Shown here: piece after piece, positions 1-43,965 of the stretch
How the letters are laid out: each line of letters begins with the position of its first letter
Numbering within the stretch: position 1 is the stretch's first letter
NCBI GenBank assembly: GCA_023252035.1
Contig: JAHEXQ010000003.1
Location: 1 to 43,965 of the forward strand
Length of the DNA: 43,965 bases
Reading direction: 5' to 3'
Origin: Actinomycetes bacterium
Lineage (GTDB): Bacteria > Actinomycetota > Geothermincolia > Geothermincolales > JAHEXQ01
Position numbers and translations under genes: made by a program
Notes under the pieces: model-generated
Database searches by the model: none
What the model was told of the DNA's origin: nothing
Seen by the model: the letters and a program-made list of their open reading frames with translations, nothing else

Positions 1-253
1 GCAGACGCATGATCGAGCCCTGCCGGGCCATGGACTCGAGGAGGCTGGCGGCCTTATCGGGTTCCATGCCGGCTCTCGCTGCTATAGCCGAAACCGGCTC
101 GGGCAAGGCCTGCAAACAGACAGCCATCTCCGCTTCTTCGGGCGTGAAGAGCTTCTTCAGGATGCTTAACTCGATGCCGGTCTCCGTCTGCGGGAAACCG
201 CCCGGCATCTTGTCTAAGAACTCGCGCAGTTTCGCGTAGATCTCCTCGGACAT
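1..253 (-). CDS. Partial CDS (N-terminal 84 aa, continues off the left edge). Hypothetical; the N-terminus resembles that of Fe-S/ferredoxin-domain proteins (from memory only).
   Basis: Absent from the ORF track because it has no stop in the window. The reverse complement reads MSEEIYAKLREFLDKMPGGFPQTETGIELSILKKLFTPEEAEMAVCLQALPEPVSAIAARAGMEPDKAASLLESMARQGSIMRL. The ATG is the reverse complement of 251-253, and GGAGG (reverse complement of 260-264) lies 6 nt upstream. Confidence 0.55.
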   Translation of the reverse strand, partial: MSEEIYAKLREFLDKMPGGFPQTETGIELSILKKLFTPEEAEMAVCLQALPEPVSAIAARAGMEPDKAASLLESMARQGSIMRL

Positions 254-332
254 GTTCGACCTCCCCTTTTCCCAAGCGGACAGCGGTATCCGAATATTAT
301 GGCCGTAATATTATAAGCATAATATGCTGGTG

Positions 333-805
333 TCAACATGGCGGACCTGGCAGAAGAGCGGAACGGAGTAGGGCTTCCTTGATGATCATGGCGATGAAGT
401 CGCCCTTTCGGTGCCTGCGGCGCAGCGAGACGAGCCTTATGACGCCGTATCCCATAACCAGCCCCAGGCGGCCGATGCTGCGGGCCACCGGTCTCACCCC
501 GACGACGCGCACGATCGCCTTAACCGGCCCGGAGAGGCTATGGTCCATGAAATCGCACGTAGCCCTGCGCTTCGCCTCGACGATGATGCGCTCGATGGAC
601 ACGTCGGTGATCTCTTCCACCCGGCTGAAGTGCGGGCCATGCGCTCCGTCTCTATGAAGACCATGCGGTGCTCGCGATTTTTTCCCTGCACGATGGTGCC
701 ATCGCTCAACCACTCGTGCTCCTTCGCCGATCGTTTGGGCGTTCCGCATACTCTGCAGAAGCCATTGCGGGCCACCGTTTTCGCCCCGCTCTCCGCTTGT
801 ATCAA
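333..805 (-). pseudogene. Hypothetical gene split over two overlapping minus-strand frames (494..805 and 333..749); possible frameshift
   Basis: Both frames look protein-like. The upstream frame has ...NGFCRVCGTPKRSAKEHEWLSDGTIVQGKNREHRMVFIE. The downstream frame has DGAHGPHFSRVEEITDVSIERIIVEAKRR.... They can be joined near position 650. No family recognised. Confidence 0.25.
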
Positions 806-904
806 CGGCGGCTTTCCCGAAGCCGCGTAGAAACGGGCCCGCGCATCCGCAGGCCCGTTTGGATGACCCTAAGGCAGAAACGGCAAAGCATCACTGCTCT
901 CCGG

Positions 905-2125
905 TTACTCTATCTCCTCTATGGTCAGGGGGTACTTGGAGGTCAGCTCGCAGCCGTCCTTCTGAATGACGATGGGATTCTCACAGCGGAAGCCGCATTC
1001 GTCCTCCGGTGCCGCATACTGCATGGCCAGGATGACCATCTCGTTCTCCTGGTAGACGTGGTCCGGGTCCGTCCAGTAGGGGATGGGCACGTCCGTGCTT
1101 GCTCCCACCCGCCACTCGTCTCCGAAGAGGCCGATGCCGTGCTCCACCCCGGGCACGATATAGTCGGAGAAGCCCTGCTCCTCGGCGAAATCCGTCAGCT
1201 CCGTGATGAGGCTGCCCGGCGTGGCGCCCGCCTTGTAGCGGTCGGCCACGAACTGGACGCTCCCGAGGAAGTTGTCGGCGTGCCAGCGCTTGCGGTCGGT
1301 CGTGGGCTTGAGCAGGAAGTTGTGCGAGTGGTCTCCCAGGGTAAGCTTGAACATGGCGTGCAGGTCGAACATAAGGGCGTCGCCCGCCTGGAACTCCTTG
1401 GTGGTGGGTGGGGTGCAGGCGCCCAGGCCGGTGCGCCAGCCGCTGGATATCTCGTTCAGGCCCGCGAAGTTCCACTCGGAGACGCTGCCGGCGCGGCGCA
1501 TGGCCAGCGCGGCGATGCCTCCCAGTTCCGTCTCGGTCATGCCCTTCCAGCCGCCGTTCTCGATGGCGGCGCGTGCGGCCTTGTGGCCCTCATCCACGAT
1601 GCGGCTGGCTTCCCGGAAGCGGTTGATGGTTCCCCCGTCTTTTATGAGGGAGACCTTGTCCACGATGTCGTGGGAGTTGATGAACTCGAAGTTCGGGAGC
1701 TCGCTGGTGAACCTCAGGTACTCGTAGTGGGTCAGCCAGCCCTCGGCGGTGTAGGTGGCCATGCCGGTCTCATAGCCGATGCGGCCTTTGGACAGGCCCA
1801 GCTCATCCATGATGTAGGCGGCTGTCACCTCGGCCTGCTCCGCTCCACCCGCGCCGAGGTAACCGCGCACGTGGTCCTCGTCCATCCAGGTCTCCGACAG
1901 GATGCGGGCCGAGTCGATGAAGAAGGGGAAGAGGCAGGGGTCGCCTTCCGCCGGGATGACCAGGAAGCTGCGCCAGGGCACGAAGGCATCCACGATAAAG
2001 CTCATGGTGCGTATGCGCGTGCCCAGGTACACGTCGAGGCCACGCTCGCCCATGAGGGCCTGGATGTCCCTGATGCGCTTGGGTATATCCACCCAGTAGG
2101 GATCGTTCTGGACGCTCGTAGTCAT
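905..2125 (-). CDS. M24-family metallopeptidase (Xaa-Pro peptidase / creatinase-like)
   Basis: 406-aa ORF with a creatinase-like N-domain and a pita-bread C-domain (FDLHAMFK...GDHSHNF...VEHGIGL). ATG at 2123-2125 follows GAGG. It starts 15 nt after the upstream SCP2 gene stop (2141). Confidence 0.85.
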   Translation of the reverse strand: MTTSVQNDPYWVDIPKRIRDIQALMGERGLDVYLGTRIRTMSFIVDAFVPWRSFLVIPAEGDPCLFPFFIDSARILSETWMDEDHVRGYLGAGGAEQAEVTAAYIMDELGLSKGRIGYETGMATYTAEGWLTHYEYLRFTSELPNFEFINSHDIVDKVSLIKDGGTINRFREASRIVDEGHKAARAAIENGGWKGMTETELGGIAALAMRRAGSVSEWNFAGLNEISSGWRTGLGACTPPTTKEFQAGDALMFDLHAMFKLTLGDHSHNFLLKPTTDRKRWHADNFLGSVQFVADRYKAGATPGSLITELTDFAEEQGFSDYIVPGVEHGIGLFGDEWRVGASTDVPIPYWTDPDHVYQENEMVILAMQYAAPEDECGFRCENPIVIQKDGCELTSKYPLTIEEIE

Positions 2126-2140
2126 CTGGATCGCCGCCTC

Positions 2141-2539
2141 TCAATAGTCCGTCGGGATCTTGGCCAGGACCTTGTTCAACTTGTCCACCAGTGGCGCCAG
2201 GCGCAGTGCCTTGGCCATGTTACCGCGCAGGTGTATCTTGCGACCGGTAAGGGCCCGCACCGAGCTGAGCTCGGCCCTGCTTATCTTGGCGAAGGTGTCG
2301 TAGTCCGCCGTGATCTTGAACTCGGCCTGCGGCGGTTCGCCCTCGCCGGTCTCGAAGGCGGCAACTTCGCCGTTTTCGAACTTGACGTAGAAGTAGCGGT
2401 CTTGGCCGTCCGGGCAGTTGGTGTAGATGTTGGTCATGGAACTGGAAACCTTGTTCAGCTTCTCGGGCGTCAGCTCTTCCTTGACGCGCTTGAGGGCCTC
2501 TTCGGTCCACTCGGGGCTCAGATACTTAGGATTGGCCAT
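2141..2539 (-). CDS. SCP2 sterol-binding domain protein
   Basis: Taking the internal ATG (reverse complement of 2537-2539) preceded by AGGAGAAACTC gives MANPKYLSPEWTEEALKRV.... The C-terminus ALTGRKIHLRGNMAKALRLAPLV is typical of the SCP2 fold. Confidence 0.8.
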   Translation of the reverse strand: MANPKYLSPEWTEEALKRVKEELTPEKLNKVSSSMTNIYTNCPDGQDRYFYVKFENGEVAAFETGEGEPPQAEFKITADYDTFAKISRAELSSVRALTGRKIHLRGNMAKALRLAPLVDKLNKVLAKIPTDY

Positions 2540-2706
2540 GAGTTTCTCCTTTCGCTCTCGGGCGCTAAATGGGCTCGACCGCGCGGTGACTTTCTTAGTG
2601 AATATTACCATGCACGCCGCTGAATTTTAGCAACGCTGAGGCGGCTTCATACCGAGTGCCGGGTAGTGTTATTAAAGACGGTCATTGAGAGAAAAGGAGG
2701 GGACAG

Positions 2707-3234
2707 ATGCCGCCGCACTGCGATACGCTGAATGGCCCGGTTGCCGGCGCCGCGAGGAGAGCTCTGGAAGCCGGAAACGTGAAGCTCATTCTGCCTTGGG
2801 TGAGTGAGGGTGCGGAAGAGGAACTGAAGGACGAGTTCGAGAGAGCCTTATCCGTCAGCGAGCTGGGGGAAGAAGCACGCGAGCTGGCGCAACTCTGGTT
2901 CATCGAGAACACCGTGCGCCTGCACCGTCGCGGTGAAGGCGCCCCTTACACGGGTCTGAAACCCGCCGGCTTGGATTGGGGCCCGGTGGTCCCGCGCGCA
3001 GAGCGAGCTATAGAGCAGGGCGACCCGTCGGAAGTGATCGGTTTCCTCAGGGATGCGGTCGAAGAGGCTGTGCACGCGAGATTCGAAAAGGCCATGGCCG
3101 GTAAGTCGTACGACGAAAACGATGTCGTTGCAGCCAGGCATTACGTACATGCCATGCTCGATTTTGTACTCTTCTCAGCGCACCTGTACATCTACTTGCA
3201 CGGCGGCGACCAGCACGGCGAGCACGAAAGCTAG
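2707..3234 (+). CDS. DUF6448-like protein
   Basis: AAGGAGG lies 6 nt upstream of the ATG. The N-terminal MPPHCDTLNGPV motif matches my recollection of the DUF6448 family. The C-terminus is His-rich. Confidence 0.6.
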   Translation: MPPHCDTLNGPVAGAARRALEAGNVKLILPWVSEGAEEELKDEFERALSVSELGEEARELAQLWFIENTVRLHRRGEGAPYTGLKPAGLDWGPVVPRAERAIEQGDPSEVIGFLRDAVEEAVHARFEKAMAGKSYDENDVVAARHYVHAMLDFVLFSAHLYIYLHGGDQHGEHES

Positions 3235-3261
3235 AGGTGCAGCGAGAGCCTGTCCAGCGTG

Positions 3262-3292
3262 GTTGACAAGAGGGTCTGACCCTTTTGTCAAC
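3262..3292. terminator. Long hairpin between convergent genes (candidate bidirectional terminator)
   Basis: GTTGACAAGAGGGTC / GACCCTTTTGTCAAC forms an approximately 15-bp stem with one G-T pair. It contains a TTTT run and overlaps the stop of the DUF2079 gene. Confidence 0.5.
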
Positions 3293-4826
3293 CGGGGGGC
3301 GGTTTGCGCTCGAAGAGGAACCAGCCCTGGCCGTAGTCGTGGCAGATGAAGCGGCCGTCCTGTTTCAGGCACTCGACCGCTTGCGTGATCTCTTCGGGCC
3401 ATAAGGGAAAGCTGTCCAGGCGGTCGTTGAGAACGATGTAGTCGGCCTCGCTTACGATATCGCGCTCGTTATAGAGCTTGTACAGTTCGTAGTCGGTTTT
3501 GCAGCTCTCCTCGTTCCTGAAGTAGTCGCCCGCATAGAGATAGACGTCAGGGCGATGTGACAGGTGGGGGACGGCCGCGTTCTGCGCTACCACGAAAGCA
3601 TCGGCCGGAATCGCCGCCAGCACCTTATAGCCGCTCTCCGCCGTCTCGATGCTGGAGAGCGGATTCTCTTTAGCGAACCAGGCGCCTCGTAGGAGAATAG
3701 CGCCCAGAGCCACTATCACGAAGACGGTGGCGAGATGTGCCGGATTGAGAACGAAGCGCCGGCCCGGTTCCCGCGGGGATGCGCGCTCGCTTAAGCGCCC
3801 TCTCCGCTCCAGCCAGGCCAGCGCTTCGATGGCCGCGATGGCGAAGACCACCGAAAAAGCCGCGTTGTAATGGGCGTAGGGCGACCAGTGCAGCGGGAAG
3901 TCGGACAGGAACCTCTCTGCGAAATAGGGAAGGATGACGACGGAGAAGGGTGCCAGGAGCGGCAGGAAACAGAAGGGCAGCAGCAGTAGGAACATGGTGA
4001 GGAGTTTCCCGGGCGGCCAGAAGAGGTACTGGATGACGAGCCAGGGATGCGTGACGAGCTTCAGGGCCGCCGAGCCCATGCTGGGCCCGATGTAGGAATA
4101 GTGTTGCCAGTAAGCATAACCGGCGCTGTCCGGCCGCAAGCTCGGCATTATCCTGCTCACCACCAGCACGAACCAGCCTGCGCTAACGACGCAGACCGCG
4201 ATGCCCAGGCGCCGCTTCTTCCTGAAGGCGAGGAGGTAAATGCCGAAGCCGATGACCATGAGGATGGCATCCTCCTCTACCAGCAGCATCAAGGCGAGCA
4301 TAACCAGCATCGCCCACTGCCTGTCCGTCTCCAGGAAGTAATAAGCGAAGGCCAGCAGGGGCACCACCAGGACGATGGGGTGAAAATCGAAAGCGACGGC
4401 CGCCAGGATCCCCCAGAAGCCCAGGTAGGCGAAGGCAATGGGGAGGGCCAGGCTCTGATTCCGGAGCTTGCGCTGCGCGAGCCTGTAGATGGGGAAGGCA
4501 GCGATGGCCACGAGAAAGGCCTGGGCCAGGATGAGCATGATGGGGCTTGACCATATCCAGTAGAGTGCGGCGAAGGACATGAGGACGGGATGGAAGTGAT
4601 CAGCCAGCAGCAAGGATACTCCCCGCACCGAGTTGTAGGCTATCTGCAGGTGGCTGTACTGCCAGATGGTCTGGTCAAAGATGCCCAGATCCCAGCCGCC
4701 GGAATGAAAGAGGAGATGCCTGGTCACCCCTATCGCCAAGTAGAACAGGAAGAAGAAAGCGACCACGTAGCCTATTTTTATGCGCGAAAGGCGTCTGCCG
4801 GTTCGCGCGACGAACTCGGCTTTCAT
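3288..4826 (-). CDS. DUF2079-family integral membrane protein
   Basis: Many hydrophobic spans. GGWDLGIFDQTIWQYSH and ADHFHPVL are motifs typical of DUF2079. The start is chosen at MKAEFVARTG (reverse complement of 4824-4826); the track ORF extends to 4856. Confidence 0.8.
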   Translation of the reverse strand: MKAEFVARTGRRLSRIKIGYVVAFFFLFYLAIGVTRHLLFHSGGWDLGIFDQTIWQYSHLQIAYNSVRGVSLLLADHFHPVLMSFAALYWIWSSPIMLILAQAFLVAIAAFPIYRLAQRKLRNQSLALPIAFAYLGFWGILAAVAFDFHPIVLVVPLLAFAYYFLETDRQWAMLVMLALMLLVEEDAILMVIGFGIYLLAFRKKRRLGIAVCVVSAGWFVLVVSRIMPSLRPDSAGYAYWQHYSYIGPSMGSAALKLVTHPWLVIQYLFWPPGKLLTMFLLLLPFCFLPLLAPFSVVILPYFAERFLSDFPLHWSPYAHYNAAFSVVFAIAAIEALAWLERRGRLSERASPREPGRRFVLNPAHLATVFVIVALGAILLRGAWFAKENPLSSIETAESGYKVLAAIPADAFVVAQNAAVPHLSHRPDVYLYAGDYFRNEESCKTDYELYKLYNERDIVSEADYIVLNDRLDSFPLWPEEITQAVECLKQDGRFICHDYGQGWFLFERKPPPG

Positions 4827-5059
4827 ATAGCAAGAACGTCCCCCATCCGGCTCCAATAAACATCACCCATCCTATAACACGGGCCGAGCCCCGGCAAAGC
4901 CGCGGGCTCTACCCGATTAACTAAATTCCAGGGTCCGTATTGTAGTCGGTTGTTTGAATCCGGCAAAGTCGCACGGGTATGGATTCCGGTGGCGGATGCA
5001 GGTAGAATCCCAGCAGGAACAAGCGAGTCCTGAAGTGAGTCGGAACCAAAGGAGGCCCG

Positions 5060-5686
5060 TTGGCACGAAAAGAAAAGAAAAGCGTCTATTGCTCGGGGCC
5101 GCTCTTTAGCCCGGAGGAGACCGCTACCATGGCGGCCATAGCCCGCACGCTCAAAAAAGCCGGGTATGCGCCCTTCCTGCCGCACCGGGACGGGGTGGAA
5201 GCTTTCGTGCTGAACGCCATCGACAACCCGCTGGCCAACCTCCCGATCTTTGCGCCTATCAACCGGTTCATCAGCCGGGCGACCTTCGCGCTCGATATAT
5301 ACAAGGTCTTGCAGTGCGACTATTTCGTCTTCAACATGAACGGCCGCGTGCCGGACGAAGGCGGGGTGGTGGAGACGGGAGTCGCCTTCGCCGCCGGGAA
5401 GCCCATCGTCATCTACAAGAACGACCCGCGCACGGCCTTCGGCGGAACCGACACCCTCATGCTCGCCGGCATCTCGCACATGTTCGCCCAGGTGGATAAT
5501 ATCGAGGCGATACCGGCCCGACTGGAGGAAGTCGCGGAGCGGATTGCGGCCCAGGGCGACAATCCCTACAGGGACGAGAACAGGCCGGGATTCGTGCTCC
5601 AGGTGACCGCGTTCGGCCGGAAGGTCCAGCAGGTGCCCCGGCTGGTGCGATTCTTAAAACCCCGGAACATGATGGCCTCGATGTAG
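5060..5686 (+). CDS. Nucleoside 2-deoxyribosyltransferase (NDT)-family protein, canonical motifs
   Basis: TTG start at 5060 follows AAAGGAGG. The N-terminal VYCSGPLFS and DEGGVVETGVAFAAGKP align position-for-position with the NDT GPLF and D-G-E-G-A-GxP motifs. The candidate nucleophile Glu codon is at 5372-5374. Confidence 0.8.
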   Translation: MARKEKKSVYCSGPLFSPEETATMAAIARTLKKAGYAPFLPHRDGVEAFVLNAIDNPLANLPIFAPINRFISRATFALDIYKVLQCDYFVFNMNGRVPDEGGVVETGVAFAAGKPIVIYKNDPRTAFGGTDTLMLAGISHMFAQVDNIEAIPARLEEVAERIAAQGDNPYRDENRPGFVLQVTAFGRKVQQVPRLVRFLKPRNMMASM

Positions 5687-5715
5687 AGAAGCGACATAGA
5701 AAAGCGGAGGAAATA

Positions 5716-6666
5716 TTGAGCGCAGCAGACACAAAACCGCACATCGCAGTCATGGGCAGCTTCGTGGTCGACCTGATGGCCAGGGCTCCCCATCTGCCGC
5801 GCACGGGCGAAACGGTCAAGGGCGATGGCTTCAAGATGGGCCCGGGAGGCAAGGGCTCGAACCAGGGCGTGGCCGCCCAGCGCGCCGGGGCCGAGGTGGA
5901 CATGATCACCAAGATCGGCACCGACGCTTTCAGCCGCATAGCGCTGGACAGCTTTCGCGGCGAGGGCATGCACACCCGGTGGGTGATGCAGGACCCTGAG
6001 CTGGCGACGGGGGCCGCCCTGATCATGGTGGACGACGAGACCGGCGACAACAAGATCCTGGTTACGCTGGGTGCGTGCGCCCACATGACGGACGCGGATA
6101 TCGAGGCGGCACGCGAGGTCATAGAGACGAGCGCCGTCCTTCTCACCCAACTGGAGACGAACCTGGACGCCGTGGAGAAGACGGTGAACATCGCCTCGAG
6201 TGCAGGGGTAACGGTCATCCTGAATCCCGCCCCCGCCTCCCAGGTGCCCGATGAGCTGCTTAAGCAGGTGGATATATTGACGCCCAACGAAGTGGAAGCT
6301 TCCATCCTGTCCGGCGTCTCCATCGCCAGTCCGCAGGATGCCGGCGCGGCGGCGCGAGCTCTCATGGCCAGGGGCGCCAGGAGCGTCATCATCACCCTGG
6401 GAAGCCAGGGCGTGCTGGCGATGACGGGCGAGGAGGAGCGCTTCATCCCGAGCCTCAAGGTGGATTGCGTGGACGCCACCGGGGCAGGCGATGCCTTCAG
6501 CGGGGCCCTGGCCACGGCCATCGCCGAGGGACAGGATATTTTCGAGGCCGCTCGGTTTGCCAATGTGGCCGCGGCACTGTCCGTGACCAAGCTGGGCACA
6601 GCCCCGTCCATGCCGCGCCGGAGTGAGATAGAACAGGCGCTGAGTGAACTGAAAGGCGAGAGATGA
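5716..6666 (+). CDS. rbsK: Ribokinase-family sugar kinase (ribokinase or deoxyribokinase)
   Basis: TTG start follows GGAGG. Motifs GPGGKGSNQGVAA and DATGAGDAFSGAL (anion hole / catalytic Asp). 316 aa. Confidence 0.85.
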   Translation: MSAADTKPHIAVMGSFVVDLMARAPHLPRTGETVKGDGFKMGPGGKGSNQGVAAQRAGAEVDMITKIGTDAFSRIALDSFRGEGMHTRWVMQDPELATGAALIMVDDETGDNKILVTLGACAHMTDADIEAAREVIETSAVLLTQLETNLDAVEKTVNIASSAGVTVILNPAPASQVPDELLKQVDILTPNEVEASILSGVSIASPQDAGAAARALMARGARSVIITLGSQGVLAMTGEEERFIPSLKVDCVDATGAGDAFSGALATAIAEGQDIFEAARFANVAAALSVTKLGTAPSMPRRSEIEQALSELKGER

Positions 6667-7328
6667 TAGAGGTCAGCAAGTACATAGATGCCACGCTGCT
6701 CAAGCCGGAGGCAACGGAAGCGGACATCGTCAAGCTCTGCGGAGACGCGCGGAAATACGGATTCGCCTCGGTCTGCGTGAACCCCTACTGGACGGAACTG
6801 GTCAGTCGGAGCCTGGAGGGAAGCGAGGTTAAAACCTGCGTCGTCATCGGGTTTCCTTTGGGGGCGACGGGACGCGAGGTTAAGCTCTGCGAAGCCGCAT
6901 ACGCGCTGGAGCGAGGCGCGCGCGAACTGGACATGGTCATGAACATCGGGGCCTTCAAGAGCCGGCAACCGGATGTGGTGGAGGGGGAGATTCGCGCTGT
7001 GGTTGCGGCTTGCGCCGGGAACGCTCTGGTCAAGGTGATACTGGAGTGCTGCCTGCTGAGCGACCAGGAGAAGGTCGCAGCCTGCGAGATCGCCGTCGCG
7101 GCCGGTGCGCATTTCGTGAAGACCTCCACCGGCTTCAGCTCGAGCGGCGCCACGGTGGAAGACGTGAAGCTGCTGAAGGAGACGGTCCGGGGGCGCGCGG
7201 CGGTCAAGGCTTCCGGGGGCATCCGGGATCTATGGGCGGCCCTGAGCATGATCGAGGCCGGGGCCGACCGCATCGGGACGAGCGCCGGAGCGGCGCTGGT
7301 GACCGAGGCGCAGGGCAAGGGAGGCTGA
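6663..7328 (+). CDS. deoC: Deoxyribose-phosphate aldolase
   Basis: ATGA start/stop overlap with rbsK. IDATLLKPEAT, VCVNP and FVKTSTGF (Schiff-base Lys), followed by KASGGIR. 221 aa. Confidence 0.9.
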   Translation: MIEVSKYIDATLLKPEATEADIVKLCGDARKYGFASVCVNPYWTELVSRSLEGSEVKTCVVIGFPLGATGREVKLCEAAYALERGARELDMVMNIGAFKSRQPDVVEGEIRAVVAACAGNALVKVILECCLLSDQEKVAACEIAVAAGAHFVKTSTGFSSSGATVEDVKLLKETVRGRAAVKASGGIRDLWAALSMIEAGADRIGTSAGAALVTEAQGKGG

Positions 7329-7985
7329 ATGGCTTACAGCAAAGGACTGGTATATCTGGCCGGGCCGGCCTACATCTCGGAGGAAGCGCACGCCCTGGAG
7401 GTCATAGCGGGGCGGCTCATTCGCAAGGGCTGGGAGGTATATATCCCCGCAACCCAGGGGCTGGAGCCGCATTTCCTGGCCCTGGCCGCGGCGCCGCCTG
7501 ACGGCGGGTTGCAGCGCTTCCGTGAGGTACTGGAGAAGGCCGCCTTCGCGATGGAGATATTCCAAGTGGTGGAGCGGTGCGATGCTCTCGTCTTCAACAT
7601 GAACGGCCGCGTCCCCGACGAAGGGGGAGTCTTCAAGACGGCTGTGGCTTTCGCCGCCGGGAAACCGCTCATCCTGTACAAACGGGATCACCGGTCCAAG
7701 CTGCACGGCAACGACAACGCTATGATACCCGGGCTTTCCTATAGCTTCTCCAACGTGAGGAAGGCCAAGAAGATACCTGGGAAGTTGGAGCAAGCCCTGC
7801 GGAAGTCTGAGGGGTTCGCGGGCCGTCCCTATGCCGGCGATGCCGTTCCCCCCTTCGTGCGACACATAACGGACCAGGGGCGCCAGGTTTGGGAGGTTCT
7901 CCAGCGTTTCGTGGAGCGAGCCGGCGCACGCGAACCTTCGGCCCTGGAGGCCCTGTACGAGGAACTCTCCCGCATATTCGCATAA
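7329..7985 (+). CDS. NDT-family paralogue with Lys in place of the nucleophile Glu
   Basis: The ATG directly abuts the deoC TGA (7326-7328). VYLAGPAYIS and FNMNGRVPDEGGVFKTAVAFAAGKP parallel the first paralogue, but the Glu position is Lys (codon 7635-7637). Confidence 0.75.
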   Translation: MAYSKGLVYLAGPAYISEEAHALEVIAGRLIRKGWEVYIPATQGLEPHFLALAAAPPDGGLQRFREVLEKAAFAMEIFQVVERCDALVFNMNGRVPDEGGVFKTAVAFAAGKPLILYKRDHRSKLHGNDNAMIPGLSYSFSNVRKAKKIPGKLEQALRKSEGFAGRPYAGDAVPPFVRHITDQGRQVWEVLQRFVERAGAREPSALEALYEELSRIFA

Positions 7986-7988
7986 CAA

Positions 7989-8015
7989 GGGCCCCGGCTC
8001 CGCCGGGGCCCTTTT
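7989..8015 (+). terminator. Rho-independent terminator of the NDT-rbsK-deoC-NDT operon
   Basis: GGGCCCCGGC-TCC-GCCGGGGCCC is a perfect 10-bp GC stem followed by TTTT. It lies 4 nt after the stop. Confidence 0.85.
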
Positions 8016-8106
8016 CGCTTCCCCATTATCCTTAGCGGGAATTTGCGACCTCGCGTTTTCAGACCCGTGTTGTGGTAAGCTCGCAAGAGGTTTAAGAAAA
8101 CGAGGG

Positions 8107-8913
8107 ATGCTGGTGCGAAGAAAGAAACTCGTGGCGGCTGTTCCTTTGTTGCTGTCAGCCCTGTTGCTGCCGGGCCTGGGCTGCCGGTCAATTGCTCCTG
8201 CCGGTGGCGGCGGGGAGGCGGAGAGCCTGAACCCTCCGCCCGGCAGCCCCACCGTGGCCATCTGCGTGGACGATGTCGGTAACGGCGACGATTATCTTCC
8301 TGAATGGCTGGCCATCGAGGCGCCGCTCACCTTCGCCATCCTGCCTTACTCGGCCAAGACCACTTCCGATGCACAGACCCTGCAGGCCGCGGGACAGCAG
8401 GTGCTGCTCCACCTGCCTGAGGAGAACGACCCGCCGCACTCCTTCTCAGGCCAGGGCCAGGTCACCTGCGCCATGGAACAGGCGTCGGTGGACCAGGTCC
8501 TGGATGCGGATGCTGCCCAGATTCCCGGCATGGTAGGGCTCAATAACCACCAGGGCGGGAAGGCCGGAAACGATATCGGCCTGCAGAGGCGCGTTGTGGA
8601 CTGGGCCAGGCGGCACGGCGTTTTCGTTCTCGACAGCAACGCTTCTTCTCATCCGGTCGCCTATATCGCCGCGGGCGAGGTCGGGATGCCCGTGCGCATC
8701 AGCAACATCTTCCTGGATGATGAGACGGGCGCGCAGAGCATCCGGGATGCTCTGCGCCTTCTGGCGGCCAAGGCGCGCGTTTGGGGTACGGCGATCGGCA
8801 TCTGTCACTTCGCTCGTCCCGGCACCGCCGCGGTAATGGGGGAGATGATCCCCGTCCTGCAGGCTGAGGGCATCCGCTTCGAGTTCGTCTCCAACGTCAC
8901 CAACCACCCCTGA
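8107..8913 (+). CDS. Divergent polysaccharide deacetylase (YibQ/DUF610-like) lipoprotein
   Basis: Signal peptide with lipobox LLPGLGC. GLNNHQGGKAG motif. 268 aa. Confidence 0.7.
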   Translation: MLVRRKKLVAAVPLLLSALLLPGLGCRSIAPAGGGGEAESLNPPPGSPTVAICVDDVGNGDDYLPEWLAIEAPLTFAILPYSAKTTSDAQTLQAAGQQVLLHLPEENDPPHSFSGQGQVTCAMEQASVDQVLDADAAQIPGMVGLNNHQGGKAGNDIGLQRRVVDWARRHGVFVLDSNASSHPVAYIAAGEVGMPVRISNIFLDDETGAQSIRDALRLLAAKARVWGTAIGICHFARPGTAAVMGEMIPVLQAEGIRFEFVSNVTNHP

Positions 8914-9015
8914 CCGATTTATTGAATTCTGCGGTCAGACCCCAGAATTTAATAACGCCCGCCGAACCCAAGTCACGGCTGCATTAACACACGTCGGGCC
9001 GGGAAGAATAGCGGC

Positions 9016-9975
9016 ATGGAAGCTATCCCGATGCGGAGGCGCGCTGAGCTGGAGGTCGTCATCCCGCAGCCCTTTGATTTTCAGCTCACGATAGGCAAGC
9101 CCGCGGGCTGGTACTGGTGCTCGCCCCGGGAGATCTTCGCCGACGGCATCCTGTGGGGCGGTATGTACATGCCGGCGGAGTTCAGCCACACACCAGTGGG
9201 CGTGAAGCTCCGTTACGAAGATGAAGCCGTGAAGGTACGGGCCTACGCCCCATCGGCCCTTTCGCCGCAAGCGCTCGATTACCTGAGGCGGGAGATCGAG
9301 GCGGGACTCGGTCAGGACCTGGACCTGGAGGGCTTCTACAGGTTTGCCCGCAAAGACCCCGTACTGAAGCAGACGGTCGAAGACCTGTACGGCATGCGCC
9401 TGGGTAGCTTCGATGACCTCTTCGGCCGGGTGACCCTGGCCATCACCCTGCAGATGGCGCCCTGGAAACGCAGCCAGCAGATGACGGATGCGCTCCTCGC
9501 CAACTGGGGGACTGCCCTCCGTTTCGACAGTAAGACGGTGATCCTCTGGCCTACAGCGGAGGCCATCGCAGCGGTGGATGAGTCAGAGCTGAGGGATGTG
9601 GCCAAGCTGGGTTACCGGGCGAAACTGTTCTCCGCCGCAGCACGCTACATGGTAGACGCCCCCGTAACCATGCGGGAACTCGATGGGTTATCGGAAGAGG
9701 AGGCGGCCGCGCGGGTCAGGGCTATCCCGGGAATCGGGGCTTACGCCTCCGGCATCGTGCTTCGCAGCGGCACTGCCCCCATCGATGCCTGGAGCGTCAT
9801 CCTCATGAGCGAACTCCTCCTCGGCGAGACCCCAGCGAAACCGCGGAAGGAGATAAAACGCATCAACGGGCTGGTCAAAGAGCGCTGGGGCCCATGGAGC
9901 TGGATGGCCTTTGCCTATATACTGAACGACCTGCATAATCTGTCGTCATCCTACAATATCTCGAGGCTGCACTAA
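9016..9975 (+). CDS. HhH-GPD DNA glycosylase, AlkA-like
   Basis: Helix-hairpin-helix IPGIGAYASGIVL followed by PIDAWSV (candidate catalytic Asp), plus an AlkA-like N-terminal domain. An alternative start is at 9031. Confidence 0.55.
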   Translation: MEAIPMRRRAELEVVIPQPFDFQLTIGKPAGWYWCSPREIFADGILWGGMYMPAEFSHTPVGVKLRYEDEAVKVRAYAPSALSPQALDYLRREIEAGLGQDLDLEGFYRFARKDPVLKQTVEDLYGMRLGSFDDLFGRVTLAITLQMAPWKRSQQMTDALLANWGTALRFDSKTVILWPTAEAIAAVDESELRDVAKLGYRAKLFSAAARYMVDAPVTMRELDGLSEEEAAARVRAIPGIGAYASGIVLRSGTAPIDAWSVILMSELLLGETPAKPRKEIKRINGLVKERWGPWSWMAFAYILNDLHNLSSSYNISRLH

Positions 9976-9998
9976 GCCGGCCGGAAGGAAACAACGCA

Positions 9999-10562
9999 AT
10001 GCCTGGCTTGCACAGAGACCCGCTCGAGATCCGCGAACTGGCCAACCTGAGAGAGGACACCAACCGCCGTTTCTTCGGGTGGCTGAAGAACTGCAGCGTG
10101 GCGGAGGAGGAGCTCGACGCCCTCGTACGCCGGCTGAATGACTACGTGACGGGCGAGATAGACTGCACAGCTTGTGCCAACTGCTGCCGGCGCATGAGTC
10201 CATCGCTTGCGAGGCACGATGTAAAACGCCTGGCGCGAACCACGGGCCTTCCGGCTTCGGAATTCAAGAGACGCTTCCTCACCAAAGACCCTCGCTTCAA
10301 CGACCTGGTCTTCAATCGCAGGCCCTGTCCCCTGCTAAAGGGCAACCTCTGCAGCCGCTACGAGTCACGTCCCGAGAACTGCCGTTCCTACCCCCACCTG
10401 CAGGAGCGGGGCTTCATCTTCCGCCTCAGGGGAGTGATCTCCAACTATGCGACCTGCCCCATCGTCTTCAATGTCGTGGAGATGCTCAAAGCCGAGATAT
10501 GGGAGGGGAACAAGAGGCCCCTGCAATATCTGGATGAGGGCGAGTTCGATGATGTGGAGTGA
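9999..10562 (+). CDS. YkgJ-family cysteine-cluster protein
   Basis: CTACANCC (CxxCxxCC) followed by CPLL...NLCSRYESRPENCRSYP. Confidence 0.75.
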   Translation: MPGLHRDPLEIRELANLREDTNRRFFGWLKNCSVAEEELDALVRRLNDYVTGEIDCTACANCCRRMSPSLARHDVKRLARTTGLPASEFKRRFLTKDPRFNDLVFNRRPCPLLKGNLCSRYESRPENCRSYPHLQERGFIFRLRGVISNYATCPIVFNVVEMLKAEIWEGNKRPLQYLDEGEFDDVE

Positions 10563-10574
10563 GTCTCCGCCCGC

Positions 10575-11564
10575 CTAATGGTACGCGGCGGCCGCGTCCA
10601 GGGCTTGCCAGTCCGCCGCATCCAGGCTCTCGATGAATCCCTGCACCAAATGGCCCGTCTGCTTGACCAGCGCGGGGTCGAGGTTCGCGGCCACATCCTG
10701 CGGTGAATGATAGTAGGGGTCATCCCAGTATTCCACCCAGAAAGAAGGGATGCCGTGCGCCTCGAAGGCCTCGTGGTCGCTGGAGCCCGTGTCCTGCCGG
10801 AAGGTGTAGGGCACGGTCATGCGCTCGGTCCAGTTCGTGAAGAGCTCGGCGAAGGTAGCAGGCGCCGCCAGCGTGGAGTTGACATAGAAGGATGTGCCCA
10901 CCCCTATCATGTCTATGCTGATCATCCCGATGACCTTGCCCGGCATCAAACCCAGGTTGGCGGCGAAGTAGCGCGAGCCGAAGTGGTGGTTGCCGCTGCC
11001 GTATCCTTGGAGCACCTCTTCGGCCCCGAAGGCCGCGAACCGCAGCGTCGGGATATGCGGGTTGGTCCTCATGACGCGGGCCAGTTCCAGCACGGCGCCC
11101 ACGCCGCTCGCGTTGTCATTCCCGCCCGGGCTGCCGGAGCCGCCCTTGCTGTCCATGTGCGCGCCGATGACCACGACCTCGTTGGGATTGGAGCCGGGGC
11201 TGTCGGCATAGACGTTGTAAGTGGTGGCGCCGTTGGGCAGGGGCAAGGGCTGCTTGACCACGTTGGTGCAACCGAGGTCGCGCAGCGCGCCGGCGACGAA
11301 GTCCGCGGCCTGGTGCTCCGCGGCGCTCCCCCCCGGCCGGTAACCTATCCCGTCGGCCAGCTGCCGGGCGTACTCGATGGAACGTGAAGCGTCGAAGAGC
11401 TGGTAAGGAGGGGGAGGTGGCGGAGCCGGAGTCACGGGTTCGGTGACCTGGGTCTCCTCCGGCTGTGCCTCCGCCGTTTGCGTCTCTCGAGGCGCGCTCC
11501 TGGCCCCGCAGCCCACGATCAGGACGGCGATCATGAGCACAACCACAATACTCGCTCGCTCCAA
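10575..11564 (-). CDS. Secreted M28-family aminopeptidase
   Basis: N-terminal hydrophobic signal with Cys (IVGCGA). VVVIGAHMDSKGG...PGGNDNASGVGAVLELA...AAFGAEE are zinc-ligand motifs. Confidence 0.85.
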   Translation of the reverse strand: MERASIVVVLMIAVLIVGCGARSAPRETQTAEAQPEETQVTEPVTPAPPPPPPYQLFDASRSIEYARQLADGIGYRPGGSAAEHQAADFVAGALRDLGCTNVVKQPLPLPNGATTYNVYADSPGSNPNEVVVIGAHMDSKGGSGSPGGNDNASGVGAVLELARVMRTNPHIPTLRFAAFGAEEVLQGYGSGNHHFGSRYFAANLGLMPGKVIGMISIDMIGVGTSFYVNSTLAAPATFAELFTNWTERMTVPYTFRQDTGSSDHEAFEAHGIPSFWVEYWDDPYYHSPQDVAANLDPALVKQTGHLVQGFIESLDAADWQALDAAAAYH

Positions 11565-11735
11565 CTTGCCTCCAATCCCGCAACCGGTCGGCCGCTACGA
11601 TTATACCTGTGGGCGAACAAAAAGGTACCTGGTACCGAACATGTTCGCTTTTTCGGATGTTCGCTCCGCGCATTTTCGCCAAGGTCATTTGTCACTCCCA
11701 TGGGCTACAGTTGTAATGGATAAGAAACTGAAGGG

Positions 11736-12941
11736 GTGGTCCGAGTGACGATTTATTCACATTCCAGACTGGAGGCCTTCGAGAACTGCCCGCTTATGTA
11801 CAAGTTCCAGTACATCGACCGCATCCGGTCGAAGCGGGAGGGCATCGAGGGTTTCATGGGCTCCCGGGTGCACGAGACCCTGGAGAAGCTCTACACCGAC
11901 CTCAAGTACTGCAAGCCCGACTCCGAGGAGGAGCTGGTTGCCTTCTACAACTCTGGCTGGGACAGGAACTGGCACGACTGCGTCTTCGTGGTGAAGGAGG
12001 AGTACTGCGCGGAGAACTACCGCGAGATGGGCGAGAGATGCGTGCGCGAGTATTACCGCCACTACCATCCCTTCGATGACGGGCGCACTCTGTGGCTGGA
12101 GCAGAAGGTCGTCATCCCGCTGGACCCCGAGGGCCGGTACAGGATGACCGGCGTGGTCGATCGCCTGGTGGAGAAGGAGCCCGGGGTCTATGAGATACAT
12201 GATTACAAGGGTTCCGGTACCCTGCCCGATCAGTGGAAGCTCGATAACGATCGCCAGCTCGCCCTCTACCACCTCGGCGTGGAGCAGGCTCTCCCGGATG
12301 TACGCGAGGTCAGCCTGGTCTGGCATTACCTCGTCTTCGATAAGGAGATGCGCTCCCGGCGCACCCCTGAGCAACTGGAGCAGCTGAAAGACAAGGTCAT
12401 CTCCCTCATTCAGACCATAGAGGCTAGCGAAAGCTTCGAACCGCGAGCGGGAATCCTCTGCGAGTGGTGCGACTTCCCCGAACTCTGCCCGCATCGCAAG
12501 CACCTGTTTGCAGTCGAGCAACTGCCGCCCCCCGAGTTCAAAGCCGATGACGGCGTGCAACTGGTGGACCGCTATGCCGCGCTCAAAGAGAAGAAGGCCA
12601 AGGTCGAGGCCGAACTCGAGGAATTGAAGGGGCACATCGACGAGTACTGCACTGCCATGAAGGTTGACCGGGTGCGTGGCTCCTGCAATATCCTCAGCCT
12701 GAGTCGGAAGGAGACGCCCCGCTTTCCCGAGGCCAAGAGCCCGGAGCGTAGAGCCATGGAGGATCTCATCCGGACGCTGGGCCACTGGGACGAGGTTTCC
12801 ACGCTATCCACTTTCAAGCTGGGCAAAGCCGTGGCCTGCGGCGCCTGGAGCGAGTTCGACGCCACGCAAGTGGACCAGTTCCTGAACTGGGAGGAGACGG
12901 TCGCGCTCCGCCTGAAGAAAGCGGAGCAGCGTGAGGAATAA
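11736..12941 (+). CDS. PD-(D/E)XK nuclease, Cas4/RecB-like with Fe-S cysteines
   Basis: YSHSRLEAFENCPLMYKF (N-terminal Cys), EIHDYKGSG (D-x-K) and CEWCDFPELC (CX2CX5C), followed by an approximately 150-aa C-terminal extension. The GTG start is at 11736 or 11745. Confidence 0.8.
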   Translation: MVRVTIYSHSRLEAFENCPLMYKFQYIDRIRSKREGIEGFMGSRVHETLEKLYTDLKYCKPDSEEELVAFYNSGWDRNWHDCVFVVKEEYCAENYREMGERCVREYYRHYHPFDDGRTLWLEQKVVIPLDPEGRYRMTGVVDRLVEKEPGVYEIHDYKGSGTLPDQWKLDNDRQLALYHLGVEQALPDVREVSLVWHYLVFDKEMRSRRTPEQLEQLKDKVISLIQTIEASESFEPRAGILCEWCDFPELCPHRKHLFAVEQLPPPEFKADDGVQLVDRYAALKEKKAKVEAELEELKGHIDEYCTAMKVDRVRGSCNILSLSRKETPRFPEAKSPERRAMEDLIRTLGHWDEVSTLSTFKLGKAVACGAWSEFDATQVDQFLNWEETVALRLKKAEQREE

Positions 12942-12953
12942 CTTTCCCAGGGG

Positions 12954-13823
12954 ATGCGTTGCGCTTATCATGGGATGATAATGCTTAGACCAGAAACGCA
13001 CGATGACAAGATGGCGATCGCCGATACCCTTTTCTGCGCCTTCGACGTGGAGACCACGGGCCTCTCGGAATCCAGCCGTATGGTGGAGATCGGGGCGATC
13101 CGCTTCAAGATAGGAGAGGAGGGCGAGGGCTTCTCCACCCTGGTGAATCCGCGTCAGTCCATATCGCGCGCCGCCGCCGCCATCCACGGGATCAGCTCGA
13201 GCATGGTTCGCGATGCACCCCTCGCCGACGAGGCGCTGGCGGCCTTCTTCGATTTCGCGGGCGACTCAGTACTGCTCGCCCATAACGCCGGTTTTGATGT
13301 GGGCATCGTCTCCATGGAACTAGTCCGCTGCGAGATGGCCATGCCCGGGAACACCGTCATCGATAACCTGGGCATAGCGCGCGCCTGTCTCGCCCAGCGC
13401 CGGAATTTCAAACTGGCCACTCTGGCCGAGTCCATCGGGCTGGACACGTGCGGTCTGCACCGCGCTTTCCCCGACGCTCGTGCCACCAAGCTGGTCTTCG
13501 AGGAGGCCTTGGGGGTGAAGGGCTGGCTGTCTCATCCCCTCAAGGAGCTCGATCGATTTTCCGGCGGTTTCGGATTCCAGGACATGCGCGACGTGGAGTT
13601 TGAGCTGCCCGCCGAGTTCGAGATCATCCGCCAGGCCATCCAGTCCCAGTCCTGCCTCAAGGTAGTTTATGCCGGAGGGACCAAAGGTCCGGAGCCGCGC
13701 ACGCTCACGCCACTGGCTATCCATAATCGCTGGGGCAGCTTCAGCCTGGAGGCCTTCTGCCACGTGGACCGCATGAACAAGACTTTTCTGCTGGACCGCT
13801 TCGTCAAGATAGAGTTGGACTGA
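12954..13823 (+). CDS. DEDDh (DnaQ-like) 3'-5' exonuclease fused to a WYL-like C-terminal domain
   Basis: Exo I is FDVETTGL, Exo II is LLAHNAGFDVG and Exo III is HRAFPDARAT. The C-terminus LKVVYAGG...RTLTPLAIH...FSLEAFCHV...KTFLLDRFVKIE has the WYL-domain pattern. The start codon is uncertain (several Met within the first 20 aa). Confidence 0.8.
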   Translation: MRCAYHGMIMLRPETHDDKMAIADTLFCAFDVETTGLSESSRMVEIGAIRFKIGEEGEGFSTLVNPRQSISRAAAAIHGISSSMVRDAPLADEALAAFFDFAGDSVLLAHNAGFDVGIVSMELVRCEMAMPGNTVIDNLGIARACLAQRRNFKLATLAESIGLDTCGLHRAFPDARATKLVFEEALGVKGWLSHPLKELDRFSGGFGFQDMRDVEFELPAEFEIIRQAIQSQSCLKVVYAGGTKGPEPRTLTPLAIHNRWGSFSLEAFCHVDRMNKTFLLDRFVKIELD

Positions 13824-13837
13824 GTCAATTACAGTCA

Positions 13838-13925
13838 GGGGTCAGCCGCCCATGCCACGGTAGCGGTACCGGTAGAGAGTGAAAATGGATTCAGTGCGCC
13901 ACCGCGATGAGTCACAACATATGGT
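13838..13925. repeat. Copy A of an approximately 90-nt intergenic repeat
   Basis: GGGGTCAGCCGCCCATGCCACGGTAGCGGTACC...CACAACATATGGT. My hand alignment to 14842-14929 gives 11 mismatches in 88 positions. Confidence 0.85.
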
Positions 13926-13998
13926 ATGCTGATGCGATTCTCCGGAGAAGACCCCTCTGCTGCACCCTTGTTTCAGTTGCGCTCAGTTGCACACTTAA

Positions 13999-14027
13999 TT
14001 GACAGGGGGAAAGGCTCTTTATATACT
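13999..14027 (+). promoter_or_regulatory. Near-consensus sigma70-type promoter upstream of the DUF169 gene
   Basis: TTGACA (13999-14004), 17-nt spacer, TATACT (14022-14027), about 40 nt upstream of the GTG at 14065. Confidence 0.6.
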
Positions 14028-14045
14028 GACTGACATGTCAGTATA
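14022..14045. promoter_or_regulatory. Palindromic operator-like site overlapping the -10 box
   Basis: TATACTGAC-TGACAT-GTCAGTATA has perfect 9-bp arms with a 6-nt spacer. Confidence 0.55.
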
Positions 14046-14064
14046 AAAGGGGAAGGGGACATCG

Positions 14065-14808
14065 GTGGATGCATCCAGCTATCGCCCCGAGCCTGTCGGC
14101 GTCAAATTCCTATCAAGCCTTGCGGATTCCTGGGACAACCTGCTTGCTTTCGAAGGTATCAGCTACTGCCAGGCGGTATCACAGGCCGGCGAAGAAGGCC
14201 TCCTGGTGCGCGCCTCCTCCATCGGCACCTGCCGGTGGTCCCCGGTGGCTCTGGGCTTAAAGCAAGCGGAGGGCAGTTTCGAGAAACGGCTCGAACCCCA
14301 CCGGGAAACGACCTGGGGCATCGCCCTGGCCACACTGCCCGGCTTCGCCAAGGCAGGCGCAGAACCGGATGTGGTCATCCTGCGCGACTCGGGCAGGAAT
14401 CTGAAAACGCACCTGGAAAAGCTGGGGCGCGAGAACTGCGCCATGCAATACGCGGGCCAGACGGACAAGAGCGTCCTGGGGATCCTGGAGGTAGGCAGCG
14501 GCGGCTGGAAAGAGTGGCTGATAGGAGCAGTGAATCCTGCCCTGGCCATGCTCAACAAGATGCCCGGATGGGGAAAGGCCACCGAGCTGCTCTTCCGCAG
14601 TACCGTGGTGAGCGATCTCTTCGACCGGCTCATCGCAGCGTGTATGGCGGATATGTCCGTGTGCCGCAACTCGACGGTCATCCCGGCCATCACCGGCAAG
14701 GCCAACATCTCGCACTTCTGCACGGGCGGCATCACCTGGGGAGCGAACCGGCCCGAGCACATGACCTGCGGCATACCCTACAGGCTTTACCGGCTGGTGG
14801 AGCAATAG
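14065..14808 (+). CDS. DUF169-domain protein
   Basis: GTG start follows AAAGGGGAAGGGGA. N-terminal PVGVKF and the conserved Cys pattern (CRWSP, CRNS, CTGG, CG) are consistent with my recollection of DUF169. Confidence 0.65.
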   Translation: MDASSYRPEPVGVKFLSSLADSWDNLLAFEGISYCQAVSQAGEEGLLVRASSIGTCRWSPVALGLKQAEGSFEKRLEPHRETTWGIALATLPGFAKAGAEPDVVILRDSGRNLKTHLEKLGRENCAMQYAGQTDKSVLGILEVGSGGWKEWLIGAVNPALAMLNKMPGWGKATELLFRSTVVSDLFDRLIAACMADMSVCRNSTVIPAITGKANISHFCTGGITWGANRPEHMTCGIPYRLYRLVEQ

Positions 14809-14841
14809 GTGGTTGTCCGTTCTGGAAAAGCGAAAATGTTC

Positions 14842-14929
14842 GGGGTCAGTCGTCCATGCCACGGTAGCGGCACCATCAGAGAGTGAAAATAGGTTCAGTG
14901 CACCACCGCAATGAGCCACAACATATGGT
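14842..14929. repeat. Copy B of the approximately 90-nt intergenic repeat
   Basis: GGGGTCAGTCGTCCATGCCACGGTAGCGGCACC...CACAACATATGGT, in the same orientation as copy A. Confidence 0.85.
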
Positions 14930-15016
14930 GGGCTGAACGCTATTTTCGAAACAGGTACATTTTTGTTCGGTTTGAGCTGTGCGGCTGTGGCCGCACCGAC
15001 ACAGGGGAGGTTTCGA

Positions 15017-15553
15017 ATGGGAGAGAGTGTTGGAATCCAGGAGTACATTGAATCCTACGTCCCGGGGTTGGTGGAGAAGCTGCTCGAGGAGAAGCCGGTA
15101 CCCAGCATGGGCGGCACGACCTTCACCGTCCAGCTCACCATGGGTGGGGAGAAGTCGCTGACCTACGGCATCACCATCGTGGACGGCAAGAAGATAACGG
15201 TAACGCCGGGGGGCGTGGAGAAACCCATGCTCTCGGTCACGCTGCCGGAGGAACTCATCCAGCGCGCCTTCGATCTCATCACGCCCTGGACCACCCGGCA
15301 GCGCTACGACGCCGTATGCGAAACCAAGGGCTCCTTGGACCTGGAAGTGGGCATGCCGGGAGACTGGACCGTGCCTCTGCACCTTGAGTTCAATGACTAC
15401 GCAGATCCTAAGGTGAAAATAAACATCCCACTCGAGGATGCAGCGGGAATTGCGACGGGGAAGCTAAACGCTCCCATGACATTCATGCAGGGAAAGATAA
15501 AACTGGAAGGCGATATGGCCTTCGCCCTCTCCTTGGCCAGAGTCCTGGGATAG
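15017..15553 (+). CDS. SCP2 sterol-binding domain protein
   Basis: ATG at 15017 follows AGGGGAGG (the track ORF starts at 14963). The C-terminus ATGKLNAPMTFMQGKIKLEGDMAFALSLARVL is the SCP2 pattern. Confidence 0.75.
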   Translation: MGESVGIQEYIESYVPGLVEKLLEEKPVPSMGGTTFTVQLTMGGEKSLTYGITIVDGKKITVTPGGVEKPMLSVTLPEELIQRAFDLITPWTTRQRYDAVCETKGSLDLEVGMPGDWTVPLHLEFNDYADPKVKINIPLEDAAGIATGKLNAPMTFMQGKIKLEGDMAFALSLARVLG

Positions 15554-15588
15554 GTAGAGCCGGGGAAGTAGTGCTGGGCGGAATATTT

Positions 15589-15612
15589 ATGGCCGGCCTT
15601 CCGGCCGGCCAT
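15589..15612. terminator. Bidirectional rho-independent terminator between convergent genes
   Basis: ATGGCCGGCC-TTCC-GGCCGGCCAT is a 10-bp stem flanked by AATATTT and TCATTT. Confidence 0.7.
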
Positions 15613-15617
15613 TCATT

Positions 15618-15893
15618 TCAATAGCGGAAAGACCTGGGCCTGGTATCGGTCCTCTTGGGTTTCGCTTCGCTTACCTTGACGGTCCGACCATCCATGTCCT
15701 TACCGTCGATGGCCGCGATAGCCGCCTTGGCCTCTTCGTCGTTCAGCATCTCCACGAAGCCGAATCCCTTGGAGCGATTGGTATCGCGCTCCATGATGAC
15801 CTCGGCCGTCTCGACGGCGCCGAACTCCTCGAAAGCCTTGCGCAGCTCCTCGTTGCCTACGCTGTAGGGCAGGTTGCCTACGTAAATTTTCAT
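15618..15893 (-). CDS. RRM (RNP-1) glycine-poor RNA-binding protein
   Basis: MKIYVGNLPYS (RNP2) and KGFGFVEM (RNP1). The second ATG is chosen because GGAGG sits 9 nt upstream of it and only 3 nt upstream of the first ATG at 15899. Confidence 0.9.
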   Translation of the reverse strand: MKIYVGNLPYSVGNEELRKAFEEFGAVETAEVIMERDTNRSKGFGFVEMLNDEEAKAAIAAIDGKDMDGRTVKVSEAKPKRTDTRPRSFRY

Positions 15894-16076
15894 TCTCATT
15901 CACCTCCCCACATACATTCAAAAATCCCGAGGTTGGGGTCTCCTCGGGATCAACACACAATGCTCAATGCCGTAAAAAACCACACGCTCAACGATAGTAT
16001 AAGTCAGCAGAGAGACAAACACAACCTCCGCCTTCATATATATCCTTACTTTAAGTCCTGTCCCCAATGTAAGGAT

Positions 16077-17312
16077 TTAAGCATAGGCCGTAAACCCGCT
16101 GCCCAAGAGCTCTCGTCCCACCACCAGTTTCTGGATCTCACTGGTCCCGTCGGGAATGGTCAGCATCCGGGCATCGCGGAAATATCGCTCCAGCGGATAC
16201 TCGTCGGAGAGGCCCATGCCGCCGTGGAGCTGTATACCGTCGTAGGTCACCTTCACCGCGGCATCGCAGGCGTAACCCTTGGCCAGCGAGGACATCAGGC
16301 GAGCCTCTGGATTACCGTTTATGGCCATCTGAAGCGCCTGATAGGAGAGCAAGCGCGATGTCACGGTCAAAGCCTTCATATTATAGAGCATCTCCTGGAT
16401 GAGCTGGAATTTCCCGATGGGCCTGCCGAACTGCATCCTTTCCTGCGCGAACTTGATGGATGCATCGAGGGCCGCCTGGGCTATGCCCGACCCCGCCAGC
16501 CCCATGCCGCTCCGCAGGAACGCGAAGATGATGTTCTCCGGGCTCATTCTCCCCAGCATGCTCATGAACCCCGACTTCGCCAGCCCCGCCATATCAACTC
16601 CGTCCCCCGTGACCTCGGCTCCCCGGCCGGAGAGCATGCTGCTGACCATCTCCATCATGTTGTTGCCTTTGGGAACGCGGCAGTCGGAGAAGAATATCTC
16701 CCCGGTGGGGCCGGCCCTCCAACCGAGCTTATGCAGTTCGCTGGTCTCGTAGGGTGACTCCTCCTTGTCCACGAGCAGGAAAATCCTCTGGCCGTTCTGA
16801 TCGTTGGCGACCAGCAGGCACAGATCGGATACGGGACCGTTGGTGATCCAGGTCTTGGTGCCGTTGACGGTATAGTGGTCACCATCCAGCACCGCGGTGG
16901 TCCGCATCGCGCGGTTGTCGGAGCCGGCTTCCGGCTCGGTGATGGCGTAGCATCCGATGAGCTCATTGGCTTCCAGCTTGGGCATCAGCCTCTCCCGCAT
17001 CTCCACGGGGGCGAAGTTGACCAGGGCGGTGGGGAAGGAGAGCCCTAGCAGGCCCGCGGCGCTGGGCCAGACCCGGAAGAGCTCCTCCACCAGGATGGCG
17101 ATGCCCAGAGGATCGCTGCCCATCTCTCGCATGCTCTCCAGGTCGAAACCGATGCCCACCTTCCTGAACCGCCTCATGAGGCTGATGGCCTCCTCCTTGG
17201 TCATGGGGCCCTTCTTCTCCTGGGCATCGACCAGCGGGCCGATCTCTTTATCCAGAAATTCCCTGAAGCTCTCGCGCAGCATCCTCTGGTTTTCGTCGAA
17301 CTCAAAATCCAC
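16077..17312 (-). CDS. Acyl-CoA dehydrogenase
   Basis: 411 aa. AITEPEAGSD, WITNG and a C-terminal YFRDARMLTIPDGTSEIQ. Asp replaces the usual Glu of the YEGT motif. Confidence 0.9.
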   Translation of the reverse strand: MDFEFDENQRMLRESFREFLDKEIGPLVDAQEKKGPMTKEEAISLMRRFRKVGIGFDLESMREMGSDPLGIAILVEELFRVWPSAAGLLGLSFPTALVNFAPVEMRERLMPKLEANELIGCYAITEPEAGSDNRAMRTTAVLDGDHYTVNGTKTWITNGPVSDLCLLVANDQNGQRIFLLVDKEESPYETSELHKLGWRAGPTGEIFFSDCRVPKGNNMMEMVSSMLSGRGAEVTGDGVDMAGLAKSGFMSMLGRMSPENIIFAFLRSGMGLAGSGIAQAALDASIKFAQERMQFGRPIGKFQLIQEMLYNMKALTVTSRLLSYQALQMAINGNPEARLMSSLAKGYACDAAVKVTYDGIQLHGGMGLSDEYPLERYFRDARMLTIPDGTSEIQKLVVGRELLGSGFTAYA

Positions 17313-17613
17313 TAGAAACCCCTCCTTCGCCTGTTTTCAGCCGTTACTTAGCTATCTTTGGATTATCCTGAAGCGTTCCCAAGTTCACGTTGCCGGCCTG
17401 GACTCCCCCGGTAGAGAAACCGGGGTAGGCGCTGAAAGGCAAGGCGACCGGCAGCCGGCACAAGAACAGAGCTTGGCGTCCAAACGGCACCTCCCCTGGA
17501 ACGGCTTTAGCAGTTTCCGAACTGAGTCTACCATATGTATTAGCGGAGGGGCGTCGCCCGGTTGCAGGCCCGGTCCGGAAGTTCCGCCTGGCCCATCGAG
17601 AAAGGAGCGGATC

Positions 17614-17766
17614 ATGCCCCAGAAGACCGAGCGCAGCGCGACGCGGGCCAAAGGCTTCGAGGAACCGGAGACGGATTTCCAGTTGCTCCGCCAGTTGGGA
17701 GCCTGCGTCTACGGAGGGGGTTCCTTCGTTGCCCCCGGCACCCCCGTTGAAGTTATGGTCGGATAG
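17614..17766 (+). CDS. Small hypothetical ORF (50 aa)
   Basis: ATG follows AAAGGAG with a 7-nt spacer. MPQKTERSATRAKGFEEPETDFQLLRQLGACVYGGGSFVAPGTPVEVMVG. It lies in a 690-bp gap between two minus-strand genes. No homology recognised. Confidence 0.3.
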   Translation: MPQKTERSATRAKGFEEPETDFQLLRQLGACVYGGGSFVAPGTPVEVMVG

Positions 17767-18005
17767 CATATCAGGAGCCAGATACTATGGGGGAGAGGCA
17801 CTCTGAAGGCCGCCGTCCGCGGGGGCTTTTCGCCGTTTATACTCAGTTCCTGCTTCAGGACAGGATATTCAGGGTTTCCAGGTCCTTTGCGCTTCGGGAG
17901 CAGCGACGAACAATCTCTGGAGCCGGGGCGAAGACCATGCGCAGCTTTTTCTTGGATCGCAGGTATTCCGCAAAGCAAGCGGAATCACCGCCACCGCGGC
18001 CCTCG

Positions 18006-19760
18006 TCATCCCCATGCCTCCTTGTCGAGCAACTTGATGAGATTCCGCTTCCGCTTATGGGTCGCCCGTACCGAGTCCAGGTAGAGCTTGAACTCAGCCT
18101 CGCGGCCCAACCGGGCCATGACGGCGTGTATCTTCCGAAGCAGTTCGACGGCCTCCGCATACGCATCGTTGTTTTTCCGGTTGATCAGCGGGTCGACCTG
18201 CGCAGTATAGACCTGGAGGGAATCTTCGGGGTACTTCTTCTGGCGTAGGTCCGCGAGGCGCATCCAGAGGTCGCTCCCGCACCCGCCCTCCCCGGCCTCG
18301 CTCCAGGCGGCCTCGACATCCTTTTCCTCGAGGAAGACCTTCACCAACTCCGAGTGGTCCATCCGCCAGTAGCCGCCCCACCGGTTTGTCTGGGATTCCC
18401 GCTTCTTCTCAACCAGCCGCTCGCGCATGTATGCGAGTGCCTTATCGCGCCATACCTGCCACTGCCCGATGCGGTCGGCGTGGCTCTTCAGGTACTTATA
18501 CTTCTCGAGATGAGGCGAGTCGGCGAACTCATCCCATACCAGGGCCATGGCCTCGTCATGGCGCTTGCGCCGGTGGTACTCCTGCGCCAGGAATTCGCGG
18601 AGGTGCGAATCGGCCCGCTCGGGAAAGGACCGCAGCCCGCGCTCTGCCCATTCGAGCGCTAGATCGTGCTTCTCCGCCTGGCCATAGATCTCGGCGATCT
18701 CCAGGAACTGGTACTGGGACGAGAGGTCCCGCTTCTTTACCTCAACCAGCTCCTCGCTGTCGCCGGTCAGGCGGGCAAGACTCTCCACGATGCGCGTGAT
18801 CCGGAAGCGCTTCCCGTACCGTTCCTCGTCGCGGTCACCGGGTCCCAGGGAGGGAACGCGCGCCCACTCGGCCTCCGCCAGCTCACGGTATGCCGCGAGC
18901 CCCTCCTCGCTGAGGATGGCCTCATACGTCTCGACCGCGCCGTAGAAGGTATTCCATACCGTGTCGAGCTCCCACTCGAAGAGACGCTCCGCCAGCTCCT
19001 CCGGGTCCGGCCTGGCTTTTCCGCACGCAGCGTGGTGGAGCTCCTGGAGCTTTTCCGAGTAGTGGCCGAAGTAGCCGTCCGAGTCGTGCACCGACTCAAA
19101 AGCTTCCTCCAGGAGCGAAAGGGCATACTCGGAGCGATCGATCACTGCGGCCGCATGTCCCTCCGCGAGGAGTTCCTGGAGCAAGTCTACGGATTCCTCA
19201 AGTCCTAGTGTGTAGCTGGGCATATCGTAGTACGAGACGAACTCATCGACCTCGATGGCTTCGCGTATCGCCGCCCGGTATGACTCCAGAACAAGACCCC
19301 GGGGCTTTCCCTTGGCCGTCTTCACCAGCAGTTGACGGCGCAGGCGCTCGTCTTCCAGGGCCTGCTGCATGATGATCTCCGTCAGCGTTTCTCCGTCCTG
19401 CTCCAGGAGGTAAGCCCGGACATCGTCCATCGTCAGCGCCGGTATCGCATCACCGGACCCGGTTTCTCCAGACGATGTTTGCTCCAGCCATGCCAGCCCG
19501 ACCGCGACGCAGTGCTTGCAGAATAACCCGTCGCACCCCACCGGGCAGGTGCACGAGTACTCCAGCGCATCCTCCTCAACGTACAGCTTCACCCTGTATT
19601 CTCGCGAGCCGAGCACTCTTGCCGTGATGTTGCCGGCGTATTCCACCAGCGAGCGGACCTGTCCGCTGGCGAAGTATTCCTCTCCCTGCTCAAACGAACG
19701 GTGGCCTGCAAGTCGGCGCAGAGTATCTCGGTCGAAATTGCCGGCCGGAATGGAACTCAT
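18006..19760 (-). CDS. SWIM zinc-finger protein with a helical-repeat C-terminal region
   Basis: The SWIM motif is CTCPVGCDGLFCKHCVAV (CxC...CxH). 584 aa. It starts 37 nt downstream of the recQ stop on the same strand. Confidence 0.8.
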   Translation of the reverse strand: MSSIPAGNFDRDTLRRLAGHRSFEQGEEYFASGQVRSLVEYAGNITARVLGSREYRVKLYVEEDALEYSCTCPVGCDGLFCKHCVAVGLAWLEQTSSGETGSGDAIPALTMDDVRAYLLEQDGETLTEIIMQQALEDERLRRQLLVKTAKGKPRGLVLESYRAAIREAIEVDEFVSYYDMPSYTLGLEESVDLLQELLAEGHAAAVIDRSEYALSLLEEAFESVHDSDGYFGHYSEKLQELHHAACGKARPDPEELAERLFEWELDTVWNTFYGAVETYEAILSEEGLAAYRELAEAEWARVPSLGPGDRDEERYGKRFRITRIVESLARLTGDSEELVEVKKRDLSSQYQFLEIAEIYGQAEKHDLALEWAERGLRSFPERADSHLREFLAQEYHRRKRHDEAMALVWDEFADSPHLEKYKYLKSHADRIGQWQVWRDKALAYMRERLVEKKRESQTNRWGGYWRMDHSELVKVFLEEKDVEAAWSEAGEGGCGSDLWMRLADLRQKKYPEDSLQVYTAQVDPLINRKNNDAYAEAVELLRKIHAVMARLGREAEFKLYLDSVRATHKRKRNLIKLLDKEAWG

Positions 19761-19797
19761 CGAGACATTCGCCCTCCTTCCCCATTTTATCCCGGGG

Positions 19798-22227
19798 CTA
19801 GAGCCAGTTTCGCGTGTCGGCGAGCTCCTCCAGGCCTTTGGCCGTTAACTCGACGACCGGGTACTGGCGGTCGTGGCTGCGGCGCAGCAGCTTCCGCTCA
19901 AGCATGGAGAGGACCCTCTTCTTGACCGCGGCCTGGGTGGCGTTGACCGTTCCGTAGAACTCGTAAGAATCGATACCGGCCTGCGCGATCCACTCCGACC
20001 TGGAGCCAGTAAGCACCTCCGCGATCTTCTCCGCGCCGACCGGGAAGGGCATATCCCGTACACAGCGGAGCACGGCCGCATCAATCTCCCCGGCGCTGGA
20101 ACGGTGTGCGGGCTTGTGCCGGATAGGCGCCTCTTTCTGCGCCGCGGTGCGGCTGGGTGCCAGGCTCGCCGCCGTTATCCCGACCGCCGCCTTTTTCCCC
20201 GCTGGCGTCAGGATGCAGACGGGATATTCCGCACCCCGGTTGCGCTCGACATAGCCGGCCAGGGCTAACTCCTCCAGGACCTCCTTAACCTCGTTCTGAC
20301 CTCGCGACACGAGGCCGAAAGCGGGGTTGCGGTCGAGGCCTCGCTCCAGGACAGCCTGGCTGCGCGAGCCGGTGACCACCTCCGCTATACGCCCCTTCCC
20401 CAAGGGGAATTTCAGGTGCCGCATACAGAGGAGGACCGGCAGCGCTACATCGGCCCGGCGTTGGAGGACGCCCCCCAGGCCGGTGGCAGTTTCCCTGCCC
20501 CGGCAATTGTCGCAGCTATCGCAGACCGGCTTATCTCGCTCCCCGAAGTAGTGCAGGATGTAAGCGCGGCGGCAAGTGTGAATATTTATAAACATCTCCA
20601 TGGCCTCGAGCCGCTCCTCCTCGATGGTCCGCAAAGCCTTCTGCCGATTCCAGTCTATGGGCACCCGGGCGAAAGGAAGCTGCTGACCCGGGACCTTCTC
20701 TATGCCGCGTCCCCGGAAGGGCGGCTCATAACCGATGAGGCCGGCGTCCCGCAGAGCCGCCAGCGCCCTGCGCACCTGTACCGGCTCCAACTTCGCATCG
20801 GAGGCCAGCGCCGGCAGGCTGACGTCGAAACGCCCGGGTGTCTCCAGGTCGGCGGAAGAGGAGAGGGCCTCGAAGATGCGCTTCGGGATATCTCCCCGCA
20901 AGCCAGGCAGCAGCTCCGCATAAGGAAGCTCCAGGGTCACCGCGATCCTGGCTTCCGCCGAGTACGCCCGCAGCACGCCCGCCCCATCCAGCAGCCGCAC
21001 CGCCGAACCCACCTGGCCCTCGGACATGTAGCCGTCGCACAGCTTTCCTATCTCCTTATAGGTGAGCAGGACGGGATTTTCCCGCATGGCCACGATGGTT
21101 TCATAGACCTCCTTCACCCGTTCCCGGTCGGGGTAGCCCACGTCGATGAAGAAGCGGCGGAGGTCTCCGTCTTCCGACGCATAGAGCAGCACGCATTCCG
21201 AGGTCAGCCCGTCGCGCCCGGCGCGGCCTATCTCCTGGTAATACTGCTCCACCGAACCGGGGTAGTTGTAGTGGATCACGAAGCGGACGTCTCGTTTGTC
21301 GATGCCCATGCCGAAGGCCGAAGTCGCCGCCACCACTCTCGCCTTGCCGCCGATGAAGGCCTCCTGTGCTGACGTCCTCTCGGCCGCTTCCATGCCGGCG
21401 TGGTATCCCACGATGGTCGGCTCCGTCCGCTTGAGCTCTCCGGCCAACCGCTCCACGGTCTTGCGCGTCCCCGCGTAGATTATCCCGCAACCGCCATGGG
21501 AAGTGAGGAATTCATGCAGGAATGCGAGCTTCCTTTCGTCCCCGAAAGTGGGACGTACGCTCAGGGTGAGGTTGGGCCGGTCGAAGCCGTGGACCCGGAC
21601 GTCCACCTCGACGGGCCTGAGTCCCAGCGAATCGACGATGTCGCGCTGCACCCTTGCCGTGGCGGTGGCCGTGAGCGCGGTGAGCGGCGGGTTGCCCGCG
21701 TGCTGCCGGAATTCCTTCAGGCGCCGGTAATCGGGTCTGAAATCGTGGCCCCACTCCGAGATGCAGTGGGCCTCGTCGATGGCAAGCCGCGCTATATCCA
21801 GTTCGCCCAAGGCCTTCACAAAAGAGGGATCGCGACATCTTTCCGGCGCCACATAGAGGATGTGGTATTCGCCATTGCGGCATGCTGCGAGCCGGGCCAC
21901 CTGCTCCTCGCGGCTGAGGCTGGAGTTGATGTAGGTGGCGGCGATGTGCCGGCGGGTCAGCTCATCCACCTGGTCCTTCATGAGCGAGATGAGGGGGGAG
22001 ACGACGATGGTCAAGCCGGACCCGAGGAGGGCGGGGAGCTGATAGACGAGCGATTTACCGCTGCCGGTGGGCATGACCAGGAGAAGATGGCGGCCTTGCA
22101 TTGCCGTGTGAATGGCCTCCTCCTGCCCGGGAAGGAACTCCCGGTAGCCGAAGCGGGAAGCGAGCAGCTCGCGCAGCCCAGTGGGCGTGTTCACGTTATC
22201 GTCGCCATCTTTTCCGCCTTGGTCCAT
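19798..22227 (-). CDS. recQ: RecQ-family ATP-dependent DNA helicase
   Basis: LLVMPTGSGKSLVYQLPAL, IDEAHCISEWGHDFRPDY, TATA, the zinc module CRRAYILHYFGE...CDSCDNC, and two tandem winged-helix-like C-terminal repeats. Confidence 0.9.
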   Translation of the reverse strand: MDQGGKDGDDNVNTPTGLRELLASRFGYREFLPGQEEAIHTAMQGRHLLLVMPTGSGKSLVYQLPALLGSGLTIVVSPLISLMKDQVDELTRRHIAATYINSSLSREEQVARLAACRNGEYHILYVAPERCRDPSFVKALGELDIARLAIDEAHCISEWGHDFRPDYRRLKEFRQHAGNPPLTALTATATARVQRDIVDSLGLRPVEVDVRVHGFDRPNLTLSVRPTFGDERKLAFLHEFLTSHGGCGIIYAGTRKTVERLAGELKRTEPTIVGYHAGMEAAERTSAQEAFIGGKARVVAATSAFGMGIDKRDVRFVIHYNYPGSVEQYYQEIGRAGRDGLTSECVLLYASEDGDLRRFFIDVGYPDRERVKEVYETIVAMRENPVLLTYKEIGKLCDGYMSEGQVGSAVRLLDGAGVLRAYSAEARIAVTLELPYAELLPGLRGDIPKRIFEALSSSADLETPGRFDVSLPALASDAKLEPVQVRRALAALRDAGLIGYEPPFRGRGIEKVPGQQLPFARVPIDWNRQKALRTIEEERLEAMEMFINIHTCRRAYILHYFGERDKPVCDSCDNCRGRETATGLGGVLQRRADVALPVLLCMRHLKFPLGKGRIAEVVTGSRSQAVLERGLDRNPAFGLVSRGQNEVKEVLEELALAGYVERNRGAEYPVCILTPAGKKAAVGITAASLAPSRTAAQKEAPIRHKPAHRSSAGEIDAAVLRCVRDMPFPVGAEKIAEVLTGSRSEWIAQAGIDSYEFYGTVNATQAAVKKRVLSMLERKLLRRSHDRQYPVVELTAKGLEELADTRNWL

Positions 22228-22393
22228 GTCCCCTCCTTTCTGCCCAGTTGTAGTTTAAGCCTTGGTGATGACAGACGCATGGGGGCTGCCCCGACATGTA
22301 GAGCATAAGGCTCCAAGGGGTTGTCTTCCGATGCGTACTGCTTCCAGCACAGGAGGGTTGGCGTAAAAGAGCGGAACAGCCTTGGATCGGCCG

Positions 22394-22564
22394 CTATACT
22401 CCGAGCCCTTTGGTCAGCAGATAACTGACGTAATCCGTGATGTCCTTACGGGGGATATCTTCTTCTCCGCTGAGCGTTGATCCGTATGAAAAGGCCTCAA
22501 AGACCTTGTATAAGATGTAGGCTACGACCTTTGGATTGTAGGACCCATGTGACCCGATTTTCCA
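22394..22564 (-). pseudogene. Possible C-terminal remnant of a TetR-like regulator
   Basis: Open frame with no start codon: ...KVVAYILYKVFEAFSYGSTLSGEEDIPRKDITDYVSYLLTKGLGV*. The ending resembles TetR C-termini. The region looks AT-richer than its flanks. Confidence 0.25.
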
Positions 22565-22648
22565 CTATTGAATCCGGTTCATATTTCGTGCCAAGATGGG
22601 CCAAGATGGTTTAGATTTGTAGGGGCGACGACACCGGGAGTGACCCCC

Positions 22649-23272
22649 ATGGCCGAGAGCGAGCGCATGAGGCGCAGGAAAGAGGAGAAGCGGGACCAGA
22701 TCCTGGATGCCGCCCGCAAGCTCTTTCTGGAGCGCGGCTACTCCAGCACCCGCATGGAGGACATCGCGCGCGACGCGGACCTGGCCATCGGCACCCTCTA
22801 CCTCTACTTCGAGAACAAGAACGAGATCTACGCCTCCCTCTGCGAGGACGGATTGGCCATCCTGGACAAACTCTTCGCCAGGGCCGCCAAAGAAGGCAAC
22901 AACTGCTGGGAGAAGATGGAAGCGCTAGCCAAGGTGAACCTGCGTTTCTACCGCAAGCATCGCAACTACTACGACATCGTCACCTTCGTCTTCGCGGGCC
23001 TGAAGCCGGAGGACCTCTCCGCTGCACTGCGGGAGAAGATAGTGAACCGGATAAATGGCATCCTCAACCACCTGGAGGAGATCATCCGGGAGGGCATGGA
23101 GGCGGGAGACATGCGTGCGGGGGATGTGGAGGAGACCGCCCTCATCCTCTGGTCCGCCGTCCTGGGCATGGTCTTCGTGGACCAGGCCGGCTTCATGGAG
23201 GGGCTGGGCAGGAACCTGAACAGCGTCGCCGTGGCCAGCATGGGTATGGCCTTCCGCGGCCTGAAGGCGTAG
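22649..23272 (+). CDS. TetR/AcrR-family transcriptional regulator
   Basis: ATG at 22649 follows GGGAG. The HTH is ILDAARKLFLERGYSSTRMEDIARDADLAIGTLYLYFENKNEIY. Confidence 0.9.
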   Translation: MAESERMRRRKEEKRDQILDAARKLFLERGYSSTRMEDIARDADLAIGTLYLYFENKNEIYASLCEDGLAILDKLFARAAKEGNNCWEKMEALAKVNLRFYRKHRNYYDIVTFVFAGLKPEDLSAALREKIVNRINGILNHLEEIIREGMEAGDMRAGDVEETALILWSAVLGMVFVDQAGFMEGLGRNLNSVAVASMGMAFRGLKA

Positions 23273-23328
23273 GCTGAAAACACCAAAAAGGGCCACCGCA
23301 GTAACAGCCAGCAGCACTCAGAACTTTC

Positions 23329-23372
23329 TTGACGGCAGCTCACACTACTGATTAAATGAATACCGTTCAGTA
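23329..23372 (+). promoter_or_regulatory. Candidate promoter with a flanking inverted repeat upstream of the ACAD operon
   Basis: TTGACG (23329-23334), 17 nt, TTAAAT (23352-23357). TACTGA (23346-23351) and TCAGTA (23367-23372) bracket the -10 box. Confidence 0.45.
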
Positions 23373-23492
23373 ATGATGTAAAATCACCGCATCCAGTCGG
23401 GAACGCCGCAACGTCCGTAGGTCAGTTTCAGCATCCATCAACCCCACCCGTCTCTGCAGCAACCAAATGCAATGTACGGAAAGGGGGACGTT

Positions 23493-24992
23493 ATGTTCGA
23501 TGACATGCTGGGCACCGCCATGAGCGAACGCGGCAAGCAACTGCTCAAGGACTTCCCGGCCCTGCAGGTCCTGCACAAGCACGATCGCAAGGGTGTGAAC
23601 GGGATGATCAAGGTGGCAGAGGACTGCGAGGAGTACAACCGCCGATACGCCGAGCCGATGGCGCTGGAGATCGACGAACGCATCGGCAGGGACCACGACT
23701 ACTTCAACTGGGACATCGTGAAGGCGGGGTGCCAGTACCGCTTCCTCTCGCTGGCCATTCCCGAGGGCGTGGGCGGCATCGCCGGCAAGTACATAGTCAC
23801 CAACATGGCCCTCGCGGTGCACGAGCTCTGCTCCACCTGCGGGGGCATCGGCCTCATCTTCGGGGCGCATACCCTGGGGGTGTCCCCGCTCATCACCGCG
23901 GGGGCCATGGCCCACTGGGACACGGTGCTGCACGAGATAGCCGAGGAGGAGAAGAAAGGCAACCCGGTGCTCATGGCCTACGCCATCACCGAGCCCTCCG
24001 CCGGCACCGATGTGGAGGACCCCGAGTTCCTGGCCAAAGGCAAGATCGGCATGGAGGCACGGCGCACAAAGGGCGGCTACGTCATCAACGGCCGCAAGTG
24101 CTTCATCTCCAACGGGCGCGAGGCCAAGTACCTGACCCTCACCGCGGCCCTCGATCGCAACCGTCCCCTAGAAACCTGGACCACCTTCCTCATCGAGAAT
24201 GGCATGCCCGGCTATTCCACTCCCCGGGTGGAGCGCAAGATGGGCCAGCGCGCCAGCCACGCCACGGAGCTACTCTTCGAGGACGTCTTCGTGCCCGACT
24301 CCCACGTGCTGGGTTACCCCGGGGACGGGATGGTCAACGGCATCCTCATGGTGATGGGGGCCTCGCGCGGACCGGTGGGAGCTATCGCCACGGGCATCGC
24401 CACCGGCGCCTACAACCACTTCATGGCCTGGGCCAAGACCCGGCGCAACGGGCACGCACCCATCGACGAGGAGCGCATCCGTATGGCTGCGGCCGACATG
24501 CACGCCATGCTCTGCGCCAACCGCAACCTCTTCATCAACCACGCGCTGGTGGCCGACGCCTCCTTCGGCAAGGTGCTCGCCCACCCGCTGGTGAACTCCA
24601 CTTACCTGACGCCCCGGGCCATCCGCACCTCCAAGCCCATGTATAAGCTGCTCAACTCTATGGCGGGCAAAGCCTTCATCAACACCCTGCTCGGCCTCTT
24701 CATCTCGGACGAGGAGATAACCCACATCCTGGCGCTGGCCTCCATGGCCAAGTTCCACTGCGCGGACAACGCCATGAAGATAACCTCCAAGGCCCTGGAA
24801 CTGATGGGGGCGGACGACTCGGAGGACCGCCGCTGGGTGGAGAAGTGCTTCCGGGACGCCAAGCTCTGCCAGATTTACGAGGGGACCAATCAGCTCAACC
24901 GGCTCTGCCTCTACGACACGGAGATTTCCAAGGAGCTGACCGTGGAGATCCCGCGCCCCTTCCGGGCTCCTCTCAAGGTGGAGGTGAACTGA
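23493..24992 (+). CDS. Acyl-CoA dehydrogenase, catalytic (alpha-like) subunit, long form
   Basis: ATG at 23493 follows AAGGGGGA (the track start is 23472). AYAITEPSAGTDV, FISNG and a C-terminal FRDAKLCQIYEGTNQLNR with the catalytic Glu present. Confidence 0.85.
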   Translation: MFDDMLGTAMSERGKQLLKDFPALQVLHKHDRKGVNGMIKVAEDCEEYNRRYAEPMALEIDERIGRDHDYFNWDIVKAGCQYRFLSLAIPEGVGGIAGKYIVTNMALAVHELCSTCGGIGLIFGAHTLGVSPLITAGAMAHWDTVLHEIAEEEKKGNPVLMAYAITEPSAGTDVEDPEFLAKGKIGMEARRTKGGYVINGRKCFISNGREAKYLTLTAALDRNRPLETWTTFLIENGMPGYSTPRVERKMGQRASHATELLFEDVFVPDSHVLGYPGDGMVNGILMVMGASRGPVGAIATGIATGAYNHFMAWAKTRRNGHAPIDEERIRMAAADMHAMLCANRNLFINHALVADASFGKVLAHPLVNSTYLTPRAIRTSKPMYKLLNSMAGKAFINTLLGLFISDEEITHILALASMAKFHCADNAMKITSKALELMGADDSEDRRWVEKCFRDAKLCQIYEGTNQLNRLCLYDTEISKELTVEIPRPFRAPLKVEVN

Positions 24993-24993
24993 G

Positions 24994-26046
24994 ATGATAC
25001 AGATTTTAAGGACGACCGAAACCGAGGAGTACCGCATCCTGCGCGGCACCGCCGCCGACTACGCCGCCCGCGTGCTGGCCCCGGTGGCCGAGGAGCTGGA
25101 CGCCCCTACCGGCACGCCCTTCCTCGAATCCATGAACAAGGCCTCCGAGCTGGGGGTGTTGCGGGCCTTCGTGGCCGAGGAGAGCGGGGGAGGGGGCCTG
25201 GACGACTACGCCTTCTGCGTCGCCCTAGAGGAGATGGCCGTGGAGTCGGCGGGTGCGGCAACCGCCCTGCTCATCCACAACGCCGCGCTCCTGCCGGCTA
25301 TCGCCGCGAGTGGAGCCCCGGAGCTGGAGGCGGTCATGGGCGCCGCCTTCCCCATGAGCCTGGCCTATCCGGGCCAGGTGTCACTCGCCGGGGGCAAGGT
25401 GAGCGGCCAGGTCCCTATGGCTTTCAACGCTCCCGCCGCCTCTATGTTCACAGTGCTCGCCCGCAGCACGGAGGGCATCGCCGTGGCCATGGTGGAGCCC
25501 GGCTCGGAAGGGGTGGAGATAACGCCCAACGAGCACCAGATGGGCCTGCGGGCCGCCCGGTGCGGCTCCCTCCACCTCACCGCGGTGGAGCCCCTGGCCA
25601 TCATCCAGGCGGACAACGAGATGGTGGAGAGCCTGGAACGCCTGCTGCACCTGGGTTTTGCGGCAATATCGGCCGGCATCGCGCGCAAGGCCTTCACCAC
25701 CGCGCATGCCTACGCGTCGGAGCGCTACCAGGGCGGCGACATCATCGTGCACCACCAGGCGCTGCGCCTCATGATGGCGGAGATGGTCTCCGGCATCGAG
25801 ATGTCCCGGGCTATGATCAAATCCGCCTGCGAGGAAGGCGGGCTGGCCCCGGCGCTGGCCTGCCGCATCGAGGCCACCGACCGCGCCTTGCGCTCGGCCA
25901 CCGACGGGGTGCAGGTGCACGGGGGCTACGGTTACATGGAGGACTACGGCATGGAGCGCCTCATGCGGGACGCTTCCTGGTGCCAGATATATCCGCGGCC
26001 CAACCAGGAGTCGCTGCTCACCCTGCTCGACCTGGTGGAGGGCTGA
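24994..26046 (+). CDS. Acyl-CoA dehydrogenase-fold protein lacking the catalytic Glu (beta-like subunit)
   Basis: Starts 1 nt after the alpha stop. ACAD-like throughout, but the C-terminal motif reads MRDASWCQIYPRPNQES (YEGT replaced by YPRP). Confidence 0.8.
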   Translation: MIQILRTTETEEYRILRGTAADYAARVLAPVAEELDAPTGTPFLESMNKASELGVLRAFVAEESGGGGLDDYAFCVALEEMAVESAGAATALLIHNAALLPAIAASGAPELEAVMGAAFPMSLAYPGQVSLAGGKVSGQVPMAFNAPAASMFTVLARSTEGIAVAMVEPGSEGVEITPNEHQMGLRAARCGSLHLTAVEPLAIIQADNEMVESLERLLHLGFAAISAGIARKAFTTAHAYASERYQGGDIIVHHQALRLMMAEMVSGIEMSRAMIKSACEEGGLAPALACRIEATDRALRSATDGVQVHGGYGYMEDYGMERLMRDASWCQIYPRPNQESLLTLLDLVEG

Positions 26047-26047
26047 T

Positions 26048-27304
26048 ATGGAAGACGTCTATATCATCGGCGTGGGCATGTTCCGCTTCGGCAAGTACGC
26101 CGAGCGCACCATTAAGGATATGGCGGCGGAGGCCCTGGACCTGGTGCTCACGGATGCGGGCGCCACTACCAAGGACATAGAGGCCGCCTGGTTCTCCAAC
26201 TCCTTCTGGGGCATCAACACCGGGCAGCACTCCATCCGGGGCCAGGTGGCCCTGGCCCCCCTGGGCATCGAGAACGTCCCCATCATGAACGTGGAGAACG
26301 CCTGCGCCGGGGCCTCGAGCGCGGTGAACGGGGCCTGGATGGGCATCAAAGCCGGGGCCTACGACGTGGCCTTGGCCTTGGGTGCCGAGAAAGTCTACAA
26401 CCCCACCGACAAGGAGGCCGCCTTCGAGATGTTCATCTCCAACGCGGACGTGGACTTTGTGCGCGGCCTCATAAGCGCCTTCCAGGCCGATGCGGCCAAG
26501 AAAGCCCAGGAAGCCGGTGCTGCCAAGGAGGGTGGTGGAGGTGGAGGTGGAGGGGGGCACTCGCCCTTCATGGACATCTACGCCATGGCCGCACGGATGC
26601 ACATGCAGCAGTACGGCACCACCCAGGAGCAGCTCGCGGTCATCGCCTCCAAGAACCACAAGGCCGGGGCGCTCAATCCGTTAGCCCAGTACCAGATCGC
26701 CATGAGCGTGGAGGACGTGATGAACGACCGCCTGGTGGCCTACCCGCTCACCCGGGCCATGTGCGCCCCCATCGGGGACGGGGCTACCGCGGCCCTGCTC
26801 TGCTCGGAGAGCGCTCTCAAGCGTTTCCCGGATGCCCGCCCGGTGAAGGTGCGGGCTTCGGTGCTCGCCTCCGGTTCCCTGCAGTTCGGCCCCGAACACG
26901 AGCTCATCGGCAAGAAGGTATCGCGGCGGGCTTACGAGATGGCCGGCCTCGGGCCGGAGGATATCGACGTGGCCGAGGTGCACGACGCCACCGCCTTCGG
27001 GGAGCTGCTGCAGTGCGAGGAGCTGGGCTTCTGCGGAGAGGGCGAGGGTGGCCCCTTCGCCGCATCAGGCGCCACCACTATTGGTGGGAAGCTGCCGGTC
27101 AATCCCAGCGGAGGCCTGGAGTGCCGGGGCCATCCCATCGGTGCCTCGGGCATCGCCCAGCTCTTCGAGCTGGTCACTCAACTGAGGGGGGAGTCCGGAC
27201 CCCGCCAGGTGGAGGGGGCCCGCATCGCCATGGCTGAGAACGGCGGGGGCTTCCTGGGCGCGGGGGAGGCCGCCATGGCCATCCATATACTGGAAAAAGT
27301 CTGA
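26048..27304 (+). CDS. Thiolase-fold protein, SCP-x / lipid-transfer (Ltp) type
   Basis: Starts 1 nt after the upstream stop. NVENACAGASSAV (active-site Cys), ASKNHKAGALNP, NPSGGLECRGHPIGASG. Contains a nine-Gly run. Confidence 0.85.
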   Translation: MEDVYIIGVGMFRFGKYAERTIKDMAAEALDLVLTDAGATTKDIEAAWFSNSFWGINTGQHSIRGQVALAPLGIENVPIMNVENACAGASSAVNGAWMGIKAGAYDVALALGAEKVYNPTDKEAAFEMFISNADVDFVRGLISAFQADAAKKAQEAGAAKEGGGGGGGGGHSPFMDIYAMAARMHMQQYGTTQEQLAVIASKNHKAGALNPLAQYQIAMSVEDVMNDRLVAYPLTRAMCAPIGDGATAALLCSESALKRFPDARPVKVRASVLASGSLQFGPEHELIGKKVSRRAYEMAGLGPEDIDVAEVHDATAFGELLQCEELGFCGEGEGGPFAASGATTIGGKLPVNPSGGLECRGHPIGASGIAQLFELVTQLRGESGPRQVEGARIAMAENGGGFLGAGEAAMAIHILEKV

Positions 27305-27336
27305 CAGGGCTATTCAGGAAGAAGGGGGAGTTTAAG

Positions 27337-28338
27337 ATGATCCTCGAGCATAAGCGCAAGACCTATCTCCCGGCGCACCGGGATATCTGGTCCAACCCGG
27401 AGTTCACCATCGATGCGGAGAAGTGCACGGGCTGCGGCAACTGCGTGAAGACCTGTCCCATGCTGTACCTGGAGCTCTTCAACAAGGTAGCCCGCCCGGT
27501 GGAGAACGGCACCTGTTTCGGCTGCTCCAACTGCCTGGCCGTCTGCAAGGAAGGCGCCATAACCCAGCAGGGGTTCTATAACGTGTCCCAGGGCATCTTC
27601 AAGACCATGCTCCTGCACCAGGCCGACGGCTATCCCAACCCGCCCGCTGTGGAGGGCACCCCCGGCATGACCCCGGTGGAGGAGGTAATCTACAACCGGC
27701 GCTCCAACCGCCTCTTCAAGAAAGACCCCGTGCCCGACGCCTTGCTGCGCCGGGTCATCGAGGCGGGCCGTTTCTCCCCCTCCGCCGGCAACAACCAGCC
27801 CTGGTCCTTCCTGGTCATCAACGACCGCAAGGAGATGGACGGCCTCATCTCTCAGATAGACCCGCTCTACAAGCTGCTCACCGGGCTCTACGACCTGGGC
27901 AAGTCCAACCCGCTCCTGCGGTCCTTCTGGGCGGCTGCGAGTATGGTGCTGCCCTCGCTCATGGACCAGCGTGGGATGCAGGGGGCTAAGAAGACCATCC
28001 GGCCCAAGGACATCTTCCTGGGGGCGCCGTCCCTCATTGTCATCATGGGCGACAAGCGGGGCGTATCGGACATGAGCCTGGACTGCGGCATCTGTGGACA
28101 GAACATGGTGCTGGCGGCCCACTCGCTGGGGCTTGCCACCTGCTACCTCAGCTTCCTCATCGTGGCCGCGAAGTTCAACCCGATGCTCAAGAAGAAGCTC
28201 GGGGTGAAGTGGCCCTACACGCCCATCTGCGCCATGGTGCTGGGTTACCCGCGGGTGGAGACCGACGGCCTCGTGCCCCGGGAGCAGCCCCGCATCACCT
28301 GGCACAAGGATGGAAAGGTCTGGGAGGAGATGCCGTGA
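27337..28338 (+). CDS. 2x[4Fe-4S] ferredoxin domain fused to a nitroreductase-family domain
   Basis: CTGCGNCVKTCP and CFGCSNCLAVC, followed by RRSNRLFKKDPV...PSAGNNQPWSF, which is the nitroreductase pattern. Confidence 0.8.
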   Translation: MILEHKRKTYLPAHRDIWSNPEFTIDAEKCTGCGNCVKTCPMLYLELFNKVARPVENGTCFGCSNCLAVCKEGAITQQGFYNVSQGIFKTMLLHQADGYPNPPAVEGTPGMTPVEEVIYNRRSNRLFKKDPVPDALLRRVIEAGRFSPSAGNNQPWSFLVINDRKEMDGLISQIDPLYKLLTGLYDLGKSNPLLRSFWAAASMVLPSLMDQRGMQGAKKTIRPKDIFLGAPSLIVIMGDKRGVSDMSLDCGICGQNMVLAAHSLGLATCYLSFLIVAAKFNPMLKKKLGVKWPYTPICAMVLGYPRVETDGLVPREQPRITWHKDGKVWEEMP

Positions 28339-29996
28339 TGCCTACCGCCTCCACTCTGCAGAAACTCACGGGGAACCGGGAGACCCTCTCACTGGTGCTG
28401 AAAGGCGCCGCCTCCACCGGCTTCACGAAACACAAAGGCGTGCTCTCGAAGCTGCTGGAGTTGCGGGCCACGGAAAACCCCAACGGGGTGGGCATCATCT
28501 TCGAGAACGGTGGAGCCTATCCCGATGACCGCCTCACCTACGCCATGCTCTGGGCCAACTCCCTGCGCATGGCTCGGGGCCTGCGAGAGGCGGGATACGT
28601 GCGGGGCGACAAGATTGCTCTGGTCATGCGCAACGTGCCCGAGTACATCTATGCCCTGGCCGCCTGCTCCATGCTGGGGTGTGTGCTGGTGCCCATCGAC
28701 CCGCGGGCCAAGGGGGAGAAGCTCACCTATCAACTGGGGGACTCGGACGCCCGGGCTGTGTTGACCACGGCGGACCTGCTGTCTGAAGTGGAGCCGGCCT
28801 GTACGGGTGTCGGCGTAGAGCAGATCTATCTGGCCATGAAGCCGGATGCGGACCCGGCCCTGGCCTCGCGTTACCCTACCCTCAACGAGTGGCTGGACCG
28901 CCGGGAAGTCATGGGCATGGACGACCGGGTGGACGATTCCACTGCCCCCGTGCAGATAATCTACACCTCCGGTGTTACCGGCAACCCCAAGGGCGTGACC
29001 CTGGATTCCCAGCGCCACATCATGTACTGCCTCATCGGCTGGGCGGCCTGGCGCTACCAGCCGAACGATATCCTCTACACCGGCCTCTCCCTCACCCACG
29101 GCAACGCCCAGGCGGTGACCCTGATTCCGGGCCTGTCCATTCGCGTGCCCATCGTCATTAGCCAGCGCTTCACCAAGAGCCGCATCTGGGATGTGTGCCG
29201 CAAGTACGGCTGCACCACATTCTCGCTCCTGGGCGGCATGATGTCGGGCATCTACAACGAGCCCCTTCGCCGCGACGATGCTGACAATCCCGTGCGGGTG
29301 GTCATTTCCGCCGGCACCCCCCGGGCCATCTGGGAGGATTTCGAGGAGCGCTTCGACTTAAAGATCCTGGAGTGGTACGGGGCCATCGAGGGAGGTCTGG
29401 CTTACAAGCCTGTGGGGGCTGGCCCCATCGGTTCCTTCGGCAAGCCCATCCCCGGAGTGATGCAGATGAAGGTGGTGGACGAGGACGACAACGAGGTGCC
29501 CCCCGGCGAAACCGGCGAGCTCATCAGTCGCATGGCCCTGCAGAGCAAGAACAAGGTGGACTACTACAAGAAGCCTGAGGCTTCCGAGGAGAAGACCCGC
29601 GGCGGCTGGCTCCGCTCCGGCGACATCGTCCATAGCGACTCAGACGGCTGGCTGTTCTTCGACTATCGAAAGGGCGGTGCCTTGCGGCGCCAAGGGGATT
29701 TCATCAAGCCCGACCTGGTTGAACGCGTCATCGGCGAGATGCCGGAGATAAGTGAGGTGTGCGTCTACGGCATCCCTGCTGCGAGCGGTGCTCCCGGGGA
29801 GTCTGACTTAGTTGCCGCCGTGGCTCCGTTCACAGGGATGAGCATTGACCCTGACGCCATAATCAGGTTCTGCGCCTCCCGCCTGGAGGGAAACTCCGTG
29901 CCGTCGCATATCCAAATCGTCGACGAGATCCCGAAAAGCCCAAGCGAGAAGTATCTGGACAGGGTATTGAGGGAAAAGCTTGGTATCGAGGCCTGA
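28338..29996 (+). CDS. AMP-dependent acyl-CoA synthetase/ligase
   Basis: ATG at 28338 shares its A with the upstream TGA (28336-28338) and follows GGGAGGAG. IIYTSGVTGNPKGV and WLRSGD. The track ORF starts upstream at 28209. Confidence 0.85.
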   Translation: MPTASTLQKLTGNRETLSLVLKGAASTGFTKHKGVLSKLLELRATENPNGVGIIFENGGAYPDDRLTYAMLWANSLRMARGLREAGYVRGDKIALVMRNVPEYIYALAACSMLGCVLVPIDPRAKGEKLTYQLGDSDARAVLTTADLLSEVEPACTGVGVEQIYLAMKPDADPALASRYPTLNEWLDRREVMGMDDRVDDSTAPVQIIYTSGVTGNPKGVTLDSQRHIMYCLIGWAAWRYQPNDILYTGLSLTHGNAQAVTLIPGLSIRVPIVISQRFTKSRIWDVCRKYGCTTFSLLGGMMSGIYNEPLRRDDADNPVRVVISAGTPRAIWEDFEERFDLKILEWYGAIEGGLAYKPVGAGPIGSFGKPIPGVMQMKVVDEDDNEVPPGETGELISRMALQSKNKVDYYKKPEASEEKTRGGWLRSGDIVHSDSDGWLFFDYRKGGALRRQGDFIKPDLVERVIGEMPEISEVCVYGIPAASGAPGESDLVAAVAPFTGMSIDPDAIIRFCASRLEGNSVPSHIQIVDEIPKSPSEKYLDRVLREKLGIEA

Positions 29997-30034
29997 GTTA
30001 CAGCAGTTGTGTACAGCTTTCGCTTCGTCGAGTA

Positions 30035-30337
30035 TCATGCCCTTGAAGCTGAAGGTTTGGGTCTCGCGTCCACAAAGATCGGCCGCACGGAAATACCCAA
30101 GCTATTGCTAACAGCTCTGGCCGCTTTCTCGACGCGGTCTTGTCTGTCGGTTTCAAAGTCCCAGTCACGAAAACCAATTACTAGGAAATAGCCGAAGCGC
30201 ACGCCTTCGGCGCGCATATAGGTAGGTGTTTGAGTTGTCAAACCATGCCAGAACTTTGTATTATTCATGAGCTTAACCTCAATAAGGGCTCGCGCTTGCC
30301 ATCCTCGGCTAAATTTGAAGTCAACGGGCCCGCGGCC
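30035..30337 (-). pseudogene. 5'-truncated PD-(D/E)XK-like nuclease remnant
   Basis: The protein-like part is GRGPVDFKFSRGWQARALIEVKLMNN... (D...E-V-K). The first ~22 codons of the track ORF are antisense to the TIR remnant and look non-native. Confidence 0.4.
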
Positions 30338-30341
30338 CGCA

Positions 30342-30656
30342 TTGGATTCATTCGAGTTGACGATCGGTGACAGTCTTCGCCGGAAGATCGACAACGGGTT
30401 GTCCAAGAGTAGATTTGGTATTGTCGTTCTATCGCAGGCATTTTTTGCAAAAGGCTGGACAAACTACGAATTGGATGGGCTTGTCACAAAAGCAGTAAGC
30501 GGCGAACAGATTCTGTTGCCCATCTGGCACAACATATCGAAGCAGGAGGTTATAGCCTACAGCCCATCGCTTGCCGATAAACTCGCTCGGAGCACCACGA
30601 CCCACACAATACAAGAGATAGCGCAAGAAATCGTTGAGGTCATAAGGTGCACATGA
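30342..30656 (+). pseudogene. 5'-truncated TIR-domain gene remnant
   Basis: LDSFELTIGDSLRRKIDNGLSKSRFGIVVLSQAFFAKGWTNYELDGL...ILLPIWHNISKQEV matches the central and C-terminal parts of bacterial TIR domains. No FISH/beta-A segment appears in any upstream frame. Confidence 0.65.
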
Positions 30657-30721
30657 GGACAAGGCGCTCCAGCAGATCATTCAAGTTGCCCACAGTTGAA
30701 AGGAAAAGCTGAGGTTCTATC

Positions 30722-31567
30722 GTGCTAGCTTTGGATCTTTGGGAGCATGACATCAGCGTTGATCTCGGATATCTTGCGGTTCACATTTGTGAGTGTTACG
30801 CGGTGCCGCTAGGACCGATAAGACCCCACGACCTTAAGGAATTAAATGATCGCGATTTTGATCAAGCCATTGTAGTGAACGCAAAAGGCGATTTGATTGG
30901 CGGGATAACTGCATGGCGCCTGGAAGATCTGCGACGAAACAATCAAGAACTTAGCCAAGAGGAAGCCGTTAGCGGCTTCAAAGAAATTCACAACCATTGT
31001 TCCCTTGATGTTCTCCTCGAATTCCTATCAGCTAGCAAATTCGGCTTTATCGTAGAAGAACATGATGCTGAGCAGCTAGGGACCTATGCTTCTGTCTTGG
31101 GGCTATTAACCATTGCTGATCTGAATAAACGATATTTCCGGTCTCTCCTTTATATGATTCTAGCCGAAATAGAAATGGCCTTCGCCGGACTGATTATGCA
31201 GTGCTGCACAGACCCCAATAATAAATGGCTTGAGAAGCTCGGGGATGATAGCTTGAGGCGCATTCTCGGATTCTGGCAGCTCTCAAAATTCAGAAATGTG
31301 GAAGTTGACCCAATCGAATATTGTAATCTAACGGACCTTCTTGTGGTAACAAAGAAGAACCCCGAAATAGGCAGGATTCTTGGAAACGAATCCAGCGCAT
31401 GCATCAAAAGAATTCGTAAGCAGCTCCCGGAATGGAGAAATCGCGTGATGCATCCCGTTCGGCCACTGATAACTTCGCAGGGCGACATAGCTGCTCTTAG
31501 AAACGTCCTCGCAGACATCTACAGCTTAGGAAAAAGGATTTACGAGATTCAACCCAAATCGAGGTAA
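30722..31567 (+). CDS. CBS-pair-like N-terminal domain fused to a HEPN-like C-terminal domain (RNxxxH)
   Basis: GTG start follows GAGG. CBS-like segments are AIVVNAKGDLIGGITAWRLEDL and FGFIVEE...VLGLLTIADLNK. The helical C-terminus carries WRNRVMHP (R-N-R-V-M-H at 31436-31453). Confidence 0.55.
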   Translation: MLALDLWEHDISVDLGYLAVHICECYAVPLGPIRPHDLKELNDRDFDQAIVVNAKGDLIGGITAWRLEDLRRNNQELSQEEAVSGFKEIHNHCSLDVLLEFLSASKFGFIVEEHDAEQLGTYASVLGLLTIADLNKRYFRSLLYMILAEIEMAFAGLIMQCCTDPNNKWLEKLGDDSLRRILGFWQLSKFRNVEVDPIEYCNLTDLLVVTKKNPEIGRILGNESSACIKRIRKQLPEWRNRVMHPVRPLITSQGDIAALRNVLADIYSLGKRIYEIQPKSR

Positions 31568-31625
31568 GTCTCAAAGCGGTTTCTAGGAACCTTTGCTTCA
31601 ACAATCCAACACCAACAATCTGGTA

Positions 31626-31634
31626 TGTGATAAT
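31626..31634 (+). promoter_or_regulatory. Possible extended -10 promoter element for the SNF2 operon
   Basis: TGTGATAAT (TGn + GATAAT) lies about 80 nt upstream of the ATG at 31714. The -35 region is only weakly matched. Confidence 0.25.
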
Positions 31635-31713
31635 AAGGGCGGAGCAATGCAACTTTGAACCATGCAGGGACGGGGCTAGTTGATCTCGACGTCTGTGAAA
31701 GAAAGCATGGAAA

Positions 31714-34701
31714 ATGGGTGAGAATTACCTTACTTTCAGATTGCGATACTTAGCAGAGAAGATGACGCTCAAACGCGCATCTTCCGATGCCGCAAAACTC
31801 AACCAGAGTATTGGCCGTGCTACCGTTGACCTTAACCCCCATCAGATAGAAGCATCTATCTTTGCTTTCAAGAGCCCGCTAGCCAGAGGGGCTATTCTCG
31901 CTGATGAAGTCGGCCTTGGTAAGACCATTGAGGCAGGCTTAATCATTAACCAGCTTTGGACTGAGGGAAGGAGAAAGATTCTCATCCTTTGTCCCGCTTC
32001 CATAAGAAAACAATGGGAAGAAGAGCTCTATACCCATTTCGATCTTCCCGCGAAAGTGATTGACGGCCAGCGCTTCAATACACTCGTTTCTGGCGGGCGG
32101 AAGAACCCACTAGCAGACGAAGGGATTATTATCGCATCTTTGGATTTCGGATACCGAAAGGCAGCGGAGATAAAGACAACTCACTGGGATCTCGTCGTTA
32201 TTGATGAGGCCCATCGGCTAAGAAACGTGTGGAAAGCTGACAATAAGGTGGCAAGGAGAATTAAGGAGGCCATATCCGGCCCTAATGTTAGAGGGAAAGT
32301 CCTTCTTACAGCCACACCGCTGCAGAACAACCTGATGGAGCTCTTTGGCCTGGTGAGCTTTATCGACGAACAGGCTCTGGGCACAAACTACTCCTTCAAG
32401 AAGAAGTTCCTCTCTCCGGACGAGCAGGAATTGGTTGTCAACCTCGAAGATCTTCGCGAAAGACTTATCGGCAGAATCAATCCAAAAACAGGGAATGTGA
32501 CGAGTGGGATCATTATGCGATCTCTAAGAAGGCAGGTTCGGGAATACATTCCATATACTGAAAGAACCAGTATGACCGTGGACTTTGAGCCTAATGATGA
32601 CGAGTGGGAGTTATATCAGTTCGTCTCTGACTATCTGGCTCGCGATGATATTTTGTCCGTCGAGACAAAACAGCGCGCCCTGATGATTCTCATATATAGG
32701 AAAATACTGGCCAGCTCTTCCTTTGCTATCGCTGGTACGCTGAAGAGCCTGATCTCCCAACTTGAGCGGAAACTCCAACTAGTAAGAGCCAGCCAGCAAC
32801 CAGCGCAAGCCTCGGACATTAGCGAAGACGCTAAGGAAGACAATGACGACGCTTACCTTGAAGAAATGGAAGAGGAAGAAGAGCGCGCGGAGGAAGAGGC
32901 CGAAATCGAGAAGCAAGAGATCACTGAAGAAGTCTTGGCCGCTGAAATCAACGAGCTGAAGAAGTACTACGACCTAGCTATAAGGATTTCGAAGAACGCC
33001 AAGGGAGAGGCTTTGGTTAATGCCCTTCGCAATATTTTTACGGAAGCGGCAAAGAAAAACTGGCCTCAGAAGGTGGTCATCTTCACAGAATCCAGACGAA
33101 CCCAGAACTATCTCTATGACCTTCTATCCCGAAATGGTCATGACGGGCAAATAGTCCTTTTCAATGGATCAAACAACCATAAAGATGCAAACATTGCATA
33201 CGCGGAATGGTGCAAAGAATTCCCAGCCATGGCCAGAACCGGCAATCGCGCAACAAACATAAGGCAGGCTCTGATCCACGACTTTCGGAAGAACAAGAAG
33301 GTCTTTATTGCGACAGAGGCTGGGGCTGAGGGCGTCAACCTGCAGTTTTGCAACATCGTCGTTAACTACGACTTACCCTGGAATCCTCAGAGAATCGAAC
33401 AGCGTATTGGAAGATGCCATCGCTATGGTCAGAAACGCGACGTGGTCGTGGTCAATTTTGTCAACCGGAAAAACGCTGCAGACGAAAGACTCTATGACAT
33501 TCTGGCGAAGAAGCTTAAGCTCTTCGACGGTCTTTTTGGTTCATCAGATGAAATCATGGGCGCTCTAGGATCCGGAATTGACTTTGAAAAAAGGATACTC
33601 GGAATATACCAAACCTGCCGTGATCCTGAAGCAATCCAGCTAGCTTTTGATGACCTGCAGCAGGACCTCGAAGTGGAGATCAACGACCGCTTCATCCAAA
33701 CGCGCCATCTATTGATGGAGCATTACGATGATGACGTGAGACGTAAGCTGAGATTGAGAAATGACCAATTGAGCGAACAGCTCTCCGAGATTGATGAAGA
33801 AATAAAAGAGATTGTTCAGATAGCGCTCGGCGATCATCTAAAGCCAACCGATGATCCCAATATCTTCAAAGTGAACTCTCTACCACCAGAGCTGGTTTTG
33901 AAGGTGCCGGAAGAGCTTACAGGCCAACTGGTCAGCTTTAGACCAATCAGCGTTGAAGAAAAGGATAAAGGAATTGGTCGCCTACATCTCTTCCATCCGT
34001 TGGTTTCAGAGATCATTGAAGTAACCAAAGCGCAGGAATTGAGCAATTTCCTTTCCATCTCTTTCGAGTATACAAAAGGCCAACACAGAATCAGTCTCCT
34101 TAATGATTTTGTAGGCCAGATAGGCTATCTGTTTCTCTACAAAGTGATCTTTGAGGGCATTGAAACGATTGAATACTTGCTTCCGATTGCTATTGCGTAT
34201 CATGGGGACGAATGGGTTCCGCTATCCAAAGAGCAGACAGAGAAGCTCTTGACGGTTACCCTGAGCGAGAACGGAATAGCGGAAAACACCCCAGGAGACA
34301 TAAGCAGAACTATTGAAACCGCTCATGAATCACGAAAGGAATCCCTTACCAATTATTTGAAGATAGTTAACGAAGAGTATTACGACCAGGAACGTGAAAG
34401 GTTAGACCTTTACACTGAAGAAAGTCTAATGGAGCTGGAAGATCAGGTTGATAAGAAGAAGCGCGAATGGAATGAAGCAAAACGCAAACTATCGCGTGCT
34501 AACAACCACGAAGAGAGAATGAGCTTAAGGGCTGGGGTTTATAAGCTCGAAAGGGAATATCGGCGTTTGCTTTCCAAGAGAGATCAGGAGAATTTGAAAT
34601 CTTTTGAAGAAAAGGACCTACAGCTTAAAAAGCTTGAAGGCAGGCTGAGATTTAAACTTGCCGATAGCTTGATACTTAGAGCCGAGTTCGAGATTAAGTA
34701 A
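31714..34701 (+). CDS. SNF2-family (SF2) helicase/translocase with a long C-terminal extension
   Basis: LNPHQIEA, ILADEVGLGKT, VVIDEAHRLRN, LLTATPLQNNLMELF, FIATEAGAEGVNLQ, QRIGRCHRYGQ. There is an acidic insert between the lobes and an approximately 350-aa coiled-coil-rich C-terminus. Confidence 0.9.
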   Translation: MGENYLTFRLRYLAEKMTLKRASSDAAKLNQSIGRATVDLNPHQIEASIFAFKSPLARGAILADEVGLGKTIEAGLIINQLWTEGRRKILILCPASIRKQWEEELYTHFDLPAKVIDGQRFNTLVSGGRKNPLADEGIIIASLDFGYRKAAEIKTTHWDLVVIDEAHRLRNVWKADNKVARRIKEAISGPNVRGKVLLTATPLQNNLMELFGLVSFIDEQALGTNYSFKKKFLSPDEQELVVNLEDLRERLIGRINPKTGNVTSGIIMRSLRRQVREYIPYTERTSMTVDFEPNDDEWELYQFVSDYLARDDILSVETKQRALMILIYRKILASSSFAIAGTLKSLISQLERKLQLVRASQQPAQASDISEDAKEDNDDAYLEEMEEEEERAEEEAEIEKQEITEEVLAAEINELKKYYDLAIRISKNAKGEALVNALRNIFTEAAKKNWPQKVVIFTESRRTQNYLYDLLSRNGHDGQIVLFNGSNNHKDANIAYAEWCKEFPAMARTGNRATNIRQALIHDFRKNKKVFIATEAGAEGVNLQFCNIVVNYDLPWNPQRIEQRIGRCHRYGQKRDVVVVNFVNRKNAADERLYDILAKKLKLFDGLFGSSDEIMGALGSGIDFEKRILGIYQTCRDPEAIQLAFDDLQQDLEVEINDRFIQTRHLLMEHYDDDVRRKLRLRNDQLSEQLSEIDEEIKEIVQIALGDHLKPTDDPNIFKVNSLPPELVLKVPEELTGQLVSFRPISVEEKDKGIGRLHLFHPLVSEIIEVTKAQELSNFLSISFEYTKGQHRISLLNDFVGQIGYLFLYKVIFEGIETIEYLLPIAIAYHGDEWVPLSKEQTEKLLTVTLSENGIAENTPGDISRTIETAHESRKESLTNYLKIVNEEYYDQERERLDLYTEESLMELEDQVDKKKREWNEAKRKLSRANNHEERMSLRAGVYKLEREYRRLLSKRDQENLKSFEEKDLQLKKLEGRLRFKLADSLILRAEFEIK

Positions 34702-34715
34702 CCAGGAGCATTTAC

Positions 34716-37700
34716 ATGCAAGAGCAACCTGAATTATTAGAACCAAAGACTTATACAAACACCGGCCTCTTCGCTGACTATTTCTTATCTGAAAAGTTGC
34801 CGCAAGAACGGGCGTGGTTTGACGCCCTTGAGGACCCCAAGACCCAAGAGCTATTCGACGAGCTACGGGAGCTCTTTAGGTCCAAGCAGGATGCACTTAA
34901 AGGTTCCAATGAAGCTCAGACCGAGGACGAGTTTATACGCCCAATCCTTGGCTTGCTAGGCTTCTCGTATATAGTGCAAACACCAACGAAGACTATGGGG
35001 CGCACTCAAACGCCGGACTATGCTTTGTTCGCTGACGATCAAGCCAAGCAAAAAGGCTTTCAAGGGGTCAAGCAGAACAACTACTCAAATGCCCTAGCTA
35101 TAGCTGATGCTAAATATTGGGACCGCCCGCTCGACAAGAAACTTAAAGATAGTAGGGACACTCTTACCAATCAAAACCCCACCTTCCAGATTTCCAGCTA
35201 TTTGATTTCGACGAAAACAAAGTGGGCCATTCTCACTAATGGAAGACTCTGGCGCCTGTATTCTCGCGATCAAAGCCAAACGATGGGCGAATATTATCAG
35301 GTCGACTTAGCACAGGTGCTGGAATCCGGTGAGCTGAGCGACTTCCTTTATTTCTACCTGTTCTTTAGAAAAGAGGCTTTTCAGCCCGCGCCGGCTGAAG
35401 CCTTTTTAGACCAAATCATCAAAGCTAGCATCGATTATGGCGCGAAGCTCCAAGAGAACCTCAAGAAGGAGATATTCGAGAAGATCTTCGTCTATTTCGC
35501 CAAAGGTTTTGCTAATTGGCGAGGGCAAAATGGAGAAAGTATAGAGACCCCCGAAAGCCTGAAAGAGATATTCGATAATACCTTGATTTTGCTCTACCGA
35601 CTGCTGTTCATTCTTTATGCAGAATCCCGCGTCCTCTTGCCCGTGAGAGAGCGGGACAAGTATTACACGAAAAGCCTAGCTAAAATCAAAGGCGAGATTA
35701 AACAAGACATCGAGGGGCGCAAGAGTCTAAGTAAGGTTTCGACCGATTATTGGGATGACCTGGTTAACCTCTTCCACATAATCGATAGAGGGGACCCCGA
35801 CCTGAATATTCCCAAATACAATGGTGGGCTCTTTTCTAGAACGCATGCGTTCCTGGAGACCAACAAGATCGCTGATTCATACTTGGCAGAGGCTATTTAT
35901 CTCTTGACGACTTATTTTGACGAAAGCAGAAAAGCCTGGGTGTTTGTTGACTTCAAATCCTTAGGTGTCAAACAGCTTGGATCCATCTACGAAGGCTTAC
36001 TGGAATTCCATTTAAGCATTGCTAGAGAGGAATTAGCAGTCGTAAGAGAAAAGGGCCGAGAGAAATATGTACCAGTCGGCCAAATCGCCAAAGGCCAAAA
36101 GGATACAGGTGCTCGTATTAAGCCTGGCGACCTCTACTTTGAAAACACCAAAGCGGAGCGCAAAGCCACGGGCTCATATTACACGCCGGATTACATAGTC
36201 AGATACATAGTCGAAAACACCGTGGGACCCTCAATCCAAGAAATTGAGGAATCCTTCTCCAAGCAGGTTGAAGTTCTAAAGCGTGACCCGAGATACAAGA
36301 ATCAGTCCGCAAAATGGAAGAATAAGGAATTAAAAAAACATGACCCTGCGCTCAAGGCTCTTGAACTGAAGATATGCGACCCAGCCATGGGTTCGGGTCA
36401 CTTCTTGGTTTCGACGGTGGATTTCATTGCCAACCGTATCTTTGAGATATTGACCAAATACTCTGACCAGATCTATTTTGGCCAAGAGCCCTACGAAAGT
36501 CTATTGTTCCAACAGATTCAAGAAATCCGCAAACACATTTTAGAAGAGATGGACAGGCAGCAAGTAACGATTGAGAAGGAAAAACTGGAAGACGATAAAG
36601 TCATCATACGGCGAATGGTCATGAAACGATGTATTTTCGGCGTTGATTTGAATTATCTTGCCGTCGAACTTTCAAAGCTTTCCCTTTGGCTAAACTCATT
36701 CGCGGTCGGTGCTCCTTTGTCGTTTCTCGACCACCATCTTAGGTGGGGGAACAGCTTAATAGGGGCAAGCATTGATGGTGTGCAAAGAGAAATGGAAAAG
36801 AGCATCTTCGGCTCTCGCTTCGCGGGTTTGCTTTCTGCTACGAGCGCTATGAGAAAGGTGGGCGAACTGACGGATTCAACATTTTTCGAATTGGAGGAAA
36901 GCAAAAAGGATTTCGAACAAGCCCTAGAGTGGTTGTCACCCTATAAGAGAGTTCTCAGTATCTGGACAAGCCACTATTTCGGTAACGATGGAGCGAAGGA
37001 TTTAATTGACCAAGGCCGCATTGACCCCGATAGGTTTGAAGAAGACAGGGATCAACTCATTGGCCAGGACTTGAGAGTTGTCGATAGAGCAACAACCATT
37101 GAGAAGGAAAAGGGTTTTTTGCACTGGGAACTCGAATTCCCGGAAGTCTTTTACAGCGCCACAGGGAAAATGACGAACGCAGGATTCGATGCAGTTATTG
37201 GAAATCCTCCTTACATTAACGCGAACGAGCTCAATAAGCAGCTATCTCAATTCGAGAAGCCTTATTGGCGTATTTGTTTCTCATCAGCATCAGGTGCATA
37301 TGATGCTTACGTCTTGTTCCTGGAGCAAGCACTAAGGCTGACTCGCACGGGAGGTTTGGCCTCCTTGATTACACCTAATAAGTTCCTTTCGGCACCTTAT
37401 GGTGTAGCTTTGCGTGAATACCTATACAAAAACGCAAAGATGATGCGCCTCTTAGACGCTTCAAGAGCTAGGGTCTTTGATGATCCTTCCGTGTATCCGG
37501 TTGTAACGGTTTTCGAGAATACGTGCCCCCTTGATCGCTATAAGATACTCATTGAAACCATTCGCGAGAAAGACAATGAGAGATTCTCAGAGTTTAGTTT
37601 TCACGAGAGCGATAATTTAACGAAGCTGCCTGACAAGATTTGGGGATTCCTATTTTCGGAATATCTGCCGCTGATAGTCAAAGCTACGCAGACTTCGTTG

Positions 37701-38816
37701 AGCCTAGAAATGTGCTCGACCGTTCGTGCATCCAGTTCGGCAACTGAAGCTGATGCTTATGAGAAAGCATTAACAAATAGGCCGGGTAAAACCATGAAGA
37801 AATTCCTAAACACAGGGCTAATTAATCGGTTTGGCAACACGTGGGGCATTCAGCCTTTAGTGCACAAGGGGCATACATTCAGGACCCCTTATATTGATTT
37901 GGCTCACGATGTCGTAAGTGACAATCGCAGGGCACAATATGAAAAACCAAAAATCATATTTGCCAAGATTGCCAAGCGGATTGAAGCGTACTTAGACAGA
38001 GGCGGCACATTCGCTTCGGCAAATACGAATTTTGTTTATGATTCTGAATTCGACCTGGGCTATTTACTCGCGATTCTAAACAGTAGATTGATGTCGACCT
38101 TGTATCAGGGATATTTCGGCGCGCTAATCATGAGTGGCGGCTACTTTCAGTTCCAGGCACCACAATTAAGAGTCCTCCCGATCCGCAAAATTGATTTTAC
38201 GACGCCAACAGTGGAACGAAAGAAGAAGGCTGAAATATTGGAAGCAATGTATGCAGATTGTCGGGTCGATTCCGCTTTCGATAAGATTAATAGCTTCATC
38301 GATGAGCTGCTTTCTAAGAAGCACAGCCTAGGTCCTCAATCTGCGCGAACGACGAAAAGCGAAATCCTCGACATAAAGAAAAGGGGCAAAAAAGAAACAT
38401 CCCTTAGCCAGGCAGACGTGGTCCATGATTTCCTAGCTTTCTTGTCCAACCAAATGACTGAAATGAATAAACAAAAGCAAATGGAGGCTTCGGGATTCAT
38501 AACATACCTAGAAAGGACAATTGGCGGTGATGTTGGAAATCTAGCAAATAGATCGTTTGTCGTAGGCTATTACAATCATTCGATTGAAGGGCTGCTGGAT
38601 GTTTTGCATCGAAATGAAGATAGGCTCCGGGGGTTCGATTCGAAATCACGTGGCGACCAAGAAAGACTCGAAAAGGAATTCAACAAGAGCAAGCAGAAGC
38701 TCGATCCTCTAAAATCACAAATCGAAGGAACCGACCGCCTCATCGAGCAAATTGTCTATAAGTTATACGGCTTGACGGATGAGGAAATCGAAATTGTCGA
38801 AAGCTCTCAACGATGA
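34716..38816 (+). CDS. Large Eco57I/PglX/MmeI-like N6-adenine DNA methyltransferase with an N-terminal PD-(D/E)XK-like motif
   Basis: GSYYTPDYIV (36171 onward), CDPAMGSGHFLV (36378 onward) and IGNPPYI (NPPY at 37203-37214). The N-terminus has TPDYALF (PD at 35013-35018) and ADAKYW (D-A-K at 35106-35114), then WAILTNGRLWRLY. The C-terminal ~500 aa is TRD-like plus coiled coil. Confidence 0.9.
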   Translation: MQEQPELLEPKTYTNTGLFADYFLSEKLPQERAWFDALEDPKTQELFDELRELFRSKQDALKGSNEAQTEDEFIRPILGLLGFSYIVQTPTKTMGRTQTPDYALFADDQAKQKGFQGVKQNNYSNALAIADAKYWDRPLDKKLKDSRDTLTNQNPTFQISSYLISTKTKWAILTNGRLWRLYSRDQSQTMGEYYQVDLAQVLESGELSDFLYFYLFFRKEAFQPAPAEAFLDQIIKASIDYGAKLQENLKKEIFEKIFVYFAKGFANWRGQNGESIETPESLKEIFDNTLILLYRLLFILYAESRVLLPVRERDKYYTKSLAKIKGEIKQDIEGRKSLSKVSTDYWDDLVNLFHIIDRGDPDLNIPKYNGGLFSRTHAFLETNKIADSYLAEAIYLLTTYFDESRKAWVFVDFKSLGVKQLGSIYEGLLEFHLSIAREELAVVREKGREKYVPVGQIAKGQKDTGARIKPGDLYFENTKAERKATGSYYTPDYIVRYIVENTVGPSIQEIEESFSKQVEVLKRDPRYKNQSAKWKNKELKKHDPALKALELKICDPAMGSGHFLVSTVDFIANRIFEILTKYSDQIYFGQEPYESLLFQQIQEIRKHILEEMDRQQVTIEKEKLEDDKVIIRRMVMKRCIFGVDLNYLAVELSKLSLWLNSFAVGAPLSFLDHHLRWGNSLIGASIDGVQREMEKSIFGSRFAGLLSATSAMRKVGELTDSTFFELEESKKDFEQALEWLSPYKRVLSIWTSHYFGNDGAKDLIDQGRIDPDRFEEDRDQLIGQDLRVVDRATTIEKEKGFLHWELEFPEVFYSATGKMTNAGFDAVIGNPPYINANELNKQLSQFEKPYWRICFSSASGAYDAYVLFLEQALRLTRTGGLASLITPNKFLSAPYGVALREYLYKNAKMMRLLDASRARVFDDPSVYPVVTVFENTCPLDRYKILIETIREKDNERFSEFSFHESDNLTKLPDKIWGFLFSEYLPLIVKATQTSLSLEMCSTVRASSSATEADAYEKALTNRPGKTMKKFLNTGLINRFGNTWGIQPLVHKGHTFRTPYIDLAHDVVSDNRRAQYEKPKIIFAKIAKRIEAYLDRGGTFASANTNFVYDSEFDLGYLLAILNSRLMSTLYQGYFGALIMSGGYFQFQAPQLRVLPIRKIDFTTPTVERKKKAEILEAMYADCRVDSAFDKINSFIDELLSKKHSLGPQSARTTKSEILDIKKRGKKETSLSQADVVHDFLAFLSNQMTEMNKQKQMEASGFITYLERTIGGDVGNLANRSFVVGYYNHSIEGLLDVLHRNEDRLRGFDSKSRGDQERLEKEFNKSKQKLDPLKSQIEGTDRLIEQIVYKLYGLTDEEIEIVESSQR

Positions 38817-40783
38817 CCATACAATTTCTTATTAACGATGACGGTACTCCCTTTAAATCGCCTGATATACAGACATTGCGTGCGGCATTAGATTCGCTCG
38901 GGAATAATGAACGGGAAGAGTACCGCAATCAAAACGCTTCAGCTATTGCACGACACGATGCCGTCAAATTCCTGATTGTATCTGGACCCGGAACGGGCAA
39001 GAGCCACCTTTTCCTAAGCAGGATTGACTATTGGTTTCAAAAAGACCAAGACGCAAGCGTTGTTGTCACAAGCTTTGTTCGAAAGTTAGTGGCTGATTTG
39101 CAGAATGATATTGAGAGCGACGAAAGACTAACCGCCGAGCAAAAAAACAGAATTTCAGTATCCACCTTGCATAAGTTTGCTCGCAGCATTGTAGAAAAAA
39201 ATCACGGTACGGCCGAATGGCGATTTAGTCCGCATTTTCGGATCATAGGACAGTCTTGGAAGGAAATAGTGTGGGGTGATGTGCTTGCTTTCCATATCAG
39301 CGTGGACGGCGGTGTCTATACATGGCAGGAATTTGAGAAACAATTGCATGATCATTGCTTTGAGGAATCCGATGAATGGAAGGTGTTAAAAGAAACCTAT
39401 TTTAGGCTCTGCCAATTCTATAATGCGGCTGGATTTGCTGATTTGATTTTGCATGCCACAAAGGCATTAGCAGAAAATTCTACTCTAAATGAAGATGCTT
39501 ATTTCATAGTTGACGAGTATCAGGATTTCAATCTTGCTGAAGAAGCTCTTATAAACCAATTGGCAGATAATCCCAAAGGCCTACTTGTCGTTGGCGATGA
39601 TGAGCAAGTCCTTTACGAAGAGTTAAAATCAGGCAAACCCACGTTGATTCGCAACCTGTATAAAAACACAGACTATGTCAACGGAATGCTTCCTTTCTGC
39701 AGTAGGAGTAGCCACCACATTACAAAAACTGTTGACCATTTCATTCAACAGCTCAGGGAGGCAGAATCGATAGAAAAGATTTACTTGCCCTTAACCGCCG
39801 ATACCGATGAACCGAAAGTCCAGGTTATTGCTTGTGCCACTTCGGCGACTGCTGTCGATTATATTAAGAAATTTGTTCAGGATAACAAGGCAGAAGTTGA
39901 CGAGCGCAAGACTAAATTGGAATCCGGCGAAGCAAAGGATGCCTTTCTGCTCATCTTGACTCCTGCTAAAAAAGTAAAGTTCTTCGGACAATCAAAAGAA
40001 GAAATCGAGCGTATCGTCGCGGAATATCAACCCGAAAACCGTTATTTCTCAGAGGACTATTACAAAGTGTTGAGTTATTACTCCCTAGCAAACAATCCCC
40101 GTAATAATTTCACCTTTCGAAAGGTGTTGTACTACGAAGATATTTCAACAGCAAGAGTACATGAATTGATCGAAATCGCTATGCAGAAAAATCAATCCTT
40201 TTGCGAAGTTAATTCCGATGAAATCAAGAATGCACAAGAGAAGTGTAACAATATTAAGACGATTCTTGAAAATGAGGGTACAGCCACTGAAACAAAGATA
40301 GAGGACATTGCCCGGCTTGTCTCCATAGCTGATAAGGCCAGACTCAAGGAAGATATTTCACAAAAATCCATTAGCCAAGAAGAAATTGCAAAGATTGAAC
40401 ACGAAGAAGAGGAAGAGGCGGAGTTAGAAGAAATTGAAGTAAAGAAAATGGGCGCTGTTGAGCTAATCACCATAGTTGGCTCAAAGGGTTTATCTGCGGA
40501 TCATGTAGTTATTATCGGTTTTGATAATGTAAATATGAGCCGGGTAACGAAGAATGCGTTTTATGTTGCCATGGCCCGCGCTAGAAATAGTTTACACATT
40601 CTTACTGCCCTAAAATCGGGGGGCGCGGAACAAGCACACGACTTCCTAAATCAATTGCCAGATAATCATACCGAATATCACAGTTATAAGAAAAGCGGCC
40701 GAGAAACAAATCCATTGCGAGGCAAACAAGGATTCAGGAGCTATCTCAATAACATAATTTCTATGTCAAGGCGAAGGCGATAA
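38813..40783 (+). CDS. UvrD/Rep-like SF1 helicase
   Basis: ATGA overlap with the methyltransferase stop. SGPGTGKSH, VSTLHKFA, IVDEYQDFN, VVGDDEQVLY, GSKGLSADHVVIIG, YVAMARARNSL. No recognisable nuclease domain. Confidence 0.85.
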   Translation: MTIQFLINDDGTPFKSPDIQTLRAALDSLGNNEREEYRNQNASAIARHDAVKFLIVSGPGTGKSHLFLSRIDYWFQKDQDASVVVTSFVRKLVADLQNDIESDERLTAEQKNRISVSTLHKFARSIVEKNHGTAEWRFSPHFRIIGQSWKEIVWGDVLAFHISVDGGVYTWQEFEKQLHDHCFEESDEWKVLKETYFRLCQFYNAAGFADLILHATKALAENSTLNEDAYFIVDEYQDFNLAEEALINQLADNPKGLLVVGDDEQVLYEELKSGKPTLIRNLYKNTDYVNGMLPFCSRSSHHITKTVDHFIQQLREAESIEKIYLPLTADTDEPKVQVIACATSATAVDYIKKFVQDNKAEVDERKTKLESGEAKDAFLLILTPAKKVKFFGQSKEEIERIVAEYQPENRYFSEDYYKVLSYYSLANNPRNNFTFRKVLYYEDISTARVHELIEIAMQKNQSFCEVNSDEIKNAQEKCNNIKTILENEGTATETKIEDIARLVSIADKARLKEDISQKSISQEEIAKIEHEEEEEAELEEIEVKKMGAVELITIVGSKGLSADHVVIIGFDNVNMSRVTKNAFYVAMARARNSLHILTALKSGGAEQAHDFLNQLPDNHTEYHSYKKSGRETNPLRGKQGFRSYLNNIISMSRRRR

Positions 40784-40835
40784 GCCCCCGATGAACGTGT
40801 CTAAATGCCCTGCTACCTGCAGTTTTATCGATTAC

Positions 40836-41793
40836 TGTTAGCGGGCACTCAAATGCGGACACCTAAGAACACTTGAAAACCGGCCACTTGAGGTAGGTAA
40901 TAATGGGCGCCACACTCCTTTCAGGAAGGAGTGATGGCCTTGACAAACTACCTCAAGATGGAGAAAAGAAGCAGCGTAGAGACACTCTTAGAGCTGGGAT
41001 GGAGCTACCGGCGCATCGAACGGGAGACCGGGGTGCGCAGGGAGACGGTGGCGCGCTACGACAAATCCCGACATTCAAATGCGGCCAAAGTGCCCACCGG
41101 CTCTGGTGAAGAGCCCCCAAATGCGGCCAAAGTGCCCACCGGCTCCCGTGGATCCAGGAGCCAGGCCCGGCCCTGGCACGAAGAGATCGCGGCGGGGCTT
41201 TCAGGGGGCCTCACCTGCCAGCGCATCTGGCAGGATCTCGTGCAGGATCACGGATATGTAGGTTCCTACGAGTCGGTAAAGCGCTACGCGAAGCGCATCA
41301 AGCTCACCCACCCCGAGGTGGCCGACGTCTTGCACGCCCCTCCCGGGGCCGAGGCCCAGCAGGATTTCTTCCGCGGGCCACCCACCTTTCGGGCCGATAC
41401 GGGCCGCTGGGGCCGTCCCTGGGTCTTCGGAATGGTACTGGCCTGTTCCCGCTACTCCTACGAGGAGGCGGTCTGGTCCCAGGACATCACATCCTTTATC
41501 CGCCTGCACGAAAACGCCTTTCGTGCCTTCGGCGGGATTCCCAGGGTAGTGAGGCTGGATAACCTGAAGAGCGGAGTGGCCAGAGCGGCCCTGTACGACC
41601 CGGATATCAATGCGGCCTATGCCTCTTTTGCCACTCACTACGGATTCACCCCGTTGCCCTGTGCTCCCGGAAAGCCCGAGGAGAAGGGGAAGGTGGAACG
41701 GGCGGGCGCCTACCTGAAGGGCAACGCCCTGGCCGGCCGGCGCTTCGACAGCTTGGCCGAGCTGAACGAGTACCTTACCCGCTGGAACTGCCT
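40836..41793 (+). mobile_element. IS21-family element 1: left end plus truncated istA
   Basis: Composition returns to GC-rich at about 40.8 kb. TGTTAGCGGGCAC...GCGGACAC motifs lie upstream of istA. The element is interrupted near 41.79 kb. The left boundary is approximate. Confidence 0.5.
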
Positions 41794-41803
41794 ATTCTGG
41801 TGA
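40931..41803 (+). pseudogene. istA: IS21-family transposase IstA, C-terminally truncated
   Basis: N-terminal HTH (LLELGWSYRRIERETGVRRETVARY). DDE region (QQDF, RLDN, KGKVER). It ends ...LNEYLTRWN then CLFW*, about 100-200 aa short of full-length IstA proteins. Confidence 0.75.
41076..41145 (+). repeat. In-frame tandem duplication inside istA
   Basis: The 28-mer CAAATGCGGCCAAAGTGCCCACCGGCTC occurs at 41076-41103 and 41118-41145 with a 42-nt period, giving NAAKVPTGS twice. Confidence 0.9.
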
Positions 41804-41898
41804 AAGTGGACACCAATTCTGTTTGAACGTGGACACTCCCGGAGCGAAGCGACGCCGGAACCCTATGTCCTTTCCAACTGTCCACCTTCGACCAGAAT
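41794..41898. repeat. Imperfect inverted repeat at the IS-IS junction
   Basis: ATTCTGGTGAAAGTGGACA (41794-41812) versus the reverse complement of TGTCCACCTTCGACCAGAAT (41879-41898). Additional GTGGACAC at 41829-41836 and TGTCCAC at 41950-41956. Confidence 0.7.
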
Positions 41899-42124
41899 GA
41901 TGTCTGGTTTCAGCGAACTCACCCCCTTTCTATCAGCGTGAGGTTGTGCTGTCCACTCCCACCAAAGCCCATAAAGCTCAGGCAGGCCATGTCTGACATC
42001 CAGTCCGATCATTCCAAAGCCTCCTGCGGCCTCTGAAGAGCTTGTCCGTGTTAAGGATGTTGATTGTGTTGCTCGTTTCCTCTTCTGATGCTTGAGGCGC
42101 CAGCGTTGGATGGAGCTGGAAGGG

Positions 42125-42889
42125 CTAGTCATCTCCGCTCTCCGGACCTTTCTGCCCCTTCGGATCCTGGCGCTTTCGCATGGATGCGCCCTTTAGCACG
42201 ATGCGGTGGGCGCTGTGCACCAGGCGGTCCAGGATGGCGTCGGCCACCGTCGGCTCCCCGATCACCTCATGCCAGGCGGAGACCGGAAGCTGCGAGGCCA
42301 GGATGGTGGCACGGGAGGAGTGGCGGTCCTCGATCACCTCCAGGAACTGCCTCCTCTCGCCATCCGTCAAGGCGGCAAGCCCCCAGTCATCGACCACCAG
42401 CACGTCGGCCCGCTCCAGCTTGGCCAAAAACCGGGGCCAGGACCCATCGGCCTGGGCCATGAGCAGGGCGGAGAATAGGCGGGGAGCTCGGAAGTAGAGG
42501 GCCGAGTATCCCTTGCGCAGCGCCTGGTCGGCCAGGGCGCAGGCCAGATAGGTCTTCCCGGTGCCCGTGGGCCCGACTATCAGGACCGCGGAGTGAGATG
42601 CCACCCAGCGGCAGTCGGCCAGCGAGCGCATGAGCGCTTGGTCCAGCCCGCGGCCGGAGCGGTAATCGATATCCTCCATGGAGGCCGGGATGCGCAGCTT
42701 GGCCGCCCGCATGCGCCGCTCCAGCTTACGGTTCTCTCGGTCCGTCCACTCCCGGTCTACGAGCATGCCCACCCTCTCCTCAAAGGAGAGCCCCTCGTAC
42801 GAGGAGAGCTCCGTCTGTTCAGAAAGGGCGTCCCGCAGCCCGAAGAGCTTCATGGCGTTTAACTTCTCTAGGGTCTGGGAAAAAAGCAC
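42125..42889 (-). CDS. istB: IS21-family helper ATPase IstB
   Basis: GTG start follows GGAGG. Walker A is VGPTGTGKTYLA and Walker B is VLVVDDWG. 254 aa. It starts 12 nt after the istA stop. Confidence 0.9.
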   Translation of the reverse strand: MLFSQTLEKLNAMKLFGLRDALSEQTELSSYEGLSFEERVGMLVDREWTDRENRKLERRMRAAKLRIPASMEDIDYRSGRGLDQALMRSLADCRWVASHSAVLIVGPTGTGKTYLACALADQALRKGYSALYFRAPRLFSALLMAQADGSWPRFLAKLERADVLVVDDWGLAALTDGERRQFLEVIEDRHSSRATILASQLPVSAWHEVIGEPTVADAILDRLVHSAHRIVLKGASMRKRQDPKGQKGPESGDD

Positions 42890-42901
42890 GTTCTTCCTCC
42901 T

Positions 42902-43965
42902 TTAGTTGTAGTAGGCGGGGCCGCGCACGTTGCCGTGCACAGGCGCCGACCTATCGGGGTCCCGATCGTCGCTTACCCTGTCCAGGCCGGCGTGAAGGAT
43001 GGACTTCACGCTGCGGTAGGAGAAGGCGCCGGCCTGAAGGGCTCTGGCGCAAGCCGCCTCCATGCGGTCTTGCCCGAACTTGCCGGAGAGCCGAATGATC
43101 CCCAGGCATGCGCGGTAGCCCATCTCCGGATGGGGCTTTGAGTTCATGATCCCTTGAACCAGGCGTGCGGTGGCCGGACCGGTCTGCTCAGCCCAGGATA
43201 TGATGCGCGACGGCGGCCAGGCCAGATGCGCCCGGTGCGATGCGGGGCGGTGCTCGTCCGCCGTGGTGTATCCGCCCCTCTGAAAACCGCGCTTGTGAGA
43301 AGCCACCCGCCTGCCCTTTTGAAATATCTCCACGGTCGAAGATGTCAGCCTGGCCTCCACCCGCTCACCGATCAGGCGGTGGGGCACGCTGTAGTAGTGG
43401 TGCTCGACCTCTATGTGGTAGTCGATGCTCACCTTGGCCTTTTTCCAGGTGGCCAGCTCGTACCGTTTCTCGGGAAGCGGTTTTAACGCCGGCAGGTCGT
43501 GGGAAAGAAACAGCTCCCGCCTGCTCTTGCCAAGCACCTTCATCTTGCGGTCGTTGAGCCAGGTAATGCGTTCGGCGATCGCCAGGTTGGCCTCGGCGAT
43601 GGAGTGAAAGACCCGGTGGCGCAGGGGGGCGAGAATCCAGCGCTCAGCCTGCAAAACCGCGTTTTCCACCTGCGCCTTGTCCCTTGCTTTTCGCACCCTG
43701 GCCGGTATGACCGCACAGCCGTAGTAGGCGGTCATATCATTGTAGGTGGGGTTGAGATCCGGCTCGTAGCGGCAGGCATGGGGGACGCCCACCCTTACGT
43801 TATCCGGGACCAGGATCTCGTTAACCCCTCCGAAGAACTCAAAAGCCCGGATGTGGGCGCCTATCCAGTTGGCAAGCTCCTGCGAGGCCACGGCACAGGC
43901 GTAGGTGTAGCTGGAGAACCCCTGGGCGGCCACGAACATCTGGGCTTCGCTTACCTCTCCCGTTT
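42902..43965 (-). CDS. istA: IS21-family transposase IstA (partial; N-terminus beyond the right edge)
   Basis: The frame stays open to the window end. VPDNVRVGV...DKAQVENAV (DDE D and E regions) and a long C-terminal domain. The sequence differs from element 1 IstA. Confidence 0.9.

Follow-up and report, generated by a model that had tools for sequence, protein, structure and literature searches.

The window analysed here, a 43,965-nucleotide stretch of contig JAHEXQ010000003.1 from the Actinomycetes bacterium assembly GCA_023252035.1, carries a complete gene for a 281-residue protein that joins a pair of CBS units to a predicted HEPN domain (Table 1). This gene is part of a low-GC island (positions ~30000-40900; ~45% GC versus ~62% GC in the host) flanked by IS21 copies and defence genes, and its GTG start is reasonable because alignments with homologues begin at about residue 8-13. 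A check against the sequence upheld the open reading frame together with every string and coordinate quoted in the first-pass annotation: both segments read there as CBS-like are found in the translation, as is the WRNRVMHP taken for a HEPN signature, and the SNF2 operon does begin 146 bp downstream on the same strand, measured to the SNF2 ATG.

Table 1. Features of the CBS-HEPN gene and its immediate neighbours in the window.
Feature	Positions	Strand	Evidence
Complete CBS-pair plus HEPN gene, 281 aa, GTG start, stop codon included	30722..31567	+	ORF list, sequence
Bateman module: CBS1 ~aa 12-72, CBS2 ~aa 79-135	30755..31126	+	AF2, Foldseek, Pfam in homologues, phmmer
F46-D47-Q48, counterpart of the hCBS F443-D444-Q445 'FDQ' SAM-contact motif	30857..30865	+	hhalign registers
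G127-L-L-T130-I-A-D133, CBS2 G-h-h-T-x-x-D ribose-binding motif	31100..31120	+	register with hCBS G532VVTAID538 (hhalign)
C-terminal all-helical domain, aa 137-276, predicted HEPN RNase	31130..31549	+	AF2, homology to DS-11 HEPN region
E151, invariant acidic residue, first long helix of C-terminal domain	31172..31174	+	108/108
R239-N-R-V-M-H244, Rx4H HEPN signature	31436..31453	+	conservation, helix position, DS-11 alignment
Upstream TIR-domain ORF, 129 aa, C-terminal fragment	30267..30656	+	PADLOC PDC-S66, Pfam TIR_2
Downstream operon, same strand and same low-GC island as the CBS-HEPN gene	31714..40783	+	PADLOC, NCBIfam, Pfam
DrmD-like SNF2 helicase, operon gene 1	31714-34701	+	PADLOC, NCBIfam, Pfam
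DrmMI-like/type IIG N6-adenine methyltransferase, operon gene 2	34716-38816	+	PADLOC, NCBIfam, Pfam
UvrD/GajB-like helicase, operon gene 3	38813-40783	+	PADLOC, NCBIfam, Pfam

The downstream SNF2-methyltransferase-UvrD operon is a neighbouring SAM-dependent defence system. The DrmD-like SNF2 protein scores 633 bits where the cut-off is 950, and membership of DISARM (class 1) was rejected, DrmA, DrmB, and DrmC all being missing; the CBS-HEPN protein itself has no match in the PADLOC library, DISARM Drm models included.

The AlphaFold2 (AF2) model of the 281-residue protein (mean pLDDT 95.0, pTM 0.90) consists of an N-terminal Bateman module and a C-terminal helical domain, and the secondary structure of residues 12-135 is that of two tandem beta/alpha CBS units. 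When the full model was searched against the PDB with Foldseek, all but a few of the top 50 matches were Bateman modules or CBS-pair proteins (E ~1e-5, probability 1.0), led by the regulatory domain of human cystathionine beta-synthase (hCBS), CNNM, CbpB, and DarB, with TM-scores to the target of 0.5-0.7. The CBS pair proposed from the sequence is likewise borne out by Pfam CBS (PF00571) matches in 42 of 108 family members (best E 1.1e-7) and by an hhalign comparison of the family with the hCBS regulatory domain (96.8%, E 2.3e-10). Profile searches thus recover the CBS units in relatives but not in the query: a Pfam scan of the 281-residue protein itself returned no family at E<=1, PF00571 included, and a phmmer search of the PDB with the whole protein gave the hCBS regulatory domain as best match at a weak E of 0.2. 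As modelled, the sensor is a Bateman fold.

By both sequence and fold, the closest solved structure is the SAM-bound regulatory domain of hCBS (PDB 4UUU; PMC4276868). There the side chains of F443, D444, Q445, T535, and D538 contact SAM, those of the FDQ and G-h-h-T-x-x-D motifs stacking on the adenine and binding the methionyl and ribose moieties, and the FDQ motif is reported to be rather specific to CBS enzymes (PMC4276868). All five SAM-contacting side chains have counterparts in the 281-residue protein (F46, D47, Q48, T130, and D133), and these are largely conserved in an alignment of 108 full-length homologues, averaging ~30% identity to it, from which all our conservation counts are taken: F or Y in 104 of 108, D in 96, and Q in 69 at the FDQ columns, and, in the CBS2 motif, D133 in all 108, T130 in 100, and both L134 and N135 in 106. 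The two proteins have FDQ(A)(P)V and G-h-h-T-x-x-D motifs in common, except that I50 replaces hCBS P447, a position where 99 of the 108 relatives have P; TIGR01137 matches 23 of the 108. They differ in what the sensor is attached to: the hCBS module regulates a PLP-dependent enzyme, whereas the Bateman module here is fused to a predicted HEPN domain, the G127..D133 motif leading straight into the first HEPN helix without a linker. From these correspondences we consider the ligand of the CBS pair most likely to be SAM or a close SAM-derived molecule; no paper in the literature library searched ties either CBS-HEPN proteins or DS-11, the anti-phage relative described below, to SAM.

The first-pass annotation listed cADPR isomers among the ligands to screen and co-occurrence with TIR genes among the things to survey, which implies a possible TIR signal. 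The CBS-HEPN protein would then receive, and act on, a nucleotide signal produced by the TIR protein encoded upstream, the two forming a Thoeris-like pair, and the TIR-domain ORF does end only 65 bp upstream on the same strand with its W-x-x-x-E region kept. However, this ORF covers only positions 171-280 of the 282 in the PDC-S66 profile, the first TIR strand and the N-terminal part being missing; its Pfam TIR_2 match begins at profile position 19; the island sequence upstream of it is too short for the missing ~170 residues; TIR does not recur among 116 proteins flanking homologues; and the pocket matches a SAM site complete with methionyl-contacting side chains. We regard such a pairing as extremely improbable, and have rejected the partnership on the fragmentary ORF and the lack of recurrence. 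The TIR ORF is probably a remnant rather than a partner, to judge from its truncated profile matches.

The first-pass annotation did not recognise the fusion as a named defence protein. It can now be given a name, and one with experimental validation, DS-11; CBS-HEPN fusions had moreover been noted already in 2013. DS-11 (E. coli WP_000257686.1, 365 aa) is a one-protein CBS+HEPN anti-phage system that protects as a single gene, reported by the DefensePredictor study in a January 2025 preprint and then in Science in 2026 (PMC13092281). Its Y157A, R330A, and H335A mutants lose defence; HHpred placed its C-terminal domain in HEPN_Swt1 (0.98); and its authors modelled ATP rather than SAM as the ligand, which they left open (PMC13092281). 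In hhalign comparisons our family matches DS-11 at 97.3% and the DS-11 family at 98.4% (E 8e-15, 241 columns), residues 7-274 of the 281-residue protein spanning DS-11 residues ~118-364 at 17-19% identity. Specifically, i) in both, one polypeptide carries the CBS pair ahead of HEPN, and the homology extends over the two domains; ii) in both a G-h-h-T-x-x-D-L motif leads straight into an E-I-E helix; iii) both place Rx4H ~30-40 residues ahead of the C-terminus; iv) F46, R239, and H244 fall in register with DS-11 Y157, R330, and H335, the F46 column being aromatic in 104 of 108 sequences; and v) the NCBIfam model DS11_antiphage (NF053863) matches 56 of 108 homologues (best E 6.5e-12), all far below its cut-off, with the 281-residue protein at 12.5 bits (E 0.059) against a curated cut-off of 260 bits.

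The two also differ. The conserved N-terminal ~115 residues of DS-11, with invariant V27, R28, R38, R39, T58, P60, F62, and D68, are absent in the alignment, where the 281-residue protein has ~6-12 residues ahead of CBS1; DS-11 has Y-S-Q where the 281-residue protein has the hCBS-like F-D-Q, the S at the D444-equivalent position being a DS-11 trait, and the similarity of DS-11 to hCBS is weak (E 0.0039); and DS-11, with its thousands of clusters, comes mostly from Proteobacteria, whereas the short CBS-HEPN family is rare and found almost solely in metagenome-assembled genomes (MAGs) of other phyla. We conclude from these alignments that the 281-residue protein is a distant, short DS-11 variant and not an equivalog.

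The C-terminal domain comprises helices at residues 137-161, 175-190, 223-243, and 253-276, plus short inserted helices at 197-220. HEPN domains are defined by an Rx4-6H motif, with a polar residue after the R, at the end of a long helix before a loop and the last helix (PMC3710099); the position of the motif here fits, since, by AF2 secondary structure alone, helix 223-243 has Rx4H at its C-terminal end (it stops at M243), with loop 244-252 and the final helix 253-276 following. Both R239 and H244, the pair singled out in the first-pass annotation, are conserved in 108 of 108 homologues, N240 in 105, and the M in 107. RNxxxH is present in 149 of 153 retrieved relatives; among the remaining four, three keep R-x4-H as RH/RD variants and one is a fragment stopping ahead of the motif. 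By our own estimate about 1% of proteins 281 residues long would contain one RNxxxH by chance, and it is conservation among relatives that makes the motif meaningful. HEPN families frequently have a second conserved acidic residue, in helix 2 (PMC3710099), whereas E151, paired in the alignment with the invariant E of 'EIEN' in DS-11, is part of the first long helix and lacks an Ex3[KR] context.

Direct fold and profile matches to HEPN were weak. Foldseek with the C-terminal domain alone found no significant match in the PDB or BFVD (best PDB E 0.3); the best TM-score was to Csm6 (5yjc; TMq 0.46 at a non-significant E of 1.2), and the HEPN-MNT structure 7bxo matched at E 1.0. No relevant relative emerged from a PDB sequence search with the C-terminal profile, and Pfam HEPN families were matched by single members (HEPN_Swt1 by 1 of 41, E 0.019; HEPN_Apea by 1 of 108, E 0.0098). 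Comparison by hhalign with one HEPN_Swt1 sequence, from locus L007, put the motif in register at E 0.024; a single sequence is too insensitive a target, DS-11 itself having matched it only over the motif. One could argue from the want of any significant match to a solved or curated HEPN, and from the existence of non-catalytic HEPN-like domains (PMC3710099), that the domain serves helical output or oligomerisation, its R..H binding a ligand or partner and the protein acting by sequestration or signalling. We consider this very unlikely, given that R, H, and the upstream acidic residue are invariant over 108 sequences of ~30% mean identity, with a polar N in 105, that DS-11 depends for defence on R330 and H335, the residues aligned with R239 and H244, and that the DS-11 domain was placed in HEPN_Swt1. 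The HEPN assignment made in the first-pass annotation is thus supported, partly indirectly, by the motif, its position, its conservation, and homology to DS-11 rather than by direct matches to known HEPNs, and the domain is a putative metal-independent RNase.

An exhaustive HMMER search defined a family of 542 clusters, whereas an initial word-indexed search had yielded just 4 relatives and a word-index profile search had not reached DS-11. Members occur in 35 species genomes out of about 185,000, in many scattered phyla and almost solely in MAGs (Acidobacteriota, Chloroflexota, Deinococcota, Planctomycetota, candidate phyla, and others); no relatives of the CBS-HEPN protein were found in the viral contigs searched. 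Because the minimal form is spread across phyla, the CBS pair and HEPN without the DS-11 N-terminal region appear to be the conserved functional core. The neighbourhoods of homologues are variable and rich in defence genes, including Hachiman, type I and type III restriction-modification (RM), DrmMI, retron-type RT, GmrSD, Abi_alpha, and a DUF1156 methyltransferase with a PLD-helicase, together with TA modules and ordinary metabolic genes. Among the 116 flanking proteins, scanned with Pfam and PADLOC, no partner gene recurred, and such variation fits a stand-alone module.

Any defence island commonly contains methyltransferase systems, and adjacency to one is for that reason weak evidence. A closer tie, in which the CBS-HEPN protein is co-transcribed with the SNF2-methyltransferase-UvrD system and acts as its dedicated effector or regulator rather than autonomously, would accord with their shared strand and low-GC island, with the lack of any + strand terminator-like site in the 146 bp between them, and with several homologous loci: at L007 an operon of SNF2, DUF1156 methyltransferase, and DUF499 genes is followed 12 nt later by a homologue, at L017 a homologue lies directly upstream of a type III RM pair, at L045 one comes after a DUF1156 methyltransferase and PLD-helicase, and at L036 one is near a DrmMI gene. 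Nevertheless, most homologues are without such neighbours, the methyltransferase systems beside those that have them are of differing and unrelated types, no partner recurs, and the homologous DS-11 protects as a single gene; we therefore think a dedicated role unlikely.

Two clades depart from the defence-like setting found around most homologues, so that housekeeping contexts, which the first-pass annotation had named as a possible objection to a defence role, are the exception. Two Deinococcales homologues sit between metF and metH-metK, 4 nt from metH and behind a SAM-I riboswitch, and a Chloroflexota subclade, lacking an FDQxPV string, shows conserved synteny with a LytR-family (LytR_cpsA_psr) gene. 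These loci, together with a sensor like the SAM-binding regulatory domain of cystathionine beta-synthase and the 2013 proposal that CBS-HEPN fusions tune RNA stability by ligand (PMC3710099), could point to a housekeeping, SAM-responsive RNase or regulator of methionine/SAM metabolism with no immune role. But the met-operon copies have 30-36% GC versus 51-55% in their neighbours and hence are foreign inserts; the whole family is confined to those 35 species genomes across many phyla; the gene in our window lies in a low-GC island with IS21 copies and defence genes; and its relative DS-11 is anti-phage by experiment. A housekeeping function is, in our judgement, quite unlikely.

We think it likely, taking these observations together, that the 281-residue protein is a DS-11-type anti-phage effector cut down to its core, acting alone and spread by horizontal transfer, with SAM or a close SAM-derived molecule as its most likely ligand; defence activity of the protein itself we infer. 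The active site of HEPN RNases is a composite one formed by a dimer, and Bateman modules pair too. An adenosyl ligand would be held in the cleft between CBS1 (F46-D47-Q48) and CBS2 (G127..T130..D133), and the ligand-binding strand and turn of CBS2 would be joined directly to the first helix of a HEPN domain carrying E151 and R239-x4-H244. Ligand occupancy would probably re-orient the halves of the dimer and thereby switch the predicted metal-independent RNase on or off, the direction being one that we infer, and RNA cleavage would result in abortive or growth-arresting defence.

Phages deploy SAM lyases against SAM-dependent restriction and BREX-type or DISARM-like systems, of which the neighbouring methyltransferase operon is an example, and the trigger would most likely be a change that such lyases make in the SAM pool. 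In a panel of 24 phages, DS-11 is recorded as acting against T3 and Bas67 only, both of which encode a T3-type SAM lyase, whereas T7 has Ocr at the locus where T3 has the lyase; the lyase comparison covered T3, Bas67, and T7, and T3 and Bas67 have further genes in common that T7 is without. We tentatively suggest, as a possibility on which we would not yet insist, that CBS-HEPN proteins of the DS-11 kind, the short form included, are guards of the cellular SAM pool: SAM would normally fill the pocket, and a phage lyase would empty it, or the lyase product MTA would occupy it, freeing the HEPN RNase and aborting the infection. If so, these proteins would be immune sensors of an anti-restriction strategy by way of a core metabolite; the ligand and trigger of DS-11 would have a name; and it would become clear how a widespread phage counter-defence is sensed by the cell and methylation-based immunity backed up. 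DS-11, so far validated only in E. coli, in any case gains a minimal and very divergent form across many phyla.

The domain combination has precedents. CBS-HEPN and CBS-HD-HEPN fusions, for example alr3009 and Pelobacter gi 118580987, were catalogued in 2013 by Anantharaman et al. (PMC3710099), who proposed that the CBS part detects a nucleotide derivative and governs RNA breakdown; some of these have an extra HD domain, they were discussed as signalling rather than defence proteins, and we liken them to ours by domain make-up, not sequence. The CARF-HEPN proteins Csm6 and Csx1 of type III CRISPR systems and RNase L follow the same logic, a small-molecule sensor fused to a dimeric HEPN RNase that a nucleotide ligand switches; no cyclase is associated with the gene described here, and its sensor is a Bateman module where Csm6 and Csx1 have CARF and RNase L has ankyrin repeats.

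The gene for the CBS-HEPN protein reads as the first-pass annotation had described it: both CBS-like segments (AIVVNAKGDLIGGITAWRLEDL and FGFIVEE...VLGLLTIADLNK) and WRNRVMHP are present in the translation of 30722..31567, R-N-R-V-M-H being encoded by nt 31436-31453, and 146 bp separate the stop codon, ending at 31567, from the SNF2 start at 31714. The GTG start is supported because homologues align from residue 8-13 onward. An AlphaFold2 model built with A2, our alignment of 108 full-length homologues, has a mean pLDDT of 95.0 and a pTM of 0.90. Residues 12-135 form beta/alpha units, and in a Foldseek comparison of the whole model with the PDB, nearly all of the top 50 hits are Bateman modules or other CBS-pair proteins, among them the regulatory domain of human cystathionine beta-synthase (hCBS), CNNM, CorC, CbpB, DarB, and MJ0100 (E around 1e-5 to 4e-4, probability 1.0), with hCBS first and highest in sequence identity (21-24%). 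The Pfam CBS model does not match the CBS-HEPN protein itself; it matches 42 of the 108 relatives, and this together with the Foldseek matches establishes the CBS pair.

Residues 137-276 are all helical in the model (137-161, 168-172, 175-190, 197-200, 203-212, 214-220, 223-243, and 253-276). HEPN domains are described as frequently interrupted by inserts that separate helices 2 and 3, and as often possessing another conserved acidic residue (PMC3710099). Judged by secondary structure, the motif-helix-loop-helix arrangement and the inserts are seen here, as R239-N240...H244 closes helix 223-243 and is followed by a loop of conserved residues (HPVRPL) and helix 253-276, with short helices between the long ones. 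E151 is invariant and a candidate for the acidic residue, although it stands in the first long helix, outside an Ex3[KR] context, and PMC3710099 assigns that residue to helix 2. Direct fold and profile matches are weak: i) no Pfam family matches the CBS-HEPN protein, and HEPN_Swt1 and HEPN_Apea weakly match 1/41 and 1/108 relatives, respectively; ii) the C-terminal domain modelled separately (pLDDT 93.6) finds nothing significant in PDB or BFVD, the best TM-score being 0.46 for Csm6; iii) its profile matches no PDB sequence; and iv) hhalign against one HEPN_Swt1 domain sequence gives E 0.024 and keeps the motif aligned, in a test insensitive even for DS-11, a one-protein anti-phage system of E. 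coli (WP_000257686.1). The HEPN domain proposed earlier is for this reason well supported rather than proven: the invariant motif, topology, and DS-11 homology speak for it, but no independent significant fold match does.

A word-indexed search returned only four relatives; when 1.84 billion cluster representatives were scanned exhaustively with HMMER, 542 clusters emerged at E<=1e-3, 222 of them reaching 1e-10. RNxxxH is present in 149/153 retrieved relatives; three of the other four retain R-x4-H as RH or RD variants, and the last is a fragment that stops short of the motif. At a mean identity of ~30% to the CBS-HEPN protein (n=108), exactly four A2 columns are invariant (D133, E151, R239, and H244), and conservation reaches at least 90% at N240, M243, P245, R247, P248, T130, L134, N135, R140, Y144, and W169. 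Of 185,579 species-representative genomes, 35 contain relatives; almost all of the 35 are MAGs, and they belong to Acidobacteriota, Binatia, Bipolaricaulota, Patescibacteria, NC10, Nitrospinota, Deinococcales, Phycisphaerales, Chloroflexota, and other groups. Viral contigs yielded no relatives. Bacteroidota relatives match in the C-terminal part only: the ~265-290-aa proteins at L044-L047 (L numbers denote homologue loci in other genomes) share the RNxxMH domain (query ~107-278) and differ in their N-terminal half, and therefore the HEPN-like module occurs with another sensor too. Some members (L048, from a Trueperaceae MAG, and P0075, 494 aa) have an additional ~230-aa domain at the N-terminus, unlike DS-11's own N-terminal extension, with motifs that by eye resemble the uracil-DNA glycosylase superfamily. 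A Chloroflexota subclade (MAGs; L030, L034, L038-L041) without the FDQxPV string has a conserved synteny that differs from the rest of the family, with a ~370-390-aa gene next downstream on the same strand; five of these flanking proteins have a LytR_cpsA_psr domain and a zinc ribbon.

The CBS-HEPN (46% GC), SNF2 (47%), methyltransferase (45%), and UvrD-like (42%) genes form a low-GC island in DNA of ~62-63% GC, limited on the left by an AMP-binding enzyme gene (ending at 29996) and on the right by IS21-family sequences, which may have truncated or mobilised it. The match of the TIR ORF to the 282-position PADLOC PDC-S66/ThsB-like profile is confined to positions 171-280 (the C-terminal 110 positions), its Pfam TIR_2 match begins at profile position 19, and judged from sequence it looks like a 5′-truncated remnant. 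An opposite-strand ORF overlapping its start has an 'IEVK' stretch recalling PD-(D/E)xK nucleases and no family match, and may be either spurious or another gene remnant. The downstream operon encodes a DrmD-like SNF2 helicase (633 bits vs the 950-bit DISARM_DrmD_b cut-off), a 1366-aa DrmMI-like/type IIG methyltransferase, and a UvrD/GajB-like helicase whose gene overlaps the methyltransferase gene by 4 nt; DrmA, DrmB, and DrmC are absent from its neighbourhood. We read it as a non-canonical system, either DISARM-like or of a type IIG-plus-helicases kind, that may merit separate study.

Coordinates of features in the window and at other loci
Sequence	Feature	Position	Strand	Remarks
Window	ORF, 123 aa	30035-30406	-	overlaps TIR ORF start
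Window	TIR-domain ORF, 129 aa	30267-30656	+	left edge of low-GC island
Window	CBS-HEPN gene	30722..31567	+	GTG start, 281 aa
Window	Three-gene operon	31714-40783	+	downstream of CBS-HEPN gene
Window	IS21-family sequences	40931-43939		right island edge
Window	IstA-like ORF, 290 aa	40931-41803	+	
Window	IstB gene	42125-42889	-	
Window	Transposase-like ORF	42902-43939	-	Mu-transposase C-terminal domain, probably IstA
L007	DUF499 ATPase	6645-9989		
L024	met-operon insert region	6278-13965		
L028	met-operon insert region	234-7882		
L048	Homologue with ~230-aa extension	1243-2802		
NC_003298.1	T3 gene 0.3	901-1359		SAM lyase

Elsewhere the neighbours vary by locus: Hachiman (L014), type III RM (L017), type I HsdR (L025), DrmMI (L036), a DUF1156 methyltransferase with PLD-helicase and retron-type RT (L045), SNF2 with DUF1156 and DUF499 (L007), GmrSD (L010), Abi_alpha (L001), small nuclease-like genes (L003), a PIN toxin (L050), UvrD-like helicases (L029, L042), and, at several loci, ordinary metabolic genes. 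The DUF499 ATPase gene of the L007 operon lies directly upstream of the homologue (12-nt gap) and encodes its own N-terminal HEPN_Swt1 domain, so two HEPN proteins stand side by side. No partner gene recurs across the family and DS-11 works alone, which favours CBS-HEPN as an autonomous module tending to lodge in defence islands.

Among solved structures, the hCBS regulatory domain, which binds S-adenosylmethionine (SAM), is the closest in both sequence and fold (hhalign with A2, 96.8%, E 2.3e-10). FDQAPV of A2 aligns with hCBS F443-D444-Q445-A-P-V, and GLxTxSDLN with G532VVTAIDLL. In the 1.7 Å hCBS-SAM complex the adenine is stacked against F443, the methionyl group is bound through its nitrogen by D444 and through its carboxylate by Q445, T535 likewise binds the carboxylate, and D538 the ribose hydroxyls; F443A, D444A, Q445A, and D538A impair SAM binding, and the FDQ motif was termed 'fairly unique to CBS enzymes' (PMC4276868). 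All five side chains are present in the CBS-HEPN protein, and their A2 columns are largely conserved (F/Y 104/108, D 96/108, Q 69/108, T 100/108, D 108/108); TIGR01137, the cystathionine beta-synthase model, matches 23/108 members. The corresponding positions of DS-11 are Y-S-Q, T, and D, and its likeness to hCBS is weaker (E 0.0039).

SAM as the ligand is also favoured by two independent observations: i) at Deinococcales MAG loci L024 and L028 a homologue of 30-36% GC is inserted between metF and metH-metK (51-55% GC), 4 nt from metH, with a SAM-I riboswitch (RF00162, 85-92 bits) upstream of metF; and ii) in the DS-11 screen, where every construct was challenged with 24 phages, the DS-11 rows in one of the eight parts of Table S7 are T3 (-log EOP 3) and Bas67 (1.7) only, on a plate that also bore T7, T4, T5, RB69, lambda, and others, and the mutant rows retrieved are T3 and Bas67 only (PMC13092281). 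T3 gene 0.3 is a SAM lyase, and Bas67 (Berlinvirus ErnstBeyeler) has a 'SAM hydrolase / restriction inhibitor' that shares 66% identity with the T3 enzyme; T7-type phages have Ocr at the SAM-lyase locus (PMC8594841), and genes other than the lyase are also common to T3 and Bas67 and absent from T7. Many RefSeq phage records label the T3-type lyase 'SAM-dependent methyltransferase', a misleading product name for what the GenBank originals call S-adenosyl-L-methionine hydrolase. L028 also has an inserted gene for a Uma2-family putative endonuclease next to the homologue. Phage SAM lyase defeats type I restriction and BREX (bioRxiv 10.1101/2023.02.27.530186), and SAM-dependent systems of such kinds adjoin the CBS-HEPN gene and several relatives; the weight of this adjacency is limited, since islands frequently contain methyltransferase systems in any case. 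Our literature search found no paper linking DS-11 or CBS-HEPN to SAM.

The sensor fold, the motifs, and the homology to DS-11 are demonstrated. Beyond these, we infer that the CBS-HEPN protein would be a dimeric, ligand-gated HEPN RNase with SAM as its likely ligand and a probable role in defence. Pocket occupancy could be passed directly to the catalytic domain, since the most conserved family stretch, G-L-x-T-x-S-D-L-N-R-H-x-x-R-x-x-L-Y-x-x-L-A-x-L-E, links the CBS2 ribose-binding aspartate directly to the E151-bearing helix; in hCBS, SAM binding rotates CBS1 relative to CBS2 by about 33 degrees (PMC4276868). SAM loss or MTA gain would be candidate triggers. The main value of the variant lies in its SAM-pocket signature, which together with published DS-11 data yields a specific, cheaply testable trigger hypothesis for the class.

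The first-pass annotation, whose observation is confirmed and interpretation supported, did not recognise the fusion as a named defence protein; CBS-HEPN fusions were catalogued in 2013 (PMC3710099), and the kind is already named and validated as DS-11. NCBIfam NF053863, 'CBS domain-containing anti-phage protein', derives from DS-11, which the DefensePredictor study describes as a one-protein CBS + HEPN system (365 aa), HHpred placing residues 252-359 in HEPN_Swt1 (0.98); defence is abolished by Y157A in the CBS domain and by the HEPN mutants R330A and H335A (PMC13092281). The CBS-HEPN protein matches NF053863 faintly, failing the 260-bit equivalog cut-off at 12.5, and 56/108 relatives match it (lowest E 6.5e-12). 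With hhalign, A2 matches DS-11 (97.3%, E 1.6e-11) and A5, in which 36 members of the DS-11 family are aligned (98.4%, E 8e-15, 241 columns), residues 7-274 spanning DS-11 ~118-364, with F46 = Y157, R239 = R330, and H244 = H335, and GLLTIADLN...AEIE opposite GIITTTDLS...SEIE. Because of these scores and the register of the essential residues, we conclude from the alignments that the family is a true but distant DS-11 homologue (17-19% identity). It is without the N-terminal ~115 residues conserved inside the DS-11 family, and the CBS-HEPN protein is thus a new, shorter, very divergent variant of the DS-11 kind from uncultured lineages.

Follow-up and report, generated by a model that had tools for sequence, protein, structure and literature searches.

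Gene content of the locus

The window analysed here is the whole stretch of 43,965 nucleotides from an Actinomycetes bacterium, read on one strand from 5' to 3'. It holds three long genes in tight succession inside a region of low GC content, with the following features.

30000 to 40845, no strand: low-GC island (about 42-49%; host background about 62-64%), clipped at both ends (composition)
30267 to 30656, + strand: TIR-domain gene fragment, 5'-truncated (PADLOC PDC-S66 3.3e-50, ThsB 5.4e-31; Pfam TIR_2)
30722 to 31567, + strand: ORF of 281 aa without a family match
31714 to 34701, + strand: RapA-like/DrmD-like Swi2/Snf2 ATPase, 995 aa (Pfam SNF2-rel_dom 4.8e-38)
34716 to 35300, + strand: predicted PD-(D/E)xK nuclease domain, about residues 1-195 (alignment, AF2, Foldseek, PADLOC)
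35301 to 38816, + strand: helical linker, gamma-class N6-adenine methyltransferase (MTase) and TaqI_C-type target-recognition region (Pfam, PADLOC)
38751 to 38816, + strand: MTase tail IVYKLYGLTDEEIEIVESSQR followed by the stop codon, with the recombination junction inside (block identities, tail comparison)
38813 to 40783, + strand: compact SF1A helicase of the UvrD/Rep/PcrA type, 656 aa (Pfam UvrD-helicase 1.3e-24)
40846 to 41803, + strand: left end of an IS21-family element (NCBIfam transpos_IS21 4.7e-68; repeat family D5)
42125 to 43939, - strand: second IS21-family element (NCBIfam IS21_help_AAA 1.9e-76, transpos_IS21 1.4e-45)

The ORF listing reproduced exactly the coordinates, spacing and overlap from which the original prediction had proposed a translationally coupled operon: 31714-34701 (995 aa), 34716-38816 (1366 aa) and 38813-40783 (656 aa), all on the + strand. 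Fourteen nucleotides with an AGGAG separate the TAA of the SNF2 gene from the ATG of the MTase gene, and the TGA of the latter overlaps the helicase ATG as ATGA. The catalytic motif sets listed earlier are present in all three proteins, and Pfam agrees, finding SNF2-rel_dom and Helicase_C in the first, Eco57I, TaqI_C and N6_Mtase in the second, and UvrD-helicase and UvrD_C in the third. Three points had been missed, namely the drop in GC content, the nuclease motif at the MTase N-terminus and the bounding of the island by TIR and IS21 sequences. Gene content, domains, motifs, neighbourhood statistics and recombination junctions were computed; all enzymatic activities and both motor roles are discussed as predictions.

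In the composition profile of the window, GC drops from ~63% to ~45% over about 30.0-41.0 kb, and judged by this profile the island is horizontally acquired foreign DNA. To its left, a host AMP-ligase gene ends at 29996; to its right, IS21 terminal repeats begin at 40846, about 60 nt past the helicase stop. The first IS21 element (terminal repeats at 40846, 41072 and 41114; truncated istA 40931-41803) interrupts the native 3' flank of the island, where further native genes may lie, and the second (istB 42125-42889, istA 42902-43939) is nested in the first, where the window stops. We found no tRNA gene, island-flanking direct repeats or att-like sites in the window; an Rfam scan of it returned nothing, and promoter and terminator scans stayed at or near chance level. 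The TIR fragment covers just positions 171-280 of the 282 in the PADLOC profile and is evidently the remnant of a ThsB/PDC-S66-like defence gene outside the triad. The 281-aa ORF has no match in Pfam (even at E<=10), PADLOC or NCBIfam, and tblastn over all related loci fetched gave none either. Near its C-terminus lies the motif RNRVMH (Rx4H-like), and its HEPN-like look is a visual impression only.

A nuclease-methyltransferase fusion of type IIG layout

The central protein had been described as a PglX-like methyltransferase. Its motifs, N-terminal model and matches to REase_MTase_IIG profiles instead identify a nuclease-MTase-TRD fusion of type IIG layout, with activities predicted from motifs. 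The nuclease motif consists of E66, E70, P100-D101 and D131-A132-K133; in the homologue alignment (A1) E66 and D101 are invariant, and the (D/E)xK motif is retained in most sequences. Since a PDB sequence search with the three proteins gave nothing on this N-terminus or on the C-terminus of the SNF2 protein, both regions were modelled. The AF2 model of the N-terminal domain has a pLDDT of 87.5, and its best Foldseek matches are BpuSI (3s1s), DrdV (7lo5) and HsdR (3h1t), with probabilities of 0.98-1.00. Residues 9-502 match the PADLOC model REase_MTase_IIG PDLC03613 at 8.3e-73.

The 1366-aa chain further carries the MTase motifs DPAMGSGHF (555) and NPPY (830), with Pfam matches to Eco57I (1.1e-34) and TaqI_C (6.9e-11, residues 1055-1156). 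Its MTase core matches PADLOC DrmMI (5.4e-87) as well as several REase_MTase_IIG models, and it scores 109 bits against NCBIfam BREX_1_MTaseX, below the cutoff of 500. An exact-sequence look-up found no match. Alignments with the closest homologues span only about 68% of the query, which is consistent with a swapped TRD, and the relatives in loci L089, L090 and L091 are solitary genes.

Predicted endonuclease and methyltransferase domains thus lie on one polypeptide, which has its own TRD (TaqI_C) and solitary homologues, so that a separate S subunit would be dispensable. With the nuclease as part of the MTase chain, the locus would already possess an effector and represent a variant of restriction-modification (R-M). 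The fusion resembles the type IIG/IIL enzymes BpuSI, MmeI, DrdV and Eco57I in its PD-(D/E)xK domain, helical linker, gamma N6A MTase (Eco57I/MmeI_Mtase Pfam) and C-terminal TRD; unlike these enzymes, it is encoded together with an SNF2 ATPase upstream and an SF1 helicase after it. Classical type IIG enzymes need neither NTP nor a motor, and the linked SNF2 ATPase suggests that this independence may not hold here.

An SNF2 ATPase with ties to type III systems

The SNF2 protein contains the motifs GLGKT (67), DEAH (164) and QRIGR (563) within a motor core of about residues 33-695. Judged by the model and by conservation, residues 709-995 make up an alpha+beta domain that includes a coiled-coil hairpin (863-978), and no nuclease motif is evident in the protein. 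Foldseek aligns the AF2 model (pLDDT 76.7) to RapA (8spg, 9e-27) over about 1070 columns. The N-lobe, Helicase_C, motifs I, II and VI and the RapA-type C-terminal domains all place it among RapA-like Swi2/Snf2 proteins. PADLOC DrmD (PDLC02619) matches at 1.5e-188, aligning over the motor core only, and the NCBIfam models DISARM_DrmD_b and DISARM_DrmD reach 633 and 299 bits, with cutoffs of 950 and 610.

L088 and L174 carry orthologues of 82% and 72% identity next to related R-M genes, and the ATPase was apparently inherited together with this R-M enzyme lineage. Of the 53 loci that could be assessed for family members at 35-46% identity, 47 have type III Mod and/or Res genes downstream and 38 have both; a type IIG gene was found in 0 of 80. 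Judging by these neighbourhoods, the family mostly heads SNF2-type III Mod-Res operons.

A conserved helicase behind unrelated restriction modules

The whole ATPase/helicase motif set of the third protein is intact, including GTGKS (60) and DEYQ (234), and GDDxQ, KGL and the (T/x)RAR motif vary little or not at all across 31 helicase sequences. Walker A, DExQ, motifs III-VI and a 1A/2A core predict an SF1A enzyme, and the family profile matches UvrD (5.5e-31) and GajB (4.9e-10) in the PDB. The family comprises 127 cluster representatives at E<=1e-30 and ranges from CPR bacteria to Proteobacteria and Actinobacteria at about 70% identity, with the taxon labels of related loci taken from MAG bins. 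Homologues are 66-77% identical across many phyla, and 40% of the positions in an alignment of 25 sequences are at least 90% conserved.

In 17 of 24 assessable loci, a close relative forms the last gene and comes immediately after R-M or restriction genes. The partners belong to at least seven unrelated module types, including type I, II, IIG and Mrr/GmrSD-type, and behind type I, type II and Mrr/GmrSD modules the helicase occurs without SNF2. The other seven (L003, L006, L014, L017, L022, L024 and L026) have no recognisable R-M neighbour, so the helicase can presumably exist or function alone; stand-alone copies are located among housekeeping genes. In the helicase tree the partner types are intermixed, and between loci the helicases are 73-88% identical, whereas their partners share 22-64%.

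Searches of PLSDB, INPHARED and IMG/VR returned only relatives of about 20-27% identity, leaving a plasmid or phage origin unsupported. No recombinase, Rep or transposase domain was found within the 656-aa protein or consistently adjacent to it. A small downstream GIY-YIG ORF, considered as a further component, is conserved only in L001/L002 and L006 and was set aside.

A recombination junction at the methyltransferase 3' end

The boundary between the second and third genes records how they may have come together. In blocks of 30 nt, the numbers of identical positions are 19, 19, 20 and 10 against L088, and 12, 16, 21 and 23 against L008. In L173, whose MTase shares only about 24% identity, the final 21 nt of the gene and the ATG match those of the window exactly. 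None of 26 true MTase homologues ends in the tail IVESSQR, which was found only in helicase-linked loci; the tail and the ATGA junction are common to the window, L001, L008 and L173. Upstream of the junction the gene resembles its true MTase relatives, and the last 30-45 nt with the ATGA are, by these comparisons, part of a helicase cassette. About 100 nt of the helicase 3' flank are also conserved among loci with different partners. L008 still has the original MTase tail, displaced to a position downstream of the helicase; displaced-tail repeats were sought in all close-relative loci and found in this one only.

These comparisons change the meaning of the ATGA overlap, which had been taken as a sign of operon integration. 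As the helicase has its own MTase-tail segment and overlapping start codon, translational coupling appears to be a property of the cassette. The junction shows, as far as the aligned loci can date it, that the helicase was inserted only recently in this MTase lineage.

Recurrence and modularity of the gene order

The order SNF2, type IIG, UvrD-like occurs in at least seven loci and in unrelated protein versions. Elsewhere than in the window, an SNF2 gene, a big MTase gene and a UvrD-like gene follow one another in L001, L172, L173, L040, L084 and L035; in L040, L084 and L035 the helicases are only about 25% identical. In one version of the triad (L001, L173, L040) the nuclease is a PLD domain, and genes for Bro-N and NYN proteins are embedded within triad operons. 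In L147 the UvrD-like gene is placed between SNF2 and type III Mod-Res. Behind an Hma-like operon, in L033, comes a distant UvrD-like relative, and two others have DUF499 genes as neighbours.

The expectation that the three genes travel together is borne out to the extent that the order recurs, but each gene also occurs without the others. They do not form a fixed unit: the closest relatives of the SNF2 and MTase pair (L088, L174) have no UvrD-like gene, MTases stand alone (L089-L091), and SNF2 proteins are mostly found with type III systems. The order is, on these neighbourhoods, real but modular.

Relation to known defence systems

No catalogued system in the PADLOC and NCBIfam searches spans all three genes, and neither profile searches nor the open-access literature yielded a named defence system that the architecture fits, as first proposed. 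Nor did the open-access literature searched describe a UvrD-like rider linked to R-M, or give a system name to SNF2-type III operons. DrmA, DrmB, DrmC, PglZ, BrxC and BrxL, the core genes of DISARM and BREX already reported missing, did not turn up when 17 ORFs of the window, the largest among them, were scanned with PADLOC; the window ends in IS21 debris. BREX was rejected on this absence and on the BREX_1_MTaseX score given above.

Among systems with SNF2 motors, Hma consists of HmaA (SNF2 and NOV_C nuclease), HmaB (m5C MTase) and HmaC (ATPase) (PMC8565338, PMC11232893). The BREX-related BR systems combine a DUF499 ATPase, a DUF1156-type MTase with a nested TRD and an SNF2 helicase(-nuclease) (PMC12839542). 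Like both, the locus is R-M-like and multi-gene, with a RapA-like SNF2 protein and a methyltransferase, and embedded genes are common. The SNF2 protein matches HmaA through the shared motor only (1.5e-56); the window lacks NOV_C, an m5C MTase (here N6A, NPPY) and HmaC, and its third gene is an SF1 helicase. BR systems were rejected because there is no DUF499 or DUF1156 in the window and the MTase is of the Eco57I/TaqI_C type.

Gabija offers a pairing of a UvrD-like SF1 helicase with a nuclease, and GajB models are the top PADLOC hits of the helicase. No GajA/OLD nuclease ORF accompanies it, the GajB match is weak and generic (6.8e-25, PADLOC) and the family profile prefers UvrD/Rep/PcrA, so the locus is not Gabija. 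GajB reportedly senses DNA termini and hydrolyses nucleotides (PMC11232893), and by analogy it is a possible functional counterpart of the helicase.

Type ISP (LlaGI, LlaBIII), type I and type III enzymes couple cleavage to translocation with a nuclease, an SF2 motor, an N6A MTase and a TRD. The SNF2 and R-M pair has the same modules; here the motor forms an SNF2/RapA-like polypeptide of its own, and the nuclease lies on the MTase chain. SNF2 family members are usually a third gene beside complete type III Mod-Res pairs. In CglI and NgoAVII, a separate SF2 ATPase translocates on dsDNA and thereby activates a site-specific nuclease (PMC4267653, PMC5737866, PMC5861437). The resemblance extends to the separate motor subunit and, in the triads with a PLD domain, to the nuclease; the CglI motor is DEAD-Z1 whereas here it is SNF2, and CglI has a separate, small MTase and no SF1 helicase.

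Assembly and possible function of the locus

We consider it probable that the locus is a clipped, horizontally acquired islet in which a type IIG-like R-M enzyme has been joined by two motors of separate origin. The core enzyme would methylate host DNA at its recognition site and cut incoming DNA that is unmarked. The SNF2 protein, a predicted dsDNA translocase, could provide the site-bound enzyme with long-range, ATP-dependent communication along DNA, or clear proteins from it, a mode of action known for the motor subunits, separate or fused, of type I, type III and type ISP enzymes and of CglI/NgoAVII. Biochemical work on CglI/NgoAVII (PMC4267653, PMC5861437) offers a precedent for R-M assisted by a motor.

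The helicase would have arrived as a discrete cassette, recombined into a conserved ...YxLYGLTxEE... motif at the 3' end of the methyltransferase gene. With its own last codons and the ATGA, the cassette would make helicase translation dependent on the R-M gene upstream. Since the same helicase serves unrelated modules, its substrate should be something that all of them produce, and broken or nicked DNA would be such a product. Most likely it unwinds DNA from restriction breaks, so that the invader is not religated or repaired and is degraded; end processing is one among several partner-agnostic possibilities.

A bolder version, which we regard as rather doubtful, makes the helicase both an integrase-less, self-propagating cassette for R-M operons and a universal, partner-independent restriction booster. 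Recombining at the conserved 3' end of a methyltransferase or specificity gene, it would bring along a replacement tail and an overlapping start codon, and so become locked translationally and genetically to an addictive module. Its boosting role, for example in DNA-end processing, might be exerted in lineages such as CPR bacteria.

Unlikely, in our judgement, is an obligate three-component machine with two translocases that co-evolved and is merely R-M-like. The recurrent order in unrelated versions, the tight or overlapping gene spacing and the arrangement in L147 would fit it, as would the embedded Bro-N and NYN genes, which are also seen in other multi-gene defence systems (10.1101/2024.01.29.577857). 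In particular, the same order with helicases of about 25% identity (L040, L084, L035) argues for something more integrated than an 'add-on', as far as sequence relationships can tell. The solitary MTases, the nearest SNF2 and MTase pairs without a helicase and the helicases behind SNF2-less modules speak against such a machine, and so does the junction, which points to a recent insertion in this MTase lineage.

Selfishness could also explain the junction: a helicase that parasitises R-M operons by replacing the 3' end of an essential, addictive methyltransferase or specificity gene, and that is thereby difficult to lose, with little or no contribution to defence, would bring in a replacement tail and leave the displaced original behind, much as in a Campbell-type event. 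The extreme conservation of the helicase across phyla despite changing partners, its conserved 3' flank and the stand-alone copies among housekeeping genes agree with such a hitch-hiker. We nevertheless hold it to be decidedly unlikely, for a displaced tail was found in L008 only, no recombinase, Rep or transposase domain lies in the protein or consistently next to it, and sequenced plasmids, phages and IMG/VR lack the family. Intact motifs imply selection for enzymatic activity, and independent, distant UvrD-like genes at the same position in R-M operons suggest a use to R-M.

Decayed class 1 DISARM, in which DrmD and DrmMI would be left, non-functional or partly functional, after IS21 had removed or separated DrmA, DrmB and DrmC, is very improbable. 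The profiles do show the resemblance noted earlier, as DrmD and DrmMI are the best PADLOC hits and DISARM_DrmD_b the top NCBIfam hit, and an SNF2 gene lies directly upstream of a large Eco57I-type N6A MTase gene as in that system (Ofir et al. 2018). IS21 elements adjoin the 3' end where the window stops, and in the class 1 DISARM of Serratia drmD and drmMI add to protection separately from drmABC (10.1101/2021.12.28.474362). However, the DrmD match is motor-only and below cutoff, and DrmA, DrmB (DUF1998) and DrmC (PLD) are found neither here nor in the nearest relatives, L088 and L174, whose precomputed Pfam lists show no helicase/DUF1998/PLD triplet. The MTase N-terminus resembles type IIG nucleases and not a modification-only enzyme, the SNF2 family is tied mainly to type III R-M, and the MTase is followed by the helicase, not DrmA, across a junction that also occurs in complete modules, for instance L001, which stops at that point.

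Implications for restriction-modification

If the assembly of an R-M enzyme with separately acquired motors is correct, R-M systems would be platforms that acquire interchangeable ATP-driven motors, and not closed units of two or three genes. The SNF2 family, found on type III operons at most of the surveyed loci and sometimes with type IIG enzymes, prompts one to ask what supposedly self-sufficient enzymes would gain from an extra motor. A partner-agnostic restriction enhancer, if real, would be a useful tool and would bear on how restriction breaks become irreparable, and a self-propagating cassette would add a new class of mobile accessory to those that serve bacterial immunity. That the helicase family is missing from the plasmid and phage collections of cultured organisms may explain why we found no description of it. 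For annotation, profile hits to DrmD and DrmMI that come without DrmABC should not be called DISARM.

A clipped island carrying a predicted restriction-modification operon

The locus is a variant of a restriction-modification (R-M) system. The original prediction described an operon of an SNF2 helicase, a PglX-like methyltransferase (MTase) and a UvrD-like helicase that fits no named defence system. This observation is confirmed and its interpretation is supported in part: the three ORFs, their motifs and their domain families stand, but the central protein is a predicted R-M fusion and the triad is modular. The ORF coordinates match exactly (ORF listing), the claimed catalytic motifs are found in the proteins, and Pfam backs all three domain families. 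The spacing is as tight as described, with the SNF2 TAA, 14 nt containing AGGAG and the MTase ATG in succession, and with MTase and helicase genes overlapping as ATGA.

Features of the island and its right flank
30267-30656, TIR-domain gene fragment, matching only the C-terminal 110 positions of the PDC-S66/ThsB profiles
30722-31567, 281-aa ORF directly before the SNF2 gene; RNRVMH (Rx4H, HEPN-like) motif close to the C-terminus
31714-34701, + strand, SNF2 gene, 995 aa
34716-38816, + strand, type IIG fusion (MTase) gene, 1366 aa
38813-40783, + strand, UvrD-like helicase gene, 656 aa
40846-43939, two IS21-family elements, one nested in the other; the + copy has three terminal repeats and a truncated istA and is split by an istA/istB copy on the - strand

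The original prediction missed that GC content drops from ~63% to ~45% across ~30.0 to 41.0 kb (composition profile), which marks the triad region as a foreign island, and that this island is clipped at left and right. The TIR fragment has no N-terminal half and abuts a host AMP-ligase gene; since the missing half would overlap that gene, the island is truncated at its left edge. To the right, terminal repeats of IS21 begin ~60 nt past the helicase stop, a second IS21 is nested within the first, and the window ends inside the - strand istA/istB copy. The 281-aa ORF has no match in any profile library or any related locus.

The central protein as a type IIG-like fusion

Originally taken for a PglX-like methyltransferase, the 1366-aa protein is instead a nuclease-MTase R-M fusion by its predicted activities. 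It carries a complete PD-(D/E)xK signature (E66/E70, P100-D101, D131-A132-K133), and in an alignment with 26 homologues the pattern NEAQTE...PDYALF...AI(A/x)(D/E)AK is conserved at the N-terminus. For residues 1-480 AlphaFold gives a confident model (pLDDT 87.5), whose three best PDB matches are BpuSI (type IIG), DrdV (type IIL/IIG) and an HsdR nuclease fragment, with probabilities of 0.98-1.00 and modest E-values; further PD-(D/E)xK nucleases rank next. In PADLOC, residues 9-502 align to the type IIG REase-MTase model (8.3e-73), and the DrmMI match corresponds to the MTase core. The nuclease domain is followed by a gamma-class N6A MTase (DPAMGSGHF, NPPY) and a TaqI_C specificity domain (Pfam). 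Alignments to the closest homologues span only ~68% of the query, as swapped specificity domains would produce. Relatives with 64%, 43% and 41% identity (loci L089, L090 and L091) are solitary genes among unrelated neighbours, so this lineage can stand alone, like type IIG enzymes, its nearest mechanistic precedent.

The SNF2 protein as a recurrent motor of R-M operons

The best-scoring models for the SNF2 protein are those of DrmD (PADLOC 1.5e-188), which match the motor core only, and the NCBIfam DrmD cutoffs are not reached (633 vs 950 bits). Modelled at full length (pLDDT 76.7), the protein superposes best on RapA (~1070 columns), an architecture that BREX BrxHII and BR-system helicases are reported to share (PMC12839542). 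Its C-terminal 300 residues form an alpha+beta domain and a long coiled-coil hairpin, and contain no conserved nuclease-like motif.

Orthologues with 82% and 72% identity adjoin related Eco57I-type genes (L088, L174), which indicates that the SNF2+R-M pairing is inherited. A related type IIG gene is missing from all 80 metagenomic loci of family members at 35-46% identity. In the 53 of these loci whose downstream sequence extends for 4 kb or more, 47 carry type III Mod and/or Res, and 38 carry both. Other genes are often embedded among them, and the order SNF2, embedded genes if any, type III Mod, type III Res is very common (47/53; loci L092-L171, for example L096 10001-19475 and L159 10001-22285). 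The family thus recurs as an additional motor in R-M operons, mostly of type III. We found no named system for this arrangement.

Individual loci show further combinations. L159 places a Ppl/mad3-like ATPase and an AbiU-like gene between SNF2 and Mod. L147, another SNF2, SF1 helicase and R-M combination, has a UvrD-like helicase 24% identical to the window's (14565-16472) between the SNF2 gene and a type III Mod-Res pair. In L088 (14144-17908), the closest relative of the SNF2+R-M pair, the UvrD-like position is occupied by an EVE-domain protein, a type that reads modified bases, and by an SF1 helicase of 1032 aa that has a PLD domain and matches the Mokosh MkoA/MkoC models. ArdC, DUF932 and DUF2958 in this region suggest a conjugative element.

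A modular triad

The nearest relatives of the window's helicase (75-77%) all lie in operons of SNF2, an embedded gene in some, type IIG and helicase genes (L001, L172, L173). The helicases themselves are 73-88% identical. In the three relatives the SNF2 proteins, of which some carry a PLD at the N-terminus, and the MTases represent a different version, only 22-31% identical to the window's, and these MTases match PADLOC REase_MTase_IIG with up to 1190 bits. Helicases of only ~25% identity hold the same position after SNF2 (with or without PLD) and Eco57I-type genes in L040, L084 and L035, and also follow an MmeI-type enzyme (L048) and an Hma-like operon (L033). Other distant members adjoin HsdM/HsdS, D12 MTases, EcoRV, AlwI and DUF499 genes, amid housekeeping genes. 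As to co-conservation, the gene order recurs but is built from unrelated protein versions; judged from these neighbourhoods, the triad exists as a real but modular arrangement.

In L172 (2630-3463) and L173 (3537-4022), operons that are otherwise homologous, additional genes with Bro-N and NYN ribonuclease domains lie inside the operon, after SNF2 and before the type IIG gene. A similar embedding of defence genes is known from Hma, BREX, DISARM and type I R-M (10.1101/2024.01.29.577857).

A promiscuous helicase cassette

The more interesting feature of the locus is a promiscuous and apparently undescribed helicase cassette; we found no description of the family or its R-M association in the open-access literature. 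The family is small and discrete, with 127 of 1.84 billion cluster representatives at E<=1e-30, and was not found among sequenced plasmids, phages or IMG/VR. Clustered at 90% identity, its members number about 500 clusters. By profile the family lies closest to UvrD, Rep and PcrA (5.5e-31), with GajB much further off (4.9e-10). The helicase motifs are all invariant, and in 25 sequences 40% of positions are at least 90% conserved. Homologues 66-77% identical occur across MAGs labelled Peribacteria, Saccharibacteria, Komeilibacteria, Deltaproteobacteria, Burkholderiales, Actinomycetota, Dehalococcoidia, Omnitrophota and others (taxa are MAG labels). In 17 of 24 assessable, non-redundant loci the helicase comes last, closely following restriction or modification genes on the same strand; no R-M neighbour was seen in the other seven. 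Eco57I-linked copies form one clade of the helicase tree, and the remaining partner types are interleaved.

Partners upstream of the helicase
Type I HsdR/HsdM-S or HsdS: L013, L010, L016
EcoRI-type MTase and GmrSD_N-HNH: L004, L018, L015, L020, L012
ApaLI REase and MTase: L021
MTase and TdeIII REase: L027, L028
Mrr-like nuclease: L025
Type IIG enzymes, with or without SNF2: window, L001, L008, L172, L173

The window's MTase has only 23-31% identity with those of L001 and L008, but all three share the ending ...YxLY(G/D)L(T/S)xEEIxIVE(S/H)S(Q/K)(R/K)-stop, overlapping as ATGA with M-T-I-(Q/R)-F. Comparison of the last 120 nt of the window gene gives 19, 19, 20 and 10 identities per 30-nt block against its true relative in L088, and 12, 16, 21 and 23 against L008. 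The last 21 nt, GTCGAAAGCTCTCAACGATGA, are identical in L173, and the IVESSQR ending is missing from all 26 homologues that are true relatives of the window MTase. In L008 the original MTase tail (...LYQLYDLTEDEIAIIEKSSKNTG-stop) directly follows the helicase stop, so that tail copies flank the helicase at 2897-2962 (completing the MTase ORF) and 4935-5035 (the displaced original), with 79% nt identity over 47 nt. This layout is the one expected if a unit of tail and helicase inserted by a single crossover; no recombinase accompanies these attL/attR-like tails. The shared tails, their absence from true relatives and the displaced tail together make the ATGA coupling a property of the cassette. 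Of the translational coupling in the original prediction, the overlap itself is present but belongs to the helicase cassette.

About 100 nt of non-coding sequence 3' of the helicase stop is conserved (83-94%) within two locus groups having different partners (L014, L016 and L027; L004, L018, L012 and L015), which implies a mobile unit that reaches ~100 nt past the stop. In L173 the cassette tail (7551-7630, ...LVYKLYGLTPEEIGIVESSQR-stop) precedes the helicase in a frame other than that of the called MTase ORF, whose end lies 79 nt earlier; this may reflect a frameshift or a decaying junction.

Stand-alone helicase copies in L003 (12883-14666) and L006 (8273-9650) adjoin PTPS (QueD-type) genes, with a radical SAM gene in L003 and GTP cyclohydrolase I in L006. 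The proximity may be fortuitous or may point to a connection with 7-deazaguanine/pterin genes.

Named systems and a possible mechanism

BREX requires PglZ and BrxC, and, as originally noted, neither was found in the scanned window ORFs. The DISARM core, DrmABC (10.1101/2021.12.28.474362), is likewise absent from these ORFs, as predicted, and from the nearest relatives. Hma consists of SNF2+NOV_C, an m5C MTase and an ATPase (PMC8565338, PMC11232893), and BR systems of DUF499, a DUF1156-type MTase and an SNF2-nuclease (PMC12839542). Gabija requires GajA. The Hma-like operon of L033 (1448-11773) comprises SNF2 with a NOV_C nuclease, a 901-aa gene and an 847-aa gene, with a compact UvrD-like helicase, a member of the broader family, at its end. 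For a separate motor, the nearest precedents are motor-dependent R-M enzymes: CglI/NgoAVII (PMC4267653, PMC5861437), and likewise type ISP, type I and type III enzymes.

As a mechanism, the fusion enzyme would methylate its own site on host DNA and cut unmethylated DNA, while the SNF2 motor would provide ATP-driven movement or remodelling along DNA. The helicase most likely acts on DNA ends or nicks, rendering restriction damage irreparable: the same helicase serves unrelated nucleases unchanged, which points to a common product as its substrate. It may instead have a GajB-like end-sensing NTPase role, help to recycle the enzyme, or be a pure hitch-hiker.

Other genes in the window

A second, unrelated pair that looks like a defence system by its profile matches lies in GC-rich host DNA on the - strand (18006-22227), ~8 kb away from the island. 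Its 809-aa product (19798-22227) matches the DpdF (1.9e-151) and PsyrT (1.1e-116) helicase models, and the adjoining 584-aa product (18006-19760) matches the candidate PDC-S62 (2.4e-57). Also in the host region, a 401-aa ORF (11736-12941) gives a weak Cas4-like PD-(D/E)xK match (5.1e-09).
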